A stretch of 64,000 bases of DNA. Source: Myxococcota bacterium. Its GTDB lineage: Bacteria; Myxococcota_A; UBA9042. This document shows, in pieces, positions 1 to 64,000 of the stretch (positions are counted from its first letter, which is position 1; every line of letters starts with the position of its first letter). A model generated the notes under the pieces. That model ran no database searches, was not told where the DNA came from, and saw only the letters and a list, made by a program, of their open reading frames with translations. Both the position numbers and the translations under genes were made by a program. Location of the stretch: positions 31,825 through 95,824 of the forward strand of contig JBMOIG010000003.1 of assembly GCA_049317445.1 (NCBI GenBank), given 5' to 3'.

Positions 1-570
1 CCACGAAGGCCGGCACACCCGCCAGAACCAGCAACACCACCGCCCACGGGGAGAACCCGAGCAGAATCAAGCAGAAGCCGGCCAGCGAGATCGACTGTTG
101 CACCAACCCGAAGACGCGCATCACCAGACCCAGCGGCCGCACGGAGGCTTCGCGGCGTGCACGGGTCAGACGGTCGTAGAATTCGGAGTCCTCGAACTGC
201 GGCAGCGACATCTCGAGCGCTTTCTCGAGGATCATCACGTTGATGCGATTGCCCAGCCGCGCCCGTAGCAACGCCTGGCAGATCGCGATGCCCCGTTGCG
301 AAGCGAGCAGCAGCGCGACGGCGAGGCCCTCCAACGCCACATAGCCCAACGCCTTGGTCGTCTCTGCGGCGCCGTGATCGCGCGAAGCCGCCACCACCGC
401 GTCGATCATCCACTTGCCGATGTAGGCGATGCCCGCGGGCAACAGACCGGCCGCCAGCGTCAGCAGGCTCAGCGCAATCGTCAGGCCCGGAGCCGTCGTC
501 CACACCAAGCGCAAGGCCCTGGGACTGAAGGCAAATGTCGCGAAGAAGCCGTCCGGCAACAGACCCTTGC
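1..570 (-). CDS. ABC transporter permease/ATP-binding protein, N-terminal transmembrane domain (partial, runs off window start)
   Basis: The reverse-strand translation reads ...LLPDGFFATFAFSPRALRLVWTTAPGLTIALSLLTLAAGLLPAGIAYIGKWMIDAVVAASRD...NRINVMILEKALEMSLPQFEDSEFYDRLTRARREAS.... This is the typical N-terminal TM region of MsbA-type ABC exporters. No ATG is present, so the start is probably TTG near 565. The gene is not in the ORF track because it lacks a conventional start. Confidence 0.5.
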
Positions 571-816
571 GCTCCTGCGCGGGCGGGTCGGTGCGGTTGG
601 CGCGGCGCGATCCAGGGATGTGGGAACCATGGGGAGGCAGCGGGAACTCCTTGTCGCGAGGCTCGGGACGCCGGCGGCACCCGGCTACTCAGCAGGCTGG
701 GTAGCGCAACTCGGGCCGCGCGGCAAGCCGGGGGACCGCGTTGCAGGCCGGGACCTTCCGTCGCACACTGGTCGTTGTCCCTGCACCATGCGCCGAACCC
801 CATGCGAGGCACCGCC

Positions 817-1269
817 ATGACCGAGCCCTTTACGCCCCCCGTCGCTGCACCGTTTGCGTCCCCGGAGTCGGAGAAGACGCTGTGGGAGGGCCGCCCCGCC
901 GCGCTGGACTCGCTGGGTCGGTGGACCCTCGCCATCCTGACGGTGGGGCTGGCCGGACTGTGGTGGTGGATCGGCCGGTTGTCGACGAGGGTGCGCGTGA
1001 CCGATCAGCGCGTGATCCTGAAGACCGGCCTGTTCACGCTGCGCACCGAGAACTTTGAGCTTTACCGCGTCACGGACATCACCGTCGTCGAGCCATTCGG
1101 CGAGCGCCTGCTGGGCTTCGGCCGCGTGGTGCTGCTGTCGTCCGACCGGACCGAAGGACATCTGGAGCTGCGTGGTCTGCGCAACGTCGAGCGACTGGCC
1201 GACCAGATCCGCCACGCGATCGAAGTGCAGAAGCAGGCGCGACGGGTCGCCACGCTGGCCGATGCCTGA
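817..1269 (+). CDS. bacterial PH-domain (bPH_2/YdbT-like) membrane protein
   Basis: Taking the internal ATG at 817 gives MTEPFTPP...EKTLWEGRPAALDSLGRWTLAILTVGLAGLWWWIGRLSTRVRVTDQRVILKTGLFTLRTENFELYRVTDITVVEPFGERLLGFGRVVLLS. The TLWEGRP motif plus two TM helices plus a PH-like module matches this family. The upstream part of the 244-aa ORF overlaps the ABC gene and is probably not translated. Confidence 0.5.
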   Translation: MTEPFTPPVAAPFASPESEKTLWEGRPAALDSLGRWTLAILTVGLAGLWWWIGRLSTRVRVTDQRVILKTGLFTLRTENFELYRVTDITVVEPFGERLLGFGRVVLLSSDRTEGHLELRGLRNVERLADQIRHAIEVQKQARRVATLADA

Positions 1270-1272
1270 TCG

Positions 1273-1782
1273 TCAGGCCGCTTTCCGCTTGACCCACAGG
1301 CCCTTGGTGACGTGGGCCACGACCTCCCCGCCCTCGCCCAGCACATCCACCTCGAAGGTCGGCTCGACCTTGCCGTCGGCGTCGACCGCCTCACGGATGC
1401 GGGCCACCTCCTCGGCCGAGATCGCGAAGTGCGCGCGCACCCTGCCCTTTCCCGGCTTGCGAAAAGCGATCTGCGCCGACTTGTCCCACACGACGTACCC
1501 CGGCCCCAGCTGGACGATCAGGATCAGCATGAAGAACGGGTCACACATCGCGTAAAGCGACCCACCGAAGTGCGTGCCGACGAAGTTGCGGTTCAGCGGC
1601 GTCAGCGGCATCTCGACCGTGAACGACGCGCAGTCGGGCGCGACTTGGGTGATACGAATGCCCGCGCCGACGAACGGGGGATACAGGTTCATCGCGCGAA
1701 AGAACCAAGGGCGCAGGCCTGGTCCCAGACGTTCGGCAAGCTGATGCAGGGTCAAGCGACGCTCCGTTGGGCGTTGAGTCAA
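1273..1782 (-). CDS. hotdog-fold thioesterase-like protein (DUF4442/PaaI-like)
   Basis: 169-aa ORF. The segment NFVGTHFGGSLYAMCDPFFMLILI...YVVWDKSAQIAFRKPGKGRVRAHF looks like a hotdog-fold/YiiD_C-like family. Confidence 0.45.
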   Translation of the reverse strand: MTQRPTERRLTLHQLAERLGPGLRPWFFRAMNLYPPFVGAGIRITQVAPDCASFTVEMPLTPLNRNFVGTHFGGSLYAMCDPFFMLILIVQLGPGYVVWDKSAQIAFRKPGKGRVRAHFAISAEEVARIREAVDADGKVEPTFEVDVLGEGGEVVAHVTKGLWVKRKAA

Positions 1783-1788
1783 CGACGG

Positions 1789-4338
1789 CTAGCCGCGGCG
1801 GCGCGACTGACGGGCGACGGCCAGCGCGGCCAGCACCGACTCCAGCTGCGGCCGGATGCGCTCGAGTTGCTTCTGCGCCTCCAGCGCCACCGGGTCGTCG
1901 TCTTCGATCTGGCCCAACAGGTCGTCCAACGACAGCGCGGTAGTCTCCAGCACTTCCCGATAGTCCATGCCTACTTCGAACCAGTAGCCACCGCCGCCGT
2001 TCGCCACCAGCATCAGCCAACCCGGACGTTTTGCCGCGCTGGAACGCATCGGCTTCAGCAGCTCTGGCAGGTGGCGCTGCAGCGTGTGGCCGTTGCGGTC
2101 GACCTCCAACAGCGCACCTTCCGGCACCGTACACTTCACCGGATCGCCCGGCTGCGGCAGGGGCAGAAAGCGCAGCGTCGGCAGCAAGGCGCCCAGCGGC
2201 GTGCCTTGAGCGAACACCAGATCGCCCACTAGAATCCGCGCCTGCCACGCCGCCGCGCCCGCGGGCAGCTCGGCCACGTCGACGCGCGACAGTTCGTCCA
2301 CGGCCTCGAACGGAATGTCGATGCGCGGCCGCCCCTTGCGCCCGTCGACTTCGAGGGTGACGTTGCCCAGCTGCAGGGTGCGGGGGGCGGGCGGCGCGGC
2401 CGGTCCTTCGGCCTTGCGGGTGCGTTCAGCGTCGAGGTGCCAGCGCTCTGCCAGATCCGGCCGCAGCTCGACGACCCAACCCGGCTTGACGACGGATACC
2501 TGGCGCGCGTAAGCCCTTGCGGACACAACCAATTCGACCGCCACCACGAACCGGGGCAGCGCGGCGTAAAGCGAGCTGGAGGGATGCAGCGAGATCTTCT
2601 CTTCGCCCGGCCCCTCGTACCACCGCCCCCGGTTGGCCAGGATCTGGTGCGCGAAGCCTGCCGCCACCGCCCGCGCGATGCCCAGCGGGTCGCCGCCTGA
2701 ACCGTCGGCGATGTCCATGCGCTTGGCGATGTCGCGCAGCTGGCGGTGGGCGTTGTCGATGAACGAGAGCGCGCCCGGGTCCAGAAAGTGCTTGGTGCAG
2801 AAGGCTGCCTTGTCGTCGGCCTGCTGCCAGCCGCGGAAAACCTGCACGGCCGTGACCGCATCTCCCAACGGATGCGCCCACTTGGCGTGCGCGCGGCGGG
2901 CCGGCTCCTCCTGCTCTGGTGGATACAACAGCGGCGAGCGCACCGACAGGAAGGCGGCGACGACCAGCACCTCGTCCACCACGTCCGGGTGCCGATCGGC
3001 GGCCTCGACGACCATGCGGGCCAGCGTGGGACTCAGAGGGAACGGCACCATGCGCTTGCCGACCGGCGTCAGGTGGCGGTCCTGGTCGATCGCCCCCAAG
3101 GCGTGCAGGTGCTGCAGCGCCGAGCGCAGGCGGCTGCTTTGTGGCGGCGTGGGAAACGGGAAGGACTCGACGTCGCGGATGCCCAGATCGATCAACCGCA
3201 GCACGACCTCGGCCAGATCCAGACGCAGGATCTCCTCGTCGGTGAAGCGGTCCCGGCGCTGGAACCACTCGGGGCTGAACAGGCGAATGCACGTTCCTGG
3301 AGCGGTGCGACCGGCCCGGCCCTTGCGCTGCTCGGCGGACGCCTGGCTGATGCCCTCCTCGCGCAGGAACAGCACGCCGGCGGGGCCGATGCGGGGCACC
3401 TTGGCGAGACCCGAGTCGATCACGAATCGGACGTCGTCGATGGTGATCGAGGTCTCGGCGATGTTGGTCGCGAGGATCACCTTGCGCTGCCCGGGGTACT
3501 TGGCGAACACGCGCTCCTGTTCTTCGCGGGTCAGCGCCCCGTACAGCGGCAGCACGACCAGATCGTGCCCCAGTCGGCACTGGGCGATGGCCTGACCGGT
3601 GCGGCGAATCGCGTCCTCTCCCGGCAAAAAGACCAGCACGTGACCAGGGTTACCGGCGCGGTGGATGTTCTGCACCTCAAGAGCGATCGACTCGGCCAGC
3701 TCGTCCGGCCGGTCGCCAAATGGGGGACGCCAGGCGATGTCGACCGGGTGCGGCCGTGCCTGAATCGAGACAACCGGCACCTCGCCCACCGACGACTTGT
3801 AGAACTTGACGAACCGGTCTGGCTGCAAGGTCGCCGAGCTGATGATGACCCGCAAGTCCGGGCGGCGCTGCAGGATCTCGTGCAGCAGGCCCAGAATGAA
3901 GTCGATGTTCAGGCTGCGCTCGTGCGCCTCGTCGATGACCAGCACGCCGTACGCGTCGAAGTCCGGGTCCTTGCGCGCCTCTTGCAGCAGGATGCCGTCT
4001 GTCATGATCTTGATGCGGGTGGCCGAGCTGGTGCGGTCGTCGAAGCGGATCTCGTAGCCCACCTCGGCGCCAAACGGCACGCCCTGCTCTTCGGCGATGC
4101 GCCACGCGACGCTGACGGCGGCGATGCGGCGCGGTTGCGTGACGCCGATCATGCGGTCGGTCAGGCCGGCCCGCAGCAGGATCTGCGGGATCTGCGTGGT
4201 CTTGCCGCAGCCGGTGGGGCCCTCGACGACGACGACCGGGTATTTGCGGATGGCCGCCAGCAGCTCTGCCTCGTGGGCGTAGACGGGAAGGGCGAGGGCG
4301 GCGGCAGACGGAAGCGCGGGCTGGAAGGAAGAAGGCAT
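1789..4338 (-). CDS. hrpB: ATP-dependent RNA helicase HrpB (DEAH-box)
   Basis: 849 aa with the motifs GPTGCGKTTQIPQ, DEAHERSLNIDF, SATL, PGEDAI, TNIAETSITIDDV and QRKGRAGR. Both the length and the HA2-like C-terminus match HrpB. Confidence 0.9.
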   Translation of the reverse strand: MPSSFQPALPSAAALALPVYAHEAELLAAIRKYPVVVVEGPTGCGKTTQIPQILLRAGLTDRMIGVTQPRRIAAVSVAWRIAEEQGVPFGAEVGYEIRFDDRTSSATRIKIMTDGILLQEARKDPDFDAYGVLVIDEAHERSLNIDFILGLLHEILQRRPDLRVIISSATLQPDRFVKFYKSSVGEVPVVSIQARPHPVDIAWRPPFGDRPDELAESIALEVQNIHRAGNPGHVLVFLPGEDAIRRTGQAIAQCRLGHDLVVLPLYGALTREEQERVFAKYPGQRKVILATNIAETSITIDDVRFVIDSGLAKVPRIGPAGVLFLREEGISQASAEQRKGRAGRTAPGTCIRLFSPEWFQRRDRFTDEEILRLDLAEVVLRLIDLGIRDVESFPFPTPPQSSRLRSALQHLHALGAIDQDRHLTPVGKRMVPFPLSPTLARMVVEAADRHPDVVDEVLVVAAFLSVRSPLLYPPEQEEPARRAHAKWAHPLGDAVTAVQVFRGWQQADDKAAFCTKHFLDPGALSFIDNAHRQLRDIAKRMDIADGSGGDPLGIARAVAAGFAHQILANRGRWYEGPGEEKISLHPSSSLYAALPRFVVAVELVVSARAYARQVSVVKPGWVVELRPDLAERWHLDAERTRKAEGPAAPPAPRTLQLGNVTLEVDGRKGRPRIDIPFEAVDELSRVDVAELPAGAAAWQARILVGDLVFAQGTPLGALLPTLRFLPLPQPGDPVKCTVPEGALLEVDRNGHTLQRHLPELLKPMRSSAAKRPGWLMLVANGGGGYWFEVGMDYREVLETTALSLDDLLGQIEDDDPVALEAQKQLERIRPQLESVLAALAVARQSRRRG

Positions 4339-4402
4339 GCGGCGAGTCTAGCAGCGCTTGCGTCGCGTGGCACGTTGTCGGCGGGCGGAACTGCGGGTGC
4401 GG

Positions 4403-6322
4403 TCAGTCGATCCTGCGGGCGCCGTGCGGCGGGACGACGATGCCTTCGACCGTCCACGGCGTTTCGCCGGGGTTGAAGGCCACGCGACGCCCGTCGGCCA
4501 TCCGCCAGATCCGTGGCACCACGTGCGAGCTCTTGCCCTGCAGGTGGTCGACCAACGCACTGGCCAGCGAGGAAGGGGCACCCGAGGGAAAGAAGTCCTC
4601 GGGAAACGCCGGCTTGCCCGTCATCCACAGCGGCACCCGTCCGTCGTCCAGCGCCCAGTCGGCGCGACCCGCGTGTACCTTGCGCAGGTCGTCGGACAGG
4701 AAGCCCGCGCCGCCCGCGGTGGCCACCGTCCACGCCCCAAACCCCACCTCGTCCTGCGTCATCGTGCGCAGGATCGCCGGGTCGGCGTCGCACAAGGTCG
4801 CCTGGCAGAACGGCAATCTTGCGGCAATGCTGCGCAGCTGGTTCGGCAGGAAGGCCCACACCGCGCCGAAGTTCTCGACCGCGATGTCGCCGCCCACGCG
4901 CCAGGCGTCCACGTGGCGCAGGGTCGGCAACGCCGGAGCCCCCACGGCCAGCAGGACCGTATCGGGTCCGGCCGCCTGACGGATCAAGTCCAGCGCACGA
5001 TCATAGGCCTGCGTCCCGGTGACGGCCTGATGCCGCGCCCCTTCGTAGGTTCCCGCGAACAGGAAGTCGATCTTCAGCAAGTCGTACCCCCACCCGACGA
5101 TCTGGGCGATCACGGCTTGCAGGTGCGCCGCGGCGTCCGGGTGGGTGACGTCCAGCACGCGCATCTTGCCGTTCTTCAAGTGCAGGTAGGCGGCACCCTG
5201 TACGAACCAGTCGGGGTGCGCGGCGACCAGCGGGTCCGACTCGGCCACCAGCAGCGGCGCAAGCCATACGCCCATACGGAAGCCCTGCGCTTTCAAGTCT
5301 TTGGCCAGTCCATCCAGACCCGACGGAAACTTCGCGTTCGGCGTCCACGTGCCCCAGCCCTGCTGCCAGCCGTCGTCGACCACGATCCGCAGCGGCGGCG
5401 CGTCCTTGGGCAGCCACGGCGTCAGCCACTGCTTGGCCAGCGCGGCGTTGGCACGCACGTCCTGCTCCGTCACCGCATCCCACAGCTCGTACCACGAGTT
5501 CCAGCCCGCCTCGGCCGCCACTGGATGCGCCCACCGCCGCGAGGTCAGCCGCTTTGCGTACGCCGCCAGTCCTGCTTCTGCCGTGTCGTGCAGGCCGATC
5601 GACCACGGCTCGCTCGCGACCCCGCCCCCTGCGGCAACCGCCACGTGCTCGCCCGCGCCGCCGCACACCAGCCGTACCGTCAGCTGGTCGGGCAGGCTGT
5701 CATCGGTCCGGGCCACCTGGGTCCAGCACTTCCAGGTCTTCGCGTCGGTCACACCGGCCACGAACGTCGGTCCGCCGCCGCCCGCCGCCGTCCAGTGCCA
5801 CGACAGCTCGCGTCCGGACCGAATGACCTCGCCGTCGCCGCGCATCGCCAGGGCGGCGGCAAGCGCGGCGTCGGTGGGCGCAGCGTCCAAGGCCAGCGCG
5901 CCGCTCTGCGACCAAGACTGAAATCCGTTCGAGATCCATGCATTGGCGCCGGTCAGCACCAGATCGCCGGATAGCTCGAGCGCCTCGACGGTCGCGCCTG
6001 CCGCGAGGTCGACCCGAACCTCGAATTCGCCCGCGCGCTCCGGGGCCTCGCGCACGAGCACCGACGCACCTGGACCCGCCGGACACCGGAGCGCCAGCCC
6101 CCCAAGCGCGCAAGCCCCCTGCGCCCCGCCACCCAGCCACGTCCCGCCAAGCCGCACCCGCGGCAGCAGTCGCAACTCCGCATCGGTGTGTCGGATTTGC
6201 AGGCCGCTCGCCGTCAGCTCGACCGACGCGACCGCGGGCTCGTCGTCAGGGGTCGTGCTGCACGCCGAGAGGACCGACAGTGCCGACACGGCGACCGAAA
6301 ACGTCAACGAACCCAAGCGCAT
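4403..6322 (-). CDS. lipoprotein glycoside hydrolase, alpha-galactosidase (melibiase, GH27/36-like)
   Basis: The internal start MRLGSLTFSVAVSALSVLSAC gives a signal peptide with a lipobox. The sequence contains IVVDDGWQQGWGTW, the DLLKIDFL catalytic region and the WNSWY motif typical of melibiase-type alpha-galactosidases. Confidence 0.65.
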   Translation of the reverse strand: MRLGSLTFSVAVSALSVLSACSTTPDDEPAVASVELTASGLQIRHTDAELRLLPRVRLGGTWLGGGAQGACALGGLALRCPAGPGASVLVREAPERAGEFEVRVDLAAGATVEALELSGDLVLTGANAWISNGFQSWSQSGALALDAAPTDAALAAALAMRGDGEVIRSGRELSWHWTAAGGGGPTFVAGVTDAKTWKCWTQVARTDDSLPDQLTVRLVCGGAGEHVAVAAGGGVASEPWSIGLHDTAEAGLAAYAKRLTSRRWAHPVAAEAGWNSWYELWDAVTEQDVRANAALAKQWLTPWLPKDAPPLRIVVDDGWQQGWGTWTPNAKFPSGLDGLAKDLKAQGFRMGVWLAPLLVAESDPLVAAHPDWFVQGAAYLHLKNGKMRVLDVTHPDAAAHLQAVIAQIVGWGYDLLKIDFLFAGTYEGARHQAVTGTQAYDRALDLIRQAAGPDTVLLAVGAPALPTLRHVDAWRVGGDIAVENFGAVWAFLPNQLRSIAARLPFCQATLCDADPAILRTMTQDEVGFGAWTVATAGGAGFLSDDLRKVHAGRADWALDDGRVPLWMTGKPAFPEDFFPSGAPSSLASALVDHLQGKSSHVVPRIWRMADGRRVAFNPGETPWTVEGIVVPPHGARRID

Positions 6323-6323
6323 C

Positions 6324-7016
6324 TCAGCCCCCCAGCAACGCACCCAGCGGCCCCGCAAGTTCCAGATCGGCAAACGCCCACTTCGGCCCGCACGCCTGCA
6401 GCTTGTCGAGAGAAACAAGACCCGTCGCAACCGCCAGCACTTCCGCGCCGATCGCGTGCCCAGCCGTCACGTCGCGCGGCGTGTCGCCGATCACCACGAT
6501 CCGACAGTCCTCGACCGCCCGTCCCAACAAAGCTGCGCCGCGCCGGGCGCCGACGGCCAGCAGCTCGGTGCGGTCCTCGGCATCACAGCCAAACCCGCCA
6601 AACGCAAAGCGATCGTGCAGCCCGACCGGCGCGAGCTTGGCCTGTGCCCCCTGGCGGACGTTGCCGGTACCCAGACCGATGACGCAGCGGGGCAGCCTTG
6701 CCGCGTCGTCCAACGCCGCGACCACACCCCGATGCACGTGGTAGTCGGTGGCGCGCGCGATCGAGCCGGGCAGCAATTCCAGATAGCGATCGAGCACTTG
6801 GTCCATCCGCGCCGCCGTCACCGCCACGCCGATCGCCTGCAGCGCCGTGCGCACGATCAACCGGTCGGTCATACCGCCCAGCGCAAAGCTGTCGCAGGCA
6901 TCGTTGCGGCCCCACAGCTCGCCGAAGGCGGCCGTCATCGCCCGCCGGCCGGCACCGCCGCTGGCCAGCAGGGTGCCGTCGATGTCCCAGAGCAGAACGG
7001 TGGCGGTCGCGGGCAT
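6324..7016 (-). CDS. HAD-family hydrolase (phosphatase)
   Basis: From the internal start, MPATATVLLWDIDGTLL carries HAD motif I (DxDGT), and there is a C-terminal IGDTPRDV motif. The stop lies 2 bp from the alpha-galactosidase start. Confidence 0.7.
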   Translation of the reverse strand: MPATATVLLWDIDGTLLASGGAGRRAMTAAFGELWGRNDACDSFALGGMTDRLIVRTALQAIGVAVTAARMDQVLDRYLELLPGSIARATDYHVHRGVVAALDDAARLPRCVIGLGTGNVRQGAQAKLAPVGLHDRFAFGGFGCDAEDRTELLAVGARRGAALLGRAVEDCRIVVIGDTPRDVTAGHAIGAEVLAVATGLVSLDKLQACGPKWAFADLELAGPLGALLGG

Positions 7017-7136
7017 CGAGGTCCTTGCGGCGGCGAGGCCCAGGCGGGGCATCCGGGCGGCGGAAGCTAGCAATCCTGCGTGGACGCCGCCACTGCCCGC
7101 TTGCGAAAAGCGCCGTCTGGTGGTCCGCTTCCGGCC

Positions 7137-8090
7137 ATGAAGCGCCTACTCTCGCTCGCCGTCCTGGTCACCCTTTCCACCCTTGCATGCAGCGGTCCGC
7201 AGCGGCAGACCGCGGCCACTCCGCCCCCTGCGGCAACGGCTGCCGGTCCTGCAGGGCTTTCAGCGGCCGAACTGGCTGCGCTGCGAGAGGGCGGGGTCGA
7301 TCCGGCGGCAATCCGCTGCAACACACGCAACATGTGGAATCCGGCGCTCAGGCCCGAATCCAAGGCGACCGCCGACAAGATCCTGAGCGACCTGGAGACC
7401 TTGGGCGTCCCCATACCGGCCGACCGCCGCGATGCCGCCAAGCGCGCGATCACCGACGCCGTGCAGTGGCGCACCGTGCTGTCGACCTTGATCGACGGCG
7501 ACTTCCACAACCTGGGCGTCCTCCGAGTCAAAGGGTACTCGACCGCCGACGGCAAGCCGCTGCTGCTGTACCGCACCGGCTTCACGCCGCGCCCAGACGC
7601 GCCCGATGCGTGCTTGGGCAGCCTCGTGCGCACGGGCGGCGTGCGAAACGCGGTCAACCTCTACGCCGGCGCGATGCCAACCGAGGCATTGGAAGCAGCC
7701 GAACGCCAACAGCTTTCGTCGGCGGGCGGCACCTACGTGTCGGCACGAGACGCCGGCTCGACGATCGGCTCGTGGCGCGAAGACCTGCGCGAAGACGCGA
7801 GCCCGGAGGCGAAGCGCGCGGCGATGACCGCAGTTGCCGACATCGTGCACCAGCTGCTGCAGCCGCAGGGAAAGGCCCCGACCGGCAACGTCTGGATTCA
7901 CTGCGGCGGCGGCATGCACCGCACGGGCATGGTGGTGGGCGTGATCGAGCGGTGCCTGAACGGAGCCTCGCCAGAGCAGGTGGCCGCGACCTACGCACGT
8001 CACGTGGCCTGGCGCAGTGACGCCGAACCAGGTGGCTTCGAGGCCGAGAATCTCGCCTTCATCCAAGCATTCGATTGCGGATTGCTGTAG
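7137..8090 (+). CDS. lipoprotein protein-tyrosine/dual-specificity phosphatase-like (CX5R)
   Basis: ATG at 7137 gives MKRLLSLAVLVTLSTLACSG, a lipoprotein signal. The CX5R P-loop is HCGGGMHRTG (HCxxGxxRT). Confidence 0.6.
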   Translation: MKRLLSLAVLVTLSTLACSGPQRQTAATPPPAATAAGPAGLSAAELAALREGGVDPAAIRCNTRNMWNPALRPESKATADKILSDLETLGVPIPADRRDAAKRAITDAVQWRTVLSTLIDGDFHNLGVLRVKGYSTADGKPLLLYRTGFTPRPDAPDACLGSLVRTGGVRNAVNLYAGAMPTEALEAAERQQLSSAGGTYVSARDAGSTIGSWREDLREDASPEAKRAAMTAVADIVHQLLQPQGKAPTGNVWIHCGGGMHRTGMVVGVIERCLNGASPEQVAATYARHVAWRSDAEPGGFEAENLAFIQAFDCGLL

Positions 8091-8124
8091 CGGAGTCGAC
8101 GCGCGTTGCCGAGAGAAGCTCGAC

Positions 8125-9156
8125 CTACTGCGTAATCTTCCCAGCCGCGCGAGTGCTGACACCAGCGCCCCACCAAGCCACGCCGGTCGGCGTCTTCATC
8201 GCGGTGGTCTTGGTCGCCTTGCCGGTGTCGACGTTGAGCTCATACACGTTGCCGTCGCTGCTGAAGCCGTAGAACACGCCGCCCCACCACGCCAGACCAA
8301 ACAGGTTCTTGACGCCGGTGCCGCCGACGAACTGCAGGATCTTGCCGGTCTTGGGGTCGACACGCACCAGCGTGTCCTCGGTGCTGTTCGACTTCTTCAG
8401 GGTCGCGTAGGTGCCGATGCCGTCGACAGAAAACGCGTCGCCGCTCGACAGCCACGTGCCGCCGTAGGTGCCCAGCTTGGTGATCTTGGTGGTGGTGCCC
8501 GTGACATCGATGCGGCACCAGTCGCCCTCGTCTGCGATGCCGACCAGCACGTCTTCGGCGGGGTCGAGCACGCCCTTGGGCACGAACGTCATCGCGTTGA
8601 AGGGGCTGGGCAGCGACGCCTTCCACTTGCACGCGGCCGTCGCGATGTCGCAGGTGAACAGGTGGTCGTGCGTGACGGCAAAGATGATGCCGTACTGGTC
8701 GATCGCCATGTCGGTCATCAAGCCCTCGTTCTTGTCGAACTTGAACTTGCCGACCAGCACGAATGCCTTCTTGTCGGGGTCGAGCTTGTAGAGCGTGTCC
8801 TTGGTGTGCGCAAACAGGTTGCCGACGGGCGCCGTGTAGATGACGTCCGGCGTGTCCTGACCCATGTCGGGCGGGTCCAGCAGGTCGCTCCAGTCGGCAT
8901 CGCCCGTGTCCTCGACGTCCACCGTGGGGCCGAAGTCGATGAGCTGGGTGTCCTCACTGGTGTCGGCGCTGGTGTCCGAAGGCGTCGTGTCCCCCGTCGC
9001 GTCCAGCGTCTCGCCGGGCTGGCTGTCCAAGTAGACGTAGATCGTCTGGGGCGTGCCATCCGAACAGGCGCTGAGCCAGACGGCCGCTGCGAGGCCAAGC
9101 AGAGGAAGGAAGCGAGTGCTGGGGAGCCGAGCGGGGGGGAGTGCGCGAACCGACAT
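8125..9156 (-). CDS. hypothetical lipoprotein with an acidic Asp/Thr-rich N-terminal region
   Basis: 343 aa. The signal plus lipobox ends in WLSACSDG. A low-complexity segment rich in D/T/E/S is followed by a beta-rich domain. No catalytic motif is recognised. Confidence 0.45.
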   Translation of the reverse strand: MSVRALPPARLPSTRFLPLLGLAAAVWLSACSDGTPQTIYVYLDSQPGETLDATGDTTPSDTSADTSEDTQLIDFGPTVDVEDTGDADWSDLLDPPDMGQDTPDVIYTAPVGNLFAHTKDTLYKLDPDKKAFVLVGKFKFDKNEGLMTDMAIDQYGIIFAVTHDHLFTCDIATAACKWKASLPSPFNAMTFVPKGVLDPAEDVLVGIADEGDWCRIDVTGTTTKITKLGTYGGTWLSSGDAFSVDGIGTYATLKKSNSTEDTLVRVDPKTGKILQFVGGTGVKNLFGLAWWGGVFYGFSSDGNVYELNVDTGKATKTTAMKTPTGVAWWGAGVSTRAAGKITQ

Positions 9157-9256
9157 GCTGTGACCTCCAGCCGCGGGCTGTCCGGAACCCGTGGAAGGAG
9201 AAGAAGTCTACTCCGCTTCCCGGCAATCCGCCACGACAAAATGACGCATCGCGTCA

Positions 9257-9280
9257 AAACGACCGAGGGCCTCGGTCGTT
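9257..9280 (-). terminator. putative rho-independent terminator downstream of the 9331..9774 gene
   Basis: On the minus strand the sequence reads aacgaccgagg-c-cctcggtcgtt (about a 9-bp GC-rich stem) followed by TTTTGAC. It lies 50-75 nt after the stop codon. Confidence 0.35.
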
Positions 9281-9330
9281 GCCAACCGAAGCCCCCGATT
9301 TTCTTGCGTCAAATTCGCAAGCCGACCGCG

Positions 9331-9774
9331 TTACGCCTTGCGGCCCGCGAGCTGCTTGGCGCGACGGACGGCACGCAGCTTCGCAGCCTTCTCGGCCTTG
9401 ACGGCGGCGACGGCGGCAGCCTTCTGCCCGTCGACGGCCTGACGGTGCGTGTCCATCAGGCGCCAGGGGCTCAGGCCCTCGAGACGCGCGCGCTCGCCCT
9501 CAGGGGCGCCCTTGGGGAAGCGGACGGCCAGGACGGCCGTGATCGCGCCGTCGCGGGACCCGAAGAGCTCGACCATGCGCGCGGTGGCGCGGTGATGCGA
9601 GATCAGGCGGCTGTTCGAGACCTGATTCAGTGCGCTGCGGCTGCCCTCGGGGGCGTCGCCGATCAGGGCGATGATCTTGTCGACCAGCGCGGCCTTGCTG
9701 CCAAACGCCTTCGCGACCTTCTGCTTGGGGGTGATGGCAGCCTGCTGCTTGGTGCCCTTCTTGCTGTTTGCCAT
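9331..9774 (-). CDS. hypothetical small basic protein
   Basis: The internal start MANSKKGTKQQAAITPKQKV gives 147 aa, Lys/Ala-rich. There is no recognisable domain. The longer 196-aa ORF form is unlikely. Confidence 0.4.
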   Translation of the reverse strand: MANSKKGTKQQAAITPKQKVAKAFGSKAALVDKIIALIGDAPEGSRSALNQVSNSRLISHHRATARMVELFGSRDGAITAVLAVRFPKGAPEGERARLEGLSPWRLMDTHRQAVDGQKAAAVAAVKAEKAAKLRAVRRAKQLAGRKA

Positions 9775-9925
9775 GGTGTCTTCCTCGCATCGCCGGTCAG
9801 GTGGCCTTGGCCTTCTGCCGACGTTCGGTGGCCCGTTCGTGCCCGCCGTGTGCGGTGCCGTTCGAGCCGTGGTTGGGCCGCACATGTCGGCCCGGTAGGG
9901 ACGAAGGGGAACCCTCCCCATCGCC

Positions 9926-10798
9926 TCAATCGATGTCGCGCCCTTGTCGGTCCTGCATCTCGGGCTTGAAGGCCGCGGTCGGTGGCAGGTCCGCAGGCAT
10001 CTCGGCTGGCTCGCCCTTGGCGCGTGCCGCTTCGATCTTGGCGCGAAGCTCGTTCATTTCCGCGGTCGCCCGCTGCCCTTCGGCGGTGGCCGACCAGCGC
10101 GTCGCGATCGCCTGCCAGACCTCGATGGCCCGCGTGCGCCACCCCAGCACGGTGTAAGCGCGTGCGAGCAAGGCGTAATTCTCCAACGTGTGCGCGCGCG
10201 CGGGAAACAACTGCATCGCTTGGTGCAGCCGAAACACAACGCCCATCCACTTGCCGCGTTCGACGTAGAAGCCAACCACGTAGCTGTGGTGCTGCCACTC
10301 GAGATCGATGCAGCGGTCGCGCAGGACCAGTGCCTCCGTGGTGTAGCGCGACTTCGGGTACTGCCGAATGAAGCGTTCCAGCTGGGATCTCGCCTGTGCT
10401 ACGGCCGACAGGTCCAGCTCTTCCGCCGGCGGCATGAACCACAGATCGCTGGGAGCCAGCTCAACCTGCGCCTTGGCCGACATGAACAGCGCGTAGGGCA
10501 CGTTCTCGGACCCGTCGTGGCGCTGGGCGAACGACTGGTAAGTCTCGATCGCCTCTTGATGTTTGGCTTGGTAGAACTGCGCGTCACCCAAACGCAAAAG
10601 CGCAAGCGACGTCACCGTCAGGTACGACGGCATCGTCAGGAGCTTCTGGAACTCCTGCTCCGCCTCGATCATGGAACCGCCCGACAGGTGCTCCATGCCG
10701 TCGACGTAGATCTGCTCCGCCTCGGCCACGGCAGACTCCGTCGTCTGCGGACCCGCGCCACCGCACGCCGTCAACGCAGCGATCAGCAAGAGGAACAT
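9926..10798 (-). CDS. bamD: outer membrane protein assembly factor BamD (TPR lipoprotein)
   Basis: The internal start MFLLLIAALTACGG gives a lipobox. This is followed by TPR-like helices: GDAQFYQAKHQEAIETYQSF...YPKSRYTTEALVLRDRCIDLEWQHHSYVVGFYVERGKW. Confidence 0.75.
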   Translation of the reverse strand: MFLLLIAALTACGGAGPQTTESAVAEAEQIYVDGMEHLSGGSMIEAEQEFQKLLTMPSYLTVTSLALLRLGDAQFYQAKHQEAIETYQSFAQRHDGSENVPYALFMSAKAQVELAPSDLWFMPPAEELDLSAVAQARSQLERFIRQYPKSRYTTEALVLRDRCIDLEWQHHSYVVGFYVERGKWMGVVFRLHQAMQLFPARAHTLENYALLARAYTVLGWRTRAIEVWQAIATRWSATAEGQRATAEMNELRAKIEAARAKGEPAEMPADLPPTAAFKPEMQDRQGRDID

Positions 10799-11018
10799 GC
10801 CTCTCGCCGCAAGCTTGCCGTGGGGGTGCTGAGCGTTCACGTCGCCTCGGTTGTCCCGGTTCCAGTCCGACGCACGTCGGCCCTGGGTCGCCAAAGGACG
10901 CAAGAGCGTGCGGGATCCGGGGTCCGGCGTCAAGCGTGGGGAAGCCCGTCGCCCACCGACCAAGCCTCGCAGGTCCGCTTGTTCGTTCGGTTCTGGAGGA
11001 TCGCCGGGCGTCGAATGT

Positions 11019-11957
11019 CTAGAATCCGACCGAGGCTCCCGCGCCCAACCACGGCGTTCCGCGCAGACCGGCCTCCAGCGAGAGCGTCGCGCGGTCGGCG
11101 AAGCGGTACTCCAGCCCCGTGGTCGCCCGCAGCGTCGGCAACACCGGACTGGGCAACGCAAGCGCGCCGCGCCCCACCACCCGCCAGTGCGCGCAGGTCT
11201 CGGCCTCGTCGGCGGGGCAGGACGGCAGCGTCTCGGTCTGGTCTACGCTGCCCGCGAGGTACATCACGCCGACCTCGCCCCGCGCCGTCCAAGCAAGCGG
11301 TCCCGTCAGTGACTTGCGCCACGCGTAGCCCGCGGTCAGATCGATGACGGTCAAGCCCACCTGCGTGTACATCGGGTCCACCGAAGCATCGGATGCAGAC
11401 CAGTTGGCGTCCGGGATGTTGGGCACGATCACGCCGACGCGAATCGCCAGTGCGCCCGTCGGCGACAGCGGGTGCAACCAGCTCGCATCCACGGCAAGTC
11501 CCGACAGCAGTGGGTGCTGGTCACGCGCCGACAGCCAACCCCAAACCGCATCGGGCACCCACGCGCCGCCCACCTGCACCTCGATGCGGTCGAACGACGG
11601 GTCCGCTGAAGCGACGCGCCGCACGGTGGGCAAGGCGGGGACGGGAGCCGCAGCGACGGTTGTGGCGGGGGCGGAAGTGGCGGGAGCCGACCGCGGTGCC
11701 GGGGGCGGAAGTGCAGCTGGTGCCTGTGGATCGGTCAGTCGCGCGCCGGGCGGTGGCGGCGCTTCGCCGGGGACGCGCGGGCGACCGCCCGCTTCAGGAG
11801 TCTCGAGGGGGGTCAGCGGAGCCGGAGCGGCCGCAGCCAACCGTGCAGGCGCCAGGCCGACCAGCAGGACGACGGCGACGGTTTCGAGCAAACGCCAAGC
11901 GAGCCGCAACGCGCCGGCGTGATCAAGGCCACGTGGACCGGAAAACCGCGCTGCCAA
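11019..11957 (-). CDS. hypothetical proline-rich secreted/outer-membrane protein
   Basis: 312 aa. There is an N-terminal hydrophobic anchor and a Pro/Ala-rich linker. The C-terminal domain ends ...GASVGF with a terminal Phe, as in beta-barrel OMPs. Confidence 0.4.
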   Translation of the reverse strand: MAARFSGPRGLDHAGALRLAWRLLETVAVVLLVGLAPARLAAAAPAPLTPLETPEAGGRPRVPGEAPPPPGARLTDPQAPAALPPPAPRSAPATSAPATTVAAAPVPALPTVRRVASADPSFDRIEVQVGGAWVPDAVWGWLSARDQHPLLSGLAVDASWLHPLSPTGALAIRVGVIVPNIPDANWSASDASVDPMYTQVGLTVIDLTAGYAWRKSLTGPLAWTARGEVGVMYLAGSVDQTETLPSCPADEAETCAHWRVVGRGALALPSPVLPTLRATTGLEYRFADRATLSLEAGLRGTPWLGAGASVGF

Positions 11958-12230
11958 GCCACCCTCCGGGTCCCGGCGTTGGCCGGTGGCGCGACCGTAC
12001 CCCGCAACACCGCGGTTGGCAACGGCGTTGGCGAGGAGGGCGGTTCGCGCTCCGCCTGGCCGAGGCGACCTTCGCGGTGAAAAGCGGCGTCTTCAGGCGA
12101 GAATGCTGTTGCGCATCGGGCCGAAACCTGCGATTCCGCGGCTGCGGCTCGGGTCCTCCGCAAGGCCAACCGCATGGACGCTCAGGCGCCCGCCCGCACC
12201 GCCCCCCCACGACGGGTTACGAGCAGAGTC

Positions 12231-12920
12231 ATGCGCTATCCCCACTTGATCCTCGACTTGAACGGCACGCTGGTCGACACGTTCGAAGACCTGACCGTCG
12301 CGCTCAATGAGACGCTGGACGAACACGGCCGCCATCCGCTGGAGGTCGAGCTGGTCCGTCAGTGGTCCGGGCTGGGGCTGCGCGGGTTGCTGCGGTCCGC
12401 GTTCTGCAGCACGGGCCCGACGTTGACGGATCTGGAGTTGTCAGAAGTGCTGCTGTCGTTCCGCGACCGCTACGCGCGCCATCTGGGAACGAAGGCCTAT
12501 CTGTATCCCGGTGTGCTGGCGACGCTGGTGACCCTCGCCGACACCGGTGTGCACATGAGCCTGCTGACCAACAAGCCGCAAGCTCCGTCCCTGAAGCTGC
12601 TGGAACAGTTCGGCATTGCCCACTTCTTCGACTACGTGGTCGCGGGCGAGGACAGGCTGCGCCGCAAGCCGGACCCGTCGGGGCTGCTGCAGCTGATCGA
12701 GTGGATGCAGGCGCGACCGGATGCCACGCTGATGGTCGGCAGTACGCGCATCGATCTCGAGACGGCGCGCCACGCAGGCATCCGATGCGCCCTGGTCGAC
12801 CACGCCCAGAGCGGCCTGTATGTCCGCGGCATGGGAGCAGATTTCGCGCTGGATCGGTTCGAGATGCTGGTCTCGCTGACTCGCGGCGCTGAGACCTCGT
12901 CCGCGTACCCCTTGCAGTGA
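12231..12920 (+). CDS. HAD-family hydrolase (phosphoglycolate phosphatase-like)
   Basis: ATG at 12231 gives MRYPHLILDLNGTLVDT (HAD motif I with D-L-N-G-T), LLTNKP (motif II) and a C-terminal D motif. The upstream part of the 248-aa ORF is probably untranslated. Confidence 0.65.
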   Translation: MRYPHLILDLNGTLVDTFEDLTVALNETLDEHGRHPLEVELVRQWSGLGLRGLLRSAFCSTGPTLTDLELSEVLLSFRDRYARHLGTKAYLYPGVLATLVTLADTGVHMSLLTNKPQAPSLKLLEQFGIAHFFDYVVAGEDRLRRKPDPSGLLQLIEWMQARPDATLMVGSTRIDLETARHAGIRCALVDHAQSGLYVRGMGADFALDRFEMLVSLTRGAETSSAYPLQ

Positions 12921-12930
12921 CGGCCGCCGG

Positions 12931-13641
12931 CTATTCGGCGCGGAACCGGTCGCCTTCCCACAAGTAACGAAACACCTGGCGCTGGCGCTTGGGCAGCGTG
13001 CCGAGCATGGTCTCGGTCTCGCAGGGCAGCTCAAGCACCTCCGGGGCGCTGCCGCCGCGCACGACCGGAGCCTCGCACTGTTCGGCTTGGTTCAGGCGGG
13101 GGTCCTCGCGACTCTTGAAGGTGGTCGAAGCCCGCTCCCAGACCTGCTGCGGTGTCGGGTCTTGGGCGTTGGACGCCAGAAGTGCCCACAGCGTCTGGGT
13201 TTCGATGCCCTTGGCGATGCTGTCGACGCGGGCGGTCTCCAGTCGAACCAGCCACGCGCCCCGACGGGCTCCCAAGGCGATGCGCTCGAATCGAACGCCC
13301 TTGCTCTTGTCTTTCTCGAACCGAGGGCAAGTCGACAGCCGCGTTGCTGCCTCGACCTTGATGGGAGCCGACGGACGGCCCGCGAACGCGACCACGTGAC
13401 ATGCCGGGTTGCCGCCATCCGACCCGTCATCGACCCGTACCAGCGCCGCCGAGCCAGCCATGCCTTCCCGCGACTGGGGTACCGCCGTCGCCAACACCGC
13501 AACGTCGCGAGCCGAGGCGCCGAGATACGCCGCGGACAGAGCCGCAGCGCCGGACTTGGGGGCCGCAGCCGCCGTCACTGAGAACCCTGCAACCGACACC
13601 AGAGCGGCCGCACCCACACACAGACGTCCCCTGAAACCCAT
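12931..13641 (-). CDS. hypothetical secreted protein
   Basis: The internal start MGFRGRLCVGAAALVSVAGFSVTAAAAP gives a signal peptide. The mature region has no recognisable motif. Confidence 0.4.
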   Translation of the reverse strand: MGFRGRLCVGAAALVSVAGFSVTAAAAPKSGAAALSAAYLGASARDVAVLATAVPQSREGMAGSAALVRVDDGSDGGNPACHVVAFAGRPSAPIKVEAATRLSTCPRFEKDKSKGVRFERIALGARRGAWLVRLETARVDSIAKGIETQTLWALLASNAQDPTPQQVWERASTTFKSREDPRLNQAEQCEAPVVRGGSAPEVLELPCETETMLGTLPKRQRQVFRYLWEGDRFRAE

Positions 13642-13789
13642 GTCTTTCTTACCTTTGTCTGGAGAAGAAGGTCGTCCCGTGTCCCCTGCCCGGAACACGC
13701 GGAGCCGGCGGAGCTTACCCAACGTCCCACGCCTCGGCCAGCGCGAACGCAACCGAAACATGACAGCATCGAAACTGGTGCAGTGGGCC

Positions 13790-15103
13790 CTAGAGGATGT
13801 TGGCGGCGAGCTCAGCCAGCGGCGACCGTTCGCCCTTGGTCAGCGTGACGTGGCCGGCCAGCGGCTCGTGCTTGAACTTCTCGACCAGGTACGTCAGGCC
13901 GTTGTTCACGCTGTCCAGATAAGCGTGGTCGATCTGGTAGGGGTCGCCGGTGAAGATGATCTTGGTACCGTGGCCGACGCGGGTCAGCACGGTCTTGACC
14001 TCGTGCGGCGTCAGGTTCTGCGCCTCGTCGACGATGAAGTAGACCGACGGCAGCGAGCGGCCGCGGATGTAGGTCAGCGGCTCGACCTCCAGCATACCCT
14101 GCTGCACGAAGTCGTTGTAGGAAAACGCCTTCTGCCCCTTGCCGCTGTTCAGCCCGGTCAAGAAGTCGATGTTGTCGTGGATCGGCTGCATCCACGGGCT
14201 CAACTTTTCGCTGATGGAGCCGGGCAGGAACCCCAGGTCCTTGCCCATCGGGAAGATCGGCCGGCTGACCAACAGCTTGCGGAACTTCTCGCCGTCGGTG
14301 ACCTGGTGCAGACCGGCGGCCAGCGCCAGCAGCGTCTTGCCGGTGCCCGCCTTGCCCAGCAGCGTGCACATCTGGATGTCGTCGCGCAGCAGCAGGTCCA
14401 ACGCGAAGGTCTGCTCGCGGTTGCGCGGCTGCACACCCCACACCGGCCCGCGCGTCCGCAGCACGGGTTCGATGCGGTCACCAGCCACGCGAGCGAGCGC
14501 CGTCTTGTTGGCAGCGACTGAGCTTCGCAAGGTCAGGTATTGATTGGCGTACAGCTCGACGTTGCCCAACCGGGTCCGCTCGAAGCCGCCCTCGGCGTAG
14601 ATCAGGTCGATCAGCTCGGGGTCCACCTCGACCTCAGCGGTACCGCTGTAGACCTCGGAGATGTCCTTGCCTTCGCGGTCGTAGTCCTCAGCGTGCAGCC
14701 CCAGCGCGTCGGCACGAATGCGCAGGTTGGTGTCCTTCGAGACGAACACCACGGGCACGTCGGGCTCAGACTTCTTCAAGTGCAGCGCGACGGCGAGGAT
14801 CGAGGTGTCCATCTCGTGGCCCAACGCGAAATCGGTCGGCAGCTTGGCGCGCTCAAGGACCACGCGGACGATGCCACCGTTCGCGTTGGAAACGCCCTCG
14901 CGCAAGTTGCCGTTTACTCGACAGTCGTCGATCTCGCGGGCGACGTGACGGGCGTTGCGCCCCAGCTCGCTCTGGTCCTTCTTGAAGGTGTCCAGCTCCT
15001 CGATCACGTAGATCGGAATGTTGACCACGTTGTCGGCAAAGGCCTGCAGGCAGTGGCTGTCGTGCAGGAGCACGTTGGTGTCCAGGACGAAGTTCTTGCG
15101 CAT
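13790..15103 (-). CDS. PhoH-like ATPase with N-terminal PIN domain (PhoH2/YlaK family)
   Basis: The N-terminus MRKNFVLDTNVLLHD is PIN-like. It is followed by a P-loop GKAGTGKTLLALAAGL and a PhoH C-terminal domain, 437 aa in total. Confidence 0.85.
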   Translation of the reverse strand: MRKNFVLDTNVLLHDSHCLQAFADNVVNIPIYVIEELDTFKKDQSELGRNARHVAREIDDCRVNGNLREGVSNANGGIVRVVLERAKLPTDFALGHEMDTSILAVALHLKKSEPDVPVVFVSKDTNLRIRADALGLHAEDYDREGKDISEVYSGTAEVEVDPELIDLIYAEGGFERTRLGNVELYANQYLTLRSSVAANKTALARVAGDRIEPVLRTRGPVWGVQPRNREQTFALDLLLRDDIQMCTLLGKAGTGKTLLALAAGLHQVTDGEKFRKLLVSRPIFPMGKDLGFLPGSISEKLSPWMQPIHDNIDFLTGLNSGKGQKAFSYNDFVQQGMLEVEPLTYIRGRSLPSVYFIVDEAQNLTPHEVKTVLTRVGHGTKIIFTGDPYQIDHAYLDSVNNGLTYLVEKFKHEPLAGHVTLTKGERSPLAELAANIL

Positions 15104-15245
15104 GTGGAAGTCCTGTCGGCCCGAAAGACGTGACGGGCGCGGTCACGCAGGATTGCACCGGCACCGGGGGTGGTCAACGGCAGCGCGGTTCGGCACGGCA
15201 CCTGACCGCTTGCAACCGATCGGGCATGCCTTACAGTGGCCGACC

Positions 15246-16979
15246 ATGCCCCGGGCACTCCCGTCAAGCTGGTGGTTCGTTGCGTCGGTCGGCTGCTTGC
15301 TGATCGCCAGCTGCGGCCACGACCCTGACGCCGCCGCACGGCGCAACGCGCAGCTGCTGGACGAGGCGGCTCCGCGAACGCGGGTGTTCTCGCTGGCCAG
15401 CAGTGCCCATGAGTTTCTGGACCCCGCGCGCATCGCCGAGACCGCCGGCCAGCACTTGATGCTGAACGTGTTCGAGGGGTTGTACACCTACAACCGTGGC
15501 GACGGCCCGCCTGTTCCGGCGATGGCCACCCACCACGAGCAAAGCCCCGACGGTCTGGTCTGGACCTTCCACCTGCGCGAAGGCCTCGTGTGGAGCGATG
15601 GGACTGCGCTGACCGCGCAAGATTTCGTGTGGAGTTGGCGGCGCGTGCTGGACCCCAAGACGGCCTCGCGGTCGGCGCAGCTGCTGTGGTTCATCAAGGG
15701 GGCCAAGGCCTTCCACGCGGGTGAGACGACCGACCCGGAGACGGTTGACGTCCACGCGCTGGATGATCGCACGCTGCAAGTCACCCTCGACCACCCGACG
15801 CCGTTCTTCGACGAGCTGGTGTGCGAGCTGGCCTATGCCCCGACACCCCGGCACGTGGTCGAGCGGTGGGGACCGGACTGGACCCGCCCTGAGCATCTGG
15901 TGTCGAACGGCCCGTTCCTGCTGGTCGAGGACCAGCCGCGGGTGCGTGCCATCTTGCGACGCAACCCCAGGTACTTCGATGCGTCTTCGGTGTTTCTGAA
16001 CGAAGTGCGTGTGCTGCTTTCGGACGATGATCAGACGGCGCTCGACTGGTACGAGGTCGGTCGGACGCAGTGGCTGGGCGACCGCGCGCTGCCGATCGAC
16101 AAGGTGCCGTCGCTGTTGGGGGCGCGCCGCGTCGATCTGCGCTCGGACCCCAAGCTGTGCACGTATTACTACAGCCTGCGCGTGGACCGACCGCCACTGA
16201 ACGACCCTCGGGTGCGGCGGGCGCTGATGCTGGCGATCGACCGCGAGCGGCTGTCGCGTCACGTCCTGCGCGGCGGGCAACCGGCGGCGGGCACAGCGAT
16301 GCCGGATCTCTTTGGCGCTTCGCATGGTTACCAAGCCCTGCAGGTGCCATCGTACGATGTCGAGCGGGCGCAGCGGCTGTTGGCCGAGGCGGGCTATCCC
16401 AAGGGTCTGGGTTTGCCGCCGATCGAGCTGCTGCACAACACAGGCGACGGTCAGCGGCTGATCGCGGAGGTCATCCAGCGCGACCTTTGGGACCATCTGG
16501 GGGTGCGCGTCACGGTTGCGAGTCAGGAGTGGGGCTCGATGCTCAAGCGGCTGCAGGCGGGCGACTTCGCCATTGGGCGGTCGTCCTGGTGCGCCGACTA
16601 CCCGGACCCGTTGACCTTTCTCGAGGTGTTCCGCAGCGACGCCGAGGCCAACTACTCCGGGTATCGCAGCCCAGAGTTTGACGCCACGGTCGACGCGATC
16701 CGTGCGGAAACCCGACGCGACCCTCGCAATGCCTTGATTCGCAAAGCGGAAGTGATCCTCGACCGCGACCAGCCCTACCTGCCGATGTTCCACTACACCA
16801 ACACGACGCTGGTGCGCCCCTACGTCATCGGGCTTGAGCCACACCGCGAAGACAAGCACCCGCTGAAATACGTGCGCTGGGCCACGAGCGCCGAGTGGGC
16901 GCGCATCCGTGGCGGCGAGCGCATCCACCTGCCTCCGTTTGCCGTCGCCGCACCCGCGGAGCTCGAGGGACCGCCATGA
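15246..16979 (+). CDS. ABC transporter substrate-binding lipoprotein, family 5 (peptide/nickel, OppA/DppA-like)
   Basis: ATG at 15246 gives MPRALPSSWWFVASVGCLLIASCGH with a lipobox. The SBP_bac_5 regions are typical (HLMLNVFEGLYTYN, DGLVWTFHLREGLVWSDGTALTAQDF). The stop overlaps the next gene as ATGA. Confidence 0.8.
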   Translation: MPRALPSSWWFVASVGCLLIASCGHDPDAAARRNAQLLDEAAPRTRVFSLASSAHEFLDPARIAETAGQHLMLNVFEGLYTYNRGDGPPVPAMATHHEQSPDGLVWTFHLREGLVWSDGTALTAQDFVWSWRRVLDPKTASRSAQLLWFIKGAKAFHAGETTDPETVDVHALDDRTLQVTLDHPTPFFDELVCELAYAPTPRHVVERWGPDWTRPEHLVSNGPFLLVEDQPRVRAILRRNPRYFDASSVFLNEVRVLLSDDDQTALDWYEVGRTQWLGDRALPIDKVPSLLGARRVDLRSDPKLCTYYYSLRVDRPPLNDPRVRRALMLAIDRERLSRHVLRGGQPAAGTAMPDLFGASHGYQALQVPSYDVERAQRLLAEAGYPKGLGLPPIELLHNTGDGQRLIAEVIQRDLWDHLGVRVTVASQEWGSMLKRLQAGDFAIGRSSWCADYPDPLTFLEVFRSDAEANYSGYRSPEFDATVDAIRAETRRDPRNALIRKAEVILDRDQPYLPMFHYTNTTLVRPYVIGLEPHREDKHPLKYVRWATSAEWARIRGGERIHLPPFAVAAPAELEGPP

Positions 16980-18130
16980 CCGCCTTCGTGCTGCGGCGGC
17001 TGTTGCAGGGCGTCTTGACCCTGTGGGTGGTGGCGTCGCTGACGTTTGTGCTGGTGCGGCTGACACCCGGCGGTCCCTTCGACGGTGCCAAGCCCCTGCC
17101 CGACGCGGTGCGCGCCCATCTGGGTCGTTCGTTCGGTCTGGCCGAAGGGGTGCCGAGTCCCGCCGCAGGAACGCTCGCTCACTTTCAAGTCCACGTCGGT
17201 CAATCGGTTTCCGAAGGGACGGTGCTGGCCCGGCTGCGGCTGTCCGACGGCAGCGAGTCTTTGGTGCGGGCGCCGCGGGACCTGACGGTCGTGCAGCTGG
17301 TCGGCCAGCCGGGCCGTGTGCTGCGAGCGGGCGACGTGCTGCTGGTGCGCGAGACCTCGTGGCCGCAGCAGTACGTGGCCACGCTGACGAGCTGGGCAGG
17401 CGGCGATCTGGGCGTGACGTATGCGTCAGAGGGGTCGCGCACGGTTGTCGAGCAGCTGGGCGATGCGGCGCCGGTGTCGCTGGAGCTCGCGCTGCTGGCG
17501 CTTGGGCTGGCGCTGCTGATGGGCGTGCCCGTGGGGGCGTGGACGGCGCTGCGGCCGCGTTCCTGGCTGGACCACGTCACGACCGCGTCGGCGCTGGCCG
17601 TCGTGTCGATGTCGACGCTGGTGTTGGCGCCCGTGCTGCTGGTCGTGTTCGGTGTGTGGCTGCAGTGGCTGCCGTGGGGCGGCTGGGAGCCGTTTGCGTT
17701 CTCGTGGGAACACCTGCAGCCCAAGATCTTGCCCGTCGTGACGCTGGCGCTGGTGTACGCCGCCTGGTTCGCCCGACTGACCCGCGCCGGGCTGCTGGAC
17801 GTGCTAGGCGAGCCCTGGGTCCGCGCCGCGCGCGCGCGTGGCCTGACGGAGCGACAGGTGGTCCTGCGTCACGCCTTACGGGGCGCTTTGGTGCCCGTGG
17901 TCGCCTTCTTGGGTCCCGCGCTGGCGGGTCTGGCGGCGGGGTCTGTCGTGGTCGAGCGGGTGTTCGCCGTGCCGGGCATGGGCGACGTGTTCGTCACCGC
18001 GGCGCTGAACCGGGACCTTCCGCTCGTACTGGGCGCCGTGCTGCTGTATGCCGCGGGACTCATCCTCGCCAACCTTGCGGTCGACGTGGCGTGTGCCGCG
18101 CTGGACCCGCGACTGCGACGGGCACCATGA
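16976..18130 (+). CDS. ABC transporter permease (OppB/DppB-like) with enlarged first periplasmic loop
   Basis: MTAFVLRRLLQGVLTLWVVASLTFVLVRLTPGGP is the typical OppB N-terminus. The BPD_transp_1 core is ARARGLTERQVVLRHALRGALVPVV. About 130 aa are inserted between TM1 and TM2. Confidence 0.8.
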   Translation: MTAFVLRRLLQGVLTLWVVASLTFVLVRLTPGGPFDGAKPLPDAVRAHLGRSFGLAEGVPSPAAGTLAHFQVHVGQSVSEGTVLARLRLSDGSESLVRAPRDLTVVQLVGQPGRVLRAGDVLLVRETSWPQQYVATLTSWAGGDLGVTYASEGSRTVVEQLGDAAPVSLELALLALGLALLMGVPVGAWTALRPRSWLDHVTTASALAVVSMSTLVLAPVLLVVFGVWLQWLPWGGWEPFAFSWEHLQPKILPVVTLALVYAAWFARLTRAGLLDVLGEPWVRAARARGLTERQVVLRHALRGALVPVVAFLGPALAGLAAGSVVVERVFAVPGMGDVFVTAALNRDLPLVLGAVLLYAAGLILANLAVDVACAALDPRLRRAP

Positions 18131-18164
18131 CCTGCAACAACGCACTGCTGCAAAGGAACTTGGC

Positions 18165-19682
18165 TTGAGTCTGCAGAGCCTCCCCACGCTGGCCGCCCTG
18201 ATCCACCCCGGCACCTTGCCCGGGGGACGTTCGCTTGCGCGGCTGTTGCGCGGACCGGCGGCGCGGGTTGGGTTGGCGGTGTGCGTGACGATGGCGCTGC
18301 TGGCACTGGCGGCGCCTTGGATCTCCGCATTCGTGCTTGGACTTTCTCCCAACGAGCAGCACCTGTCGGCGTCGTTCGCACCGCCCGGGACGCGTGTGGT
18401 GGGGCGCGGTCACCCGGCCTACGACGGCGATGCGACGGCGTTTCGACAGGTGGACCTCGATGGCGACGGCCTGCTGCGCTGTCGAGTCGTTCCGGACCCC
18501 ACACTGTCGGCACGCCCGCAAGCCGCCCGCGACCTGCTGGGGCGCGTGCTCGGGCCGCAAGGCGCAACCTGGCCCGCCATCTCACGAGTTCCGCTGCAGG
18601 CGGTGATGGCGGCCTTTGCCGGAGAGGTGCGCTGTCCTGAGCTGGACCGACTGGCCCCGGCCGAACGGTTCTACGCCTTCTTGCTCGACGACTTTGATCG
18701 CGGCGTCGGCCGGACGCCCCCGGATCCGGCGGCGCCCGCTCCCGACGGCGCCCTGAACGTCCACGAGTATCCCAACAGGATCGAATCGTTCACGGACCCC
18801 ATCACGGCTCGCGCGGTGCAGGACTTGCGGCTGCTGGGTCCCGCGGCGTTTGCCCGCCTCGACGCCGACGGCGATGGACTGGCGACCCGCGACGAGATCG
18901 CGTTGGCGACGCGCGCCTCCCTGTTCGATGCCGCGGACCTGCTGGATCGCCACGACGATAACGGTGATCTGTCGATTTCCACTGCGGAATTCCCTGGTCT
19001 CCCCCGTCTGCGCACCTACTGGCTCGGTGCGGACCAGAAAGGCCGCGATGTGCTGGCGCGGCTGCTGCACGGCGGCCGCGTGTCGCTGGGCGTGGGGTTG
19101 CTGGCTGCGCTGGTGGCACTGGTGCTGGGAGTCTCGTACGGCGCGTTGGCCGGGGTCGCCGGCAGGCGGTGGGACGGCGTGCTGATGCGCGCGCTGGACG
19201 TCTTGTACGGTCTGCCGTTCCTGTTCGTGATCGTGTTGCTGCTGGTGCTGTTCGGCCGCTCGACCCTGCACCTCTTTCTGGCGCTCGGGGCGCTGTCCTG
19301 GCTGGGCATGGCCCGGCTGGTGCGCGCTCAGGTCCGCAGCCTGCGCGAGCAGCCGTTCGTGCAAGCCGCCGTCGCCGCAGGGATTGGTCCCGCCCGCATC
19401 CTGTGGCGCCACATCCTGCCGCACGCGTGGGGTCCTATTCTGGCCTACGCGCTGCTGGGAATCCCGGCGATCGTCTTGGAGGAGGCCTTCCTGAGCTACC
19501 TGGGCCTTGGGGTGCAGCCCCCGCAGGCGAGCTGGGGCACGCTGATCGCCGAAGGCACGCGGGTGATGACCCTGCGACCATGGTTGCTGCTGGCGCCAAC
19601 GCTCGCGCTGGCGGTCACGTCGTGGAGCTGGAACCTGCTGGGCGACCGGTTGCGCGACCTGCTGGACCCGAAGGCGAAATGA
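18165..19682 (+). CDS. ABC transporter permease (OppC/DppC-like) with about 250-aa periplasmic insert carrying EF-hand-like DxDxDG loops
   Basis: The C-terminal core is RTYWLGADQKGRDVLARLLHGGRVSLGVGL...LPFLFVIVLLLV...EAFLSYLGLG. The insert contains DADGDGLATRDE, a canonical 12-residue EF-hand loop, as well as DLDGDGLL and DRHDDNGDLSISTAEF. No ATG is present, so a TTG start at 18165 is assumed and is uncertain. Confidence 0.7.
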   Translation: MSLQSLPTLAALIHPGTLPGGRSLARLLRGPAARVGLAVCVTMALLALAAPWISAFVLGLSPNEQHLSASFAPPGTRVVGRGHPAYDGDATAFRQVDLDGDGLLRCRVVPDPTLSARPQAARDLLGRVLGPQGATWPAISRVPLQAVMAAFAGEVRCPELDRLAPAERFYAFLLDDFDRGVGRTPPDPAAPAPDGALNVHEYPNRIESFTDPITARAVQDLRLLGPAAFARLDADGDGLATRDEIALATRASLFDAADLLDRHDDNGDLSISTAEFPGLPRLRTYWLGADQKGRDVLARLLHGGRVSLGVGLLAALVALVLGVSYGALAGVAGRRWDGVLMRALDVLYGLPFLFVIVLLLVLFGRSTLHLFLALGALSWLGMARLVRAQVRSLREQPFVQAAVAAGIGPARILWRHILPHAWGPILAYALLGIPAIVLEEAFLSYLGLGVQPPQASWGTLIAEGTRVMTLRPWLLLAPTLALAVTSWSWNLLGDRLRDLLDPKAK

Positions 19683-19718
19683 TCCGACCCGCGCGAGACG
19701 ACTCAACCACCTTTCGCG

Positions 19719-20816
19719 TCAAGGCTTTCCCGCCTCGATCTTCACCACCCGCACCTGCGGCCCGCGCGTGATGTCGATCTCGGACAGGCCGTAGAACAGC
19801 TCGCCGTCGATCACGGGGTCGATGTGCGCCCCATCGCGCGCCACGGCCCTCAGGTGCTGGCCAGGGCCGTCGTACAGCGAGTCGAGCGAGAGCTTGCGAC
19901 CGACAGCCAGCTTGGGCAGGTTCACCAGCACCTCGGCAAAAGACGGGTTGCCGGCCTGCAGATGCAGCACGCCCGGGTCGGCGGCGTAAGGGAACAGGCG
20001 AAACACGCCCTTGAGGTTGATGTCGATCGACCCCACGTTGACGGCGCGAAACGTCCGCATCGGCAGCTTCTTGTCGTCGATCCACACGTCGAGTGGGATC
20101 TGCTCGAACACCGTCTCGGCGTAGTAGCGCCAGGCCGCCGGAATCGGGACGCGCTCGAACCCCGGCGTCTGCGACGCCATCGAGCCGACGATGCGCGAGA
20201 CCACCTCGACGATCCCGGTGGGCCCTTGGTTCTCGTGTGCATAGAATTTGTCGAAGAACCGCTGACCTACGCCCGCCGCTGCCACGGCAAAACCGATCTT
20301 CTCGAACGGCCGACCGGGCCAATCGCTGGCCGGTCCCTGCACACCGCGGATCTGCAGGCTGTCGATGGTCACGATCTCCGGCACTCCGCCCCGACGCAGA
20401 CGCTCGCAAAGGGTCGCCAGCAGCGGCTCTGCGTGGCCGATGACACCGCACTTGCGACCAAGAAAGTCGATGGTGCCGGCGTTGGTCGGCATGATCGCGG
20501 GCATCTCGTCACGGCCGCCGCGCTCGTTCAGCACCTGGACGACCACGTTGATCAGCCAGTGGAAAGCTCCGTCGCCGCCGTCCGCGACCCAGTACGGGAT
20601 CTTCTGGTCCAGAAAGTCGCGCACGACGTCGGCAATCTCGCCCGTGTGATGGGTCCGGCGAACCAGCCCCAGCCCGTCGACAATCTCCCGCATCCGATCG
20701 AAACGCGTTGGATTCATGCGGTTTTTCTTTGAATTCGGATTGGTGATCACGCCGATCAGGGGAGGATTCGCCACGGCTGCTCTCCTGGGTCCTTCGTCAC
20801 CGGTGACCCGTCGCAC
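19719..20816 (-). CDS. diacylglycerol/lipid kinase catalytic-domain (DAGK_cat, YegS/BmrU-like) protein
   Basis: IGVITNPNS...YWVADGGDGAFHWLIN resembles the DAGKc Gly-rich ATP site. The protein is 365 aa and the start may be internal. Confidence 0.5.
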   Translation of the reverse strand: MRRVTGDEGPRRAAVANPPLIGVITNPNSKKNRMNPTRFDRMREIVDGLGLVRRTHHTGEIADVVRDFLDQKIPYWVADGGDGAFHWLINVVVQVLNERGGRDEMPAIMPTNAGTIDFLGRKCGVIGHAEPLLATLCERLRRGGVPEIVTIDSLQIRGVQGPASDWPGRPFEKIGFAVAAAGVGQRFFDKFYAHENQGPTGIVEVVSRIVGSMASQTPGFERVPIPAAWRYYAETVFEQIPLDVWIDDKKLPMRTFRAVNVGSIDINLKGVFRLFPYAADPGVLHLQAGNPSFAEVLVNLPKLAVGRKLSLDSLYDGPGQHLRAVARDGAHIDPVIDGELFYGLSEIDITRGPQVRVVKIEAGKP

Positions 20817-20822
20817 GTCGCA

Positions 20823-21779
20823 TCACATCAAGGGCAATTGACCGTCCGCCAGCAGGTGCACGCAGCGCACGCCTCGCAACTGCAGCCTCGCGCACAACGC
20901 CGCGGCTCCGGCACCGGTGGCGACCACGAGGGTCGCGCCGCTGGCCAACGCCAGCGCATCCAGGTCCGTTCCCGCCGCACGCCGCGACACCGCGAACCCG
21001 CGACTGGCCCCCACCGCCGCCAAAGCCTGCGGTCCGGCGTCCTCGGCCGCCAGCCACCGGTCCCCCAGCAAGGGCAAGGCGGGGGCGACATCGGACTGCA
21101 CGCGCAGCGTCAGACCAGTATTCACGTTGCGTTTTGACGGGTTGCGTGCCGCAGGCAGCCGACGTCCCGCGGCGACGTACCGACCGGCCAGCCGCACGAG
21201 CCGAGTGCTGAGCGTGACGGGAACCCGACCGGCCACCAGCGCCAAGGCGTCCAGCGCGACGGTCGCCGAGTCAAACACCCAATCCAGCCGACCGAAGACC
21301 GCGGTGTGTGCAACCGCCGCGTCCACCTCAGGGACCAGACCGACCGAACCTGGCAGCTCGCGCTCAGCCAGCGTCGCGTCGAGGACCAGAATGTCCGCTT
21401 CACGCCAAGCAATGGGCTCGGCGGTGGGTGCGGCATCCAAACGAGCAGGGCCAGCGAAAAGCACTGCACGACCGTCCAGATGCGCCCGCAGCATCGCAGA
21501 GCCCGGCGACGACCCGGCCGGCAGCAGCTCGACAGCGATTCGCCCCAGCTGAAAGGGGCGCGCATAGGGGACGGCAAGCGGCCGCGTCGCCGTCGACGGC
21601 AGCAGCTCGGCCAGCGGCGCACTGCAGACGCGGCGACGACTGCCGCGCGACCGCTCGTCCAGCTCGGCCAAGAATCGCAGGCCGTGGGAAGCTTCTCCGT
21701 CGAGCCACAGCCGGGCCGCTGGCACGTGGACCCCGCCGCGTGCCCGGATGCCGTGGACCTCGCTGCGCACCTCGACCAT
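20823..21779 (-). CDS. hypothetical protein
   Basis: The internal start MVEVRSEVHGIRARGG gives 318 aa, Ala/Leu-rich. There is no clear motif. It is divergent from plsB. Confidence 0.35.
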   Translation of the reverse strand: MVEVRSEVHGIRARGGVHVPAARLWLDGEASHGLRFLAELDERSRGSRRRVCSAPLAELLPSTATRPLAVPYARPFQLGRIAVELLPAGSSPGSAMLRAHLDGRAVLFAGPARLDAAPTAEPIAWREADILVLDATLAERELPGSVGLVPEVDAAVAHTAVFGRLDWVFDSATVALDALALVAGRVPVTLSTRLVRLAGRYVAAGRRLPAARNPSKRNVNTGLTLRVQSDVAPALPLLGDRWLAAEDAGPQALAAVGASRGFAVSRRAAGTDLDALALASGATLVVATGAGAAALCARLQLRGVRCVHLLADGQLPLM

Positions 21780-21935
21780 CGCCCCAGCCTCCCGCCGACC
21801 TTCCGCGGTGGCCGGGGTTGTACCCGAAGCCGCCGCCTGCGTCACATCACCCGCCAGACAACGGCCGCAGCCGGCCGTCGCGCCTTGCGTTTTGCCCGAC
21901 GCCGGGCCAGCATCCCGCCCCGGGGAGCCACGCAC

Positions 21936-24863
21936 ATGACCACGCCATCCGGCACCGCGCAACCGGGCGCCAGACCGAATCCGCCGCAAGAACCGACGCC
22001 TGCCGAGCCGACCGCCGCCCCCCTCGCGGCCGATGCCGAGCCGAACGCGCCCGGCCAGACGCGGCTGCCCCGCACCGTCACCGACACGGGCCAATTTCGC
22101 CTGCTGCCCTCACAGCTCGCTCCGGTGGTGCACGACGGCCTGACGCCTTCGCAGCTGAACCACCCGTCAGCGATGGTGCCCAGACTGGGGATGTGGCTGC
22201 GTTTGTTCGCGAAGCTCTTCTTCTCGCCGGTGCAGTTCGCTCCCCGGCTGACCAGCGAGATCGCGACCCACGCCAAGGAAGGGGCGATCGTCTACACGCT
22301 GCACAGCATCAGCCTGCTGGACTACCTGTACTTCAACTACGCGCTGCTGCGAGGCCACGCGCCGATCGCCAAGTTTGCGAACGGCGTGTCCACGACCTTT
22401 TTCCAGCCCTGGCGACGGGTGTTCCTGCACTTCATGCGCCGCTTCGTGCTGCGCCGCCCAAGCCTGCCCGACCCCACGGTGATGCGCGCCCACCTGCGCC
22501 GTCGCAACGCCGTGCTGCTGTTCTTGCGGCAGGGCTTTTCGCTGCTCGATTTCGTGACCCCGCGCCCTCAGGTGCCCTACCTGCGCGAGTTGATCGAGGC
22601 CCAGCGCGAGGTCGACTTCCCGATCATCGTGCTGCCGCAGGTGCTCGTGTGGCACCGCAACCCCGAGAAGAGCCGCACCAGCATCATCGACGAGTTCTTC
22701 GGCGACCCTCAGGCACCAGGTCGACTGCGCAAGCTGTTCTCTTTCTTGCTGAATTTCCGGCGCGCGTTTGTGCAGGGTGGCCAGCCCGTCGACGTGCGCG
22801 CGTTCCTGGAGGACGAGCGCCACATCACCGACGACGCCCTGCTGGCCGAAGTCCTGCGCGTCCGCATCACCGCCAGCTTCAAGGCTGAGCAACGGATCAT
22901 CTGCGGCGTCCCGACCAAGCCGGTGCACCAGGTCACGCGCGAGCTGCTTGAGGACGCTGAGGTCGCCGCCGACTTGCGACAGTTCGCAGAGCAGCAACAG
23001 CGACCGCTCGAGGCGCTGCAGGCCGAGGCATTCGACTACATCCGCGAGATCGCCGCGAATTTCCAGATGTGGCTCGTCAGCACGCTTTGCTTCGTGCTGA
23101 CGCTGCTGTGGGCGCGCATCTACGACGGCATCGAGGTCGACGAGGAAGGCCTCGAGTCGATCCGCGAGGAGGGCCGCAAGCACCCCGTCGTGCTCGTCCC
23201 CAGTCACAAAAGCCACGCGGACTACCTGTTGCTCAGCTACCTGTTCTATCGCAACGGGCTGATTCCGCCTCACATTGCCGCCGGCGCCAACCTGTCGTTC
23301 TTTCCGCTCGGGTCGATCTTCCGCCGCGGGGGTGCGTTCTTCCTGCGCCGGTCGTTCGCCGGACTGCCGGTGTACGCCGCGATCTTCCGCCACTACGTCC
23401 GCAAGTTGCTGCGCGACGGCCACTGGCTCGAGTTCTTCCCGGAGGGCGGTCGGTCCCGCACCGGCAAGCTGCTGCCCCCCAAGCTGGGCCTGCTGAACCA
23501 CGTGCTGGAAGCCGTCGCCGATGGGACGGTCCAGGACGTCGCGCTGATGCCCGCCAACTTCGGCTACGAGCGGCTGATCGAGGGGGATGCCTACCGCAAG
23601 GAGCTGGAAGGCGGCGAGAAGAAGACGGAAAGCGTCGGCAACGTGCTCAAGGCGACCAGTGTTCTCGTGCACAAGTACGGCCGCATCCGCATCCAGTTCG
23701 GCAAGGCGATCCACGCCCGCGACTTCCTGGAGCAGCAAGGTGCGCTGGGCAAGCTCGGCGAGCGCGACGCCAAGGCATTCGAACGCGCGGTCAAGGTCTG
23801 CGGCTACAAGATTCTGGGCGCCATCAACGACGCCGCCGTGATCACCCCGACCGCGCTGGTTGCCGCCGTGCTGCTGACCAAGGTCCAGCGGGGCATCTCA
23901 CGCGGTGACCTGCTGACCCGGGTGGGTTATCTGCTGGACGAGGCCAGCCAACGCCATGCGGTGCTCTCGGGGCCGCTGCAGACCGCCCTCAGCACGCGAC
24001 GGCAGCTGCTGGTGACCGCCGACATGCTCGATCAGGCCCGCACGGGCGCGGTCCTGGACCCGCTGGGCGAGCACCCTTCGCGCGCGAGGCTGAAGGGCGA
24101 GGCCGTCGCCGAGATCGTCGACAAAGTCCTGACGATGTTCGAGAAGCCGCGCTGGATTGTGCGCCGCGCCTTCGAGGGCGAGGACGTGTTCGTCGTCAAG
24201 CGGGCCGGGCGACTGCATCTCGACTACTACAAGAACAACGTGATCCACCTGTTCGTGCCGGACGCGCTGCTGTCGGCGAGTCTGCTCGCCCTGATGGAGC
24301 AGACCGACGGCGTGGCCCCCGACGATCTCGCCGACACGACCAAGTTCCTGTCGCGCTTGTTGAAGTTCGAGTTCATCTACCCCCCCGACTCGTTCCAAGC
24401 GCGCTACGACCAGACGCTGGACCGGATGCTCGCTGAAGCTTGGGTGGTGCCTGACACGCAAGGCAGGCTGCACGTCACTCCCACGGTCCTGCCGGTGCTG
24501 CGTCTGTACGCCAAGCTGCTGCAGAACTTCATCGAGTCCTACGCGCTGATGGCGCGCGGACTGCGGGCGCTGGCTTCAGGCCCCATGACCGACAAGGCCT
24601 TTCTCGACTACGTGCAGGTCGAGGCGTCCAAGGCGTTCGAGCTGGGCGACGTGCAGTGCTGGGAGTCGGTCAGCAAGGTCAACTTATCCAACGCGCTGAA
24701 GATCTTTGTCGAGCTTGGGTTCGTGACCCAGACGACTGAGGGCGTTGGCAAGAAGCGCGCGAAGATGCTGAGACTGAAGGCGGCCGACGACGCCCACGAA
24801 GACGTGGACCTCTACGTCAAGCGAGTCCGTGCGTTCCAGTCGCCTTGGCGCATCGACAAATAG
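21936..24863 (+). CDS. plsB: glycerol-3-phosphate 1-O-acyltransferase PlsB with long Pro-rich N-terminal extension
   Basis: VPSHKSHADYLLLSY (HX4D), IPPHIAAGANLSFFPLGSIFRRGGAFFLRRSF and FPEGGRSRTGKLL are near-identical to E. coli PlsB motifs. Taking ATG at 21936 gives 975 aa. Confidence 0.85.
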   Translation: MTTPSGTAQPGARPNPPQEPTPAEPTAAPLAADAEPNAPGQTRLPRTVTDTGQFRLLPSQLAPVVHDGLTPSQLNHPSAMVPRLGMWLRLFAKLFFSPVQFAPRLTSEIATHAKEGAIVYTLHSISLLDYLYFNYALLRGHAPIAKFANGVSTTFFQPWRRVFLHFMRRFVLRRPSLPDPTVMRAHLRRRNAVLLFLRQGFSLLDFVTPRPQVPYLRELIEAQREVDFPIIVLPQVLVWHRNPEKSRTSIIDEFFGDPQAPGRLRKLFSFLLNFRRAFVQGGQPVDVRAFLEDERHITDDALLAEVLRVRITASFKAEQRIICGVPTKPVHQVTRELLEDAEVAADLRQFAEQQQRPLEALQAEAFDYIREIAANFQMWLVSTLCFVLTLLWARIYDGIEVDEEGLESIREEGRKHPVVLVPSHKSHADYLLLSYLFYRNGLIPPHIAAGANLSFFPLGSIFRRGGAFFLRRSFAGLPVYAAIFRHYVRKLLRDGHWLEFFPEGGRSRTGKLLPPKLGLLNHVLEAVADGTVQDVALMPANFGYERLIEGDAYRKELEGGEKKTESVGNVLKATSVLVHKYGRIRIQFGKAIHARDFLEQQGALGKLGERDAKAFERAVKVCGYKILGAINDAAVITPTALVAAVLLTKVQRGISRGDLLTRVGYLLDEASQRHAVLSGPLQTALSTRRQLLVTADMLDQARTGAVLDPLGEHPSRARLKGEAVAEIVDKVLTMFEKPRWIVRRAFEGEDVFVVKRAGRLHLDYYKNNVIHLFVPDALLSASLLALMEQTDGVAPDDLADTTKFLSRLLKFEFIYPPDSFQARYDQTLDRMLAEAWVVPDTQGRLHVTPTVLPVLRLYAKLLQNFIESYALMARGLRALASGPMTDKAFLDYVQVEASKAFELGDVQCWESVSKVNLSNALKIFVELGFVTQTTEGVGKKRAKMLRLKAADDAHEDVDLYVKRVRAFQSPWRIDK

Positions 24864-25007
24864 CCGACGCAATAAGCCTTCCCTGACGCGATCATTGCAT
24901 CCGCACCGCCCATCGCCGTCTGTACGGGGGGGTTCGAGTGTGCTACACCATCGCCGCCGTCCACAGGGATTCCGCCCAAGCGCCGGCGCAAGCTACGAGG
25001 TGAACCC

Positions 25008-25529
25008 ATGAGGCTGTACGCAGGAAAGATCTCGCCCATCGCCAACGACATGGTGGAGGCGCTGGTGGCCAACGGCGACATCGAGGTCTCTGCCGATCTG
25101 GTGCATGAGGTCGTGTTGGACGTCGAGAGCGTGCTGCGCGAGTACATCCGCGCCGAGCGCGAGATCACCGACCGCGCGCGCGACCAGATCTCGCGTGACG
25201 GACTCGAGTTCAATCAGGTCAACAAGATCAAGAACAAGCTGGCGGAGGATCGCGGCTTCGGCATCGGCGATCGCGCCGTCGAGTACCTGACCCGTCAAGT
25301 GATCGAGGCCCTGTTCCACAGCCGCCATGTCGAAGAGGTCTTCGCCGAAGATCACACGCTGCGGCGCACCATGCGCGACGTGCTGAACCGCCATCTCAAC
25401 GTCGATGACGATCTGGATCAGGAAGTGCGCAAGCGCATCAAGAACCTGCAGGAAGGCACGTCTACCTGGGAAGTCGAGTACCACAAGGTCATGTCGGACC
25501 TGCGTCGCCTCAAGGGCTTGGACGCCTAG
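25008..25529 (+). CDS. DUF507-family protein
   Basis: 173 aa, beginning MRLYAGKISPIANDMVEALVANGDIEV. This is a conserved small protein family with no known function. The RBS is gaggtgaaccc. Confidence 0.55.
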   Translation: MRLYAGKISPIANDMVEALVANGDIEVSADLVHEVVLDVESVLREYIRAEREITDRARDQISRDGLEFNQVNKIKNKLAEDRGFGIGDRAVEYLTRQVIEALFHSRHVEEVFAEDHTLRRTMRDVLNRHLNVDDDLDQEVRKRIKNLQEGTSTWEVEYHKVMSDLRRLKGLDA

Positions 25530-25649
25530 TCTGTAGGAGTGTCGCGTCGTTGCATCATTGACGGCGCCATCACGTCCGCGGATAACCTCCCCCTCGGCTG
25601 ACGCAAGGCCCCGCCTGAGCCGCCCACCCGCCAAGAGGAAACACACGCC

Positions 25650-26384
25650 ATGGGCTTCCATCTGCACCGCAACGGCGAATCGACCCCTTACGAGCTCTCG
25701 GTTCTTCGCGAGATGGCCCGCCGCGGCGATCTTGCGCAGGACGAGTACATCTACGACGACACCAAGAGCGAGTGGATTGGGGCTGCCCAAGTCCCTGAGA
25801 TGAATGGCGCTTGGAACATCGGCGAAGACGAGCGCACCGTCGCTATGGAGCTGCCGGCCGACTTTCTGGCCCAGCTGGATGAGCAGCGCAAGGCTGACGC
25901 CGCAGTCCCCGCACTTGCGCCCACCCCTGAGCCGATGCGCCCTGTTGAGCCCATGCGTCCGGTCGAGCCGATGCGCCCTGTTGAGCCCATGCGCCCTGTC
26001 GCTCAGGAGCGCCCGCTGCCCCCCGCTGGTGGGGGCTACCGTGGCCAGACCGGTGCCGTCGTCAGCCCGATCGTCGCCGTGCTGCTGATCATGTTCACGT
26101 GCGGCATCTACGGCCTGATCTGGAACCTGAAGCGGATGGGCGAGATCAACACCTTCCTGGGCGAGCAGCGGCTGACTTGGTGGTGGATGCTGATTCCGAT
26201 CCTCAACATCGTGCTGCTCTGGAACATGATCCAGGTGCTGCCCGACGTCGGTCGTCGCGCCGGCCTGCAGCCCCAGGACCGCACGACGATCCTGCTGATC
26301 ACGCTGCTGTGCTTCCCGATGGCGTTCTACTACATCTACCAGGACGACCTGAATCAAGCGTGGCAGGCCGCGGGAGCCCGCTGA
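25650..26384 (+). CDS. GYF-like (DUF4339) N-terminal domain fused to DUF4234-like membrane domain, with EPMRPV x4 repeat
   Basis: The N-terminus MGFHLHRNGESTPYELSVLREMARRGDLAQDEYIYDDTKSEWIGAAQV is GYF_2-like. A C-terminal two-TM region GIYGLIWNLKRMGEIN is DUF4234-like. There are four consecutive EPMRPV units. Confidence 0.55.
   Translation: MGFHLHRNGESTPYELSVLREMARRGDLAQDEYIYDDTKSEWIGAAQVPEMNGAWNIGEDERTVAMELPADFLAQLDEQRKADAAVPALAPTPEPMRPVEPMRPVEPMRPVEPMRPVAQERPLPPAGGGYRGQTGAVVSPIVAVLLIMFTCGIYGLIWNLKRMGEINTFLGEQRLTWWWMLIPILNIVLLWNMIQVLPDVGRRAGLQPQDRTTILLITLLCFPMAFYYIYQDDLNQAWQAAGAR
25928..25999 (+). repeat. 4 x 18-bp in-frame tandem repeat (gagccgatgcgccctgtt / gagcccatgcgtccggtc alternating) encoding EPMRPV
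   Basis: The tandem units are directly visible in the sequence as a 2 x 36 bp structure. Confidence 0.8.
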
Positions 26385-26452
26385 ACCGGCAACGCCCCGA
26401 GAGTCCGTCCGCTCCACGAAAGCCTGACTGCTCCACGAACGAGGGAAACGAC

Positions 26453-26953
26453 ATGAAGATGCGCGCCGCCGCCTGGACCGTGCTGGTCGCTCTGCTGGGC
26501 TCGTTGACGGGCTGCTACAACACGTATCAGGTCGCTCCGGACGAGTTCCGCAAGCTGCAGTCCCGCACCGCACTTCGCGAGGACTCCCGCCTGGCCGACA
26601 AGATCACGCCCGACGAACTGACCGCCCTGACGAGCTTGGGCGAGCAGGACACCGTCACGGTCAACAGCACCGAGAACGAGAAGGTGGGCGTCAACCGCGA
26701 CACCAAGCTGTTCGTGCGCTCGCAGGGTGGTCGCCGGTACGAGGTGACGCCGTTCAACTTCTCGATGGTGTCCAGCCAGTTGGTGGCCTCTGACCGCGAC
26801 ACGCTGGTGCCGCTGTCCGACCTCGCGTCGTTCGAGATCGACCACCTGTCCACCCCGAAGACCGTCGCCATGATCTCGCTGGCCGTCGTGGGCGCTGCTA
26901 GCGTCATCGCCGTCATCTTCGCCGTGTCGGGCTCGAAGTCGCAGAGCGAGTAG
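26453..26953 (+). CDS. hypothetical lipoprotein with C-terminal TM segment
   Basis: ATG at 26453 is preceded by the RBS gagggaaacg. MKMRAAAWTVLVALLGSLTGC gives a lipobox. A C-terminal hydrophobic stretch reads ISLAVVGAASVIAVIFAV. Confidence 0.5.
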   Translation: MKMRAAAWTVLVALLGSLTGCYNTYQVAPDEFRKLQSRTALREDSRLADKITPDELTALTSLGEQDTVTVNSTENEKVGVNRDTKLFVRSQGGRRYEVTPFNFSMVSSQLVASDRDTLVPLSDLASFEIDHLSTPKTVAMISLAVVGAASVIAVIFAVSGSKSQSE

Positions 26954-26969
26954 TCGGACGCCCGCCCCG

Positions 26970-29873
26970 TTGCCATCCATGCGCCCCAACCGCCGCCACC
27001 TGATCCTGGCCGTCGCCATCCTGCTGGGATTTGCGTGCGGTTTTGCGGTCTTCACGTTGCCGGCTCGCATCGCGACCCAGCTGCGCGCCGCCCTCGTCGA
27101 GCGGTCGGCGCGCGAGGGCATCGACCTGCAATTGTCCGGTGTTTACGTGCAGTTGCTGGACGGCGTGACGCTGGACGGCGTCGTGCTGCGGGACAAGGGT
27201 GCGCCCACGTCGCCGCCTTTCGCTCAGCTCCCGCGCGTCCACATCGACTATGAGATCAACGGCTTGTTCCGTCCGCGCATCTCCTTGCGCCGCATCGAGC
27301 TGGTGTCGCCGCGCGGGCACGTCGTCCGGTTCGCAGACGGCCGCACCAACCTGGACCCGGTGCTCAAGCGCCTGAACCGCGAGCGCAAGGGCGGCGGCGA
27401 CGCGGGCGAGGCCACCGGCTGGCGCAAGTACGTCTCGAACCACCTGCCCGACGTGTCCGTGCGCGACCTGCACTTGGCCATCGACGACGCATCGGGACCG
27501 GAACCGCTGTCGCTGGCTGGGATCGACTTGCGGCACCTTCGGTTGCAGGGCGCCGCCTTCGAGCTGCGCAACGTGTCGGACGTCGAGGAATCGCCAAGTC
27601 TGCAGGTCTCCGGATCGACGACGGTCTTGGGAATCGCTCAGCCGATTCGCATCGACGGCGACCTGCAGATGGCCAAGCGCACCGGCTCGGTCACGATGCG
27701 GCTGCCTGCCGACCTTGCCGTCACACTGGGCGGTTGGCGCGTGCAGGTCGGGTCGGTTTCGCTCAGTGCGGACGGCCACTTCCGGTTGGGACAGGTCAAC
27801 GTCTCGCGTCAAGGCGCCTCGGGCAGTCTGGCGCTGCGGGTGCGCGAAATTGCGGCAACGTTCTCGCCCACTGCGGCCCCGGCCACCTCCGCCACGCCGT
27901 CGCCATTGCTGCTGCGCCTGCCGCCGCCGGTGCGGTCCGCGCTAAGCCACGTGACGGAGCTGACGCTGGACGAGCCGGTCATCGTGTCCAACCGCGAGAC
28001 GCCGTCGCTGGTTCCAGAGCTGGAGGACGACGACGAGACGCCGGTCGACGCCGAGGGGGCGAAGGGCCGCAAGCCTGCCGCAAAGCCCAAGACCAGAGCA
28101 TCGGCGGGGTCGACCAAGGGCGCGATCGACAAGGCGAAAGACGCAGGCACCGTGCCGAATTTCCGTCGCGACGCCGACGCTGGGGACGGCCACATCGTGC
28201 GCGAGAATCTGGCCCGGCTGTTCGCGACCGGCGCAGACCGTCTGGACGGCAAGGTCGCAGAGCTGCGCCTGTTGGTCGCCGCAATTCCAATCCCGGTGGT
28301 GACGATCCGTCACGGCCGGGCCAGCTACAGCGACGAGCGGACAGCAGGGTCCAGCAGCGAGCTTTCCGACTTCAATGCGCGGGTCGAGCGCAAGCCGGGC
28401 TCCGAGATCGTGTCGCTGCAAGTCGACTTCAATGTGCCGGGACGCAAGGTCGCGAATTCCGTTGCGGGCCGCATCGATGTGGCGACGGGCGATGCTGAAC
28501 TGCGGGTCCATCTCGAGTACCTGCCCCTGGCTCCCTACGCCGCGGTGCTGCCCGCTTCGCTGGGTTTCGAGGCGACCAGCGCGGTGCAAAACGCAACGGC
28601 GACGCTGCTTTACAACGCCGCCCAGTCGCGCTTCACCATCGACGGCGACGGCACGGCCGCAGACTTCAGCATCCTGTCGCGGCGCATTGCCCGGCAGAAG
28701 CTGCAACACGTGACGGTGCAGGCCAAGGGTCGCCTCGATCTGGGCTTGAAGGAGCAACGGGTCGAGCTGGCCGATGGCGAGATCGTGGTCGGCAAGGTGC
28801 ACGCGCTGATCACCTCTTCGATCAAGCGCTTCCGTACCGCACCCGCATTCGATCTGCGGATCCGCATCCCTTCGGTGCCGTGTCAGGACGCCGTCGCCTC
28901 CGTGCCGGTCGGCTTTGCGCCGCTGCTCGATGGCATGAAGTGCGACGGGCATGTGTCGTTTGAGGTCAACAGCGCTCTCGACACCGCCAACATGAACTCG
29001 CTGAAGTTCGATTTCGACGCCGCTCTTGGCGACACGCGCATCACCGATACCGGAAAGTACATTCGTTTCGAAGTGTTCCAAGCACCGTTCGAGCACCACG
29101 CGCGGCAGAAGGACGGGACGCTGTTCACCTTCGTCACGGGGCCGGGCAGCGACCGTTGGGAGCCAATCACCAGCATTTCTCCCTACTTCGTGCAGGTGCT
29201 GACGACCACTGAGGACGGCGGCTTCTTCTGGCACAACGGGTTCCTGCTCGACGCGATCCGCAGCTCAATGATCGAGAACCTCAAGCGCGGCCGATTCGTG
29301 CGCGGCGGGTCGACCATCACCATGCAGCTAGTCAAGAACCTGTTCTTCGTCGAGCGGGAGAAGACCATTTCGCGCAAGGTGCAAGAGGCGGTCATCGTCT
29401 GGCAGATCGAGAAGACGCTGACCAAGGAGCAGATCCTCGAGCTCTACCTGAACATCATCGAGTACGGTCCCAAGATCTACGGCATCCGGCCGGCCGTGCA
29501 GCACTACTTCGAGAAATCTCCGTCGGAGCTGACGCTGCTGCAGGCGATCTGGATGGGCTCGATCATCCCCAACCCGCGTGCCTTCTACCACCAGTTCCGC
29601 GATGGCGCCGTCAGTGAGGCTTGGGCCACTTACCTGTGCTGGATCGGCTCGACGATGCTGACGCGAGAGAAGATCACGCAGGAACAGTTCGACGCGATGG
29701 GTGATTGCAGCGGCGTCTTCTCGGGAACGGCAGAGGTCCCGGGCACAGTGCCGGAAGGGGAGCTGCCTGCCGGCGAGGGGGCCATCGCTCCGACCGAGTC
29801 GCCTAAGCCCGATGCACCGCCGCCGCCCCCGATTCAGGTCGAAGAACCTCCCACCGAGGACGAGAATCCGTAA
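26970..29873 (+). CDS. membrane-anchored large protein with C-terminal GT51 peptidoglycan glycosyltransferase (transglycosylase) domain
   Basis: The N-terminal TM is LILAVAILLGFACGFAVFTL. About 700 aa of unknown function follow, possibly AsmA-like. The C-terminus carries the GT51 motifs EDGGFFWHNG, GGSTITMQLVKN, SRKVQE and KEQILELYLN. Confidence 0.7.
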   Translation: MPSMRPNRRHLILAVAILLGFACGFAVFTLPARIATQLRAALVERSAREGIDLQLSGVYVQLLDGVTLDGVVLRDKGAPTSPPFAQLPRVHIDYEINGLFRPRISLRRIELVSPRGHVVRFADGRTNLDPVLKRLNRERKGGGDAGEATGWRKYVSNHLPDVSVRDLHLAIDDASGPEPLSLAGIDLRHLRLQGAAFELRNVSDVEESPSLQVSGSTTVLGIAQPIRIDGDLQMAKRTGSVTMRLPADLAVTLGGWRVQVGSVSLSADGHFRLGQVNVSRQGASGSLALRVREIAATFSPTAAPATSATPSPLLLRLPPPVRSALSHVTELTLDEPVIVSNRETPSLVPELEDDDETPVDAEGAKGRKPAAKPKTRASAGSTKGAIDKAKDAGTVPNFRRDADAGDGHIVRENLARLFATGADRLDGKVAELRLLVAAIPIPVVTIRHGRASYSDERTAGSSSELSDFNARVERKPGSEIVSLQVDFNVPGRKVANSVAGRIDVATGDAELRVHLEYLPLAPYAAVLPASLGFEATSAVQNATATLLYNAAQSRFTIDGDGTAADFSILSRRIARQKLQHVTVQAKGRLDLGLKEQRVELADGEIVVGKVHALITSSIKRFRTAPAFDLRIRIPSVPCQDAVASVPVGFAPLLDGMKCDGHVSFEVNSALDTANMNSLKFDFDAALGDTRITDTGKYIRFEVFQAPFEHHARQKDGTLFTFVTGPGSDRWEPITSISPYFVQVLTTTEDGGFFWHNGFLLDAIRSSMIENLKRGRFVRGGSTITMQLVKNLFFVEREKTISRKVQEAVIVWQIEKTLTKEQILELYLNIIEYGPKIYGIRPAVQHYFEKSPSELTLLQAIWMGSIIPNPRAFYHQFRDGAVSEAWATYLCWIGSTMLTREKITQEQFDAMGDCSGVFSGTAEVPGTVPEGELPAGEGAIAPTESPKPDAPPPPPIQVEEPPTEDENP

Positions 29874-29879
29874 GGCGGG

Positions 29880-30977
29880 TCAGTCATCTTCGGGGTCGGC
29901 ATCGTCGGCCATGCCCGCCTCGGCAAACCACGACCTGACCCGCGAGGACAGCTTCTTCGACTTCTCCTGAAACGCTGCTTCACTGACCCGCAGCGCCTCC
30001 TCGAAGCCCTGGGCGATCGCCGCGTCCAACGCGCTCAGCAACAGCTGCCGACTTTCGCCTCCGCCTGAGTGCGCGCGCACCCAAGTCCGCAGCGCGATCA
30101 GGTCCGTCACCCCGCCCAGCCCCCGCGCAAGGGCTGCCAACGCGTCGATGCCGTCTCGCTGCGCGTGCGGCGCCACCGAGGCGATCAGCTCGAGCTGCCA
30201 GCGCACGTCCTTGACCCGCTTGCGAAACTCATGGATCAGCTTGGGATTGGGACGCTTCTCGGCCGCATGACGCGCCTTCTTGGCCCGCTTCCAGGCGTCG
30301 CGCAACCCGCGGGCCAGCTGCCTCCAGCGAATCTCAGGCTCCAGCTGCGCCGCAAACGTCTCGGCGACCGGCTGCAGATCGACCGCGCCTGCGCGCAGCA
30401 GCCCGCCGGAGGTGCCCGCGGCGTGGGCCTTGAGCCGCCCCTGATCGAGCTCGATGCGCCAGACGTCGAGGGCTTCCCGGTCCGCCACCACCACCGTGCT
30501 CAGCGTGTCGGGCAGGATCTCGGCATCGCGCAGGGCAGACGTGCGCCGCGCCACGTCGCGCACCGCGTGGTCCAGATCGCGCCAAGTCTCGTGGGGCAGC
30601 GCCCGCTCAACCAAGTGCAGCGTCGAACGAATGCGGCGCAGGGAGCGGCGGAAGGCGTGGATCGCGTGCGCTGGGTCTTCTGTCGCGCTCCGGGCCGCAA
30701 GGTGCAGCCGCGCGACCTGCGCGGTCACGTGGTCCGTCAAGGTGTCGTGCAAGCCATCCAGAACCGATGGCTCCGCAGCTTCCGCCGGCGCGGCGACTTC
30801 GGGTGCGGGTGTCGGCAACGGCGAGTCCGTCTGCGCTTCTACTACCGCATCGACGGGCGCTTCCGACGCTTCCAAGCCGGGAAGGGTCGCTTTGCCACGG
30901 GCTTGGGCAGTTCGCGGGGCACGGATCCGGGTGCGCGGACGCGGAGACACCTCGGGCGGGGTCGGGTCGGACGGCAT
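29880..30977 (-). CDS. CHAD-domain protein (polyphosphate-associated)
   Basis: HEFRKRVKDVRWQLELI and IHAFRRSLRRIRSTLHLV are the hallmark conserved His/Arg helices of CHAD. The protein is 365 aa. Confidence 0.65.
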   Translation of the reverse strand: MPSDPTPPEVSPRPRTRIRAPRTAQARGKATLPGLEASEAPVDAVVEAQTDSPLPTPAPEVAAPAEAAEPSVLDGLHDTLTDHVTAQVARLHLAARSATEDPAHAIHAFRRSLRRIRSTLHLVERALPHETWRDLDHAVRDVARRTSALRDAEILPDTLSTVVVADREALDVWRIELDQGRLKAHAAGTSGGLLRAGAVDLQPVAETFAAQLEPEIRWRQLARGLRDAWKRAKKARHAAEKRPNPKLIHEFRKRVKDVRWQLELIASVAPHAQRDGIDALAALARGLGGVTDLIALRTWVRAHSGGGESRQLLLSALDAAIAQGFEEALRVSEAAFQEKSKKLSSRVRSWFAEAGMADDADPEDD

Positions 30978-31124
30978 GCGGGCTCCTCAGCAGACAACGG
31001 TCACAGTATAGGGCAACCGCGGCGGCGTGCGACCCCGGTTGGCAACGGTTGCGTGAGGGACGGGCATCTGCCAACCTCCGCCGCCCGACCCCAAGCCGGG
31101 TTCGCCCGCAACAGGAGGAGACCC

Positions 31125-31622
31125 ATGCGCGTCTACATCATGCGCCATGGCATCGCAGTGGATCGCGACGACGCGGAATACCCCGAAGACGCCGACCGTC
31201 CGCTGACCGTTGAAGGTGCGCAGCGCACCCGGCGAGCCTTGCAGGGGCTGGCCGACATGGGCGTCGGCATCGACCGAATTGCGACCAGCCCCCTGCGGCG
31301 GTCTGTGCAAACTTCTGAACTTGCCTCGGAAGTGTTCGGGCTGACGGCCGACTTGGCGATTCGGCCCGAGTTCGCCCCGGCCGCAGGCAACGCCGCACGG
31401 TGGCTCGAGAGCTGCCGAGCCCTCAAGGTCGATGACGTTTTGTGCATCGGCCACTCGCCCGAGGTCGACGACTGGATCGCCCACGCGGTCGGTGCCCCGC
31501 AGCGGCTGACCTCGCTGAAGAAGGCGGGCATTGCCGTGATCTCGATCGATGACGACCCTACCGGCCGCTTGGTCGCGTTGTACGAGCCCAAGGTCCTTCG
31601 CCGGATCGGGTGGACGGCCTGA
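31125..31622 (+). CDS. sixA: phosphohistidine phosphatase SixA
   Basis: ATG at 31125 follows the RBS aggaggag. MRVYIMRHGIAVDRDD carries the RHG catalytic motif, and ...LCIGHSPEV is a histidine phosphatase branch-1 feature. The protein is 165 aa. Confidence 0.75.
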   Translation: MRVYIMRHGIAVDRDDAEYPEDADRPLTVEGAQRTRRALQGLADMGVGIDRIATSPLRRSVQTSELASEVFGLTADLAIRPEFAPAAGNAARWLESCRALKVDDVLCIGHSPEVDDWIAHAVGAPQRLTSLKKAGIAVISIDDDPTGRLVALYEPKVLRRIGWTA

Positions 31623-31647
31623 TTTCTCTTGATGTACAGGGTCTTGA

Positions 31648-32442
31648 CTAGTCCTGATCGCGGACCACCTGCACCACCGCCAAGTCGTCCAAGCGCACGG
31701 CAGTCAGCTCACGCCCCCAAACGCACCCCGTGTCCACCGCCACGAGTCCGGGCTGTATCAGCAGTCCCAAGGCGGCCCAGTGGCCGAACACCACCGTCAC
31801 GTCCCGATTGCGGCGACCCGGCACCGCGAACCAAGGCAGGCAGCCGCGCGGAGCCTTGTCGGGAGCACCGCTGAACGACGAAATCGCCTCGCCCTGCGCC
31901 GTGCACCCGCGCAACCGGGTCAGTGCCGCCACCGTCGCGCCGGCCTCGCGCAACGCCTCGTCCGTCAGGGGTTCCTTGCGCTTATGAATGGCCAGCAGCT
32001 CGGTGCGGCGCGGACCCCGGAGCCAGGCCTCCGCCGCTCGCGCGCGGGTTTCCGCCACCGTCACGGTCCACTGCGGCAGCAGCCCAGCGTGCACCAGCAG
32101 CCAGTCGCCGTCGCGGTGCAGCAGCGGGCGGTGTACCAGCCAGTCGAGCAGCTCGTCGCGGTCGGGTGCCGCAAGGACCTCGTCCAGCGTGTCGCCCGGC
32201 TTCAGGGGCACCAGCCCGTACGCCGCGGACAACAGGTGCAGATCGTGGTTGCCCAGCACGGTCTGCGCGGCATTTCCCAACGCCTTGATCTGCCTGAGCA
32301 CTTCCAAGGATTGCGGTCCGCGGTTGACCAGGTCGCCCACGAACCACACCTGATCTGCGGCCGGGTCGAAGCGGATCCGGTCGAGCAAGCGCTCGAGCTC
32401 GTCGGCACACCCCTGCACGTCACCGATCGCCCAGATCGCCAC
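31648..32442 (-). CDS. apaH: bis(5'-nucleosyl)-tetraphosphatase (symmetrical) ApaH
   Basis: AIWAIGDVQGCADEL, GDLVNRGP, GNHDLHLL, the GHW motif and DTGCVWG are typical ApaH metallophosphatase motifs. A GTG start at 32442 is inferred and the longer ORF N-terminus is rejected. Confidence 0.8.
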   Translation of the reverse strand: MAIWAIGDVQGCADELERLLDRIRFDPAADQVWFVGDLVNRGPQSLEVLRQIKALGNAAQTVLGNHDLHLLSAAYGLVPLKPGDTLDEVLAAPDRDELLDWLVHRPLLHRDGDWLLVHAGLLPQWTVTVAETRARAAEAWLRGPRRTELLAIHKRKEPLTDEALREAGATVAALTRLRGCTAQGEAISSFSGAPDKAPRGCLPWFAVPGRRNRDVTVVFGHWAALGLLIQPGLVAVDTGCVWGRELTAVRLDDLAVVQVVRDQD

Positions 32443-32655
32443 GATGAACCCCTGCCTTTCCAAGCCGCTGCTGTAGTCGGCGCGTTCTCGACCGCGCTGC
32501 AACCGTGTAGCATCGCGATCCTCGCACCGGGACGCCCAGCGCGCGAGAAAACGGCCGCAGTGGGCGCGCCCTTGACCCTTTCGTCGTGAGAGCAGCCCAT
32601 GCCCCCCCGCACCGACTCGCCCAGCGCCCGACGCCGCCCCCGTGGCCTGGCGCAT

Positions 32656-34203
32656 ATGTCCGCGCCGCTGCTACCGATCGAAGGGCTTGCCGAGTCACTT
32701 GAGCCGCCGGAAATCATCGCCGCCATCGATCTCGGGTCGAACAGTTTCCACCTCGTGACCGCCCGCGTGGTGCAGGGCGGGCTAATCGTCATCGCCAAGA
32801 TGCGCGATACGGTGCGACTTGCCGCAGGGCTGGACGACCACGACCGATTGCACGGCGACAGCGAGGCGCGGGCGCTTGCCTGTCTGGAGCGATTTGGTCA
32901 ACTGGTGCGCGAGATGCCGCGACGGGGGGTGCGTGCGGTTGGAACGAGCACGTTGCGAAGGGCGACCAACTCTGCGGACTTCCTGGCCAAGGCCCGCAAC
33001 GCCCTGGGGCACCCCATCGAGATCGTGTCCGGACGCGAGGAAGCCCGCCTGATCTACCTGGGCTTGACCCACAGTGTGGCCAGCGTACCGGGGCGGCGTC
33101 TGGTGATCGACATCGGCGGCGCCAGTACCGAGTGCATTCTGGGCGAGCGCTTCGAGCCGCTGCTGGCCGACAGTCTGGACATGGGCTGCGTGACCTGGAT
33201 GCGCCACTTTCCCAAGGGAGAGATCCGCAAGGACGGCTTCAGGCAAGCGGAGTTGGCGGCCAGTCGGCAGCTGGAGCCCCTGCGCCGCGGCTACACAACG
33301 CTGGGGTGGGATGCGTGTGCGGGCGGCTCAGGGACGATTGGGGCCACGCAAGCGATCCTGCGGGCGCTGGAGGGCCACCGAGGCGGCATCACCCGCGATG
33401 GTCTGGAGCGGCTGAAGAAGGAGTTGCTGGCGTTCGGCCACATCAAGCACATCCAACTGCCTGATTTACGGTCTGATCGAGCCGAGGTCCTGCCCGCCGG
33501 TGTCGCCATCCTGACGGCTGTGTTCGATGCGTTCGGCATCGAGCAGATGGAGGCGGCGTCCGGCGCACTGCGCGAAGGCGTGCTGCACGACCTGCTGGGT
33601 CGTATTCGCCACGACGACGTCCGCGACCGCACGGTCTCGCGACTGGCAGAGCGGTACCACGTCGACGCTGAGCAAGCTGCGCGCGTCGAACGGACGGTTC
33701 GCCTGCTGCAAAGGAAGGTCGCGGATTCCTGGAAGATCGACGACGTGGCCGCACGGCAGGCGCTGACTTGGGCAGCACGGCTGCACGAGATCGGCCTGAT
33801 GGTGGCGTTCTCGGGCTACCACCGCCACGGCGCGTATCTGGTCGCCAATGCCGACATGCCGGGCTTCTCACGCGACGACCAGGAGCTTGTGGCCAGCCTG
33901 ATCCGCGTGCATCGTCGCAAGCTGGCCCTCGGCAAGGAAGCGGCCAAGCCGTCCGAGACCGTGATCCGCATGGCCGTGCTGCTGCGGCTGGCTGTGCTGC
34001 TCAACCGCGCCCGCAGCCACAAGCCCCTGCCGCCGTTCGGGATCGAGGCCGTGGGTGACAAGGTGGTGCTGTCGTTCCCGGCCGACTGGCTGGCGGACCA
34101 ACCGCTGACGGCCGCCGATCTTGCGCAAGAGGCGCTGGATCTGAAGGACGCAGGCATCGCGCTCGAAGTCACCCGGTCGCGTACCCGACCCGCCGCCGGG
34201 TAG
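32656..34203 (+). CDS. ppx: exopolyphosphatase Ppx/GppA
   Basis: IAAIDLGSNSFHLVTARV, LVIDIGGASTE and the C-terminal HD-like domain match Ppx/GppA. ATG at 32656. Confidence 0.85.
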   Translation: MSAPLLPIEGLAESLEPPEIIAAIDLGSNSFHLVTARVVQGGLIVIAKMRDTVRLAAGLDDHDRLHGDSEARALACLERFGQLVREMPRRGVRAVGTSTLRRATNSADFLAKARNALGHPIEIVSGREEARLIYLGLTHSVASVPGRRLVIDIGGASTECILGERFEPLLADSLDMGCVTWMRHFPKGEIRKDGFRQAELAASRQLEPLRRGYTTLGWDACAGGSGTIGATQAILRALEGHRGGITRDGLERLKKELLAFGHIKHIQLPDLRSDRAEVLPAGVAILTAVFDAFGIEQMEAASGALREGVLHDLLGRIRHDDVRDRTVSRLAERYHVDAEQAARVERTVRLLQRKVADSWKIDDVAARQALTWAARLHEIGLMVAFSGYHRHGAYLVANADMPGFSRDDQELVASLIRVHRRKLALGKEAAKPSETVIRMAVLLRLAVLLNRARSHKPLPPFGIEAVGDKVVLSFPADWLADQPLTAADLAQEALDLKDAGIALEVTRSRTRPAAG

Positions 34204-34206
34204 CTC

Positions 34207-36261
34207 CTACTCGCCGGCCGTGGCCAGAAACGCCTGCACGGAAAATTTCCCCGTTCGCGAGCCGAGATAGGATCCGTCGGGCTGCATGTCCCACGCCTGC
34301 ATGTCGTCCTGCCACGGCAGGGTGAGACACTCGCGCACCGCCCGGTCGGCCAACTGAGGGTCGTACAAGGGAAAGCACACCTCGACGCGGCGGGTGAAGT
34401 TGCGCTCCATCCAGTCGGCGCTGCCCGCCCACACCTGACGGTCGTCGTCGGGGCCAAAGACATAGACCCGTGCGTGCTCCAGAAAGCGTCCCACCAGCGA
34501 GCGCACGCGAATCCGCTCGGACAGCCCGGGCACGCCCGGCCGCAAGCAGCAAATGCCGCGCACGACCAGCTCCACGTCCACGCCCGCTTGCGACGCCCGA
34601 TACAGTGCCGCGATGACCTTGGGGTCCGTCAGTGCGTTCATCTTGGCGCGGATCTGCGCCGGCTTGCCCTTGCGCGCCCGCTGCGCCTGAGCATCGATGC
34701 GGGTGATCATCTGGTCCTGCAGACCGAGCGGCGCCTGCAGAAGGCGCTTCAGCTCTCGCACTGCGCCCAGACCGGTCAGCTGCTGCAACAGGTGGTGGGC
34801 GTCGCGAGTCAGCCCCGGGTCGGCCGTCAGCAAGCCCAAGTCCGTGTACTGTCTGGAGTTCTGCGGGTGGTAGTTGCCGGTGCCCAGGTGCAGGTACCGC
34901 CGCAGCTCCCCGCCCTCCTGCCGCGCGACCAGCAAGAGCTTGGCGTGGACCTTGTGGCCGACGACCCCGTGGATCACGTGCACGCCTGCATCGTGCATGC
35001 GCTGCGCCAGGTCGATGTTGGCCTCTTCGTCGAAGCGGGCACGCAGCTCGACGACCGCGGTCACCTCCTTGCCCGCCCGTGCCGCTTGGCACAGCGCGTC
35101 GACGTAGGGTGAGGTCGCCCCCGTGCGGTACAGCGTCTGGTGGATGGCGCGTACCTGCGGGTCCGCCACGGCGCGGCGCAAGAAGTCCAGCACGATACCC
35201 GCAGAGTCGTACGGATGGTGCAGCAGGACGTCGCCCCGCCGCAGCGTCTCGAACACATCGACGTCGGCCGTGTCCAGTCCGCCTTGGTCGGCGCGGGGAA
35301 CATGGGGCGGGTGACGCAGGTCGGGCCGTTCTGCAAGGTCGCACAAGGCGGACAGTTGATGCAGATTCACGGGGCCTGGAACGCGGTACAGGTCCGCTTG
35401 CACCAAGCCGAATTGCCCCAGCAGCAGCGGCTCGATGGCCTCGGGACAGTCTGCGGGGACCTCCAGCCGCACCGCGTCGCCGTCGTTGCGGTGGTGCAGC
35501 TCGCCTTGCAGTGCCTCCAGCAGGTCCTCGGCCTCTTCCTCGATCAGCCAGAGTTCGCTGTCTCGGGTGACGCGGAAGGGCGCGCAAGCCTTGACCTCTC
35601 GGCCGGGGAAGACCTCACCGATGCACGCCACGACCACGTCGGACAGCAAGACGAACGCGCAAGCATCCGACGGCAGCGCCATCACACGAGGCAACGACCG
35701 CGGGACCTGCACGACAGCAAGCCCCTGAGAACCGGTGCGCGGGTCGGATTCCCGCAGCAAGACCAAGACCGCCAGATGCTTGTTCTGCACGTGCGGAAAG
35801 GTCCCTGCGGCGTCTACACCGGTTGGCGACAAGAGCGGCAGCACCAGCGACCGGAACAGTGCGCGCACCTCAGCCTGCTGTTGCGCCGTCCAGCGGGCGG
35901 GCGACAGCAGCCGTATGCCGGCGACCTCGAGAGCGGGCAGCAATTCCTCCACAAGCACGCGGTGTTGTTCGGCGACCAGCGCGTGGGCCTCTGTCATCGT
36001 CCGCGCCAGACTCTCGGCCGCCGTCAGACCGTCTGGACCCGGTGCCTTCAGTCCGAAGGCGACGCGCTGGCGCAGTCGGGCGACGCGAACCTCGAAGAAT
36101 TCGTCCAGATTGGAGCTGCTGATGGTCAGAAACCGCAGGCGCTCCAGCAGCGGCACCGAGGGGTCACGAGCCAGCGCCAACACCCGATGCTGGAACGCGA
36201 TCAGGGCGGACTCGCGGTTCAGGTAGGTGCCGGGCGCGAGCAACGGCGCAGAACGGGCCAT
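34207..36261 (-). CDS. ppk: polyphosphate kinase 1
   Basis: 684 aa, starting MARSAPLLAPGTYLNRESALIAFQHRVLALA. FLTISSSNLDEFFEVRVA is the PPK1 N-domain motif. It is convergent with ppx. Confidence 0.9.
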   Translation of the reverse strand: MARSAPLLAPGTYLNRESALIAFQHRVLALARDPSVPLLERLRFLTISSSNLDEFFEVRVARLRQRVAFGLKAPGPDGLTAAESLARTMTEAHALVAEQHRVLVEELLPALEVAGIRLLSPARWTAQQQAEVRALFRSLVLPLLSPTGVDAAGTFPHVQNKHLAVLVLLRESDPRTGSQGLAVVQVPRSLPRVMALPSDACAFVLLSDVVVACIGEVFPGREVKACAPFRVTRDSELWLIEEEAEDLLEALQGELHHRNDGDAVRLEVPADCPEAIEPLLLGQFGLVQADLYRVPGPVNLHQLSALCDLAERPDLRHPPHVPRADQGGLDTADVDVFETLRRGDVLLHHPYDSAGIVLDFLRRAVADPQVRAIHQTLYRTGATSPYVDALCQAARAGKEVTAVVELRARFDEEANIDLAQRMHDAGVHVIHGVVGHKVHAKLLLVARQEGGELRRYLHLGTGNYHPQNSRQYTDLGLLTADPGLTRDAHHLLQQLTGLGAVRELKRLLQAPLGLQDQMITRIDAQAQRARKGKPAQIRAKMNALTDPKVIAALYRASQAGVDVELVVRGICCLRPGVPGLSERIRVRSLVGRFLEHARVYVFGPDDDRQVWAGSADWMERNFTRRVEVCFPLYDPQLADRAVRECLTLPWQDDMQAWDMQPDGSYLGSRTGKFSVQAFLATAGE

Positions 36262-36295
36262 CGAATTCCTTGCAGCGAAGCAGACTTTCGTCGCG

Positions 36296-37024
36296 CTACT
36301 TGTTCAGCTTGGCGACTTCCTCGACCAGATTGGTCGGGCGCTCCATCGGCGCTTCACCCGGAGGCGGTGACAGCCACTGCGCCGGCATGGGAATCGGTGT
36401 CGGCGCCCAGTCGGCACCAGGCAGGTCGTCGGGGTGGGTGCCATCGACGATGAACTTCTGGCGCGGACCGTCGAACACCGACGTCGCCTCTTGACCAAAG
36501 CGGTATTCCCAAGGGTCTTCCAACACCAAGCGGCGCGTGCTCTCGCGCAGACGGCGCACATACGCCACCGACCAGATCTCGGCCAGCTGGGGCTCCGGGA
36601 TGTGGGCGTTGCGGACCTCGTCCAGCTCGACACCAAAGCTGCCACCCAGGCCGGCCTCACGCCGAAACGGCAGCGGGTCGTCCAGATCCACCGCCATCTC
36701 GTAGCGACCGATGTTGCGCAGGGTGTACTGCGGCATGTGCTCGTGCTGGATGGCTTCCAAAACGTCGCCGGGCAACTCGTTGTCGGTCTTGGGGCGAATC
36801 GGGCGAGCGTACGTCTCTTCGAACTTGGAGCGCCCTTGTACCGTCTCGCTCAGCCGGTCGGCGCGAAAGTCGTGGGGGACGAACACGGCGAAGGCGTCGA
36901 TGCGGCTCAGCTGGTCGTGCAGAGGCAGGCGCCGGGTCGAGAACCGCTGCCGCCCAACAATTCGGCCAGAAAGCGGCCACGCCATCGGCACTTGCAGCAG
37001 GTCTCGGCCGCACGCCTCGTCCAT
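36296..37024 (-). CDS. hypothetical protein, last gene of the AAA+/DUF1257/DUF2997 cassette
   Basis: 242 aa with no recognisable motif. Its start is 3 bp after the DUF2997 stop, and its stop is 34 bp before the ppk start. Confidence 0.4.
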   Translation of the reverse strand: MDEACGRDLLQVPMAWPLSGRIVGRQRFSTRRLPLHDQLSRIDAFAVFVPHDFRADRLSETVQGRSKFEETYARPIRPKTDNELPGDVLEAIQHEHMPQYTLRNIGRYEMAVDLDDPLPFRREAGLGGSFGVELDEVRNAHIPEPQLAEIWSVAYVRRLRESTRRLVLEDPWEYRFGQEATSVFDGPRQKFIVDGTHPDDLPGADWAPTPIPMPAQWLSPPPGEAPMERPTNLVEEVAKLNK

Positions 37025-37027
37025 CGC

Positions 37028-37240
37028 CTAGCCTTCGCTGCCGTCGCCAGTCGCAACCTTCTCGGTCACCACCGACTCCTGGTAGTACTCGCTGGTGTGC
37101 TGGCGGGTCGACACGACGCCCAGCGCCAGCTCGATCTCGCGGGTCAGGCGCTCGCACTCCGGCCCCTTGAGGCCCACCACCTTGATCGAGACTTCCCCGT
37201 TGTCATCGATGGTGAATTCGATCTCACGACGCGTGGCCAT
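37028..37240 (-). CDS. DUF2997-like small protein
   Basis: 70 aa, MATRREIEFTIDDNGEVSIKVVGLKGPECERLTREIELALG. This fits the DUF2997 pattern EIEF.I..DG.V...V.G.KG..C..LT..IE.ALG. Confidence 0.55.
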   Translation of the reverse strand: MATRREIEFTIDDNGEVSIKVVGLKGPECERLTREIELALGVVSTRQHTSEYYQESVVTEKVATGDGSEG

Positions 37241-37249
37241 TCTTGCCTC

Positions 37250-37660
37250 CTACTCGCTCCAAGAGGCCACCTTCAGGTGGATGTGGTTCTCTTCGTCCAC
37301 CTTCTCTTCCTCGAGCGTGTACCCCCGCTTCTGCACCTCTTCCTTGACGGTGTGGTAGGCGTAGCGCTGGTTGATGCGACGCGTGAACTCGTCCTGATTG
37401 AAACCGGCCGTCATCTCGACGAATTCCCAGTCGGCCACGAACGTGACCAGGCCGGTCTCCGCGTTGACGTTGACACCGATGTCGTACGTCTTCGACGCGT
37501 GGATGACCATCTGTGCCTGCGTCTTCTGCCCCAGATAGCCCTTGACGTGCACCAGCTGCTCGGCTTGGGCGCGCGTATAGGCGAACCCCAGCTCTTTCAA
37601 CACGAGCTCCAGGCGCATCAGGTTCTGGATCTTGGTCTGGACCGTCGTGAAGTGCGACAT
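37250..37660 (-). CDS. DUF1257-like protein
   Basis: 136 aa. The N-terminus MSHFTTVQTKIQNLMRLELVLKELGF matches the conserved MSHF(S/T)T(I/V) start of DUF1257 family members. Confidence 0.55.
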   Translation of the reverse strand: MSHFTTVQTKIQNLMRLELVLKELGFAYTRAQAEQLVHVKGYLGQKTQAQMVIHASKTYDIGVNVNAETGLVTFVADWEFVEMTAGFNQDEFTRRINQRYAYHTVKEEVQKRGYTLEEEKVDEENHIHLKVASWSE

Positions 37661-37675
37661 GCAGGGCTCCTCGCG

Positions 37676-39337
37676 TCACATTTCCAGACGGGGGGCGTCG
37701 TTGTCGGTCATGGGGGCATCGTCGGCAGGCGAGGCGCGCCGGGCGCGTGACTTCGACCACTCGCGCATCTCCGACAGTCGCTCGCGCATCGTCTGGCTCA
37801 GCGGAATGACCTCGCGGATGGCGAGCAGCAGGCTCTCGGTCGTGATGTCGGTCTTGCCCAGTCCCTCGTCGTAGGCATCGTACATCGACGTCACGATGAT
37901 CTCCTCGAGCTCCGAACCAGAGTAGCCGGCCGTCGCGTCCGTCAGCTTCTTCAAGTCGAAGTGCGCGGGGTCGCGGTGACGCCTGCGGAGGTGGATCTCG
38001 AAGATCGCCTGTCGTTCCTCACGGTTGGGCAGATCGACGAAGAAGATCTCGTCGAAGCGGCCCTTGCGCAGCAGCTCAGGCGGCAGCATCGACACGTCGT
38101 TGGCGGTCGCAATCACGAACACGGGCGAGGTCTTCTCCTGCAGCCAGGTCAAGAACGTCGCGAACACGCGCGCCGTCGTGCCACCGTCCGACTGGCCAGA
38201 GCTCTTGGTCCCCGAGAAGCCCTTCTCCAGCTCGTCCAGCCAAAGGATCGCAGGTGCCACGGCTTCCGCCGTCTTGATCGCGCGGCGCATGTTCTCCTCG
38301 GACGAGCCGACCAGCGAACCAAACACCTTGCCCACGTCCAACCGCAGCAGCGGCATCTGCCACGACTGCGAGATCGCCTTTGCTGACAATGACTTGCCGC
38401 AACCCGGCACGCCCAGCAGCAGGATACCCTTGGGCGGCGGCAGACCGAATTCCTGCGCGGCGGGGGTGAACGCGTTGCGACGCTTGTTCAGCCACTCCTT
38501 CAGGTTGTTCAGACCGCCGACTTCCTGCATGCCCAGCGAGCTCTCGTAGAACTCCAGAATGCCGCTCTTGCGGATGATGTGCTTCTTCTCGGCGAGGATC
38601 GTCTTGAGGTTGAAGCACTTGTCGCGCACTGTGGACTTGGCGAACACCTGACGTGCCTCAGACTCCGTCAGTCCCAGCGCGGCCTCGGCCACCTCGCGCT
38701 GCAGCTCCGGGCTCTCCAGCACCTTGGCGAAGTTCTTGCCGAATCGCTGCGAGCGGGCGCCGTGGAACGCGCTGTCGCGCACGATGTCTTCCAGCGTCTG
38801 GCGGTCCGGCAAGTCGAAATCGACGACGACCAGGTCCTTCTCCAGCTCGAGCGGGATCTTGACCATCGGCGACAAGAACACCACGCAGCGCTTGGCTTGC
38901 GTCGAATCTGCAAACAGTCCGGGCAGATCGCGCACGCGACGGGCCACCATCGGGTCGTTGAAGAACGGGTGGAAGTCGCGCAGAACCACCACGGCGTCGC
39001 GGGTCAGGTTGTTCGCAACCCAGTCGAGCGCGCGGATCGGATCGCGGATGTCGCCGGGCACGTCGGCGGTGTCGCAGCGAAAGCCCTGTGAACACGACCA
39101 CTTGATCAGCTGTCGCGGTTGCCAGTTCGTGACGTCCCAACGCTCTCGCAGCGGCGGACTGTCCAGCACGGCGAGGTCGCGCATCCACCTCTCGACCCGG
39201 TCTTCTTCGGCCGACACGACGTAGATCAGCTTGTACTGGGCGCGGATCAGGTAGTGCAGCTCATCGACGGCGCTGGGCACCGGTCGGTTGGGCGAGGCAG
39301 CAGCGGCTTCGGCAATCGGCGACACGGTCTGGGTCAT
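37676..39337 (-). CDS. AAA+ ATPase (classic AAA, CDC48/FtsH-type module with long N-terminal domain)
   Basis: Walker [15 protein letters not shown], Walker [10 protein letters not shown], the [26 protein letters not shown] and sensor 2 are all present. The start at 39337 (MTQTVSP) is preferred. The alternative at 39439 would overlap the FHA gene by 26 bp. Confidence 0.75.
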
Positions 39338-39413
39338 GACCGGCTTCTCCTGCGGCACGATGGCGACTCGGTCAGGCGCGTTCGGCCCGTCCGTACCGCC
39401 GTTCAGTTCCACG

Positions 39414-41351
39414 TCACGGGATAACGTCGCCAGGACCATCAGCGCCCAGGTCGTGCCTGAGACCGACGACCATGCGCTCCTGCTCGATCAGGTCCTGCGC
39501 CAGCACGATCGCGATGTCGTTCATCATGTCGATCGCCTCGCCGGTCTCGGACTTCTGCCCCACGCCCGACTTCTCGAGCTGCTGGGCGTACCGGCGCACC
39601 AGAATCGCGTTCGACTTCGATGCCGCCACGGCGTCGACCAGCGCTTCGAATGCCTCGACCGTCTGCGGCGATACGCTGGCCTTGACTTCGGTCGTCGCCA
39701 ACACCTTCAGCTGGTCCTCGGACTCGCGCAGCTGCGCCTCCAACGACTCGATCTTCTTGAGATGCAGCGCCAGCTCGGCTTCCAGCTTCTTGCCATGGCT
39801 GCTGTCTGCCTGAACGGCTTCGAGCTTCAGCTCGGACTTCGCCAGGTCGCGCTGCAGCGTGCTCAGCTCTTCGCGCAGGCGCTCCGTCTCTCGGACCTTG
39901 GCCTTGAAGTCCGGGTGCTCGCTCACATCGACCAACGGCGCGGGCTTGCGCTCGGTCGCCTCGCGGCTCGCCTCGACCTCTGCCCGCAGGCCGTCGATCT
40001 GGCGGCTCTGCTGCAACAAGCGGTCGTTCAGCTCATCCACGCGGCGGGTGGCGGCGTGGTAGTCCTCGAGCAGGCGGCGCTTCTCGTGTTCGAGGTCGCT
40101 GATGCCGACGCCCATGCGGACCTGTCGGATCTCGATGTCCTTGTCGCGCAGGTCGATCCGCAGCTGCTCGATCAGCGATTCCTTTTCCTGAATCACTTCT
40201 TGCAGCAGGTTGATCTTGCGCTCCAGCCGATCGACGTCGCCGCCTTCGCGGTTGAACGAGGTCTGCAACGACTCGTTCTCGTCACGTGCCGCCCGCAGCT
40301 CGTACTCCAGCAGGTCCAGCTGCCGTTGCAACTCTTCGATCTGCCTATCTTTTTGCGTCAGACGCACCTTCAGGCCGCTCAACTGCTCGGTGGCCTCGGT
40401 CGCCTTCTCGCGCGCTGACCCGATCTGCTGCTCCAGCTCGGTCACGCGACGCTCAGCCTCGAAGGCATCGTCCTCGCGCTGCCGCAGCTCCCGGCGGGTC
40501 TCTTCCAGCGACCGGGTGATGACCTGATTCTGCTCCTTGAGCTTGACGTACTTGTCAGAAATACCTTCAAGTTCAACCGCATAGCGCATCGCTCGCGGCT
40601 CGCTCTCTTTGGCTTCCTTCTCTGCACGAGTTGCCCGGGCCTCGGCGTCGGCCAGCGCCTGTTCCAACGCCCGGACCTTGCGACGCAGCTCGGTCATCTC
40701 CGCGGCGTCGGCGACTGGAGCTCCTTGTCCGGTCGGATTGCGGGCGGGAACGACGGCGTCGCGCTGGCCGGTCTGCACGGTCGACCGAGGCGCTGCGGGC
40801 CGCGACTCGCCGCCGACCAGCTCTGCGGGCACCGGGGGAGCGCGGCGGGCGGTCGAAACGCCGGCTGCTTGAGCGGGAGGCGGCGCCGGCACGACGGCGG
40901 GCGACGAGCCAGAGGTCGAGGCGGACTGCGGAGCCTGCCGCGCCGCCACCGCAGCGGCGAGTCGAACGCTGTCGTCAGGGCGTAACCCGCTGGTCGGCAT
41001 GGCCTTCTGAGCCGGAGGCCGTGGCCGTTCCTCGCTGGCGCTACGGGAATCGCCGATCTCGCCTGACTTGGCGTGGATCTCCAGCACCTCGCCGCAGCGG
41101 ACGACGTCGCCCTCGCGGATGACCGCCCGTCGGGTGCGCTCGCCGTTGATGAAGGTGCCGTTCGACGATCCCAAGTCCTTGATGTAGTAGCCTTCTTCGT
41201 CCCAGCCGATGCGGCCGTGGTTGCGCGAGACGGTACTTTCCTTGGAGTAGACGCTTGACCCGGGGTTGCGCCCGATGGTGATCGGCTCGATGTCGGGCCG
41301 CAGCGGCAACTGCACGAGATTGCCGGTCACGTCGCGATACTCGAGGTACAT
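39414..41351 (-). CDS. FHA-domain protein with long coiled-coil
   Basis: The N-terminal FHA is ITIGRNPGSSVYSKESTVSRNHGRIGWDEEGYYIKDLGSSNGTFINGERT. About 400 aa of heptad-rich E/R/L/Q coiled coil follow. The internal start MYLEYRDV is taken. Confidence 0.7.
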   Translation of the reverse strand: MYLEYRDVTGNLVQLPLRPDIEPITIGRNPGSSVYSKESTVSRNHGRIGWDEEGYYIKDLGSSNGTFINGERTRRAVIREGDVVRCGEVLEIHAKSGEIGDSRSASEERPRPPAQKAMPTSGLRPDDSVRLAAAVAARQAPQSASTSGSSPAVVPAPPPAQAAGVSTARRAPPVPAELVGGESRPAAPRSTVQTGQRDAVVPARNPTGQGAPVADAAEMTELRRKVRALEQALADAEARATRAEKEAKESEPRAMRYAVELEGISDKYVKLKEQNQVITRSLEETRRELRQREDDAFEAERRVTELEQQIGSAREKATEATEQLSGLKVRLTQKDRQIEELQRQLDLLEYELRAARDENESLQTSFNREGGDVDRLERKINLLQEVIQEKESLIEQLRIDLRDKDIEIRQVRMGVGISDLEHEKRRLLEDYHAATRRVDELNDRLLQQSRQIDGLRAEVEASREATERKPAPLVDVSEHPDFKAKVRETERLREELSTLQRDLAKSELKLEAVQADSSHGKKLEAELALHLKKIESLEAQLRESEDQLKVLATTEVKASVSPQTVEAFEALVDAVAASKSNAILVRRYAQQLEKSGVGQKSETGEAIDMMNDIAIVLAQDLIEQERMVVGLRHDLGADGPGDVIP

Positions 41352-41551
41352 GGGATCGCGCCTCCAAGCGTACGGCAACCCGGCTCGCGAAACGGCGGCA
41401 AGTGGCGCCACTTCGGCACGGACAGACCACGACGCAGGGGGTCGATTCTAGTCTGAGCAGAGGCGTAGCGGCAAGGGGAACGGGACGCCGGACAACCGCC
41501 CAAGCGCGGGGAGTCGGTGACTTTTCCCGATCGCGCTGCGTCCAGATCGCG

Positions 41552-42355
41552 TCAGCGCCCCGGGCGCCGCAGCAGCTTGAGCCGCTGTGCCGCGCGTTGG
41601 CCCAGCTCGGTCCCCGGCCAAGTGCGCGCCAGCTGGTCCAGCACTTCCGCGGCCCCCTTGTCGTCGCCCAGCTGCAGGTACGTCAGCCCCAACTTGTAGA
41701 GAGCGTCGGGAACCTTGTTCCCTCTGGGATACGTCTGCGCGACTCTCAGGAAGGTCTGCGCCGCCGCCAGCCACTGCGACTGCGCATACCAGCTCTCGCC
41801 GACCCAATACAACGCGTTGTCGGCAAGCTCGTGCCGTCCATGCCGCAACACCATCTCGTCGAACAGCGCGCGTGCGGCGTCGTGCTGCCCTTGGTCCAGC
41901 AGCGCCTTGGCCTCTGCGTAAAGTGCCACCGCGGGATCTGCTTGCGACTTGCGGACTTCCTGCGGAGCTGGCTCTCCCGCAGGTCCCGATGCAACCACGA
42001 CCGGCTTGGCGACGGCAGGGACAGCTGCTGCTGCCCGAGTCTTGCCGTGGTGCCCGGCTCTTCCGGCGGGCTGCACGCGCACGGTCGGCACCGCGGGCAT
42101 CCAGGCGTCGTCGCGCCGGGCCCGCGCCACGCGCTCGGCGTCCACCTGCTCCTCGACCATCACCAGACGGTCGCGGACCTCAGCAAACTGCAGCCGCTCC
42201 GCCGCTCGGTTGCGCTTCATTTCGACGATCTCGCCGCGGACCTCACCCAGCTCGGTCTCCAGCTGCGTGACCCTGGCACCAGAGCAACCGGACATCGCCG
42301 CGGCTGCTCCGAGGATCCCCAGCAGGATCGAGAGGTTGAATGAGAACCGGTCCAC
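41552..42355 (-). CDS. TPR-repeat periplasmic protein, YbgF/CpoB-like
   Basis: An N-terminal signal is followed by an MSGCSG lipobox-like segment and a coiled-coil. The C-terminal TPRs are ALYAEAKALLDQGQHDAARALFDEMV...NALYWVGESWYAQSQW...ALYKLGLTYLQLGD. Confidence 0.55.
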   Translation of the reverse strand: MDRFSFNLSILLGILGAAAAMSGCSGARVTQLETELGEVRGEIVEMKRNRAAERLQFAEVRDRLVMVEEQVDAERVARARRDDAWMPAVPTVRVQPAGRAGHHGKTRAAAAVPAVAKPVVVASGPAGEPAPQEVRKSQADPAVALYAEAKALLDQGQHDAARALFDEMVLRHGRHELADNALYWVGESWYAQSQWLAAAQTFLRVAQTYPRGNKVPDALYKLGLTYLQLGDDKGAAEVLDQLARTWPGTELGQRAAQRLKLLRRPGR

Positions 42356-42433
42356 GCGCGCCTCGCAGGACGGGCTTCGGCCACCCGTGGCCGGACTCCC
42401 GCAGCAGCGACGCTAGCCCTCGCACAGAAACCG

Positions 42434-42805
42434 TCAAGAATTCCGCGACACGCCGCGTCGCAATCGCCCCCAGCCGACCCTGAGCGCGGGTGCGACGCGG
42501 GCCCATGCCAGACCGGCCGATCGCACCGCTGCCCCGGAGAGACCTGACGCGGGCACCGGCAACGTGACGGCGCCCAAGCGCAACTGCGCGACTCGCCCCA
42601 GCACGGCCGAAGCGGCGACCGGCGTGTCGGCCGTCGCACGCGTGTCGCCTCGGGTCTGAAGCACGCCCTGCCCCAAGGACGCGACGCGATGGACCCACAC
42701 CTCACCCGGCCGAACCCCCAGCGTGGCCACAAGGTCCCCGCGCCGCAGGTCCTCAAAAGGCACGCGCACAACCCCCGCCTGCCACGGCGCGGCCAGCGGC
42801 CACAT
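42434..42805 (-). CDS. S26 signal-peptidase-like serine protease (candidate leader peptidase)
   Basis: SGRSMWPLA resembles the GDSMxPTL catalytic Ser box. RRGDLVATLG and HRVASLGQGVLQTRGDTRATADTP resemble the KRVIGLPGD and GDNRxxSxDSR boxes. The internal start at 42805 is assumed, because the 176-aa ORF would overlap the rSAM gene. Confidence 0.45.
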   Translation of the reverse strand: MWPLAAPWQAGVVRVPFEDLRRGDLVATLGVRPGEVWVHRVASLGQGVLQTRGDTRATADTPVAASAVLGRVAQLRLGAVTLPVPASGLSGAAVRSAGLAWARVAPALRVGWGRLRRGVSRNS

Positions 42806-42840
42806 CGACCGTCCCGACAGGGTGTACCAGTCGATGCGGG

Positions 42841-44040
42841 TCACTTCGCCCCTCCCGACGGTTCCTTGACGCGACGCCCGCCGCCTCGCTGCGCGCGGTG
42901 GATGGGAAAGACGAACTGGTCGGGGGGGGGGCCGTCCTCGCCGCCTTCGGGAACGGTAGCCCATTCTTCTGCGGTGAAGGGGGGGCTTCCGGTCGCTTCG
43001 AAAGCCAAGAGTCGGGCGCGCGTCTCAGCGTGAAAGGAGTCCGGGGCCTTGCGGAAGTCCCCACTGCGCTTGAAGGCTTCACCGGGGCAATAGAAGCACA
43101 CGGAATTGCCGACGCAGGAGAGACAGCTGGAACGGTCCTTGTTCGTCCACGCGAGGATCTCCCGACGGATGGGCGAGTTGCGCCAGATATCGCCGAACGT
43201 CTGCTCGCGCACGTTGCCCAGCGCCATGGGCCAGGTCACGCAGGGCCACACGCTGCCGTCCGGAGCAATGTAGGCAGCCGTCCGCCCCGCCCCGCAAGTG
43301 TTTTGGTCCTCAAGGTCCTGCATCCGCGGTGGAGGCTGCGGCCCCGTGAGGCCGAGCAACTGCCTCATCGACGTCCTCACCCTCACGAGATCAGCTTCGC
43401 TTAACTGAAGCGTGTCCAGGGTGCTTGTGGCCGAATGGTCGCGACGGATCGTTCCGTTGAGAGTCACCTCACACCCGTCCGCGGCGAACCGGGCGTACAA
43501 TTCCTCCATCTCGTCCAACGTGTTCGCCTGCACGGTCATCGAGACGCGCACCGCCAAGCCCGCCTGACGCAGCAACTGGATCCCTTCCAGCGTTCGCAGG
43601 AGTGCCCCTGGGCGGCGCACAAAGGCGTCGTGAATCTCCGGCCGCAGCGAGTAGACGCTGACGTCGACTCGCGACGTGCGACTTCGCGCCAGCAGAGCCA
43701 CCCGCTCTTGCGTCAGGTTGCCAGCGTGCGTCTTGACCCGATTGACAAACCCGAGACTGGCCGCGAGCTCCAAGGCCTCATCCACATCCGGACGGAGAAA
43801 CAACTCCCCGCCGCTCCAAGTGAGGATCAGGACTCCGGCGTCGCGAAGCTGATGCAGCAGGCCCCGAAGCTCGTCAGGCTTCATCTCGGGCCAGTGCTTG
43901 TCGTCCAGATAGCAGTGCACGCAGTCGAGGTCGCAGCGATACGTGACGTCCAAGTGGGCGTGCAGCGGCATGTCGGCACGCCGATAGGCCCGAACCAACG
44001 CTTGGTCCGCGCCTCCTGAGTCGTCGAGCAGGTCAGCCAT
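42841..44040 (-). CDS. radical SAM / SPASM-domain peptide-modifying enzyme
   Basis: The CX3CX2C motif is LDVTYRCDLDCVHCY. The SPASM twin-Cys region is CGAGRTAAYIAPDGSVWPC...CLSCVGNSVCFYCPGE. The ATG overlaps the upstream gene stop as an ATGGCTGA coupling. Confidence 0.8.
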   Translation of the reverse strand: MADLLDDSGGADQALVRAYRRADMPLHAHLDVTYRCDLDCVHCYLDDKHWPEMKPDELRGLLHQLRDAGVLILTWSGGELFLRPDVDEALELAASLGFVNRVKTHAGNLTQERVALLARSRTSRVDVSVYSLRPEIHDAFVRRPGALLRTLEGIQLLRQAGLAVRVSMTVQANTLDEMEELYARFAADGCEVTLNGTIRRDHSATSTLDTLQLSEADLVRVRTSMRQLLGLTGPQPPPRMQDLEDQNTCGAGRTAAYIAPDGSVWPCVTWPMALGNVREQTFGDIWRNSPIRREILAWTNKDRSSCLSCVGNSVCFYCPGEAFKRSGDFRKAPDSFHAETRARLLAFEATGSPPFTAEEWATVPEGGEDGPPPDQFVFPIHRAQRGGGRRVKEPSGGAK

Positions 44041-44875
44041 CGCGGAGACCCTGAACGGTGGACGCCACGACCTCTCGCGAATCTTTCAGACAATGGTCAA
44101 GCCAAGCGGGCGGACAATCTTGCGTCAGATTCAGCACGTGTTCCAGCATCAGATTCCGGGTCGCACCACCGGCGAAGACGGCGTGCGGGATGAGGGAGGC
44201 GAACCGCTCGGCTTGGGCGACAGGGCGCAAGCCCGTCACGGAACGGTCGGGCGAGAGGATGCTCAGCCCCCCAACCGGCACCACCCAAGGCGCAATGGCG
44301 CGGGGCCGCCGCAGCTCCACGTGGCGCCACACGACCCAGCCGTCGTCTCCAGGCACCAGAAAGGCGTGCTCGTCGTGAAGGGCTTGGTCGGGAAACCGTC
44401 GGGAGAGTGTGGTCTTTCCCGCGCCGCTGTACCCTGCCACCACCCACACCCTACCCTCATAGGCCAGCGTGGCGGCGTGCAGGACCACCCCTCCAGCGCG
44501 CAGTACTTTCGCGTAGGCGACCCCAAACATCGCCTCCAGCGTGGCCGTGGGTCGACTGCGCGGGTCGTCGTCGTCGGTCGCAAGAGTGGCGGTGCCGGTC
44601 CCTGTTCGCCAATCGACCTGGACCAAGGCGTGCGCCGAAAGAAAGGCAAAGCCATCGTCGTCGAAGCGGGTGAAGCGAAGTCCGGCGTCGCTGCGGGGAG
44701 TGCCGTCGAGTGTGGCGTTCAGCTTGATGTCGGCAGGAAGGCCGGGCGGGTCCAACCAGCCGGTTCGGCCGGAATCGCGGCCCAGCGGAAAAATGACGGC
44801 CACCCGGAAGGGACCAAAGGCAGCCGTCGGGCAGTCCATCGAAGGTCCGCCACTGCGCCGAGTCGGAAACGTCAT
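44033..44875 (-). CDS. HPr kinase C-terminal-like P-loop protein (HprK-related)
   Basis: VVAGYSGAGKTTLS with a preceding GGVVLHAATLAYEGRVWV matches the HprK_C fold. There is no N-terminal HprK domain. The protein is 280 aa. Confidence 0.55.
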   Translation of the reverse strand: MTFPTRRSGGPSMDCPTAAFGPFRVAVIFPLGRDSGRTGWLDPPGLPADIKLNATLDGTPRSDAGLRFTRFDDDGFAFLSAHALVQVDWRTGTGTATLATDDDDPRSRPTATLEAMFGVAYAKVLRAGGVVLHAATLAYEGRVWVVAGYSGAGKTTLSRRFPDQALHDEHAFLVPGDDGWVVWRHVELRRPRAIAPWVVPVGGLSILSPDRSVTGLRPVAQAERFASLIPHAVFAGGATRNLMLEHVLNLTQDCPPAWLDHCLKDSREVVASTVQGLRDG

Positions 44876-45033
44876 GTCAGGTCAGGAGGAGCACCTTCAG
44901 GGTCCTTGCACACAACCGCGCTGGAAAGCAGTGCCGACAAGGATTCCCCCAGAGTCTCGATCGCGGGCGCAACATAGGGCATGAGGGCGTTCTTCTCCGC
45001 CTCACCTGTATTCAATTCGCGTTCGTTCTCCAT
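44872..45033 (-). CDS. candidate RiPP precursor peptide (53 aa)
   Basis: The peptide is MENERELNTGEAEKNALMPYVAPAIETLGESLSALLSSAVVCKDPEGAPPDLT. A strong RBS GGAAGGAG lies 5 nt upstream. Its stop overlaps the HprK-like start as ATGA. There is a single Cys near the C-terminus. Confidence 0.4.
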   Translation of the reverse strand: MENERELNTGEAEKNALMPYVAPAIETLGESLSALLSSAVVCKDPEGAPPDLT

Positions 45034-45102
45034 CGCTACTCCTTCCACCTTGTGGGCCCACAGTGTATCCGAAGACCGATCCGGCACAAGCATCCGTCGG
45101 GC

Positions 45103-48100
45103 TCAGTACACCAGAACCAAGACACCTGGCGTCGTGACGCTGCCCACCGTGGTGTCGGCCGAACCCACAAGCATGTCAGGACGACCGTCGCCGTTGAAGT
45201 CTCCGATGCCGACGACGGAGGTGCTGACCATGGCCTTCGTGCCGACTCCCCAGCCGAGCGAGCCTGGAGCAAACGGGTTGCCGAAGACAATGTCGTCAAA
45301 TGCGTAGCCGCCCGCTCCCTGAAGCGCGGGGACCTGCATGGCATACCGGACGGTCAACAGCGCCGTGTTGGTGGGTCCGTAGGCCGGCGACCCGTTCACG
45401 ATGTCGGTCAGACCGTCGGGATGGTCACCAAACGTCCCAAGCGAGGACAGGCCTTGGACCCACGCCCGTACGGCTCCGCCCAGAGGATGGGTGCCAAGCG
45501 CCGGAGCGTTCGCAACCGGCGTCAGCGCCATGGAAACGCGTTTTCCGACATAGGAGGCAAGCTTCGACCCGCAGATCCAGTAGATCGCGCCGACGGTCCC
45601 AGAGACCTGATGGCGGACGACCAAGTCGCTGAGGGCGTCGCCATCGATGTTGGCCGCGTCCATCGCCGTGCCGCACGCGTTGATGCCCACATTGGAGTCG
45701 CACAGAACCCGAACCGTCGACCCGTCGTCGGGCGCGGTGCCGAGTTGATCGCGCGTCAGCAGCACTTCGACGTCGCCGCTGAACGTCCGGCCGGGCACGA
45801 TGTGGACCTGCTGGGGCGTGGCGTACTGCGAGATTGCGAGGTCGTCGAACTGCGGCCCCTGGCCCCCGTTGTCCGGGAGCACGTTGCTGAGTCCTACCAG
45901 TGAGTAACCAAACAGCACGTTGCCGACGCTATCCGTCAGGTGGATCGTCATGATGTTGTTGGCGGCGCGGTCGGCCGGGAGGTTGCCGTCGATGATGACC
46001 TGCTTGTCCGTAGTCCAAGCGGAGTTGCCCGGGATCACGAACACCCGGTCATACAGAACGCTTCCGTACGTAGCTGACGTGACGACGATCTCAGCGGTCG
46101 GCAGGCCAGTGACGGGGTGCAAGTCTCCGTTGAAGCTGCGAATCGTGGTCAGCGCGCGGACACCCCACGCCGGCACGGATGCGATGCCTCTGAAGATGAC
46201 CTGCGGTTGAGCCGAGATCAGCTGCTTGTCACGGCCCAAGTACACGCGCACCTCGCGGGTGAACCCGGCACCCTGACCAGCTCCAATGACCAAGTCGTCG
46301 ATGCCGTCGCCGTTGACGTCGCCCGGCTGCAGCGCAGTGTTGCCGGCAAGTCCGAGCCCCGTACCCGGCAGGCAGACGTGATGCGTGCCGACTTGGCTGT
46401 CGAACGTCACTTCGGCGAGTGAACCGTCGGCGGCTGAGGGTCGGCCGTAGACCACGCAGGCGTCGAGGTCGATGCCGCCGCCCACGACAAAGTCGGACAG
46501 ACCGTCACCGTTCAGGTCGCCTGCCGCATACACGCGGTTGCGATACTCAGCGGTCTGGTACTTCGGGTCTGCCGTCGTGACCTTGACGTAGTGCAAACGC
46601 AGCGCGTCGGTCGAAAGGGCCGTCGAGACGTCCGAGTGATTGCCCGCAGCATCCACCGCGCGAATCGCGAAGTAATACTTGGAGATCCCACCGTCGGTCA
46701 GCGGGGCGAACTTGCAGAGGTCGCTGGCAGAACGCGGGTCCGGGCCTGAGATCTCGACTTGCTGCGTGACGCCCGCCTGAGCCGGAACGGGCAGTTGCAC
46801 ACCCGGAATGGCCTTGGCCTCGCAAGCCGCTTCGAACTCGGCAACGGTCGTGATCGCTTTGCGCGAGTACCGCACATCGTAGGCGGCTGCCGTCCCCGTC
46901 ATCCCATCGTCGCCAACGGCGGTGAAAGAAACGCGAGCGAGCGGACGCCGCGGGTTCAGGTCGCCGCTGGCGAACGGGTCCAGAACGACCTTGGCCGGGG
47001 CCTTCCAATCGACCTTGATGGTAACCGTGGCGACGGCCGTATTGCCCAAGGCATCGGCAACCTTCGCCGTGATCGTGTTGCTGGCATCCTCAGTGAGCGT
47101 CGCGAATTGAACCGGGACTTGGTCGGCCGCCGAATCGAACGTCAACGGCAGCTTCACCAAGTCCTGCGGCAGGTCGCCTGTGCTCTGGCCCACCGTGCGC
47201 TTGAGCTCGAGCAGCTCGCCACCCGCCAGACCGGCATCCTTGGCCTCGATCAGCAGGTGCAGCTGGTGGTTGGGCGTAGCGACCGACTGGTCGTCAGGCT
47301 GACCATACAGCGCGGTCGGTCCCGCCGGCGTGTCGAAGCCGAGCACTTGGCCCGCGATGAACGACACCGTGGGATTGGTCAGGTCGGCCTTGACGGTCAC
47401 CGCACCGCTGGAACCCTTGACCGCCGCGCCTTCCAGCGCGACGACCTCGGCCGAGAACGTATCACCATCCTTGACCTCCAAGGCAAAGGACGCCTTGGCG
47501 TTCACCGGAGCGGCCGACGCAACCGCGCTGCCATTCTTGCGCAGTTCGATCTTGTCAGGGGTGCCGCACGGACCGACAAACTCCGCGGTCACGGTCGGCT
47601 TCACGCTGGCGCAGTTCTGTCCAGGAGTCGGGCACGCCTGCGTGTTCAGGCCGCCGATAGGCAGCCCCTTGACCAACACAAGGCAGCCGCTGAGTTGAAC
47701 GTCGAAGCCTCGAGTGGCCACCGTCTTGTTGCCGTTGACGTCCACGCCGGTCAAGCGCAGCACGTAATGCGGCGTGGCGCCAAACGGGATCGTGACATCG
47801 ACCTTGGGCTCGACACCGTTCGGGTTCAGCACCTTGCCGCTGCCAACCTTCTCGTAGCCGGCGCAGTTGAGGAAGCTGGAATCGCAGTCGTCGCCCAATT
47901 CAAGCGTCCACGAGTCGGTGTCGACCGTGCCAAACAGGACGGAGACCTGATAGCCGGAAAGGGCGGGCGCGGCGTCGTCATTGTCGGTGAACGTCGCTCC
48001 CGGGCTCGGGGTCTGAATGCCGAGCTGCGGCGGCTCAGTATCGACCGTGATCTTTGCCGGACTGGTTGCGATGGTCGAGATGTTGCCGCAGACGTCGCGC

Positions 48101-51100
48101 AGGTCCGCTTGCAGTTCGCGTTGGCCTTGGGCGAGCAGGGCATCCTTGGCGTCCAGGAACTGGGCTTGGCCACCGACAAACTTCTCAGTCGCCTTGAAGA
48201 CGCCGCCGTCGCGAATGTTCACGTCCTGACCCTCGACGTCGGAGGCACTGCTGGTCACCAGAACGTCGAGCGGGTCGCCGACCAGCACCTTGGCCTTCGA
48301 CGGCCACGCAAACGTGCCATTCGGACTGATGGTGTTCACCATCATGTTGGGAAGGGTCTTCATCTCGCCGACATTGCCGACCGCATCGACTGCCGCTGCC
48401 GAGATCGCAATCTCGCCTTCGGCAGGGACCGTAACGACGACAGAGGCCTTTCCTCCGACCGTGTCGGCGGTGCCCTTGACCGAGCCGGCCAGCACCGTGA
48501 CCGACGCTTCACCCGTGGTGGTGACCTGGAAGGTGAACTTGCCGCCGGCCAGTCCCAAATCGGGTGTGCTCTGCAGGGCGTTGGACAGGCACAGTGCGGG
48601 CACTGCCGCGTCGGTAGGGGGCGCCAGCAGCTCGATGGACGGCGCGACCGTGTCAATCAAGATCGTCCGGTCCCGTCCGGCAGGCAGCGTCGCCACGAGT
48701 GACGGCGTCCAGGGAACTGTGGGCAGGAAGCTGCCCTCTGCGATGACGTGGTACAGTCCGTCGGGCAGCGAACTGACATTCACGATAGCCGTCGAGGCTT
48801 CGATCTTGCCCGTCGCGATGACCTTGTAGCCGGCGGTCGCGCACGCCTCGCCCGTCACGCCGGGCGAGTTGCTACAAATGCGCAGGGCCGAGCCATTGGG
48901 CAAGCCGAAGGTGAACACACCAATCGACTTCGCGGTGAGCTTGTTCCACGCCACTGCGCAAGTTCCGCTGACGCAAACGGCGTTGGCGCCACAGTCCGCC
49001 TTGACGGAGCACGACGCGGCAGGCAGCGGCAACGGCAGAGTCACACGAATCTCGGCACCGGCGCTCAGCACCTGCATCACCAGCGTCTTCGTCGCCGGAT
49101 TGCCGGCTGTGTCAGCACCTGAGAACACAAGCTTGACCTTGTAGCCGTCGGGCAGTGTCACGATGCCGAACGCGACCACCCCCACTTGGTCGTCGGAAAT
49201 GTTGGGAACGGCCGTCGCGGGATACGAGGCGTACTTGGTCCCATCGTCCTTGAACACGTCCACAACGACCGGCGCATCCTTCGGCAGGCCGGTGGCCTTG
49301 ACCTGAAGGTCAATCTGCATCCCTTCCACGTCCGGCAGCAAGTCATCCATGGCCAGCAACAAGGTCGCCGAGTCGCCGACCTTCACAGGCGATGCCAGAG
49401 CCAGAAACACCGGGGCCGTGCGGTCGACGGTGACCGTCACCGGCTGGGCCTGCGCCTTCTGGCCGGCCGCATCGGTCACCGTCGCGTCGAGGGTGCACGT
49501 CGAGCGGTCGATCAGCGAAATGTTGGCGACCTTGGCGGCGTTGGCCTTGGACTTGCCGAAATAGTCCTTTGCCTTGCCGGCGCAGGTGACCGTTACCTTG
49601 ACGTCGCGGCCATCCTCGACGTTGGTCAAGGCCAGATCGGTGGACATCAGGCAGTTCGGCAGGAAGGGAGTGCACGCCACGCTGTTCAGGTTGAACAACT
49701 GGCCGGTGGCGGGGAACACAAAGGCGATGCCGGGCTGGTCGGTCTTTCGCGTGACGACCAACGGCGCCGTGTAACCCTTCTTGGCTGGGGCGGAGCTGAC
49801 AGCGGCGCCGAACTGTACGGTGGTGTCGCCAGCCGCGAGACCCGTGACCTTGAACGTGTACTCACCCGGGGCGGTCTCCTGCACCGAGACCTGAGCCAAG
49901 GCGCCGTTGATCCACACTTCGGTTTGCGCGCCGGTGACCGGAATGGCCTCAACGCCGGTCGTCACCTTGGCGACGAACGTCATCTGGTCGAACGCGGTGA
50001 ACGCGGGTTGCGTGGGCAGGGTGAACACGACGTTGGGCAGGTCCGACAGCAGCGTGACCACCATGTCGTTCGGCAAGCTGGGGTTGCCAGAGCTGTCGGC
50101 ACCGGTGGGGCGCAGGGTGTTCGCGCCGGGCTGCAGGGTTACGCCGGGGAAGGTGACCTCGGTCTGGCCTGGGGCGACGTCCTGGCACCCGATGGCGATG
50201 CCGTTGGCCTCGAGGCAGACACTGATGGCGTCCCCGACACCAACCTTGACGTCGACCTGGAAACCCGGCACGGCAGGTGCGCTGTCTGCATCGGTCGCTA
50301 CGTTGAGAACCGCTTTGGACGGCTCGAGAATCGCGATCGTGGGACCTTGGGTGTCGACCTGCACGACCCGACTCGTGTCGCTGCACGCGGAATCGGTCGC
50401 AACGTTGCCAAACTGGTCGGTCGCGTTGAGCTGCAGAACGTAGATCCCGTCCGGCAGCGTCTGCGGCGGATTGCCGACGATTAGCGACAGCGGGGTGACA
50501 AGCAGGCCCGCCTTAGCCGTGCCCAGCGGGAACGGCCCGTAGGTCGCGCTGCCATCCTGAGCGGCGAGCGTGGCCGACACGACAGCGCCGTCGAGGTTCT
50601 CGGTCGACGCAGCGATGTCGATCTGGGGCTTGGTGGCGATGCTCGCTCCGGCCGGCGACAGGACGGTCAGGCAAGGGGGCGGCAAGGCGAGGACGAACGA
50701 AACCTCTGGCGAGGCAGACGGATTCGGCGCGTCATCCTTGGCCAGACAAGTGACCTGGCTGCCCAGCAGGTCGAAGTCGAGGGAGACGGGAATGGTGACT
50801 GTGCTGGCTTGCGTGTCCGTGTAGACCACAGAGCCGACCGGGTCGTTGCCGTAAGGGAAGCCCTCGCCGAACTTTCGGCAATACACGGAGATCTTGCTGT
50901 TCGCTGCGCCCTGCTGGAGGCCGACGACGACCGAGGTGTCGTACAGCGACGGCGTCGCCAGGTCTTGGTCATTCTTCGCCAGGAGGGTCTGGCCCGGCGC
51001 GGGGTCCTGAATGACGATCGCCGACTGGCCGGTGAACACGCTGTAGGCGACGTCCTTGGTAGACTTCAGCCCGCAACCATTGGTCGCGGTGATGGAAACG

Positions 51101-52215
51101 CTATAAGTCTTGGTGGTGTCAAACGAAAGCGGGAACGTGAACGCGCCGTCGATCTGAAGCGTGGCGGCCGCGACCTGAGTGCCATCAATCGAGAGGGCGA
51201 TCGCGTTGGCGTCAAAAGGCGTCATGGTGGTGGCCGTACCGACGAGGTCGGCCTGAACGCCGGGCTGCGTGGGATTCGTGTCGTCCGCAAGGGTCAGCTG
51301 GCCAGGCGTCGGCTGGCTGATGTCGATGACCGGAGCCTCGGTCGTCAGGGTCAGGGTCGCCTTGGCGGACTGACCGACGGGTCGTTGCGGCTGGGACTCA
51401 TCGATCACGTTCGCGACGAGCTCGACGGTCTGCGCGACCAGCCCCGTAGCTTCGGCAGCCAGCGTGACCTGAATCGGCGCCGACTGCCCTTGAAACAACG
51501 CGACCTTGGCCGACTGGCCCACGTTGCCGTCCGCGTCGAGGTACCCGATGTAGGCGTGCGTGCAGTCAGGCGTCTCGGTCGTGACGACGAAAGAAGCCTG
51601 GAATCCGGGCGTGACCGGGTCGTCGTCGACGGTCAGGCAGCCCGGCTCAAGCTGCAGCGCAGCCTTGCAGCCGTTCGCGCAGACCAGACCGATGCTCTTG
51701 GCCTCTTCTGCCATCGCTTCGCCGACCGTGACGCGCACGCCGACGCTCAGCGCATCCTGACACGGCACGTCCAGCTTGAGGAAGCGAGCTTCATTGGATG
51801 CAACGGGCGCGGACAGGCCGCTCTTCTTTCCGTCGACCAACAGCTCGACCATGGTGCCGTCGGGAACGTTGGTGGTCGTGGCGATGACGTCGACCTGCAC
51901 GCCGATGGCATCGAGGCCCGGGTACTTGTCGTCCTCGAACGTCAGGACGACGGACGAGACCGAACCCTCAAGCGCCATGCCCTTGCCGGTCTCGATCGAC
52001 AAGGCGATCGTCGGCGCAGGCGTCGTGTCGGTAGCGTCGCCCGCGAGGTCGGTGTCGGTGACGTCGCCGGGGAGGCACGCGTCCCCCGTGCAGCCGTCCC
52101 AGGTCGGGGGGCCCGATACTCTCTGGTCTGAGCAGCCCACCGCAAAGGCGACGACAGCTGCAATCATCAGGACGGGTCGGAGCCCACGAGCGATAGCCAT
52201 TTGCCTTCCTCCCAA
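45103..52215 (-). CDS. giant surface lipoprotein/adhesin with Ig-like, FN3 and C-terminal FG-GAP (integrin-alpha-like) repeats
   Basis: 2370 aa. The N-terminus MAIARGLRPVLMIAAVVAFAVGCSD carries a lipobox. It has many beta-sandwich-like repeats, an FN3-like unit (AYDVRYSRKAIT...YYFAIRAVDAAGNHS) and FG-GAP loops GDLNGDGLSDFVVGG, GDVNGDGIDDLVIGAG and GDFNGDGRPDMLVGS. Confidence 0.75.
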   Translation of the reverse strand: MGGRQMAIARGLRPVLMIAAVVAFAVGCSDQRVSGPPTWDGCTGDACLPGDVTDTDLAGDATDTTPAPTIALSIETGKGMALEGSVSSVVLTFEDDKYPGLDAIGVQVDVIATTTNVPDGTMVELLVDGKKSGLSAPVASNEARFLKLDVPCQDALSVGVRVTVGEAMAEEAKSIGLVCANGCKAALQLEPGCLTVDDDPVTPGFQASFVVTTETPDCTHAYIGYLDADGNVGQSAKVALFQGQSAPIQVTLAAEATGLVAQTVELVANVIDESQPQRPVGQSAKATLTLTTEAPVIDISQPTPGQLTLADDTNPTQPGVQADLVGTATTMTPFDANAIALSIDGTQVAAATLQIDGAFTFPLSFDTTKTYSVSITATNGCGLKSTKDVAYSVFTGQSAIVIQDPAPGQTLLAKNDQDLATPSLYDTSVVVGLQQGAANSKISVYCRKFGEGFPYGNDPVGSVVYTDTQASTVTIPVSLDFDLLGSQVTCLAKDDAPNPSASPEVSFVLALPPPCLTVLSPAGASIATKPQIDIAASTENLDGAVVSATLAAQDGSATYGPFPLGTAKAGLLVTPLSLIVGNPPQTLPDGIYVLQLNATDQFGNVATDSACSDTSRVVQVDTQGPTIAILEPSKAVLNVATDADSAPAVPGFQVDVKVGVGDAISVCLEANGIAIGCQDVAPGQTEVTFPGVTLQPGANTLRPTGADSSGNPSLPNDMVVTLLSDLPNVVFTLPTQPAFTAFDQMTFVAKVTTGVEAIPVTGAQTEVWINGALAQVSVQETAPGEYTFKVTGLAAGDTTVQFGAAVSSAPAKKGYTAPLVVTRKTDQPGIAFVFPATGQLFNLNSVACTPFLPNCLMSTDLALTNVEDGRDVKVTVTCAGKAKDYFGKSKANAAKVANISLIDRSTCTLDATVTDAAGQKAQAQPVTVTVDRTAPVFLALASPVKVGDSATLLLAMDDLLPDVEGMQIDLQVKATGLPKDAPVVVDVFKDDGTKYASYPATAVPNISDDQVGVVAFGIVTLPDGYKVKLVFSGADTAGNPATKTLVMQVLSAGAEIRVTLPLPLPAASCSVKADCGANAVCVSGTCAVAWNKLTAKSIGVFTFGLPNGSALRICSNSPGVTGEACATAGYKVIATGKIEASTAIVNVSSLPDGLYHVIAEGSFLPTVPWTPSLVATLPAGRDRTILIDTVAPSIELLAPPTDAAVPALCLSNALQSTPDLGLAGGKFTFQVTTTGEASVTVLAGSVKGTADTVGGKASVVVTVPAEGEIAISAAAVDAVGNVGEMKTLPNMMVNTISPNGTFAWPSKAKVLVGDPLDVLVTSSASDVEGQDVNIRDGGVFKATEKFVGGQAQFLDAKDALLAQGQRELQADLRDVCGNISTIATSPAKITVDTEPPQLGIQTPSPGATFTDNDDAAPALSGYQVSVLFGTVDTDSWTLELGDDCDSSFLNCAGYEKVGSGKVLNPNGVEPKVDVTIPFGATPHYVLRLTGVDVNGNKTVATRGFDVQLSGCLVLVKGLPIGGLNTQACPTPGQNCASVKPTVTAEFVGPCGTPDKIELRKNGSAVASAAPVNAKASFALEVKDGDTFSAEVVALEGAAVKGSSGAVTVKADLTNPTVSFIAGQVLGFDTPAGPTALYGQPDDQSVATPNHQLHLLIEAKDAGLAGGELLELKRTVGQSTGDLPQDLVKLPLTFDSAADQVPVQFATLTEDASNTITAKVADALGNTAVATVTIKVDWKAPAKVVLDPFASGDLNPRRPLARVSFTAVGDDGMTGTAAAYDVRYSRKAITTVAEFEAACEAKAIPGVQLPVPAQAGVTQQVEISGPDPRSASDLCKFAPLTDGGISKYYFAIRAVDAAGNHSDVSTALSTDALRLHYVKVTTADPKYQTAEYRNRVYAAGDLNGDGLSDFVVGGGIDLDACVVYGRPSAADGSLAEVTFDSQVGTHHVCLPGTGLGLAGNTALQPGDVNGDGIDDLVIGAGQGAGFTREVRVYLGRDKQLISAQPQVIFRGIASVPAWGVRALTTIRSFNGDLHPVTGLPTAEIVVTSATYGSVLYDRVFVIPGNSAWTTDKQVIIDGNLPADRAANNIMTIHLTDSVGNVLFGYSLVGLSNVLPDNGGQGPQFDDLAISQYATPQQVHIVPGRTFSGDVEVLLTRDQLGTAPDDGSTVRVLCDSNVGINACGTAMDAANIDGDALSDLVVRHQVSGTVGAIYWICGSKLASYVGKRVSMALTPVANAPALGTHPLGGAVRAWVQGLSSLGTFGDHPDGLTDIVNGSPAYGPTNTALLTVRYAMQVPALQGAGGYAFDDIVFGNPFAPGSLGWGVGTKAMVSTSVVGIGDFNGDGRPDMLVGSADTTVGSVTTPGVLVLVY

Positions 52216-52237
52216 ATCCCGTCGCGGAGCCCCTGCT

Positions 52238-52648
52238 CTAATCGGCCAAGCTGACGATGACGAGGCGTTCCAACAGCGATTGCAGGAAGGCGTCGACGTC
52301 CTCAGCGGCCCGCTCGGGCGAGACTTCGTACCGGTCGGTCAGCGTCGCCACGAGTTCATCGCGGCGACACTCCCCTTGCTTCAGCTTCTCGAACAATTCC
52401 ACGGCTGTGGTGGACGAGAGCCGATGAAATGCACGGTCGTCCGTGACCAGAAACACTTCGGGTCCGACAGCGCGGTGCGCCACCTGCGGGTGCAGTGCGT
52501 AACGAACTCGCGGGTCCCGACCGATCAAGGACGACCTCCAGAACAGCGTACAGAACCCCGGCACGGTGATGCTCCCGCGTCGGCAGACTCTCCCCGCGAA
52601 GCGCTGCGCCTGACCCGTCGCGCCAATGGACGATTCGGTGTGATGCAA
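52238..52648 (-). CDS. PqqD-family (RRE-type) peptide-chaperone-like protein
   Basis: EVFLVTDDRAFHRLSSTTAVELFEKLKQGECRRDELVATLTDRYEVSPERAAEDVDAFLQSLLERLVIV fits the PqqD pattern. The true start is probably an internal GTG near 52540. Confidence 0.5.
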   Translation of the reverse strand: MHHTESSIGATGQAQRFAGRVCRRGSITVPGFCTLFWRSSLIGRDPRVRYALHPQVAHRAVGPEVFLVTDDRAFHRLSSTTAVELFEKLKQGECRRDELVATLTDRYEVSPERAAEDVDAFLQSLLERLVIVSLAD

Positions 52649-52740
52649 CGCGCAAGGAATGCTGGATTCTGCCGGATGGGTTCAGGCAAGGCAAGGCTGG
52701 ACCGCCGCAGATCGGTCGGCAGCAGCCTCGCCGACGTTGA

Positions 52741-53487
52741 TCAGCCGGGCAGGGAAGGCATGGGCAGATCGGCGACGAGGTGCCCCGCGGCGACCTCTGC
52801 CTCACTTGCAGACAGGTAGCTGGGAATGAGTTCCAGAGCTGTCCGAAAGGCGTCTGACGAGCGTGCCAGCGCGATCGCGCCCACCCGCTGCGCCAAGGGA
52901 TGGGGCAGGTCCTCGAGGTCGCGGATACCGCCAGCGTTCCAAACGCGCTCCATCGCACCCCGCCCAGGACTTCCACCTGTGAACGGCGATCCGACAACAG
53001 CGACCGGAGCAGCGGCCGCGCGGGCTGCCGTTGCACACGTGCGCCAAAAGGCCTCCGCCTCGTCATCCGGCAACAACCGCTCGTGGAGAGCGCCGGGCCG
53101 CGGCGACCAGCCGACAAACGAGAGCCCGGATCGCGCCGGAAGGGCCACACAAAGGGGGCCCGACCAGCCCTGCTCGCGGGCTTGAGCGGCCATCGCCTCC
53201 AACGAACCGACTGCAATCGTTGGAATCTTGTGAGCCCAAGCCAGGGCCCGTGCGGTGGCGATACCCTGACGCAGGCCGGTGAACGAGCCGGGCCCCACGT
53301 CGCACGCGATCGCCTCGAGGTCCGACGACTGCAAGCCGGCGTCCGCCAGCAGCTGCCACACCAACGCCGTGAGCTGTCGAGGCTCGCCACGACCGGCGTG
53401 CTGCAGGGTGTGGGCGACGGGCTGACCATCGACGAAGAGCGCCGCACCGTGCCAAGGCGTCGATGTGGTCAAGGCGAGCAGTTTCAA
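52741..53487 (-). CDS. tsaB: tRNA threonylcarbamoyladenosine biosynthesis protein TsaB
   Basis: MKLLALTTSTPWHGAALF...IACDVGPGSFTGLRQGIATARALAWAHKIPTIAVGSLEAMA matches the YeaZ/TsaB family. Confidence 0.8.
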   Translation of the reverse strand: MKLLALTTSTPWHGAALFVDGQPVAHTLQHAGRGEPRQLTALVWQLLADAGLQSSDLEAIACDVGPGSFTGLRQGIATARALAWAHKIPTIAVGSLEAMAAQAREQGWSGPLCVALPARSGLSFVGWSPRPGALHERLLPDDEAEAFWRTCATAARAAAAPVAVVGSPFTGGSPGRGAMERVWNAGGIRDLEDLPHPLAQRVGAIALARSSDAFRTALELIPSYLSASEAEVAAGHLVADLPMPSLPG

Positions 53488-53531
53488 GAGGTTTACCTCT
53501 TTGCCGGGGGGGCGTCTGGGGAAGACTCCGC

Positions 53532-55391
53532 CTATTGGGTCAGCGTCGCAATCAACCGCTGCACATCGTTCTTCATCACGACCACGAACAAGAGCCCCAA
53601 CAGGCTCATGCCGACGTAGGCGGCGATCTGGCGCGTGCGCAGGCTGACCGGCTTGCGCTTGACGGCCTCGATGGCGAGGAAGAGCAGATGGCCGCCGTCC
53701 ACCAGCGGAATCGGAAACAAGTTCAGGATCGCGAGGTTGATGCTGATCCAGACCATCAGGTGGAAGAAGAAGCCCGCGCCTAGCTCTGCCGTCTTGGACG
53801 CGAGCTGGGCCATGAAGATCGGACCGCCGACCTCCTTGACCGGCACATGGCCCCGCAGCAGTCCGGCCACCGTCAAGACCGTGACGTTGAGCGCCCGTTT
53901 CATCTCCGCGCCGGTCTTGTCGATGGCGTTGAGGACGGGCGCGGGATTGTCGATCAGCTCCGGAAGCTCGTAGGACTGGGCGGGGTTGGCGCCAAACGAC
54001 AGCGACGGCCGGTCCTCGGCGTCCACGGTCACCCCCAAGGTAAGAGGAACCTGCAGGTCCATGTAGCCCGCAGCAAACACGGCTTGGGGGTCCCGGGCGG
54101 TCAGGAGCGCCTTTTCGATGGGATTTGCGGGCACTTTGCGACCAGCCGCTACCTCGGACAGACCGTCCATGTCCTCGGGTCCAAATACGTGGCGAACGAG
54201 CAGGGGATGGGGCCGAGACAGGGCCGCGCGCATCCGGGTGACCAGTTCAGGGGTCGACAGCCCGCGACTCTCAGGGTCGACCCTCACGTCATCGTAGGGC
54301 TTGCTGAGGCGCTGCAGCACGTCGAGAAAGCTGCGGGTTGGCGCCCCTCCGATGCTGAGGATCTGGTCGCCGGGCCGCAACCCTGCCTGTGTGTCGGCGG
54401 GCGATCCCTTTTCGACCGGCCCCACCACGAGGTCTGCCGGAGACAGGCCGATGCGATCGGCGTCGAGTCCAGCAGGCAGTGCCAAGAGGTGCGGCGGGCC
54501 CTGATGCTGCGAATCGTAGGCTTCCGCCAAGGCCTTGCGCACGACGGGGACACGGCTGCGCAACGAATTGACACGGAGGGAGACGGACTTGCCTTCCCGC
54601 AGGGCTTGCGCCAATGCCGCGCGCATCTCGTAGTACCGCGGGGTCTCTTGACCGTTGACGCTCACAATTCGGTCACCGGGGCGCAGACCCACCATCCAAG
54701 CCGGCGAGCCGGGCTCGACCGTGACGACCGACGACTGTGCAGTGGGCCGCACGCCGATCCGGCCGACCTGATCGACCAGCCCAAGCTCCGCCACTTGCAC
54801 TTCGCGGTGCGCCACGGGCGTCAGTTGCGTCGTGTGCCGCTGACCTTCGCGCTCGTAGACCACTGGCGTTGGCAGGCCGGGCCGCTCGGACACCAGTTGC
54901 TGCAGCCGGTCAAACGTCAGCACGGACTCGCCAGCGATCTCGACGATGCGGTCTCCGGTCTGCAGGCCCGCCTCAGCCGCAGGCAACCCGGGCTCGACGG
55001 TGCCGACCCGGGCCGACACCACCTGACCGTCGAGCGCCAAGGCGCCGATAAACAGAATAGGCAGTGGTAACAGGATGTTGGCGATGGGACCTGCGGCCAC
55101 TATCACGGCGCGGCGCCACACCGGCTTGTTGTGGAACGACGCGGGATCGGCAGCTACCGAAGGGTCCGTCGGCGCCATGGAGTCATCGCCCTGCATGCGC
55201 ACAAATCCGCCCAACGGCAGAAGGCGCACGGAGAACTCGGTCGGACCGCGCTGCCACTTCCACACCACGGGACCAAAGCCCACGGCGAACGCGAGCACTT
55301 TGACGCCCATCAGCCGGGCAGCCAAGTAGTGCCCGAACTCGTGGAACAGGACCAGTGGAACCAGCAGGGCCAGAAAGTAGAGCAGGAACAT
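53532..55391 (-). CDS. rseP: RIP zinc metalloprotease RseP (site-2 protease) with PDZ domains
   Basis: The internal start MFLLYFLALLVPLVLFHEFGHYLAARLMGVKV carries HExxH. There are multiple PDZ segments, and the C-terminal TM carries an LDGG motif (PLVDGGHLLFLAIEAVK). Confidence 0.85.
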   Translation of the reverse strand: MFLLYFLALLVPLVLFHEFGHYLAARLMGVKVLAFAVGFGPVVWKWQRGPTEFSVRLLPLGGFVRMQGDDSMAPTDPSVAADPASFHNKPVWRRAVIVAAGPIANILLPLPILFIGALALDGQVVSARVGTVEPGLPAAEAGLQTGDRIVEIAGESVLTFDRLQQLVSERPGLPTPVVYEREGQRHTTQLTPVAHREVQVAELGLVDQVGRIGVRPTAQSSVVTVEPGSPAWMVGLRPGDRIVSVNGQETPRYYEMRAALAQALREGKSVSLRVNSLRSRVPVVRKALAEAYDSQHQGPPHLLALPAGLDADRIGLSPADLVVGPVEKGSPADTQAGLRPGDQILSIGGAPTRSFLDVLQRLSKPYDDVRVDPESRGLSTPELVTRMRAALSRPHPLLVRHVFGPEDMDGLSEVAAGRKVPANPIEKALLTARDPQAVFAAGYMDLQVPLTLGVTVDAEDRPSLSFGANPAQSYELPELIDNPAPVLNAIDKTGAEMKRALNVTVLTVAGLLRGHVPVKEVGGPIFMAQLASKTAELGAGFFFHLMVWISINLAILNLFPIPLVDGGHLLFLAIEAVKRKPVSLRTRQIAAYVGMSLLGLLFVVVMKNDVQRLIATLTQ

Positions 55392-55675
55392 GCCTCTCCG
55401 TCGGGGCGTGGGCACCCTGAAGTGGGGGCCTGTAGGGGTCGGACACAGTATAGCGTATTTGGTGGCGGGCGCATTCCCGGCCGGCCCGTCCGCACCGGCA
55501 ACCACCCGGCCGACCTGCGGTCCGACACAACCGGACGCTTGTCGCTCGCGCCGTCCTCGGTCCACAATGGCGCGCGTTGCAGGCGGGTGAGGGAAGGAGT
55601 AGACACCGCCAGACTCTGCGCACGCCCAAGCGAAGCGCAAAGCTGTGGATTCCACCTGAGCTGCACGGGAGGCAC

Positions 55676-57454
55676 ATGAACGGCCAAGCCAAGTCGAACG
55701 TCCTCGCGCGTCACCTGTTTCCGGCCGCGTGCCTGACCGCCGCGATGCTGCTTGTCGGCTGTGCGGAGTCGGGGCCAGCCGCGGTGGCCAGCAGCGGCTT
55801 GGAGCTGTGGTTCGCCAGCCTGACCTCACAAGGCTGTGCTGCCACCACCAACGGACAAGGGGTGGTCCCCGCGACCGTGACGACCCTTGCCGCCGTGCTG
55901 ACCCGACCAGACCAGACCCAAGAGACGTTCAAGGTGTCCAAGAGCACCGTGCAAGGCAAGGGCTCATGGCTGCTGACTGGCCTTCCCGTTGGCCAGGACA
56001 TCGACCTCGAGCTGTTCGGCTGCGACGCGTCCCATAAGGTCGTCTACTCGGGGCGGACCAATGACGTCGCCGTCGTTGACCAAGCCGAGACCGTCGCGCG
56101 CGTCTTTCTGGCTCCCGTCGCGCAGTTGGCTTGCACCGGCGGACCCGGCGGCTCCGCGACGCTGAAGGGCGCTCGCAGTCTCGCCGGGGCCGCAGCTTTG
56201 TTCGACGGTCAGGCCGTCGTCGCGGGCGGGATCAAGGAGTGGTCCTCTGCCGACAAGAGCGGCACCGCGTCGAGCGACGTTGACGTCTACGATTATCGCT
56301 TGGGCGCGTTCCGTCCGGCTCCCAGTTTGCTCGTTGGGCGCATCCAGCCACACGTCCATGCCCTGCCACCGCTGGCCGCCGACCCCACCATCCGCCGCGT
56401 GCTCGTGGCTGGCGGCGTGACCTCAGTCAAGCTGTTCGGCTCCACCGCGCTGCCCTCGCCCTTGATGGCTCCCGGCAAGGTCGACGAAGCCCTGCCGCCG
56501 ATTGCCGCTGAGGTGGTCGAGTTGAGCGATGCGGGCCAGTCCACGCAGTCGACGGCGGACATCGGCGTCGGCGCGCGACCGCTCAGTTCGTCGATTCATC
56601 TGGGGTCGGAGATCCTGTTCGCGGGCGGCGTCGACGATGCGGGGGCGCCGCTGGCGCAGGCGAGCCGACTGCCCAACCTGACCGACGTGGCCGCGGGCAT
56701 CGCCGTGCAAAGCGTGGGCGTGACCCTCTCGGCCGCGCGCGCGCGCCCGGCGCTGCTCAAATTCCCCGACGGCACGGTCGTGGTCTGGGGCGGTAACGCG
56801 TCGAAGGCCGTCGCCGACTTGGGCGAGGTGCTGGAGCCGGCCGGCACGACCGGCAAGGCCCTGACGATCACGGGAGACGCAGCGATCCTGGCGGATGCCA
56901 ACTTGGCCACCATCGGTCCGGTCGCCGTGGTCCTTGCCAGCTCCGCAGATACCCTCGCATTCCTCGTCGCCGGTGGCCTTCCGTACGCCCAGCCGATTCG
57001 CAGCGAGAATGCCCCCACCTACGTCGTCGTCGTCAGCCGCGCCTCCAAGTCGGCCGAAATCAAGCCGGTCGATCTGGGTGGCTCGGTGTTGCGGGCGGGT
57101 CTGGGCACGGTCGCCATCCGGCTGCCCAGCGGTCACATCCTGTTCGCGGGCGGTTTGGTCGCGCCGATGGACGTCCCCGACGTTTGCTCGACCGTTGGCG
57201 AGTGCATCCTCGACACGTTCACCCTCATCGAACCGTCAGTGGACGTGACCGCCGCCACGGTCGTGCTGACCGTTACCACCGGCAGCTTGGGTCAGCCCAG
57301 CTTCGGCATGGCGGCCGCGCCCCTGCCGACGGGTGCGCTGCTGGCTGGTGGACAACTCAGCGTCAGCACGGAGGCTGATGTGCTCGACGCCGTGGGTCAG
57401 GTGTTCGTGACCGGTCCGTCGGCGGAGCGGCAAGCGGTGCTCTGCGGGCCCTAG
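55676..57454 (+). CDS. hypothetical Gly/Ala-rich lipoprotein (possible beta-propeller)
   Basis: ATG at 55676 follows the RBS gggagg. MNGQAKSNVLARHLFPAACLTAAMLLVGCAES gives a lipobox. Repeated segments of the form ..AGG....G.. suggest repeated blades. Confidence 0.45.
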   Translation: MNGQAKSNVLARHLFPAACLTAAMLLVGCAESGPAAVASSGLELWFASLTSQGCAATTNGQGVVPATVTTLAAVLTRPDQTQETFKVSKSTVQGKGSWLLTGLPVGQDIDLELFGCDASHKVVYSGRTNDVAVVDQAETVARVFLAPVAQLACTGGPGGSATLKGARSLAGAAALFDGQAVVAGGIKEWSSADKSGTASSDVDVYDYRLGAFRPAPSLLVGRIQPHVHALPPLAADPTIRRVLVAGGVTSVKLFGSTALPSPLMAPGKVDEALPPIAAEVVELSDAGQSTQSTADIGVGARPLSSSIHLGSEILFAGGVDDAGAPLAQASRLPNLTDVAAGIAVQSVGVTLSAARARPALLKFPDGTVVVWGGNASKAVADLGEVLEPAGTTGKALTITGDAAILADANLATIGPVAVVLASSADTLAFLVAGGLPYAQPIRSENAPTYVVVVSRASKSAEIKPVDLGGSVLRAGLGTVAIRLPSGHILFAGGLVAPMDVPDVCSTVGECILDTFTLIEPSVDVTAATVVLTVTTGSLGQPSFGMAAAPLPTGALLAGGQLSVSTEADVLDAVGQVFVTGPSAERQAVLCGP

Positions 57455-57481
57455 CCCCAACGCGCCACAAGGCAGGAACCC

Positions 57482-58420
57482 TTGCGAATTTCCCCTGAGA
57501 AGACGGCGCTTTTGCGGCAACGCGAACGCGAGGGAACGACCTTGCTCCGGCGACTGCCCGAGTGGATCCGGGCGCCGCTGCCCGGCGGTGAGCGCTATGC
57601 CGGCATCAAGAACCGCCTGCGCGAGCGCGGCTTGCACACGGTCTGCGAAGAAGCCCAGTGTCCCAACATCGGCGAGTGCTGGAATCAGGGGACTGCGACC
57701 CTGATGCTGATGGGCGACACGTGCACGCGGTCGTGTCGGTTCTGCGCCGTCACCACCCACCCGCGCCCCGCACCGCTGGACCCCGACGAGCCCGAAAAGG
57801 CCGCAGAACAAGTCGCGTTGATGGAGTTGGACTATGTGGTGCTGACCAGCGTGAACCGCGACGACCTGCCCGACGGCGGCGCGGCCCACTTCGCGGCGAC
57901 CATTCGCTCCATCCGCGAGCACAGCCCCCGCACACTGGTCGAGGTGCTGACGCCCGACTTCGAAGGCGTTGCGGCCGACATCGAGACCGTCGCGGACGCC
58001 CTGCCCCACGTATTCGCGCACAACGTGGAGACGGTGGAGGCCCTGACGCCGCAGCTTCGCGACCGCCGTGCGTCGTACCGACAAAGCCTCGAAGTGCTGT
58101 CGGTGGTGCGGCGCAGGCACCCGACGATGGTCACCAAGTCTTCGATCATGCTGGGCATTGGCGAGACCGCCGAGCAGGTGGAGCAGACCCTTGCCGACCT
58201 GCGGGCCCATGACGTCGACGCCGTGACCTTCGGCCAGTACCTGCGGCCGTCGCCCTGGCACCACGACGTGGTCCGGTTCGCCGAACCCGACGAGTTCCAG
58301 CGCTGGCACGACCGCGCGATGGCGTTGGGGTTCAAGTACTGCGCTTCAGGCCCGCTGGTGCGGTCCAGCTATCGCGCCGGCGAGTACTACCTGAGAAGTC
58401 TTGTGGAAGGGCGCAAGTAG
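57482..58420 (+). CDS. lipA: lipoyl synthase LipA
   Basis: CEEAQCPNIGECW is the auxiliary cluster and CTRSCRFCAV is the radical SAM CX3CX2C. The ORF begins with TTG, so the start is uncertain. Confidence 0.85.
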   Translation: MRISPEKTALLRQREREGTTLLRRLPEWIRAPLPGGERYAGIKNRLRERGLHTVCEEAQCPNIGECWNQGTATLMLMGDTCTRSCRFCAVTTHPRPAPLDPDEPEKAAEQVALMELDYVVLTSVNRDDLPDGGAAHFAATIRSIREHSPRTLVEVLTPDFEGVAADIETVADALPHVFAHNVETVEALTPQLRDRRASYRQSLEVLSVVRRRHPTMVTKSSIMLGIGETAEQVEQTLADLRAHDVDAVTFGQYLRPSPWHHDVVRFAEPDEFQRWHDRAMALGFKYCASGPLVRSSYRAGEYYLRSLVEGRK

Positions 58421-58464
58421 CCACTCTGCCGAACCCTGCTTCACGCCACCGGTCGCCCCGTCCG

Positions 58465-61400
58465 TCACTTGCAGCCGACGTCCTTGACGCAGGTCTGGCC
58501 AGCCGTGCACGTCGGTCCGCCGTAGCACGTGCACTTGCCGTCACCCGCGCAAGTGCTTCCGATCACAAGCGTACACAGGTTGACGTTGCCGCACAGGCAC
58601 TGGTCTGCGCCGTTCGAACCGCCCGGCTTGCACAACGCACCGCCCACACACCCGGCGTCGCCGATGCACACCTGCGCCCCCTGGTCGGTGCACTTGTAGA
58701 TGCCCGTGGCGCATGAGTCGCTGTCGGCCCCGTCGCACTTGGTGCCGGGCGAGAAGCCTTCGTCGGTCTGGCCGTCGCAGTCGTCGTCCTTCTGGTTGCA
58801 CAACTCGGTGAAGCTCTTGGTCTCCTGGCACTCTGTCTTGGCGGGTCCCGCGCAAACCGTGGTGCCGTTGGAGCACTTGTCGTCGTCAGGACCGTCGCAG
58901 GTTGCGCCGACGCCAAAGCCCTCGTCGGTCTGGCCATCGCAGTCGTTGTCCTGACCGTCGCAGACCTCAACCTGATTCGGCACGCTCTCGGGCGGGCAGG
59001 TGACGTTCTTGCCGTCCAAGGTGCAGCTCCAGACGCCGAACGCGCACAAGTCCTCGTCGGTGCCGTCGCAGGCCTGACCGAGCTGCGGGTACGGCTCGTC
59101 CGTCAACCCATTGCAATCATTATCCTTGCCGTCGCAGATCTCGTCGCTCGCCGCGCCGGTTTCGACGCCGCAGACCAAGGCCATCTTGTTGGCGGCGCAC
59201 TCGAAGACGCCGTTCTTGCACTGGTCCGCGTCAGGCCCGTCGCACGGCTGCCCGCGGCTGGGGTACGGGTCATCGGTCACGCCGTCGCAGTTGTTGTCGA
59301 GGTTGTCGCAAAGCGTTTCCTTGGCCTCGTAACCTGCGCCCGCGTACGAACACTTCCAGTTGCCCGCGAGGCACACCGCCGTCAGCGCTGCCTGGCACAC
59401 CCCCTTCATGTTGCAGGTCGACTTCTTGGGGTCGAGGCTCTCGTCAGTTTGGGCGTTGCAGTCGTTGTCCTTGCCGTCGCATAGCTCAGGTTTGGCCTGA
59501 CTGTTCGAGCCGTCCGGGTTGACCGAGCACACCGCCTTCTTGGCCATGCACACGACCGTCCCCAAGCCGCATTCGCCGATGCCGGAACAAGGCGCACCCA
59601 CCGGCAACCCGCTGTATTTCAATGTGTCGTCGGTCTTGCCGTTGCAGTCGTTGTCCAGCGAATCGCACTCCTCGACCTTGGCTTGGCTCGCGCCGCCATC
59701 GGGGTTGGTCGAACACGTGGCGATCAGGTTGTCCTTGCTGCACACCACTGTTCCCAAGCCGCAAATACCATAGCCCTTGCACTGTCCGAGGAGCTTGGTA
59801 CCGGAGTAGGTGAAGTCCTCGTCGGTCTTGCCGTCGCAGTCGTTGTCCTTGCCGTCGCAGACCTCGGGGATGTCCATCGCCTCTTCGCAGACGCGCATCG
59901 CCGGATCCTGCTGTGAGCAACTCCACTTGCCCGTCTTGCAGCTGTCGTTGTCGGGACCGTCGCAGGTCACGCCGATGTCGAAGCCCTCGTCTGTCTCGCC
60001 GTTGCAGTCGTTGTCGATGCCGTCGCAAAGAGTCTCCGCTCCCTGCCAGCCGGAGATTGCGGAGTAGTCGCACTTCCATTGGCCGTTGGCTTGGCACGTT
60101 GCAGTGACCTTGCCCGTCGCGCACACACCTGCCTTCAGGCAGGGGGCGTCGGACAGCGTCAGGCCGTTGTCGGTCAAGCCGTCGCAGTCGTTGTCCTTGC
60201 CGTCGCACACCTCAGCCTTGGACTGCGAAGCGGTGCCGTTCTTCAGGGTCGAGCAGGTGACCTGCTTGTCGCCGCCGCACTCCACCTTGCCCGCGCCGCA
60301 CTCGCCCACGCCGTCGCAGGCTTGGCCCAAGCTCTTGCCCTTCCAAGCGAGCGCGTCGTCGGTTAGACCGTTGCAGTCGTTGTCCAAGCCGTCGCAAAGC
60401 TCCTTGCCGTCGAAGATCAGGTAGGCGTCGGGGTTGGTCGAGCACGTCGCCTTGAAGGTGATCGGCGAGCAGACGACCTTGCCGGTGCCGCAAGCGCCGA
60501 TGCCCTTGCAGCTCGCGCCCATCGTGCCGCCTTCGTAGATCTGCCCCTCGTCGGTCTGGCCGTCGCAGTCGTTGTCCTTGCCGTCGCACTTCTCGGCCGT
60601 GTCGACCACGATCTCGCTGGCACAAGTGGTTCCCTTGCCGTCGGGTGCACACTCAAAGACGCCGTTCTTGCACTGGTCCGCGTCGCTGCCGTCGCAGGGC
60701 TGCCCCAGCGTCGAGAAGGTCTCGTCGGTCAGTCCGTTGCAGTCGTTGTCCACGCCGTCGCACTGCTCGCCCTTCTGGAGGTCGTCTCCTTCGCAAGTCG
60801 CCTGCGAGCCGTCCTTGGCGCAGACCCACAAGCCGCCCTTGCACAGGTCTGCGTCGGGTCCGTCGCACTGCTGGCCGACCGGGAAGTCCTCGTCGGTCTT
60901 GCCATCGCAGTCGTCGTCCTTGCCGTTGCAGGTCTCGGTGATGTCCGATTGCGTCTCAGGGCCGCACAGGCTGAACAGCTTGTCGGCCGAGCACACCACC
61001 TTGCCCAGTGGACACAAGTCGCTGTCTGGCGTGTCGCACGCCAAACCGACCGAGAACTCGTCGTCGGTCTTGCCGTCGCAGTCGTTGTCGATGCCGTCGC
61101 AAAAGACCTCTGCGTCGCCCTGGAAGCCGGCCACCGCATCGTAATTGCACAGCCACTTTCCTGCCTTGCATGACGCTGTCACGTTCGACGTGCTGCAGAT
61201 GCCGGTCTTCTTGCAAGAGCTGTCGGTGACGTCGAGACCCTCGTCGATGTGTCCGTCGCAGTTGTTGTCGATGGCGTCGCAAACCTCAGGCTTGCCCTGA
61301 TACTTCGTGCCGCCCAGCATCGTCGAGCAGATCGCCGCTCCTGCCTGGCCGCACTCCACCTTGCCAGCGACCTTGCCGCATTCGCCGTTGCCGTAGCACT

Positions 61401-64000
61401 GCGCGCCGAGGGGTTGCCCTTGGAAGGTCATGCCCTCGTCGGTGTAGCCGTCGCAGTCGTTGTCCTTGCCATCGCAAGTCTCCGCCTGCGCTTGAGGCTG
61501 GGTGCCGTAGCCGTCTGTTGAGCACACCGCGACCTGCAGCTCAGGCGAGCAGACCACCTTGCCGGCGCCGCACACCCCCAAGCCCTTGCAGTCGGCGCCC
61601 AAGGTCTTGCCGAAGTAGGTCATGCCCTCGTCGGTCTGGCCGTCGCAGTCGTTGTCCGAACCGTCGCAGAGCTCGGGGATGTTGGTCTCGGTCTCGTTGG
61701 AGCAGACCACGCCCTTTCCATCCGTCGAGCACGTGAAGACGCCCTTCTTGCACACGTCCTCGTCGGGCCCGTCACAGCCCTGACCAAGCTGCATGAAGTA
61801 CTCGTCGGTCTTGCCGTTGCAGTTGTCGTCCAGACCGTTGCAAAGCTCAGGGACTGGGCCGACCTTGGGCACACACACCACCATCGCCTTGAAGCCCACG
61901 TGCACGCACGCCTGCTGGCCGGGCTGGCACAGGCCCTGCGAAGAGCCGCAAGCGCCTGGCAGCGCCTCCGGGTTGCCTTCGTCTGTGATGCCGTCGCAGT
62001 CGTCGTCCTTGTTGTTGCAAAGCTCCGGTGCGTTGGGGTGGATGTTCTTGTCGAAGGGCTTGCAGTCGACGCCCGCTGGGAAACCGTCGGCGTCGTCATC
62101 CGCTCCCACGATCTCGGCGCAATCCAGATCCTTGCCGTCACAATCCTGATCGATGCCGTCGCCGCACTTCTCGGGCGCGCCCGAATAGCTCAACGGGTCG
62201 CCCTCTGCGCAGTCTTCTTCTCCCACATGGCCGTCCTGATCGGTGTCCTTGAGGTCGCATGGGGTCACCTGACCGTCGCAGTCGCGGTCGCAGGCGGCAA
62301 GTGCTGCCTTGCTGTCTCCCAAAGCCGGGTCGCAGCAGCCTTCCTTCGCGCCGGGATGGAAGCCGGCGTCAAGCGGATTGCAGTCAGCGGGGCCGATCAC
62401 ACCGTCGCCGTCCGGGTCGTCGCCGTAGCAGATCTCGTCGGTCAGGCCGTCGCAGTCGTCGTCCTTGTCGTTGCCGGTGCCGGGCATCTTGCACAGCTCC
62501 GCCACGTCGGTGGTCGCCTCGGTCGGGCAGGCGACGCCCAACCCATCGGCCGAGCAGATGTACTTGCCCAGCTTGCAGGCGTCGGCATCGTCGGAGTCGC
62601 ACGCCTTGCCCAAGTCCTCGAAGTCCTCGTCGGTCTTGCCGTCGCAGTCGTCGTCAAAGCCGTTGCAGACCTCGGGTTCTCCGCCCTTGGCATCAATGCA
62701 AATGACCTGCGCGACAAGCGTCAGGTGGCTGCAGACCATCGTGCCGGGGGTGCAGGCGCCCGCGTTGTTGCCGCAAGACGAGCCGCCGCCCGGATTGCCG
62801 TCATCCTTGGCGCCGTCGCAATCGTCGTCGATGCCGTTGCAGATCTCTTTGGCTCCCGGGTGAATCAGGGGCGTCGAGTCGTCGCAATCCGACGGCACCA
62901 TGTAGCCGTCGCTGTCCTGGTCCAAGGCCGAGTCGCAAGCGATGTCGCCACCGTTGCAGTCCTGGTCGACCCCGTCGCCGCACTTCTCTGGCGCACCGGG
63001 GTGGATGGCCGCGTCCGTGTCGCTGCAATCTTCAGGCAGGGCAAAGCCGTCGCCATCCTTGTCGTACGCGCCGCAGGGCGTGACCATGCCGTCGCAGTTC
63101 AAGTCGCAAGCGAGCGTCAGGGCGGTAACGGGCACCGGCTGACCGCCAGTGGACGCTGCGAGCGCAAGACAGCAGCCCTCAGGCGCATTGGGGTGGATCT
63201 GCGGCTGGTACGGGGAGCAATCGGCCAGATCGGGCACGCCGTCGCCGTCCACGTCCTTGGGGGGGCAGCCCTCGTCAGTCTGACCGTTGCAGTCGTTGTC
63301 CTGACCGTCGCCGCAGGTGTCCTTCTTCAGCTTCTTGCCATCGGTCGAGCACGCGAGCTTCTTGTTGTCTGCAGCGCACACGAGCGTGCCACCTGCGCAA
63401 ACACCCACGCCGCACGGACTACCCAGGGCGGCAAACGTCTCGTCGGTTTGACCGTTGCAGTCGTTGTCCTGACCGTCGCACAGTTCCGCCGTGGGCAGCT
63501 TGGCTGAGCAAGTCGACCAGCCCGTCTCCGAACAAGTCTGTACGCCTTGGCACTTGCCGAGGGACGTCTGCAGCGCGCAGGCCCAGGTCGCGTCGACCCG
63601 ATCCGGGGTGCAGGAGCAGGTGCCGGACGCCGGAACGCACTGTTCTCCCTTGGAAAACGACTGGCAGACAAAGCCAACCGGACAGGCCTCGCCCGCCTCG
63701 CCGCCACACGTCACGCCGCACAGCGACTCGCCGGTGCCTTCCAGTGTCAGGCAAGTTCCACCCTTGCAGTCTTCATCGACCTTGCACGGCTTGCACAGAT
63801 CGCCGGGCAGGGGAGCGCAGTAGTGGATGGTCGTCGAGCCAGAGCCGGGCAGGATGCCGCAGCGCAAACCCGCCGGACACGACCCTTCGCAGGTCTCTGA
63901 GCAGAAGCCGTCGGCGCCCAGGGCCTTCAGGCACAGCTCCGACGTGCACTCCAAGTTGTCGGTGCAGGCATGGCCCAGGGGGAAGCCGGTGGGCGCCGTG
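58465..64000 (-). CDS. giant cysteine-rich repeat protein (CxxGxDNDC(D/N)GxTDE myxobacterial-type repeats), N-terminus outside window
   Basis: At least 1829 aa. Dozens of repeats have the form C(D/N)GxDNDC(D/N)G(Q/L/K)TDE(G/T/D), interleaved with CxxGxCxxGxxxC modules. The C-terminus ends ...VKDVGCK. The ORF is open to the window edge. Confidence 0.75.
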   Translation of the reverse strand, partial: TAPTGFPLGHACTDNLECTSELCLKALGADGFCSETCEGSCPAGLRCGILPGSGSTTIHYCAPLPGDLCKPCKVDEDCKGGTCLTLEGTGESLCGVTCGGEAGEACPVGFVCQSFSKGEQCVPASGTCSCTPDRVDATWACALQTSLGKCQGVQTCSETGWSTCSAKLPTAELCDGQDNDCNGQTDETFAALGSPCGVGVCAGGTLVCAADNKKLACSTDGKKLKKDTCGDGQDNDCNGQTDEGCPPKDVDGDGVPDLADCSPYQPQIHPNAPEGCCLALAASTGGQPVPVTALTLACDLNCDGMVTPCGAYDKDGDGFALPEDCSDTDAAIHPGAPEKCGDGVDQDCNGGDIACDSALDQDSDGYMVPSDCDDSTPLIHPGAKEICNGIDDDCDGAKDDGNPGGGSSCGNNAGACTPGTMVCSHLTLVAQVICIDAKGGEPEVCNGFDDDCDGKTDEDFEDLGKACDSDDADACKLGKYICSADGLGVACPTEATTDVAELCKMPGTGNDKDDDCDGLTDEICYGDDPDGDGVIGPADCNPLDAGFHPGAKEGCCDPALGDSKAALAACDRDCDGQVTPCDLKDTDQDGHVGEEDCAEGDPLSYSGAPEKCGDGIDQDCDGKDLDCAEIVGADDDADGFPAGVDCKPFDKNIHPNAPELCNNKDDDCDGITDEGNPEALPGACGSSQGLCQPGQQACVHVGFKAMVVCVPKVGPVPELCNGLDDNCNGKTDEYFMQLGQGCDGPDEDVCKKGVFTCSTDGKGVVCSNETETNIPELCDGSDNDCDGQTDEGMTYFGKTLGADCKGLGVCGAGKVVCSPELQVAVCSTDGYGTQPQAQAETCDGKDNDCDGYTDEGMTFQGQPLGAQCYGNGECGKVAGKVECGQAGAAICSTMLGGTKYQGKPEVCDAIDNNCDGHIDEGLDVTDSSCKKTGICSTSNVTASCKAGKWLCNYDAVAGFQGDAEVFCDGIDNDCDGKTDDEFSVGLACDTPDSDLCPLGKVVCSADKLFSLCGPETQSDITETCNGKDDDCDGKTDEDFPVGQQCDGPDADLCKGGLWVCAKDGSQATCEGDDLQKGEQCDGVDNDCNGLTDETFSTLGQPCDGSDADQCKNGVFECAPDGKGTTCASEIVVDTAEKCDGKDNDCDGQTDEGQIYEGGTMGASCKGIGACGTGKVVCSPITFKATCSTNPDAYLIFDGKELCDGLDNDCNGLTDDALAWKGKSLGQACDGVGECGAGKVECGGDKQVTCSTLKNGTASQSKAEVCDGKDNDCDGLTDNGLTLSDAPCLKAGVCATGKVTATCQANGQWKCDYSAISGWQGAETLCDGIDNDCNGETDEGFDIGVTCDGPDNDSCKTGKWSCSQQDPAMRVCEEAMDIPEVCDGKDNDCDGKTDEDFTYSGTKLLGQCKGYGICGLGTVVCSKDNLIATCSTNPDGGASQAKVEECDSLDNDCNGKTDDTLKYSGLPVGAPCSGIGECGLGTVVCMAKKAVCSVNPDGSNSQAKPELCDGKDNDCNAQTDESLDPKKSTCNMKGVCQAALTAVCLAGNWKCSYAGAGYEAKETLCDNLDNNCDGVTDDPYPSRGQPCDGPDADQCKNGVFECAANKMALVCGVETGAASDEICDGKDNDCNGLTDEPYPQLGQACDGTDEDLCAFGVWSCTLDGKNVTCPPESVPNQVEVCDGQDNDCDGQTDEGFGVGATCDGPDDDKCSNGTTVCAGPAKTECQETKSFTELCNQKDDDCDGQTDEGFSPGTKCDGADSDSCATGIYKCTDQGAQVCIGDAGCVGGALCKPGGSNGADQCLCGNVNLCTLVIGSTCAGDGKCTCYGGPTCTAGQTCVKDVGCK

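Follow-up and report, generated by a model that had tools for sequence, protein, structure and literature searches.

A five-gene operon of Myxococcota that joins a Ycf46-type AAA+ ATPase to DUF1257 and DUF2997 proteins: a candidate protein-remodelling module

In cyanobacteria, ycf46 belongs to a stress-induced operon that needs RpaB and (p)ppGpp (bioRxiv 10.1101/2025.07.21.665879; PMC7496141), and in a set of 127 red-algal plastid genomes ycf46 and ycf35 have been kept or lost in a similar way, linked to habitat (PMC5940233). A gene cluster conserved in cyanobacteria brings DUF2997 and Ycf35 together with Fed7, a 4Fe-4S ferredoxin (PMC4284462), and the universal 'MSH' N-terminus of Ycf35 has been remarked on (PMC13060386). 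No account of the AAA/DUF1257/DUF2997 trio as a system was found in the literature searched; to that extent the locus described here is previously undescribed, as a sequence-only reading had proposed, although the ATPase family and the DUF labels were already known.

In the window (the whole stretch of DNA that was analysed; 64,000 nucleotides from a Myxococcota bacterium), the operon consists of five genes, which encode an FHA/coiled-coil protein, a Ycf46-type AAA+ ATPase, a DUF1257 protein, a DUF2997 protein and the orphan protein X242 (Table 1). The sequence-only reading had drawn a cassette of four genes and was incomplete, as the FHA/coiled-coil gene directly upstream belongs to the unit; the tight packing that it claimed was reproduced by the ORF coordinates, with gaps of 15, 9, 3 and 34 bp along the minus-strand run ATPase/DUF1257/DUF2997/X242/ppk1. 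The GC3 value was 0.82-0.90 in three of the four genes, which marks coding sequence in this GC-rich genome (ORFs of 80 aa or more were scored; the 70-aa DUF2997 ORF is below that length). The ATPase start, formerly placed at 39439, was corrected to the Met at 39337, because an ATG at 39439 would lie within the upstream gene, the relatives of the ATPase have 550-556 aa, and the protein in the NCBI annotation (MFZ4576997.1) has 553 aa. For the FHA gene, the likely start is the Met at about 41351. A promoter-like site, the one sigma-70-like match found in positions 33500-44500 (0.4 expected; no other site), sits in the gap of 140-200 bp that precedes this gene; being a consensus match only, in a genome of 67% GC, it is weak evidence for a candidate operon promoter.

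Table 1. Positions of the genes, domains and candidate promoter in the window
Feature	Position	Strand	Remarks
Candidate operon promoter, sigma-70-like	41445..41474	-	TTGCCG-18-TAGAAT, 9/12 consensus matches
FHA/coiled-coil gene	39414..41411	-	665-aa ORF, first gene of the unit
AAA ATPase, longest ORF	37676-39439	-	587-aa ORF
Ycf46-type two-tier AAA+ ATPase	37676..39337	-	553 aa
D1, degenerate classical AAA domain	38552..39337	-	residues 1-262, without Walker A P-loop
D2, catalytic AAA domain with lid and conserved C-terminal tail	37676..38551	-	PF00004 core 38033-38425
DUF1257 (Ycf35-family) protein	37250..37660	-	136 aa, begins MSHFTTV, PF06868
DUF2997 protein	37028..37240	-	70 aa, PF11211
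X242 orphan protein	36296..37024	-	242 aa, without known domain
ppk1	34207-36261	-	all four PPK domains present

The ATPase itself is not new, and is a member of a widespread group labelled 'SpoVK/Ycf46/Vps4' by the sources. It matched PF00004 (AAA; Pfam) with E=2.9e-29 and, over its full length, phrog_8638 (PHROGs) with E=5.7e-140; a Geminocystis protein that shares 79% identity with 'hypothetical protein YCF46 [Stanieria]' was about 40% identical to it over 91% of its length. The N-terminal region, earlier put at about 250 aa, does amount to about 262 residues before the linker, but is really a degenerate AAA domain: the N-terminal ~260 residues gave a confident model (pLDDT 94) with a classical AAA fold. 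Since this model is an AAA domain without a P-loop, the ATPase was assigned two tiers, D1 being inactive and D2 active, and because of the loss of the P-loop the N-terminal tier is structural or substrate-binding. D1 ends in the family-specific linker EKKxIIRxS..LEF, after which D2 keeps Walker A (GVPGCGKS), Walker B and the Arg fingers; in the PDB it is matched best by D2 of VAT and of p97 (E about 1e-57 to 1e-54). Pore loop 1 of D2 ('SLVG') is hydrophobic and aliphatic, having Leu where an aromatic residue is usual, and processive threading is therefore not assured.

The assignments of the two small proteins were confirmed by HMM, both exceeding the Pfam cut-offs (PF06868 DUF1257, E=6.2e-21, 75 bits against a cut-off of 22.2; PF11211 DUF2997, E=1.3e-16, 60.6 bits against 24.1), and both genes already carry DUF names in the NCBI annotation of this same MAG. 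The conserved motifs of DUF1257 are a near-invariant N-terminal MSHFT, V.GY.GQ, YDIG, ADWW and QRYAYH. DUF2997 consists of a conserved domain of 47 residues (consensus I...G.V...V.G..G..C...T..lE.aLG.v..r..TseyY, in which one Cys is strongly conserved) and a variable C-terminal tail, which is probably flexible; the motif first quoted for it was slightly off, and the actual sequence is EIEFTIDDNGEVSIKVVGLKGPEC. DUF1257 accompanies it in every case, also in cyanophage P-SSM2 and in the fed7 cluster of cyanobacteria. X242, in which no motif had been recognised, had no match in Pfam, NCBIfam, PADLOC or PHROGs. Its relatives formed 53 clusters in a word-indexed search, and a profile search recovered just 73 representatives among 1.84 billion; their alignment contains the conserved motifs PQFTLRNIGRYE, LEDPWE and EGTHPDD, and the AF2 model was poor (pLDDT 51.5, pTM 0.16). 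No relative of known function was detectable for DUF1257, DUF2997 or X242. The FHA gene, missed by the sequence-only reading, is the most informative lineage-specific partner: its product contains an FHA domain (PF00498, E=4.7e-17; residues 44-107, at about 41091-41282), in which the canonical set of pThr-binding residues (GR...SRNH...NG) is readable, and has tropomyosin-like coiled-coil matches.

Conservation was surveyed in about 80 Myxococcota species genomes, the denominators being the loci informative for each feature. DUF1257 and DUF2997 directly follow the ATPase in 72/74 loci, a recurrence that makes the arrangement more than chance; the FHA gene lies directly upstream of the ATPase in 70 of 72, the two ORFs often overlapping by 4 bp (L018, L020-L027). 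A relative of X242 is present in 50/67 loci and adjacent in 43 of them; outside Myxococcota none was found in the loci tested, and X242 is lineage-restricted. Genes upstream of the Myxococcota operon are syntenic, and in the window the GC content is normal and the neighbouring genes are housekeeping; the Myxococcota context is vertical and housekeeping-like by synteny, GC and neighbours. Further occurrences of the trio are in Cyanobacteriota, Bacillota, Actinomycetota and Nitrospirota, and DUF1257 and DUF2997 are constant genomic partners of the ATPase in at least five phyla. The other partners are swapped by lineage, being FHA/coiled-coil and X242 in Myxococcota and, elsewhere, GrpE-Hsp70-WD40/HEAT or, on many plasmids, an NrdG-like radical-SAM enzyme. 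The order is GrpE-Hsp70-DUF1257-DUF2997-AAA on the Synechocystis PCC 7338 chromosome and AAA-WD40-WD40/HEAT-GrpE-Hsp70-DUF1257-DUF2997-Fer4_12 in locus L095. Thus, the genes are co-conserved, near-universally in the Myxococcota loci examined and recurrently in other phyla, and constitute a genuine system, as had been supposed.

We consider it somewhat more probable than the contrary that the five-gene operon encodes a regulated machine for remodelling proteins, by unfolding or by disassembly, which is the chaperone/unfoldase-adaptor option of the sequence-only reading; the ATPase architecture is observed, and the adaptor role is presumptive. The ATPase would pull on or remodel client proteins as a hexamer, DUF1257 and DUF2997 would serve as its obligate adaptors, as regulators or as dedicated clients, and input or targeting would come from the variable partners. 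In Myxococcota, the FHA domain would read a phosphothreonine mark laid by Ser/Thr kinases, the coiled coil of the same protein may scaffold the complex, and X242 may serve as a clade-specific client or adaptor. The physiological role is likely stress or growth-arrest proteostasis. DnaK-ClpB is an established bi-chaperone arrangement, to which the dedicated Hsp70 and GrpE beside the AAA+ protein are a parallel. A pure chaperone model leaves the recurrent NrdG-like enzyme of other phyla unaccounted for, and the spread on plasmids and phages, together with the cross-phylum identity of the ATPase, suits a conflict system as well as a chaperone.

An anti-phage or conflict system, in which a sensor (FHA, WD40, HEAT) would detect infection, the AAA+ protein would threshold or remodel, and a small or orphan protein would be the effector, is in our judgement unlikely. 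The trio was found on plasmids of Pseudanabaena, Geminocystis, Paenibacillus, Paenarthrobacter, Planktothrix, Ca. Manganitrophus and B. thuringiensis, and the ATPase or trio lies near phage-like, toxin-antitoxin, RloB/AAA_21 ATPase, DUF4007 and transposase genes; mycobacteriophages and other phages carry the full-length ATPase, and cyanophages the DUF1257/DUF2997 pair. The ATPases are about 75% identical between distant phyla, which implies horizontal transfer, and threshold-setting by chaperones is an established theme (PMC7159879). However, the resemblance to IetA and TRIP13 in PADLOC is confined to the generic AAA core, DUF2997 and X242 are blank there, the match of DUF1257 is not significant (E=0.036), and no toxin or nuclease domain is recognisable. 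Against the defence module earlier suggested stand also the near-universal, syntenic and well-conserved operon of Myxococcota, its housekeeping surroundings and normal GC, unlike a defence island, the retention of ycf46 and ycf35 by plastid genomes (PMC5940233), and the absence of the present operon from the systems of Kaur et al. 2020.

The NrdG-like gene (Fer4_12) bears on a redox accessory role, which we hold to be quite improbable, in which the AAA+ protein as an 'activase' (likened to Rubisco activase, CbbX or NorQ) would mature, repair or regulate an Fe-S or radical enzyme with DUF1257 and DUF2997. Five unrelated contexts have this gene next to the ATPase, and four of them also carry DUF1257 and/or DUF2997, but it is absent from the window and from every Myxococcota locus. 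The ferredoxin of the DUF2997-Ycf35-Fed7 cluster (PMC4284462) and the conserved Cys of DUF2997 agree with such a role, although a single Cys is insufficient to bind a cluster alone, and the red-algal distribution of ycf46/ycf35 has the same habitat-linked pattern as that of ycf34 and pbsA (PMC5940233). Synteny in the clade of the window extends to a radical SAM/SPASM gene upstream, but this gene is of a different subfamily, occurs in close relatives only and has unrelated TPR (and LysM) genes between it and the operon; no target enzyme was identified.

Ppx/GppA enzymes act on pppGpp, and ppk1 on the same strand is followed by ppx/gppA, a metallophosphoesterase and a histidine phosphatase. Regulation linked to polyphosphate through ppk1 and ppx, as the sequence-only reading had also offered, is nevertheless very improbable and largely refuted, the adjacency being incidental: despite its recurrence in L003, L010 and L011 and the (p)ppGpp requirement of cyanobacterial ycf46 expression (bioRxiv 10.1101/2025.07.21.665879), ppk1 is there in just 4/58 informative Myxococcota loci, an ABC ATPase, an AMP-binding enzyme or hypothetical genes take its position in other relatives, X242 of L009 is directly followed by the metallophosphoesterase without ppk1 or ppx, which indicates local rearrangement, none of the non-myxobacterial loci ties the trio to ppk, and ppk1 would belong to a separate polyphosphate block.

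Among known systems, TRIP13-HORMA (CBASS) and IetAS likewise encode an AAA+ remodeller with small partner proteins, but the operon has no HORMA protein, cyclase or IetS protease, and its small proteins match no defence model significantly (PADLOC). The DUF2997-Ycf35-Fed7 cluster and cyanophage P-SSM2 genes 178-180 contain the same adjacent DUF2997/DUF1257 pair without a neighbouring ATPase, the third gene being ferredoxin (Fed7) or DUF6561, not X242. The non-myxobacterial variant shares with the DnaK-GrpE-ClpB disaggregase an Hsp70 and GrpE encoded beside the AAA+ protein, with the same functional logic; however, the ATPase is outside the Clp/Hsp100 clade, the Hsp70/GrpE-bearing loci showed no J-domain protein, and the window version has neither Hsp70 nor GrpE. 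Cyanobacterial and plastid Ycf46 (slr0374, Synpcc7942_0417) is of the same ATPase family by public labels and has the same full-length architecture (degenerate D1, EKKxIIRxS..LEF linker, AAA D2); small co-transcribed genes flank the cyanobacterial gene, but gene order and partners differ, the readable cyanobacterial loci pairing the trio with GrpE, Hsp70 and WD40, not with FHA and X242. The slr0373-slr0374-slr0376 operon is likened through its ATPase and not through slr0373 or slr0376 (slr0376 is of 116 aa and classed as cyanobacteria-specific; PMC2823733), and roles in CO2 use or the circadian clock are not directly transferable, because Myxococcota are not phototrophs. Compared with the two-tier unfoldases Cdc48/p97/VAT and Pex1/Pex6, the operon ATPase (~550 residues) has an aliphatic pore loop and a D1 from which the P-loop is wholly absent, and has no double-psi-barrel N domain or known cofactor-binding motif; its D1 nevertheless shares their classical AAA fold, its D2 is most like those of VAT and p97, and one catalytically dead tier is also found in Pex6 and the FtsHi proteins.

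The four minus-strand ORFs at 36296-39439, with gaps of 15, 9 and 3 bp between them and 34 bp before ppk1, were reproduced (see the first table), and the gene set that had been proposed as a four-gene cassette is real; however, the unit consists of five genes, in the order FHA/coiled-coil, AAA, DUF1257, DUF2997 and X242 (the orphan protein of the last gene), the member upstream of the ATPase gene having been overlooked in the sequence-only reading. The high-GC3 signature of the host genome was found in three of the four cassette genes, the DUF2997 ORF being below the length limit and unscored. The start of the ATPase was assigned to position 39337, because a start at the ATG of 39439 would overlap the gene upstream, the relatives are 550-556 aa in length, and the NCBI call is 553 aa (MFZ4576997.1). 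In a scan of positions 33500-44500, the single promoter-like site near the operon was located 5' of the FHA gene, and no intrinsic-terminator-like sites were found against about five expected from shuffles. Rfam matches at gathering scores, tRNA genes and regulatory RNAs were absent across the 64-kb window. The source MAG is a freshwater Myxococcota, and in its NCBI annotation both small genes already carry DUF names. Outside the operon, synteny of the SPASM, small-ORF and TPR genes (41552-44040) extends to at least 11 close relatives; in relatives, a LysM gene separates the TPR gene from the FHA gene, and this gene is missing from the window. The protein with FG-GAP and Ig-like repeats is probably a surface or adhesion protein.

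Features of the operon and its surroundings (positions in the window)
Feature	Position	Strand	Remarks
Polyphosphate block	30069-36261		ppk1 (-), ppx/gppA (+)
Histidine-phosphatase-domain protein (His_Phos_1)	30069-31622	plus	polyphosphate block
Calcineurin-like metallophosphoesterase	31648-32655	minus	polyphosphate block, beyond ppk1-ppx
X242 gene	36296-37024	minus	242 aa; no match in Pfam, NCBIfam, PADLOC, PHROGs
DUF2997 gene	37028-37240	minus	70 aa; PF11211, 60.6 bits (cut-off 24.1)
DUF1257 gene	37250-37660	minus	136 aa; PF06868, 75 bits (gathering score 22.2)
AAA ATPase gene	37676-39439	minus	587-aa ORF; PF00004, E=2.9e-29, 102.6 bits (cut-off 21.2)
Pore loop 1 of ATPase	38270-38290		
TPR/YfiO-like protein	41552-42355		upstream of FHA gene
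Small ORF	42434-42964		upstream of FHA gene
Radical SAM/SPASM enzyme	42841-44040		upstream of FHA gene
2370-aa ORF	45103-52215	minus	FG-GAP and bacterial Ig-like repeats
RseP-like M50/PDZ protease	53532-55829		

The genome scan was performed with one genome per GTDB species and the alignment of the ATPase N-domain as the query, and at least 415 relatives were confirmed. The census was taken from the loci of the best 80 of these relatives, all in Myxococcota-type genomes (Myxococcales, Polyangia, Haliangiales and Bradymonadales among them); the counts were based on ORFs and phmmer, with contig ends allowed for. The DUF1257 and DUF2997 genes were directly downstream of the ATPase gene on the same strand in 72 of 74 loci, and both exceptions were Bradymonadales (one with the pair 1.7 kb off on the opposite strand, the other with an early contig end). 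An FHA gene was directly upstream of the ATPase gene in 70/72 loci, the FHA and AAA ORFs overlapping by 4 bp in several of them. Relatives of X242 were adjacent in 43 of 67 loci and present anywhere within the locus in 50 of the 67, the loci without one being mainly of the Polyangia type. Given this constancy of the DUF pair and the occurrence of the same trio (Ycf46-type ATPase, DUF1257 of the Ycf35 family, and DUF2997) in other phyla, the genes are co-conserved, and their interpretation as a system was borne out. The operon is also carried by MAGs titled "uncultured Enterobacteriaceae" or "Klebsiella pneumoniae" (relatives' loci L007, L010, L012, L020, L028 and L029), of which the ATPase N-domain is 67-100% identical to that of the window; these MAGs are almost certainly mislabelled. 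One census locus lies within a Spirochaetes-labelled bin.

The ATPase family is already known, though uncharacterised. Similarity of the window ATPase extends beyond the AAA core: phrog_8638 matched residues 52-574 of the ORF (E=5.7e-140), that is, full-length including the N-terminal domain of about 260 residues; a Geminocystis protein was 40% identical over 91% of the length and was itself 79% identical to "hypothetical protein YCF46 [Stanieria]"; and the EKKxIIRxS..LEF linker was kept in 65 of 65 aligned family members. On the basis of this similarity, the protein is predicted to be a Ycf46-type AAA (source label, SpoVK/Ycf46/Vps4). In the C-terminal AAA tier (D2), GVPGCGKS forms Walker A, ILWLDELEK forms Walker B and LLRKGRFDE forms the arginine-finger region (second region of homology). 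Among solved structures, those nearest to this tier in sequence are the D2 domains of VAT and p97. Pore loop 1 is SLVG in most of the family, Leu/Ile replacing the classical aromatic residue. No solved relative was found by sequence for the N-terminal 262 residues; their model (87-sequence alignment) had a pLDDT of 93.9 and a pTM of 0.87. Since motif reading found no P-loop in this domain, we infer a two-tier AAA with a degenerate N-terminal tier (D1) and a catalytic D2.

Both DUF assignments stood at the scores in the table, the DUF2997 match covering model positions 1-47 of 47. In the DUF1257 family alignment, the N-terminal MSHFT is near-invariant and V.GY.GQ, YDIG, ADWW and QRYAYH are further motifs; in plastid Ycf35, the MSH N-terminus is universal (PMC13060386). 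DUF2997 comprises a domain of 47 residues, in which one Cys is strongly conserved, and a variable tail. Solved or annotated relatives were looked for, and neither protein has one. An S4-like RNA-binding domain in DUF1257, suggested by a near-threshold Pfam score (22.3 bits vs 22.8) and by uS4 matches in the PDB, was rejected as chance because S4 matched one of 27 members, solely the window's own protein. A BMC shell-like domain (profile against PDB, E=0.12) was not supported either; the Pfam BMC model was matched by no member. X242 was again found to have no recognisable domain; strongly conserved motifs in its family alignment are PQFTLRNIGRYE, LEDPWE and EGTHPDD, and an exhaustive profile search gave 73 representatives among 1.84 billion, a small orphan family with no relatives in the non-myxobacterial loci tested. 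The AF2 model of X242 was too poor for use in a fold search (pLDDT 51.5, pTM 0.16). The FHA protein has a Pfam FHA match, canonical pThr-binding residues readable in the sequence, and a long coiled coil.

Loci outside Myxococcota were reached via plasmid records and further homology search (see the second table). Plasmid records of several phyla, 39 in all, encode full-length ATPase homologues. The Geminocystis ATPase is 74-76% identical to proteins of Chloroflexota, Verrucomicrobiota, Nitrospirota and Planctomycetota, and this cross-phylum identity of about 75% implies horizontal spread of the GrpE-Hsp70-WD40/HEAT variant (L087, L091 and L093-L096). Some copies of this variant are broken up by transposases, with a zeta toxin adjoining. 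Co-occurrence of the trio in phages was considered and rejected, the ATPase and the DUF pair being in different phages. The ATPase is encoded without DUF genes in mycobacteriophages and some others; Catdawg gp97 (Mycobacterium phage, L005; about 34 related phages) is a full-length homologue (32% identity, 92% coverage) that retains the aromatic pore loop KYVG, and neither DUF1257 nor DUF2997 is encoded near it. The DUF2997-DUF1257 pair is present in Prochlorococcus phages; in P-SSM2 (L006), genes 178-180 encode DUF2997, DUF1257 and DUF6561, flanked by carbamoyltransferase and DNA polymerase genes, with no ATPase gene nearby.

Gene orders around the ATPase gene outside Myxococcota (hyp, hypothetical)
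Replicon	Gene order
Paenibacillus polymyxa plasmid	DsbA-AAA-DUF1257-DUF2997-Fer4_12
Ca. Manganitrophus plasmid	AAA-hyp-DUF1257-DUF2997
Paenarthrobacter plasmid	AAA-hyp-DUF2997-hyp-Fer4_12
Planktothrix plasmid	AAA-ASCH-hyp-DUF2997-DUF1257
B. thuringiensis plasmid	Fer4_12-(weak DUF1257)-HhH-AAA-DUF2997
Pseudanabaena plasmid	GrpE-Hsp70-DUF1257-AAA_21 ATPase-hyp-DUF2997-AAA-WD40
Geminocystis plasmid	DUF1257-DUF2997...AAA
Synechocystis PCC 7338 chromosome	GrpE-Hsp70-DUF1257-DUF2997-AAA
L095 (1.3-Mb contig)	AAA-WD40-WD40/HEAT-GrpE-Hsp70-DUF1257-DUF2997-Fer4_12

The distribution on mobile elements would fit a conflict system built on the trio, which we nevertheless regard as rather unlikely, as the Myxococcota context is syntenic, housekeeping-like and of normal GC and so argues against a defence island there. 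The suggestion that the cassette might be a defence module did not lead to any known system: PADLOC matches were confined to the AAA core, and no known defence family fits. The NCBIfam IteA model scored the window ATPase at 78 bits against an equivalog cut-off of 510, the PADLOC match covered the AAA core alone, and the locus has no IetS-like protease partner, which sets the operon apart from IetAS. It is likewise distinct from CBASS TRIP13-HORMA, to which the ATPase gave a weak core match (E=1e-6), the locus encoding neither a HORMA protein nor a cyclase. Kaur et al., who surveyed chaperone-based conflict systems, treat MoxR-vWA and GTPase/Hsp70 systems but not the present trio (PMC7159879).

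The Fer4_12 proteins are relatives of NrdG-like glycyl-radical activases, with scores just under the NrdG cut-off. Genes of this kind were found beside the ATPase gene in five unrelated contexts (L089, L090, L095, L097 and L098; also L064), with DUF1257 and/or DUF2997 present in four of the five and neither adjacent in Treponema. These NrdG-like and ferredoxin links, together with the conserved Cys of DUF2997, point to a redox or radical-enzyme accessory role of the trio, a reading to which we give a small chance; neither the window nor the Myxococcota loci encode NrdG-like genes. The C-terminal tails of the NrdG-like proteins (pattern, E.eI.I.PDG.v...G) aligned at the DUF2997 hairpin positions, five of five on the same profile positions, with -2 to 4 bits; as this is not significant, a DUF2997-like hairpin in the tail was rejected. 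The repeated presence of an NrdG-like partner is a lead still to be explained.

All four PPK domains are found in the neighbouring ppk1; ppx/gppA adjoins it on the opposite strand. In the loci of four X242 homologues the five-gene order is identical. The gene after X242 varies: in one locus it is ppk1, with ppx, and in the remaining loci it encodes an ABC ATPase, an AMP-binding enzyme or a hypothetical protein. The metallophosphoesterase gene comes right after X242 in L009, and this indicates that the adjacency to ppk1 is a local rearrangement beside a separate polyphosphate block; L003 has the same polyphosphate gene set and a CHAD protein. A polyphosphate-linked regulatory system with ppk1 and ppx, for which the recurrence of the linkage had been proposed as a check, is very improbable, being largely refuted by the census (ppk1 in 4 of 58 loci), and the position of the operon beside ppk1 is incidental. 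A tempting link to polyphosphate metabolism is thereby removed from the annotation as unsupported.

To our knowledge, the conserved ORFs ycf46 and ycf35 of cyanobacteria and algal plastids have been without known function for decades. Literature mentions of DUF1257 or DUF2997 are few. Cyanobacterial ycf46 (slr0374, Synpcc7942_0417) is in a three-gene operon with strong stress induction that is RpaB- and (p)ppGpp-dependent (PMC7496141; bioRxiv 10.1101/2025.07.21.665879); links to CO2 use and KaiC have also been reported. DUF2997-ycf35-fed7 is a conserved cyanobacterial cluster (PMC4284462), and across 127 red-algal plastid genomes the retention and loss of ycf46 and of ycf35 are linked to habitat in a similar way (PMC5940233). 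We did not equate the classic slr0373-slr0374-slr0376 operon with the trio, because slr0376 is a "cyanobacteria-specific" protein of 116 aa (PMC2823733), a length that speaks against the typical 70-aa DUF2997, and the literature on this operon states no domain assignment for slr0373 or slr0376.

The module combines a two-tier AAA+ protein with two small partners that are constant and with accessory modules that are swapped; its myxobacterial version with five genes is new here, as is the orphan X242 family. The ATPase may work as a hexamer that remodels or unfolds proteins, and DUF1257 and DUF2997 would be its adaptors, regulators or dedicated clients; such a chaperone logic is supported by the other variant, which has an Hsp70 and a GrpE of its own. 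The accessory proteins would supply the input: in Myxococcota, FHA may read phosphothreonine, the coiled coil may serve as a scaffold, and X242 may be a clade-specific client or adaptor. Besides Cyanobacteriota, the module occurs in the non-photosynthetic Myxococcota, Bacillota, Actinomycetota and Nitrospirota, and its presence in non-photosynthetic phyla argues for a general core function (protein remodelling), not one specific to photosynthesis. The ycf46 and ycf35 families and DUF2997 form one genomically linked, testable module across phyla, from which hypotheses on complex formation, FHA/phosphothreonine control and Hsp70 cooperation can be drawn. It is possible, though the chances are against it, that the trio is the core of an undescribed, very widespread adaptor-and-unfoldase machine, in which DUF2997 (a small domain, probably with a flexible tail) and DUF1257 (with its near-invariant MSH) would mark or deliver clients to the unfoldase, and firing would be set by lineage-specific inputs (FHA/pThr in Myxococcota, Hsp70/GrpE/WD40 elsewhere, and NrdG-like radical-SAM proteins on plasmids). 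If so, the plastid ORFs ycf46 and ycf35 would gain a function, and the machine might be likened in rank to the Cdc48-cofactor or Mpa-Pup systems.

Follow-up and report, generated by a model that had tools for sequence, protein, structure and literature searches.

A cluster of minus-strand genes in this Myxococcota genome probably encodes a RiPP-type maturation system with a five-part core: a precursor peptide, a PqqD-family protein, a radical SAM (rSAM)/SPASM enzyme, a ScmC-family P-loop protein and a soluble Ser-His peptidase. The gene content, conservation and co-occurrence of these components, as well as their family and fold assignments, were established from the window (the whole 64,000-nucleotide stretch of DNA analysed) and from related loci. 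The original prediction, that of a RiPP-like operon, was checked for conservation of the small ORF, for the grouping of the rSAM and for a genuine HPr kinase (HprK), and none of these checks came out against it.

Gene order and the precursor peptide

Four co-directional ORFs were found where they had been predicted, all on the minus strand and tightly packed or overlapping. They encode the 53-aa peptide (44872..45033), the P-loop protein (44033..44875), the rSAM/SPASM enzyme (42841..44040) and a small S26-like peptidase (42434..42844). The predicted ATGA overlap of the peptide stop with the P-loop start is present in the sequence, and it is also kept in a relative of 95.85% nucleotide identity. 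However, the gene caller placed the P-loop start of that relative at the next ATG (MDCP..., window position 44839), so coupling between peptide and P-loop protein hinges on the start used. The overlaps that had suggested translational coupling were thus found, with the coupling of this first pair being conditional. Direct reading confirmed the proposed overlap of the P-loop stop and the rSAM start as ATGGCTGA, and the rSAM stop overlaps the most likely peptidase start (GTG at 42844) as GTGA. The operon had been described as these four genes, which stand, but a PqqD gene and a giant lipoprotein gene upstream had been missed. The unit begins further upstream, with the PqqD gene (52238..52528, minus strand) first.

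Comparison with the 95.85%-identical relative gave dN/dS values of 0.13–0.18 for all six genes, indicating purifying selection. The locus lies in a conserved housekeeping neighborhood (TsaB, RseP, YbgF, FHA, AAA+), and appears to be syntenic and vertically inherited. Among the genes inspected here, none in the operon encodes an exporter or an immunity protein. Together with the vertical synteny, this makes the locus atypical for antibiotic-type RiPPs.

The translation of the peptide gene, MENERELNTGEAEKNALMPYVAPAIETLGESLSALLSSAVVCKDPEGAPPDLT, contains a single Cys, as predicted. The near-ideal ribosome binding site was read directly as the Shine-Dalgarno sequence GGAAGGAG (45039..45046, minus strand), 5 nt upstream of the ATG. 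It is identical in the relative L091, where a 53-aa product was also called. Every orthologous locus has a peptide ORF in the corresponding place, and the window gene differs from that of the 95.85%-identical relative at 3 of 162 nt, with 2 of these changes synonymous; the peptide is therefore not a chance ORF. Conservation next to ScmC/rSAM pairs was found in 24 loci, which come from four phyla. Neither Pfam nor NCBIfam gave a family match for the peptide.

The precursor has an acidic N-terminus, a leader motif PYVAPAI (of the form YxxPx[V/I]), a helix-prone LSALLSS segment, Cys42 and the tail KDPEGAPPDLT. An aromatic-xxPx[V/I/L/F] motif occurs in 24/24 peptides (Tyr in 22, Trp in two), with 18–23 residues from the aromatic residue to the first Cys. 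One Cys is invariant (Cys42 in the window), and the tail that follows is hypervariable, at 4–25 residues and in some peptides just 4–5. The position before the Cys (-1) is G, A or S in 16/24 peptides, and position -3 is A or G in 14/24. The window precursor has V and A at these positions (AVV-C), satisfying a small-x-small rule only partly. No hydroxyl residue is conserved among the 24 precursors; Ser or Thr stands at the C-terminus in seven, and the tail of the L008 peptide is without Ser, Thr or Tyr. ScmC is therefore left with no obvious acceptor on the peptide.

The leader-binding protein, the modifying enzymes and the peptidase

Searches against Pfam and NCBIfam models, as had been proposed, passed Radical_SAM, SPASM and PqqD, and reached no NCBIfam equivalog. 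The PqqD-family RiPP recognition element (RRE) is ~96 aa long and scored 43.3 bits on Pfam PqqD (cutoff 23.4). Its best NCBIfam matches were lasso PqqD chaperones, below cutoff (26.5 vs 70), and a profile made from 19 homologues gave as its best PDB matches the lasso B1 proteins TbiB1 (E 1.2e-10) and TfuB1. Wherever a module locus had enough flank, the gene was present upstream, L019 and L020 being the exceptions.

The rSAM/SPASM enzyme (399 aa) passed the Pfam cutoffs for both of its domains (Radical_SAM 68.5 bits, SPASM 48.8 bits). The predicted CX3CX2C motif corresponds to C36/C40/C43, and the predicted SPASM extension contains six Cys (C249, C267, C306, C309, C315, C318) which are invariant in 31 orthologues, the usual seventh being absent. 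A C-terminal extension (FVFPIYR...) is also conserved, and ~65 orthologues were found at 42–57% identity. The solved structures nearest to the enzyme are SkfB, PqqE and CteB (121, 93 and 67 bits, respectively, for the rSAM profile against the PDB). Identity as anSME or QhpD was rejected: anSME scored only 32 bits against the 121 of SkfB, neither was in the top 25 NCBIfam matches, and the profile matched the peptide-modifying SkfB, PqqE and CteB instead. No sulfatase or QhpC substrate gene was present among the neighboring genes. A PQQ or mycofactocin identity was also rejected, as the enzyme scored 74.5 bits on the PqqE model (cutoff 381) and 83.8 bits, full-length but sub-threshold, on the mycofactocin maturase MftC (cutoff 265), and the precursor tail is hypervariable. 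The rSAM-clade HMM found one rSAM in the window and no second.

Counted from the ATG within the ATGA overlap, the P-loop protein is 280 aa long; with the ATG at 44839 as its start it would have 268 aa. It had been described as HprK-C-like; the fold is HprK-like, but the family, judging by homologues, is ScmC (PF27840). A Pfam scan of the window protein gave only a weak AAA_16 match, and the assignment comes via homologues: precomputed PF27840 matches are present on P0001 (95% identical) and on all orthologues. The best NCBIfam match was likewise ScmC (TIGR04249), partial (residues 115–178) and at 27.3 bits against a cutoff of 125; the Thermomonas ScmC homologue scored 25.8 bits on the same model. 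A true HPr kinase was rejected, since neither Hpr_kinase_C nor Hpr_kinase_N matched in Pfam and the HprK-related NCBIfam models scored 19–27 bits against cutoffs of 125–200. In the AF2 model, the C-terminal half (pLDDT 70–88) was matched by Foldseek to PEPCK and HprK/P, and the N-terminal 105 residues were modeled poorly. ScmC keeps the P-loop, an upstream His and a downstream acidic motif; among 65 homologues H121 and K142 are invariant and GxSGAGKT nearly so, K142 being the Walker A Lys. The family numbers ~4,800 clusters (E ≤ 1e-3; the library searched had been clustered at 50% identity), and we found no experimental function reported for it in the literature searched. An HprK-like kinase from a lasso cluster matched ScmC by tblastn; such kinases phosphorylate lasso precursor peptides (PMC8498205).

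The peptidase ORF as originally listed (42434–42964, 176 aa) runs 124 nt into the rSAM gene. A homologue of 96% protein identity was called at 136 aa, and the true start is almost certainly the GTG at 42844, 120 nt downstream of the listed one. The predicted GxSMxP box withstood this correction, and the peptidase motifs (Ser13, His52-Arg53, Gly66-Asp67...Asp73) do not vary among 15 orthologues. A set of 64 homologues has Ser as the nucleophile in 51 and Cys in 7, with the His, Arg, Gly and Asp invariant. The active-site set is Ser-His(-Asp), S26B-like as in ER and archaeal signal peptidases, and not Ser-Lys. The AF2 model (pLDDT 93.6) was matched by Foldseek to the LexA C-domain, SpsB, UmuD', SipA and SEC11A/C with a probability of ~1, and has a C-terminal helix of 33 residues. 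Neither the sequence nor the model contains a hydrophobic N-terminal segment that could act as a membrane anchor. Pfam S26 and S24 matched the family weakly, in only 4/15 and 3/15 members, and the window protein stays under the cutoffs of both Pfam and NCBIfam. We regard this soluble S24/S26-superfamily protein as a candidate leader peptidase.

Distribution of the module and the giant lipoprotein

The module was found in Myxococcota, Pseudomonadota, Planctomycetota and Chloroflexota. Loci were taken as belonging to the rSAM clade at ≥156 bits on the rSAM-clade HMM (28 loci) and as having distant rSAMs at ≤147 bits (63 loci). All 28 rSAM-clade loci carry an S26-like gene and 27 carry ScmC; in the 63 loci with distant rSAMs none rose above marginal, with two hits of 21–22 bits. 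The gene order of the module varies between phyla, and this favors a functional connection over an arrangement that was simply inherited. The combination is a recurrent cassette and is not unique to the window genome.

These data bear on whether the genes are simply unrelated neighbors, that is, a spurious ORF, an HPr kinase of carbon regulation, a cofactor rSAM (heme d1/NirJ-like) and a housekeeping signal peptidase. The top NCBIfam scores of the rSAM, for NirJ2 (114 bits) and AhbD (108 bits), would fit such a grouping, as would the weak match of the peptidase to archaeal signal peptidase I (sigpep_I_arch, 18.4 bits vs a cutoff of 51.85). We find it scarcely credible, as both rSAM scores are far under cutoffs of 500, the peptide is conserved, the P-loop protein has no Hpr_kinase_C match, the peptidase is without a membrane anchor, and the rSAM clade, ScmC, S26-like and PqqD genes co-occur strictly, in shuffled order, over four phyla.

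In Myxococcota only, a giant gene (45103..52215, minus strand) is placed between the PqqD and precursor genes. Its product, of ~2365–2370 aa, is a probable surface lipoprotein with Ig-like and FG-GAP repeats (Pfam FG-GAP, Big_13, FG-GAP_3, Big_3_3), and its N-terminus, MGGRQMAIARGLRPVLMIAAVVAFAVGC, reads directly as a signal peptide with a lipobox-like AVGC. Its synteny extends to every Myxococcota locus, with identities of 25–43%. The gene is absent from the L090, L007 and L021–L023 modules. In Thermomonas, a 648-aa protein without a family match is encoded directly upstream of the peptide gene.

The giant protein ends in [V/I/L/M]-Y-COOH in 17/19 loci. This ending, along with the full-length match of the rSAM to the mycofactocin maturase, might suggest that the giant is the real substrate, modified in mycofactocin style at its C-terminal ...VY or at a Cys, with the small ORF giving an accessory or regulatory peptide. 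We consider this very unlikely. The terminal Tyr is not universal (L088 ends ...YLIK and L089 ...YILR), and ...VY is what one sees at the final strand of an FG-GAP blade. Modules of other phyla lack the giant gene, and it is the small peptide, not the giant, that has the lasso-type leader motif fitting this kind of RRE.

A second reading gives the giant a role as a partner. Rather than a secreted product, the module would make a cofactor derived from the peptide, or a small crosslinked subunit, which in Myxococcota would work with the giant lipoprotein, by analogy with QhpC/QhpD in quinohemoprotein amine dehydrogenase and with PQQ in beta-propeller enzymes. The position of the giant gene between PqqD and precursor is kept across Myxococcota lineages in which the rSAM is just 33–35% identical to that of the window, and the housekeeping neighborhood with its apparent vertical inheritance, the lack of a transporter or immunity gene in the operon, the purifying selection on all genes and the upstream protein of Thermomonas point the same way. 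However, the L090, L021, L022 and L023 modules are without any giant protein, and the PqqE and MftC models stay far under their cutoffs. Cofactor precursors retain an invariant core (E-x3-Y in PqqA, GVY in MftA), unlike the one invariant Cys and hypervariable tail seen here. The giant would also be exported via Sec, and a route by which a cytoplasmic peptide could reach it is not evident. On balance we rate this cofactor or subunit reading as rather unlikely, and any partnership of the peptide product with the giant lipoprotein in Myxococcota as speculative.

Relation to known systems and a proposed pathway

The RiPP-type maturation system proposed here shares a ScmC-family P-loop protein, a PqqD-family protein and an rSAM/SPASM enzyme in one cassette with SynChlorMet (ScmC, ScmD, ScmE and ScmF; TIGR04248–TIGR04251), which is known only from database annotation and of which we found no mention in the literature searched. 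SynChlorMet has two rSAMs (ScmE and ScmF, cutoffs 400), whereas there is one here, scoring 75.6 bits on ScmE and 56.6 on ScmF. ScmD (TIGR04248, cutoff 100) was absent from the matches of the window PqqD at E ≤ 0.01, and the Thermomonas PqqD reached 17.7 bits. A further difference is that the window system has an S26-like peptidase and that its precursor, of YxxP...C type, can be identified. The cassette is related to, and distinct from, SynChlorMet. An HPr-rel-A system was rejected (HprK_rel_A 18.6 bits, cutoff 200; PqqD_rel_X 21.8, cutoff 35), and tblastn found no NTP_transf_5 protein in the window.

Lasso systems are alike in several respects. The window PqqD profile is closest to their B1 proteins, their tailoring kinases (e.g., the paeninodin kinase) are HprK-like, a lasso-cluster kinase of this kind matched ScmC, and the leader motif YxxPx[V/I] lies ~18–23 residues ahead of the putative core; in lasso peptides the leader motif is at -17. 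Thermomonas B2 (transglutaminase-like protease) and C (Asn-synthetase-like cyclase) had no tblastn match in the 64-kb window, where the rSAM/SPASM enzyme and Ser-His peptidase stand in their place. Unlike in lasso systems, a kinase target here could not be a conserved C-terminal Ser.

As in sactipeptide and ranthipeptide systems (SkfB, AlbA, CteB, PapB) and PqqE/PqqD, an rSAM with a SPASM/twitch-type auxiliary-cluster domain is combined with an RRE and a Cys-containing peptide. In contrast to these systems, the RRE here is a protein of its own, with its gene 7 kb upstream, and the rSAM scored far from the maturase equivalogs (AlbA 87 vs 850, SkfB 76 vs 300, PqqE 75 vs 381). It has only six SPASM Cys, and the ScmC and S26-like partners are additional. 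The peptidase shares with the S26B signal peptidases (SEC11, SipW) the GxSMxP, HR and GDxxxxD motifs, a His for the bacterial Lys and the LexA/SPase fold; unlike them it lacks a transmembrane anchor, comprises only 136 aa, carries an extra C-terminal helix and is encoded in a cytoplasmic peptide-modification operon. A soluble S26-type enzyme that processes a propeptide is SodX, of NiSOD maturation, and the Thermomonas peptidase homologue matched the SodX model at 20 bits.

No paper on the module was found in the literature searched and no NCBIfam model reaches cutoff. The suggestion of an uncharacterized class therefore stood in that no curated model was reached, but the module is not unique, as it recurs and has SynChlorMet as a related cassette. 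It is probably a real, uncharacterized variant of rSAM-dependent RiPP systems.

For its operation, we infer the kind of crosslink, the target of ScmC and the place where the precursor is cut as follows. To judge by the class of RRE, the leader motif and the co-occurrence of the genes, PqqD would bind the YxxPx[V/I] leader, as lasso B1 binds YxxPxL, and hand the peptide to the rSAM/SPASM enzyme for modification at or from the single invariant Cys. The closest relatives of the rSAM make a thioether (sacti- or ranthi-type) crosslink from the Cys to a nearby residue the most likely candidate. ScmC, with its HprK-type motifs and homology to a lasso-associated kinase, may activate the peptide at the expense of a nucleotide triphosphate, by phosphorylation or in some other way. 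The S26-like peptidase could then remove the ~40-residue leader at a small-x-small site just before the Cys, a placement suggested by the -3/-1 pattern and the enzyme family. In Myxococcota the product may partner with the embedded giant surface lipoprotein. More tentatively, and at odds we would put well below even, the locus may be the first example of a RiPP class of its own, in which a lasso-type RRE and leader recruit three enzymes in a combination without precedent (rSAM/SPASM, ScmC as a P-loop phosphotransferase, and a signal-peptidase-like Ser-His leader protease that is soluble), the core starting from the invariant Cys and bearing an undescribed modification, and the Myxococcota product acting with the giant FG-GAP lipoprotein as ligand, small subunit or cofactor.

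Pairs of rSAM/SPASM enzymes and RREs are a main source of new peptide chemistry, and this is a delimited five-gene module with an identifiable precursor, present in four phyla and without a curated family model. Its strict co-occurrence and simple precursor (one invariant Cys, tails of 4–11 residues at the shortest) should make heterologous reconstitution straightforward. A tractable substrate within the module would give the ScmC family a function, and the peptidase would be the first enzyme of signal-peptidase fold to act as a cytoplasmic RiPP leader peptidase. The giant lipoprotein gene embedded in the operon of these uncultured Myxococcota, from freshwater and marine settings, is a hint of a physiological role over an antibiotic one.

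Gene layout and neighborhood of the operon

The original prediction described a unit of four co-directional genes, and those four genes were recovered on the minus strand by reading the window sequence. The 53-aa precursor peptide ORF (44872-45033, minus strand) has GGAAGGAG upstream, 5 nt from its ATG, and is followed by the ORF of a P-loop protein of the ScmC family (44033-44875, minus) and by the rSAM/SPASM gene (42841-44040, minus). Both predicted overlaps are present: the peptide TGA lies within the ATGA at the P-loop start, and the P-loop ORF ends inside ATGGCTGA, which contains the rSAM start. The rSAM stop is itself overlapped by a GTG (GTGA) at 42844. This GTG was taken as the true start of the minus-strand S26-like peptidase gene, giving 136 aa as against 176 aa for the longest ORF; 136 aa is also the called length of a 96%-identical homologue. 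Gene calling in a relative with 95.85% nucleotide identity places the start of the P-loop protein 36 nt into the ORF, with the ATGA kept there. The suggested translational coupling of peptide and P-loop genes therefore hinges on the start chosen.

The predicted unit proved too small. The gene string in every orthologous locus runs PqqD, giant gene (~2,400 aa), peptide, ScmC, rSAM and S26-like peptidase, placing two further genes upstream. In the window these are the PqqD gene (52238-52528) and a gene for a 2370-aa probable lipoprotein with Ig-like and FG-GAP repeats (45103-52215, minus). In all Myxococcota loci the giant gene separates PqqD from the precursor gene, and it is absent outside this phylum. 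Of 19 orthologous products, 17 terminate in [V/I/L/M]-Y-COOH and the other two in YLIK (L088) and YILR (L089); a mycofactocin-like C-terminal VY was rejected, as it is not universal.

Compared with the 95.85%-identical relative, all six operon genes had dN/dS values of 0.13–0.18, against 0.02–0.06 for flanking genes. A promoter and terminator scan of 41300-53600 gave no signal beyond shuffle expectation, and scans of the whole 64-kb window found neither a tRNA gene nor any Rfam family reaching the gathering threshold. Downstream of the operon (37676-42355, minus) are genes for YbgF/CpoB, which passes its equivalog cutoff, an FHA coiled-coil protein of 665 aa and an AAA+ ATPase that is highly conserved. 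Together these three genes look like a housekeeping context. The AAA+ protein is 77–85% identical between loci, compared with 26–54% for the operon proteins. The YbgF/CpoB-FHA-AAA+ block is conserved, and in relatives genes for DUF1257, DUF2997 and polyphosphate kinase come after it.

Co-occurrence and distribution of the module

Co-occurrence was assessed by scanning 92 sequences with a profile HMM of the window-type rSAM clade, which gave groups scoring at least 156 bits and at most 147 bits. In the upper group (28 loci) the S26-like peptidase was found in all 28 and ScmC in 27, and PqqD was present wherever flank was available, except at two loci (L019 and L020). Among the 63 loci of the lower group there was one marginal match to each of the S26-like peptidase and ScmC, these two scoring 21–22 bits. 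The module was found in four phyla, being carried by Myxococcota, Thermomonas sp. HDW16 (Gammaproteobacteria), a Planctomycetia MAG and a Brevefilum MAG (Chloroflexota), with a gene order that varies among these carriers.

At the Thermomonas locus (L007, 187-5544 and 8205-11086; CP049872.1) the module, consisting of peptide, S26-like peptidase, ScmC, PqqD and rSAM genes with an NTP_transf_5 gene after the rSAM, adjoins a complete lasso cluster, which separately encodes an HprK-like kinase of 363 aa along with a PrmA-like methyltransferase. A giant-free module (L090, 3068-8590 and 11574-14144) has two M16 peptidases and an S41/PDZ protease encoded directly upstream of PqqD, and a PMT_2 glycosyltransferase-like gene downstream.

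Precursor peptides and predicted enzymes

That the 53-aa ORF encodes a conserved precursor was supported by the recovery of 24 peptides with a common layout and by comparison with the 95.85%-identical relative, in which the peptide gene shows 3 differences in 162 nt, 2 of them synonymous. Each peptide has a polar N-terminus, then a basic residue before [Y/W]xxPx[V/I/L/F], with the first Cys 18–23 residues past the aromatic and mostly small residues at -1 and -3. In the window peptide the motif is YVAPAI, with Y20 and P23, and the invariant Cys is Cys42. The tail after this Cys is hypervariable (4–25 residues), usually acidic and Pro/Gly-rich, with 0–3 more Cys. Reading the LLASGC stretch as a lipobox was rejected, as the N-terminus of the peptide is acidic and neither the n- nor the h-region of a signal peptide is present. 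The window PqqD protein matches Pfam PqqD (43 bits), and the proteins closest to its profile are lasso B1 leader-binding proteins, which accords with the lasso-like YxxP motif in the peptides.

The radical SAM/SPASM assignment was borne out. The enzyme passes Pfam Radical_SAM and SPASM, and 31 orthologues all retain C36/C40/C43 plus six SPASM Cys. Its profile is nearest to the peptide-modifying SkfB, PqqE and CteB and distant from anSME, the sulfatase maturase against which it was to be checked; no NCBIfam equivalog was approached (top score 114 bits, cutoff 500). The clade lacks the usual seventh SPASM Cys and has a conserved C-terminal extension past SPASM (residues 360-390: W360, FVFPIxR, R390).

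For the P-loop protein, the predicted HprK-C likeness held at the level of fold, where the model of its C-terminal half agrees with PEPCK and HprK/P, but a Pfam scan gave no Hpr_kinase_C match and its homologues bear PF27840 "ScmC". Matches to the ScmC and HprK-related A and B models were only partial (19–27 bits), and the ScmC profile found only generic P-loop matches among PDB sequences. AF2 modelling from 5 sequences left the N-terminal 105 residues unmodelled. A contig pattern scan based on the 5-sequence alignment gave 600 pattern matches with 0 confirmed, the patterns being too narrow. The ScmC-like family comprises 42 clusters at E ≤ 1e-30 and ~4,800 at E ≤ 1e-3. Conservation across 65 diverse homologues argues for an active phosphotransferase: the upstream His and the Walker A Lys never vary, and the consensus GGLxLHAA...GxSGAGKTTL...LxDD persists. 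In the window protein this Lys is K154, or K142 with a start at 44839. A paeninodin-like kinase acting on a C-terminal Ser was rejected, as the C-terminal residue of the peptides is not conserved; ScmC has no obvious acceptor, since no hydroxyl residue is conserved in them.

The predicted Ser box of the peptidase was confirmed, with GxSMxP, HR and GDT...D motifs invariant in orthologues; the Ser and His of the window enzyme are S13 and H52. In 64 homologues the nucleophile column holds Ser (51) or Cys (7), with His, Arg, Gly and Asp invariant. In the peptidase alignment (A4) the Cys nucleophile (GDCMAPL) occurs in the distant homologues P0179, P0186, P0201, P0214, P0224, P0230 and P0233, which still keep those four invariant positions. 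The peptidase model (pLDDT 93.6) shows a LexA/signal-peptidase barrel with an additional C-terminal helix. There is no membrane anchor, and in contrast to bacterial SPase I the window peptidase has His at the Lys position, like SEC11/SipW-type enzymes. A 241-aa protein at another locus (L018, 11143-11868) carries the S26-like domain as its C-terminal half, and its N-terminal ~140 residues match no family.

Relation to known systems and proposed pathway

The module resembles the SynChlorMet cassette, lasso leader recognition and sacti/ranthipeptide maturation, but the defining tests of these systems failed on model cutoffs, rSAM gene number and missing B2 and C enzymes. NCBIfam scans found no curated model for the module, and no paper describing it was found in the literature searched. 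Searches for "ScmC" gave unrelated acronyms only and for "SynChlorMet" nothing; the only papers retrieved for HPr kinase, PqqD, SPASM, signal peptidase and RiPP in combination concerned lasso kinases, and neither the RiPP genome-mining papers nor the SPASM review examined mentions the gene set.

We propose that PqqD would dock the YxxP leader, after which the rSAM/SPASM enzyme would install a modification, most probably a thioether, at the invariant Cys of the peptide. ScmC would then phosphorylate or activate the peptide, and the Ser-His peptidase would cut off the leader at the small-x-small site preceding the Cys. Because there is no exporter and the chromosomal position is conserved, the product may have a cofactor-like role or one associated with the giant protein.

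Follow-up and report, generated by a model that had tools for sequence, protein, structure and literature searches.

Gene content of the locus

The window, meaning the whole stretch of 64,000 nucleotides that was analysed, belongs to an uncultured Myxococcota genome and carries a minus-strand gene string that encodes a PqqD/RRE protein, a giant lipoprotein, a small peptide, an HprK/ScmC-like protein, a radical SAM (rSAM)/SPASM enzyme, an S24/S26-type protease, and a YbgF-like lipoprotein. In this arrangement, the 7-kb gene for the giant lipoprotein is enclosed by the maturation genes of a small Cys-containing peptide. From the first gene of the string onwards, the features are as follows:

52238..52528, minus strand: PqqD-family peptide chaperone (RRE), 96 aa; Pfam PF05402; probable start at an internal TTG
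45103..52200, minus strand: giant lipoprotein, 2365 aa, with a lipobox, a long Ig-like array, and a C-terminal FG-GAP (integrin-alpha-like) region
44872..45033, minus strand: 53-aa precursor peptide, MENERELNTGEAEKNALMPYVAPAIETLGESLSALLSSAVVCKDPEGAPPDLT, with a Shine-Dalgarno-like GGAAGGAG ahead of its start
44033..44839, minus strand: ScmC-like/HprK-related P-loop protein, 268 aa (280 aa from the ATG at 44875); NCBIfam ScmC, below cut-off
42841..44040, minus strand: rSAM/SPASM enzyme, 399 aa; Pfam Radical_SAM 1e-18, SPASM 8.6e-13
42434..42844, minus strand: small soluble S24/S26-clan serine protease (Sec11/SipW-like motifs), 136 aa; assigned by motif conservation
41552..42355, minus strand: YbgF/CpoB-like TPR lipoprotein; TIGR02795 93.1 bits (cut-off 90.1), lipobox MSGC

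All genes described in an earlier note on this DNA were found, each on the minus strand, and the intergenic gaps given there as 23-70 bp were measured at ~22-37 and 69 bp. Within 41-54 kb, signals resembling terminators or promoters did not exceed chance.

The assignment of the first gene as PqqD/RRE, for which the earlier note had only the letters and translation to go by, is supported by a match of the ORF 52238-52648 to PF05402 (E 1.2e-10, 42 bits compared to a gathering score of 23.4). The 96-aa form that results from the internal TTG has the same length as the NCBI protein MFZ4577005.1 and the gene calls of relatives. The best NCBIfam matches of this protein are lasso and HPr-rel-A PqqD chaperones, all of them under cut-off.

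For the giant gene, which spans 45103-52215 if a TTG start is used, the ATG at 52200 is the more likely start (2365 aa, as P0125). The encoded protein harbors the lipobox FAVGC and matches FG-GAP (2e-12), Big_13 (8e-11), and Big_3_3, with residues 1881-2013 matching the integrin alpha-IIb propeller (E about 1e-3), while no recognisable catalytic domain was found in Pfam or NCBIfam searches. Of the earlier description as a giant adhesin, the lipoprotein signal, the Ig-like domains, and the integrin-alpha-like FG-GAP region are borne out; the word adhesin was a guess.

The HprK-like protein weakly matches NCBIfam ScmC (2e-6), HprK_rel_A, and HprK_rel_B, all under cut-off, and its homologs carry the precomputed Pfam annotation PF27840 (ScmC). 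The members of this family invariably retain GxSGAGK(T/S), (D/E)E(H/Y)AF, and an LHA motif, and a low-confidence AF2 model (pLDDT 52) matches PEP carboxykinase and HprK/P folds only. In the rSAM enzyme, C36/C40/C43 and six Cys of the SPASM region are invariant (73 homologs); the CxxxCxxC motif begins at residue 28-45 in all relatives, and no N-terminal RRE domain was found on the rSAM enzymes of the window or its relatives. Scores of the rSAM enzyme and the other cassette proteins all lay below the NCBIfam equivalog cut-offs.

The protease, presumed to be the leader peptidase, retains G.SM.P, HR, GD, and D at a conservation of at least 90% (84 homologs) and lacks a hydrophobic segment. While the window protein on its own reached an E-value of only 0.0016, its ortholog from the sister cassette described below matches Pfam Peptidase_S24 (6.8e-6) and TIGR02228 (1.6e-13). 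A longer, 176-aa ORF for this gene was set aside, the 136-aa form being most likely. The YbgF-like gene follows the S26-like gene in both type A subclades and is missing from L094 and L096; since most related loci have it directly behind the protease gene, it may be a seventh member of the block.

Conservation of the block within the Myxococcota clade

The order of giant gene, peptide, and ScmC is invariant within the Myxococcota clade: it is kept wherever the giant, ScmC, or rSAM gene has a relative in a Myxococcota-type MAG, and it persists at 25-35% protein identity and with changed flanking genes. PqqD stands at the head in 16 of the 18 loci with readable DNA upstream of the giant gene. 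The full order PqqD-giant-peptide-ScmC-rSAM-S26 was found in the window as well as in L001, L003, L008-L012, L014-L018, L067, and L078, with identities down to 33-36% for the rSAM enzyme and 30% for the giant protein, and with at least 4 different upstream neighbours. Genes overlap or are separated by short gaps across the related blocks, and the stop of PqqD overlaps with the start of the giant gene in L009. In an NJ tree, all giant-containing loci form one clade.

Starting from the giant protein, all 29 clusters of homologs that were tested or traceable accompany the cassette (10 of them have a longest contig equal in length to that of an rSAM ortholog), and among these clusters no homolog was found that lacks the peptide and ScmC directly downstream. 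This includes the most divergent giants (L094, L095, and L096). Counting against a coupled block, L094 has neither the rSAM nor the protease gene, and L095 and L096 are without a nearby PqqD. The giant orthologs align collinearly over ~2350 aa (30-46% identity) and measure 2343-2401 aa in 26 of the 29 clusters, and their alignment contains 29 invariant Cys, including the lipobox Cys23. The remaining 28 are even in number and distributed over the length of the protein, a pattern that disulfides would produce. A conserved leader-like motif YxxPx[ILV] is absent from the alignment.

In the main subclade, synteny also reaches RseP-TsaB and FHA-AAA-DUF1257, so that simple vertical descent accounts for part of the conservation. 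This raises the possibility that two independent units lie side by side, namely a cassette for a free RiPP (a signal or an antimicrobial) and a trapped, unrelated envelope gene that was passed on vertically. The syntenic surroundings of the main subclade (RseP, TsaB, LysM, FHA, AAA, DUF1257), the cassette parts lost or moved in L094, L095, and L096, and the fact that neither an exporter nor a physical link is visible in the block would fit such a history, as would the compact cassettes described below, which function without any giant gene. However, the block is kept where flanks differ and at 25-35% protein identity, every giant homolog found has the peptide and ScmC directly downstream, the genes are tightly spaced or, as in L009, overlapping, and most loci of the sister cassette likewise encode a large secreted protein next to the peptide. 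We consider two independent units possible, although rather unlikely.

A compact sister cassette

A sister cassette with the order peptide-S26-ScmC-PqqD-rSAM occurs in about 60 Acidobacteriota MAGs and in Thermomonas (L013 and L023-L093, about 70 loci). In these compact cassettes, PqqD lies between ScmC and the rSAM gene and abuts the latter, and there is no giant gene, whereas PqqD of the window is split off by the giant gene. Both cassette types encode a homologous peptide, S24/S26 protease, ScmC, PqqD, and rSAM/SPASM enzyme, and in both a large exported protein is encoded alongside.

A homologous small ORF fills the peptide slot in all related loci. All peptides of both cassette types share the leader motif (K/R)PYxxPx(V/I/F), which resembles the lasso motif YxxPxL (cf. 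PMC10368454), and a Cys that follows the Tyr of this motif by 18-22 residues. Peptides of the compact cassettes always end in Ser and carry two Cys, whereas the cores in the Myxococcota clade vary greatly in length and Cys number. Furthermore, 31 of 70 compact loci contain a nucleotidyltransferase gene (PF14907), which all Myxococcota loci lack.

An HMM trained solely on Myxococcota PqqDs recovered the rSAM-abutting PqqD of the compact cassettes (E 1e-6 to 1e-9); at the Thermomonas locus, it did not detect the lasso-type PqqD encoded there. Profile comparison thus shows the PqqD at the head of the string to be the chaperone of the cassette itself. The synteny comparison proposed in the earlier note has two sides: PqqD adjoins ScmC and rSAM in Acidobacteriota and Thermomonas, while in Myxococcota the giant gene always lies directly upstream of the peptide and PqqD heads most loci. 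Insertion of the giant gene into a RiPP operon, as suggested in that note, is therefore tenable only as an old rearrangement that became fixed; with the layout constant across the clade, it was no recent event.

In 45 of the ~70 compact loci, a conserved, secreted beta-propeller protein of about 700 aa, protein X, is encoded beside either the peptide or the rSAM gene; it nearly always shares their strand and often lies directly upstream of the peptide. Its profile matches TolB and BamB propellers, and homology to the giant protein was not detectable (hhalign probability 0.1). The parallel between the giant protein and protein X is thus one of position and shared fold class only.

The earlier note alternatively proposed that the PqqD/rSAM machinery is functionally tied to the giant protein, for example as a post-translationally modified adhesin. 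While the tie itself is favoured by conservation, the giant protein as the modified target is unsupported. In that reading, the rSAM/SPASM and/or ScmC-like enzyme would modify the giant lipoprotein in the cytoplasm before export, with PqqD aiding recognition. The conserved gene adjacency is in line with this, SPASM enzymes can modify full-length exported proteins (anaerobic sulfatase-maturing enzymes act on sulfatases), and NCBIfam includes rSAM/lipoprotein gene pairs (TIGR04133), a model that the window rSAM matches with only 49.9 bits (cut-off 425). Against it, the loci always include a small dedicated peptide, whose RRE-type leader motif is conserved and whose Cys lies at a fixed distance from the Tyr; the giant alignment lacks such a motif, its 28 invariant Cys beyond the lipobox look disulfide-like, and in the compact cassettes the same enzymes and peptide occur although no giant protein is encoded. 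Modification of the giant protein is therefore very unlikely.

Known systems and a proposed function

In the qhp operon, the rSAM/SPASM enzyme QhpD crosslinks Cys in the small leader-bearing peptide QhpC, and a dedicated protease removes the leader; the maturation genes share the operon with large exported subunits, one of them a beta-propeller, and the peptide becomes a subunit of the complex (PMC7876137). Compared to qhp, the window additionally encodes PqqD as a discrete chaperone and an HprK/ScmC-like protein, and its protease is of the S24/S26 type instead of a subtilisin, whereas an ABC exporter, a flavoprotein, and a heme or quinone signature are absent; its large partner is an Ig-like/FG-GAP lipoprotein with no recognisable enzyme domain. 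The likeness would be one of the way of working, not of family membership.

The combination of an HprK-related P-loop protein (ScmC, PF27840), PqqD, and an rSAM/SPASM enzyme is shared with SynChlorMet (SCM) and Haft-type cassettes (TIGR04249-04251, TIGR04352-04355, GeoRSP), on which no publications were found in the literature searched. However, the window misses the SCM equivalog cut-offs widely (ScmC 27 vs 125 bits, ScmE 76 vs 400), the gene order differs, and the giant gene parts PqqD from the other genes. Lasso clusters of the paeninodin type, which encode HprK-like kinases (BsfK, ThcoK, SyanK), have a discrete PqqD-type RRE and a YxxPxL leader, and their kinase phosphorylates a precursor Ser (PMC10368454). 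Lasso PqqD models are among the top NCBIfam matches of the window PqqD, but in place of the B2 transglutaminase-type protease and the Asn-synthetase-like cyclase of these clusters, the window encodes the rSAM/SPASM enzyme and the S24/S26 protease.

PqqD together with a PqqE-like rSAM/SPASM enzyme also resembles the PQQ and mycofactocin pathways, although matches to PqqE and MftC are below cut-off. By analogy, the peptide could be consumed to yield a small cofactor or ligand used by the propeller domain of the exported protein, and propeller-containing exported proteins do accompany both cassette types. The block, however, has no PqqB/C/F-like or MftD/E-like tailoring genes, a cofactor precursor would not usually vary as much as the Myxococcota cores do, and a catalytic domain is not recognisable in the giant protein. 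We consider a cofactor role very unlikely.

We lean, by a modest degree, towards an uncharacterised RiPP-type cassette whose product acts with a co-encoded large exported protein, as in quinohemoprotein amine dehydrogenase (QHNDH). In one deep Myxococcota clade, the cassette would have been rearranged around the gene of a giant exported lipoprotein and then inherited as one block. PqqD would bind the leader motif of the 53-aa peptide and hand over the core to the rSAM/SPASM enzyme. Lacking an RRE itself, this enzyme would crosslink the Cys at a fixed 19-22 residues past the Tyr, most likely as a thioether. The ScmC-like enzyme would then carry out an ATP-dependent step, probably a phosphorylation as in lasso-peptide kinases, and the protease would cut off the leader. 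Both the crosslink chemistry and the ScmC reaction we infer from family resemblance only. In the least certain step, the finished peptide may become a small subunit or ligand of the giant Ig-like/FG-GAP lipoprotein, following the logic of the rSAM-crosslinked gamma subunit of quinohemoprotein amine dehydrogenase. It counts against such coupling that the gene inventory of the block includes no exporter and that no signal sequence was found in the 53-aa peptide, while its giant partner is exported. The near-constant layout among relatives suggests that the giant protein and the modified peptide function jointly.

Gene string and family assignments

An uninterrupted string of minus-strand genes runs from a PqqD-family protein through a giant lipoprotein, a small peptide, a ScmC-like P-loop protein, a radical SAM (rSAM)/SPASM enzyme, and a small S24/S26-type protease to a YbgF-like protein. 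The collinearity of the first six, which an earlier note had read from the DNA, was confirmed with slightly corrected start codons. The string and those of its members cited by coordinates are as follows:

41.5-52.7 kb, minus strand: uninterrupted gene string (gene reading of the window)
52238-52528, minus strand: PqqD, 96 aa in its most likely form, equal to NCBI MFZ4577005.1 from a 'Myxococcota bacterium' MAG
45103-52200, minus strand: giant lipoprotein, 2365 aa, with lipobox, Big_13 and Big_3_3 Ig-like domains, and FG-GAP repeats (Pfam)
44872-45033, minus strand: 53-aa ORF with a good ribosome-binding site
41552-42355, minus strand: YbgF/CpoB-like TPR lipoprotein (NCBIfam search)

The PqqD and giant genes are separated by 22-37 bp and the giant and peptide genes by 69 bp, with short gaps or overlaps at the other junctions. 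A promoter and terminator scan was uninformative, terminator-like signals inside the string being not above chance. Elsewhere in the window, a 625-aa protein with a lipobox-like N-terminus (LLVGC) and no NCBIfam family is encoded at 55577-57454 (plus strand), and an extremely Cys-rich 1829-aa protein with CDGxDNDCDGxTDE-type repeats and no NCBIfam match at 58465-63954 (minus strand).

The RRE/PqqD assignment of the first ORF, on which the earlier note had relied, is backed by a match to Pfam PF05402 above its gathering score (42 bits, gathering score 23.4; E 1.2e-10; residues 81-128 of the 136-aa ORF). The best NCBIfam matches of this protein are lasso PqqD models; it stays below the cut-offs for lasso B1 (25.1 vs 70), HPr-rel-A PqqD (21.9 vs 80), and GeoRSP PqqD (20.4 vs 35). 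The rSAM enzyme matches Pfam Radical_SAM (1e-18) and SPASM (8.6e-13), and 9 of its cysteines are invariant in 73 homologs (C36, C40, C43, C249, C267, C306, C309, C315, and C318). It falls below the equivalog cut-offs of all 25 families listed, the best match reaching 113.8 bits against a cut-off of 500, and by NCBIfam cut-offs belongs to none of the PqqE, MftC, AlbA, SkfB, ScmE/F, GeoRSP, or NirJ/AhbD equivalogs.

The ScmC-like protein gives weak NCBIfam matches to ScmC and to HprK-related kinases A and B, and its homologs, including the 95%-identical protein P0001, carry Pfam PF27840 (ScmC) in precomputed annotation. The SynChlorMet cut-offs were missed for ScmC (27.3 vs 125), ScmE (75.6 vs 400), and ScmF (56.6 vs 400). 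An HprK-type His, a Walker A motif GxSGAGK(T/S), and an acidic (D/E)E motif are kept, as in HprK/P-like proteins, and H121, G136-S-G-A-G-K142-T144, and E157 are invariant in a five-sequence alignment. Foldseek matched its AF2 model, which with a mean pLDDT of 52 is too poor for residue-level conclusions, only to ATP-dependent PEP carboxykinase and HprK/P (TM-scores 0.2-0.4).

In the small protease, G.SM.P, HR, GD, and D motifs, whose residues we take to be catalytic as in Sec11/SipW, are at least 90% conserved across 84 homologs. The 136-aa window protein scores below the TIGR02228 cut-off (18.4 vs 51.85); an ortholog from the compact cassettes described below comes just under it (50.8 vs 51.85) and exceeds the threshold of Pfam Peptidase_S24 (26.2 vs 23.3). 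A hydrophobic segment suited to membrane anchoring was found in none of 7 proteins (maximum 19-residue Kyte-Doolittle mean 1.1-1.5). Since the N-terminal anchor is absent, the reading as a true signal peptidase was dropped, and the protein is read as a predicted soluble leader peptidase.

Thus, none of the cassette proteins reaches an NCBIfam equivalog cut-off, which places the cassette outside the SCM, GeoRSP, HPr-rel-A, PQQ, mycofactocin, and sactipeptide families as curated. It also differs from lasso clusters, whose B2 transglutaminase-like protease and Asn-synthetase-like cyclase have no counterpart domain among the block genes.

A conserved gene set and its compact sister form

The ScmC-like protein has few homologs, which form 4 clusters, and on all of their contigs the genes follow one order, from PqqD through a gene of ~2360 codons, a small ORF, ScmC, and rSAM/SPASM to a small protease-like gene. 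A profile search of genome contigs with the ScmC alignment gave no match, and the rSAM alignment was used instead. The rSAM orthologs comprise ~65 clusters (42-57% identity), below which scores fall abruptly, and the block was repeated in all 5 sampled rSAM contexts (95, 49, 44, 42, and 35% identity). Among GTDB representatives, 582 rSAM/SPASM relatives carry the search motif; the 80 best-scoring of these 582 loci were read and, together with the earlier loci, classified by HMMs built from the block proteins. A metagenome scan added only 3 loci, short or duplicate.

These loci establish the gene set together with a compact sister form. The order PqqD-giant-peptide-ScmC-rSAM-S26-YbgF (type A) is found in the window and in ~20 loci of Myxococcota, 'Deltaproteobacteria', or 'Proteobacteria' MAGs. 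About 70 of the 80 loci read are compact cassettes, with the order peptide-S26-ScmC-PqqD-rSAM and the giant gene absent (type B) in ~60 Acidobacteriota (Terriglobia) MAGs and Thermomonas. The synteny comparison proposed in the earlier note gave a divided answer: PqqD stands with the rSAM set in type B, and in type A the giant gene lies between them.

The distant PqqD gene at the head of type A loci is orthologous to the type B PqqD and is the cassette's own chaperone, as 4 lines of evidence indicate. First, an HMM made from type A PqqDs alone picks up the type B PqqD between ScmC and rSAM (E 1e-6 to 1e-9) and gives no match to the lasso-type PqqD in an adjoining lasso cluster at the same Thermomonas locus. 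Second, many peptide-modifying SPASM enzymes carry an N-terminal RRE domain; in every rSAM enzyme of this family the CxxxCxxC motif begins at residue 28-45, leaving no room for such a domain, so that a discrete chaperone is needed. Third, the small ORFs of both types are homologous, sharing a variable polar N-terminus, a (K/R)(P)YxxPx(V/I/F) motif, a short helix-like stretch with L-x-S-(G)-C at its end, and a tail with up to 3 further Cys. Fourth, the distance from the Tyr to the first Cys is tightly kept: of 45 type B peptides, 42 have a spacing of 18, and all but 1 of the 16 type A peptides fall within 19-22.

PqqD-type RREs read the YxxPxL motif of lasso precursors. The (K/R)PYxxPx(V/I/F) leader motif of all precursors studied here resembles this lasso leader motif (PMC10368454), and the leader of the co-encoded precursor is probably bound by PqqD. 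The type B precursors (L013 and L023-L093) have the consensus KKPYQKPAFRYERVFETMALSCGK...QCRFNRKxS, with exactly 2 Cys after the leader motif in 42 of 45. Ser is the last residue of every one of the 45 distinct type B peptides; the type A C-terminus varies. The HprK-like kinases of lasso clusters phosphorylate a precursor Ser, a C-terminal Ser having been reported (PMC10368454), and the invariant type B Ser recalls this target; by analogy, the ScmC-like enzyme may phosphorylate the peptide.

In 45 of ~70 type B loci, the cassette is accompanied by a conserved, secreted protein of ~650-700 aa, here called X, which is encoded directly upstream of the peptide or directly downstream of rSAM, on the same strand in nearly all cases:

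L034:5989-8100, L013:6224-8170, and 43 further type B loci: X, unannotated, no NCBIfam family

X has an FPAKY motif and a C-terminal AVQASQSAL, its profile matches the TolB and BamB beta-propellers, and some loci have 2 copies or larger versions. Homology between X and the giant protein was rejected (BLAST E at least 0.1, hhalign probability 0.1). As large exported proteins with predicted beta-propellers, encoded in the slot beside the precursor, the two form a positional parallel.

Two further features of compact loci were recorded. A nucleotidyltransferase gene (PF14907, E 1.4e-55; e.g., L034:11091-12290) occurs in 31 of 70 compact cassettes and in no Myxococcota locus. In L013 (Thermomonas sp. 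HDW16, CP049872), a full lasso-peptide cluster at 187-5544 adjoins the compact rSAM cassette and encodes PqqD, a transglutaminase-like protease, an Asn-synthetase-like cyclase, a 62-aa precursor, a 363-aa ScmC/HprK-like kinase, and a methyltransferase. Within 6 kb, this genome thus has 2 different ScmC-family genes.

Persistence and nature of the giant gene

In a midpoint-rooted neighbour-joining tree of the rSAM enzymes, all type A loci fall into one clade with 2 deep subclades, and all type B loci with readable context into the other. The giant proteins are collinear with that of the window over ~2350 residues (38-46% identity in the main subclade, 30% in the deep one), evenly conserved along their whole length, and 2343-2401 aa long in 26 of 29 clusters. 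Given this single clade, the type A order, and collinear giants of constant length, the giant gene is an ancient part of the block and fixed in it. If it was inserted into a RiPP operon, as the earlier note had considered, the event was not recent, for the block recurs down to 35% rSAM identity.

The cassette and the giant gene might nonetheless be independent units kept together by inheritance. In the main subclade, conservation often extends to RseP-TsaB upstream and LysM-FHA-AAA-DUF1257 downstream, so that vertical inheritance explains part of the pattern. However, the block outlasts its flanks: upstream genes vary (amidohydrolase in L001, cation efflux in L010, InhA-like in L012, TPR in L094, opposite-strand genes in L096), and in the deep subclade only the block with the YbgF-like and LysM genes persists. 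Furthermore, no giant homolog was found without peptide and ScmC genes directly downstream, not even among the most divergent ones (L094, L095, and L096), which makes independence a rather doubtful explanation. For 10 giant clusters, the longest contig equals in size that of an rSAM ortholog cluster.

The exceptions to the type A order define an invariant core. Where the upstream DNA is readable, 16 of 18 loci have PqqD ahead of the giant gene; L095 and L096 keep giant-peptide-ScmC-rSAM-protease and have no PqqD within 6-8 kb (8 kb upstream in L095). L094 (4344-14859), whose giant is 25% identical, keeps PqqD-giant-peptide-ScmC and lacks the rSAM/SPASM and protease genes. Thus, the invariant trio consists of giant, peptide, and ScmC. 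In L094 an Hsp70/MreB-like gene lies 3' of ScmC, and the L095 giant (8001-18950) has 3649 aa, with 4 extra tandem copies of a ~320-aa N-terminal module.

Downstream of the protease, a YbgF/CpoB-like gene is found in both type A subclades, and in most related loci, though not in the window, a LysM gene lies 3' of it; both are absent from L094 and L096. They may be members of the system. A second YbgF-like match in the window, at 9.9-11.2 kb, proved to be BamD, and the reading as a Tol-Pal cluster was dropped. The minus-strand string at 36296-41411 (FHA/coiled-coil protein of 665 aa, AAA ATPase of 587 aa, DUF1257, DUF2997 as labelled in the gene calls of relatives, and a 242-aa protein) shares synteny with the block only within the main subclade and is probably a separate conserved module.

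The giant protein itself matches FG-GAP (2e-12) and FG-GAP_3 (1.9e-6) in Pfam, and its lipobox Cys23 is invariant in 15 orthologs; from these features it is predicted to be an integrin-alpha-like propeller lipoprotein. Among solved structures, the integrin alpha-IIb propeller is the only one related to it by sequence (residues 1881-2013, E ~1e-3). The earlier note had also raised the idea of an adhesin modified by the rSAM enzyme, with the giant protein as direct substrate. No conserved leader-like YxxPx[ILV] motif was found in the ortholog alignment, which argues against RRE-guided modification, and the 28 invariant non-lipobox Cys are consistent with disulfides. We consider this reading very unlikely.

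A maturation model and its meaning

We favor RiPP-type maturation of the small peptide, the product of which would act together with the giant lipoprotein. In this scheme, PqqD, having bound the leader, would hand the core to the rSAM/SPASM enzyme, which probably modifies the Cys at fixed distance; by analogy, the crosslink may be a thioether. ScmC may phosphorylate the peptide, and the protease probably removes the leader. The closest parallel is the QHNDH (qhp) system, in which the rSAM enzyme QhpD crosslinks a leader-bearing gamma subunit, a protease trims the leader, and the trimmed subunit assembles with large exported subunits whose genes share its operon (PMC7876137). Following this example, and to go by gene neighborhood only, the product may serve the giant lipoprotein as a small subunit or ligand. 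The likeness is one of functional logic only, as QhpA/B/C, the subtilisin QhpE, the ABC exporter QhpF, and the flavoprotein QhpG are all missing from the block's 7 genes. The main gap in the model is export, since a transporter gene is missing from the block and a signal sequence from the peptide. On balance, we hold the model as a whole to be probably correct, with modest confidence. That the peptide instead gives rise to a cofactor for the propeller seems highly improbable.

A broader and more tentative proposal, possible rather than probable, is that all ScmC-type cassettes, split in Myxococcota and compact in hundreds of Acidobacteriota genomes, are dedicated to large exported propeller-containing proteins, with the rSAM-modified peptide as an obligatory small subunit or bound ligand, covalent or not, of a non-enzymatic cell-surface protein. 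If true, this would extend the QHNDH-type logic of a RiPP as protein subunit to bacterial surface architecture.

RiPP-like rSAM/SPASM-PqqD cassettes are known, and in the literature searched neither this cassette nor its connection with a giant lipoprotein was described. What is unusual is the stably conserved architecture, which suggests a peptide with a protein partner. RiPP genome mining assumes that RRE chaperone, maturase, and precursor lie together and yield a free natural product; here, a 7-kb structural gene keeps the chaperone stably apart from the rSAM enzyme it serves, and RiPP finders with a limited search window can overlook clusters of this kind or split them wrongly. Only two partners of the peptide are invariant, namely the giant lipoprotein and the HprK-like enzyme. 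Should the peptide act as subunit or ligand of the giant protein, QHNDH would be joined by a second, structurally very different example, and a widespread uncharacterized cassette family would gain a role.
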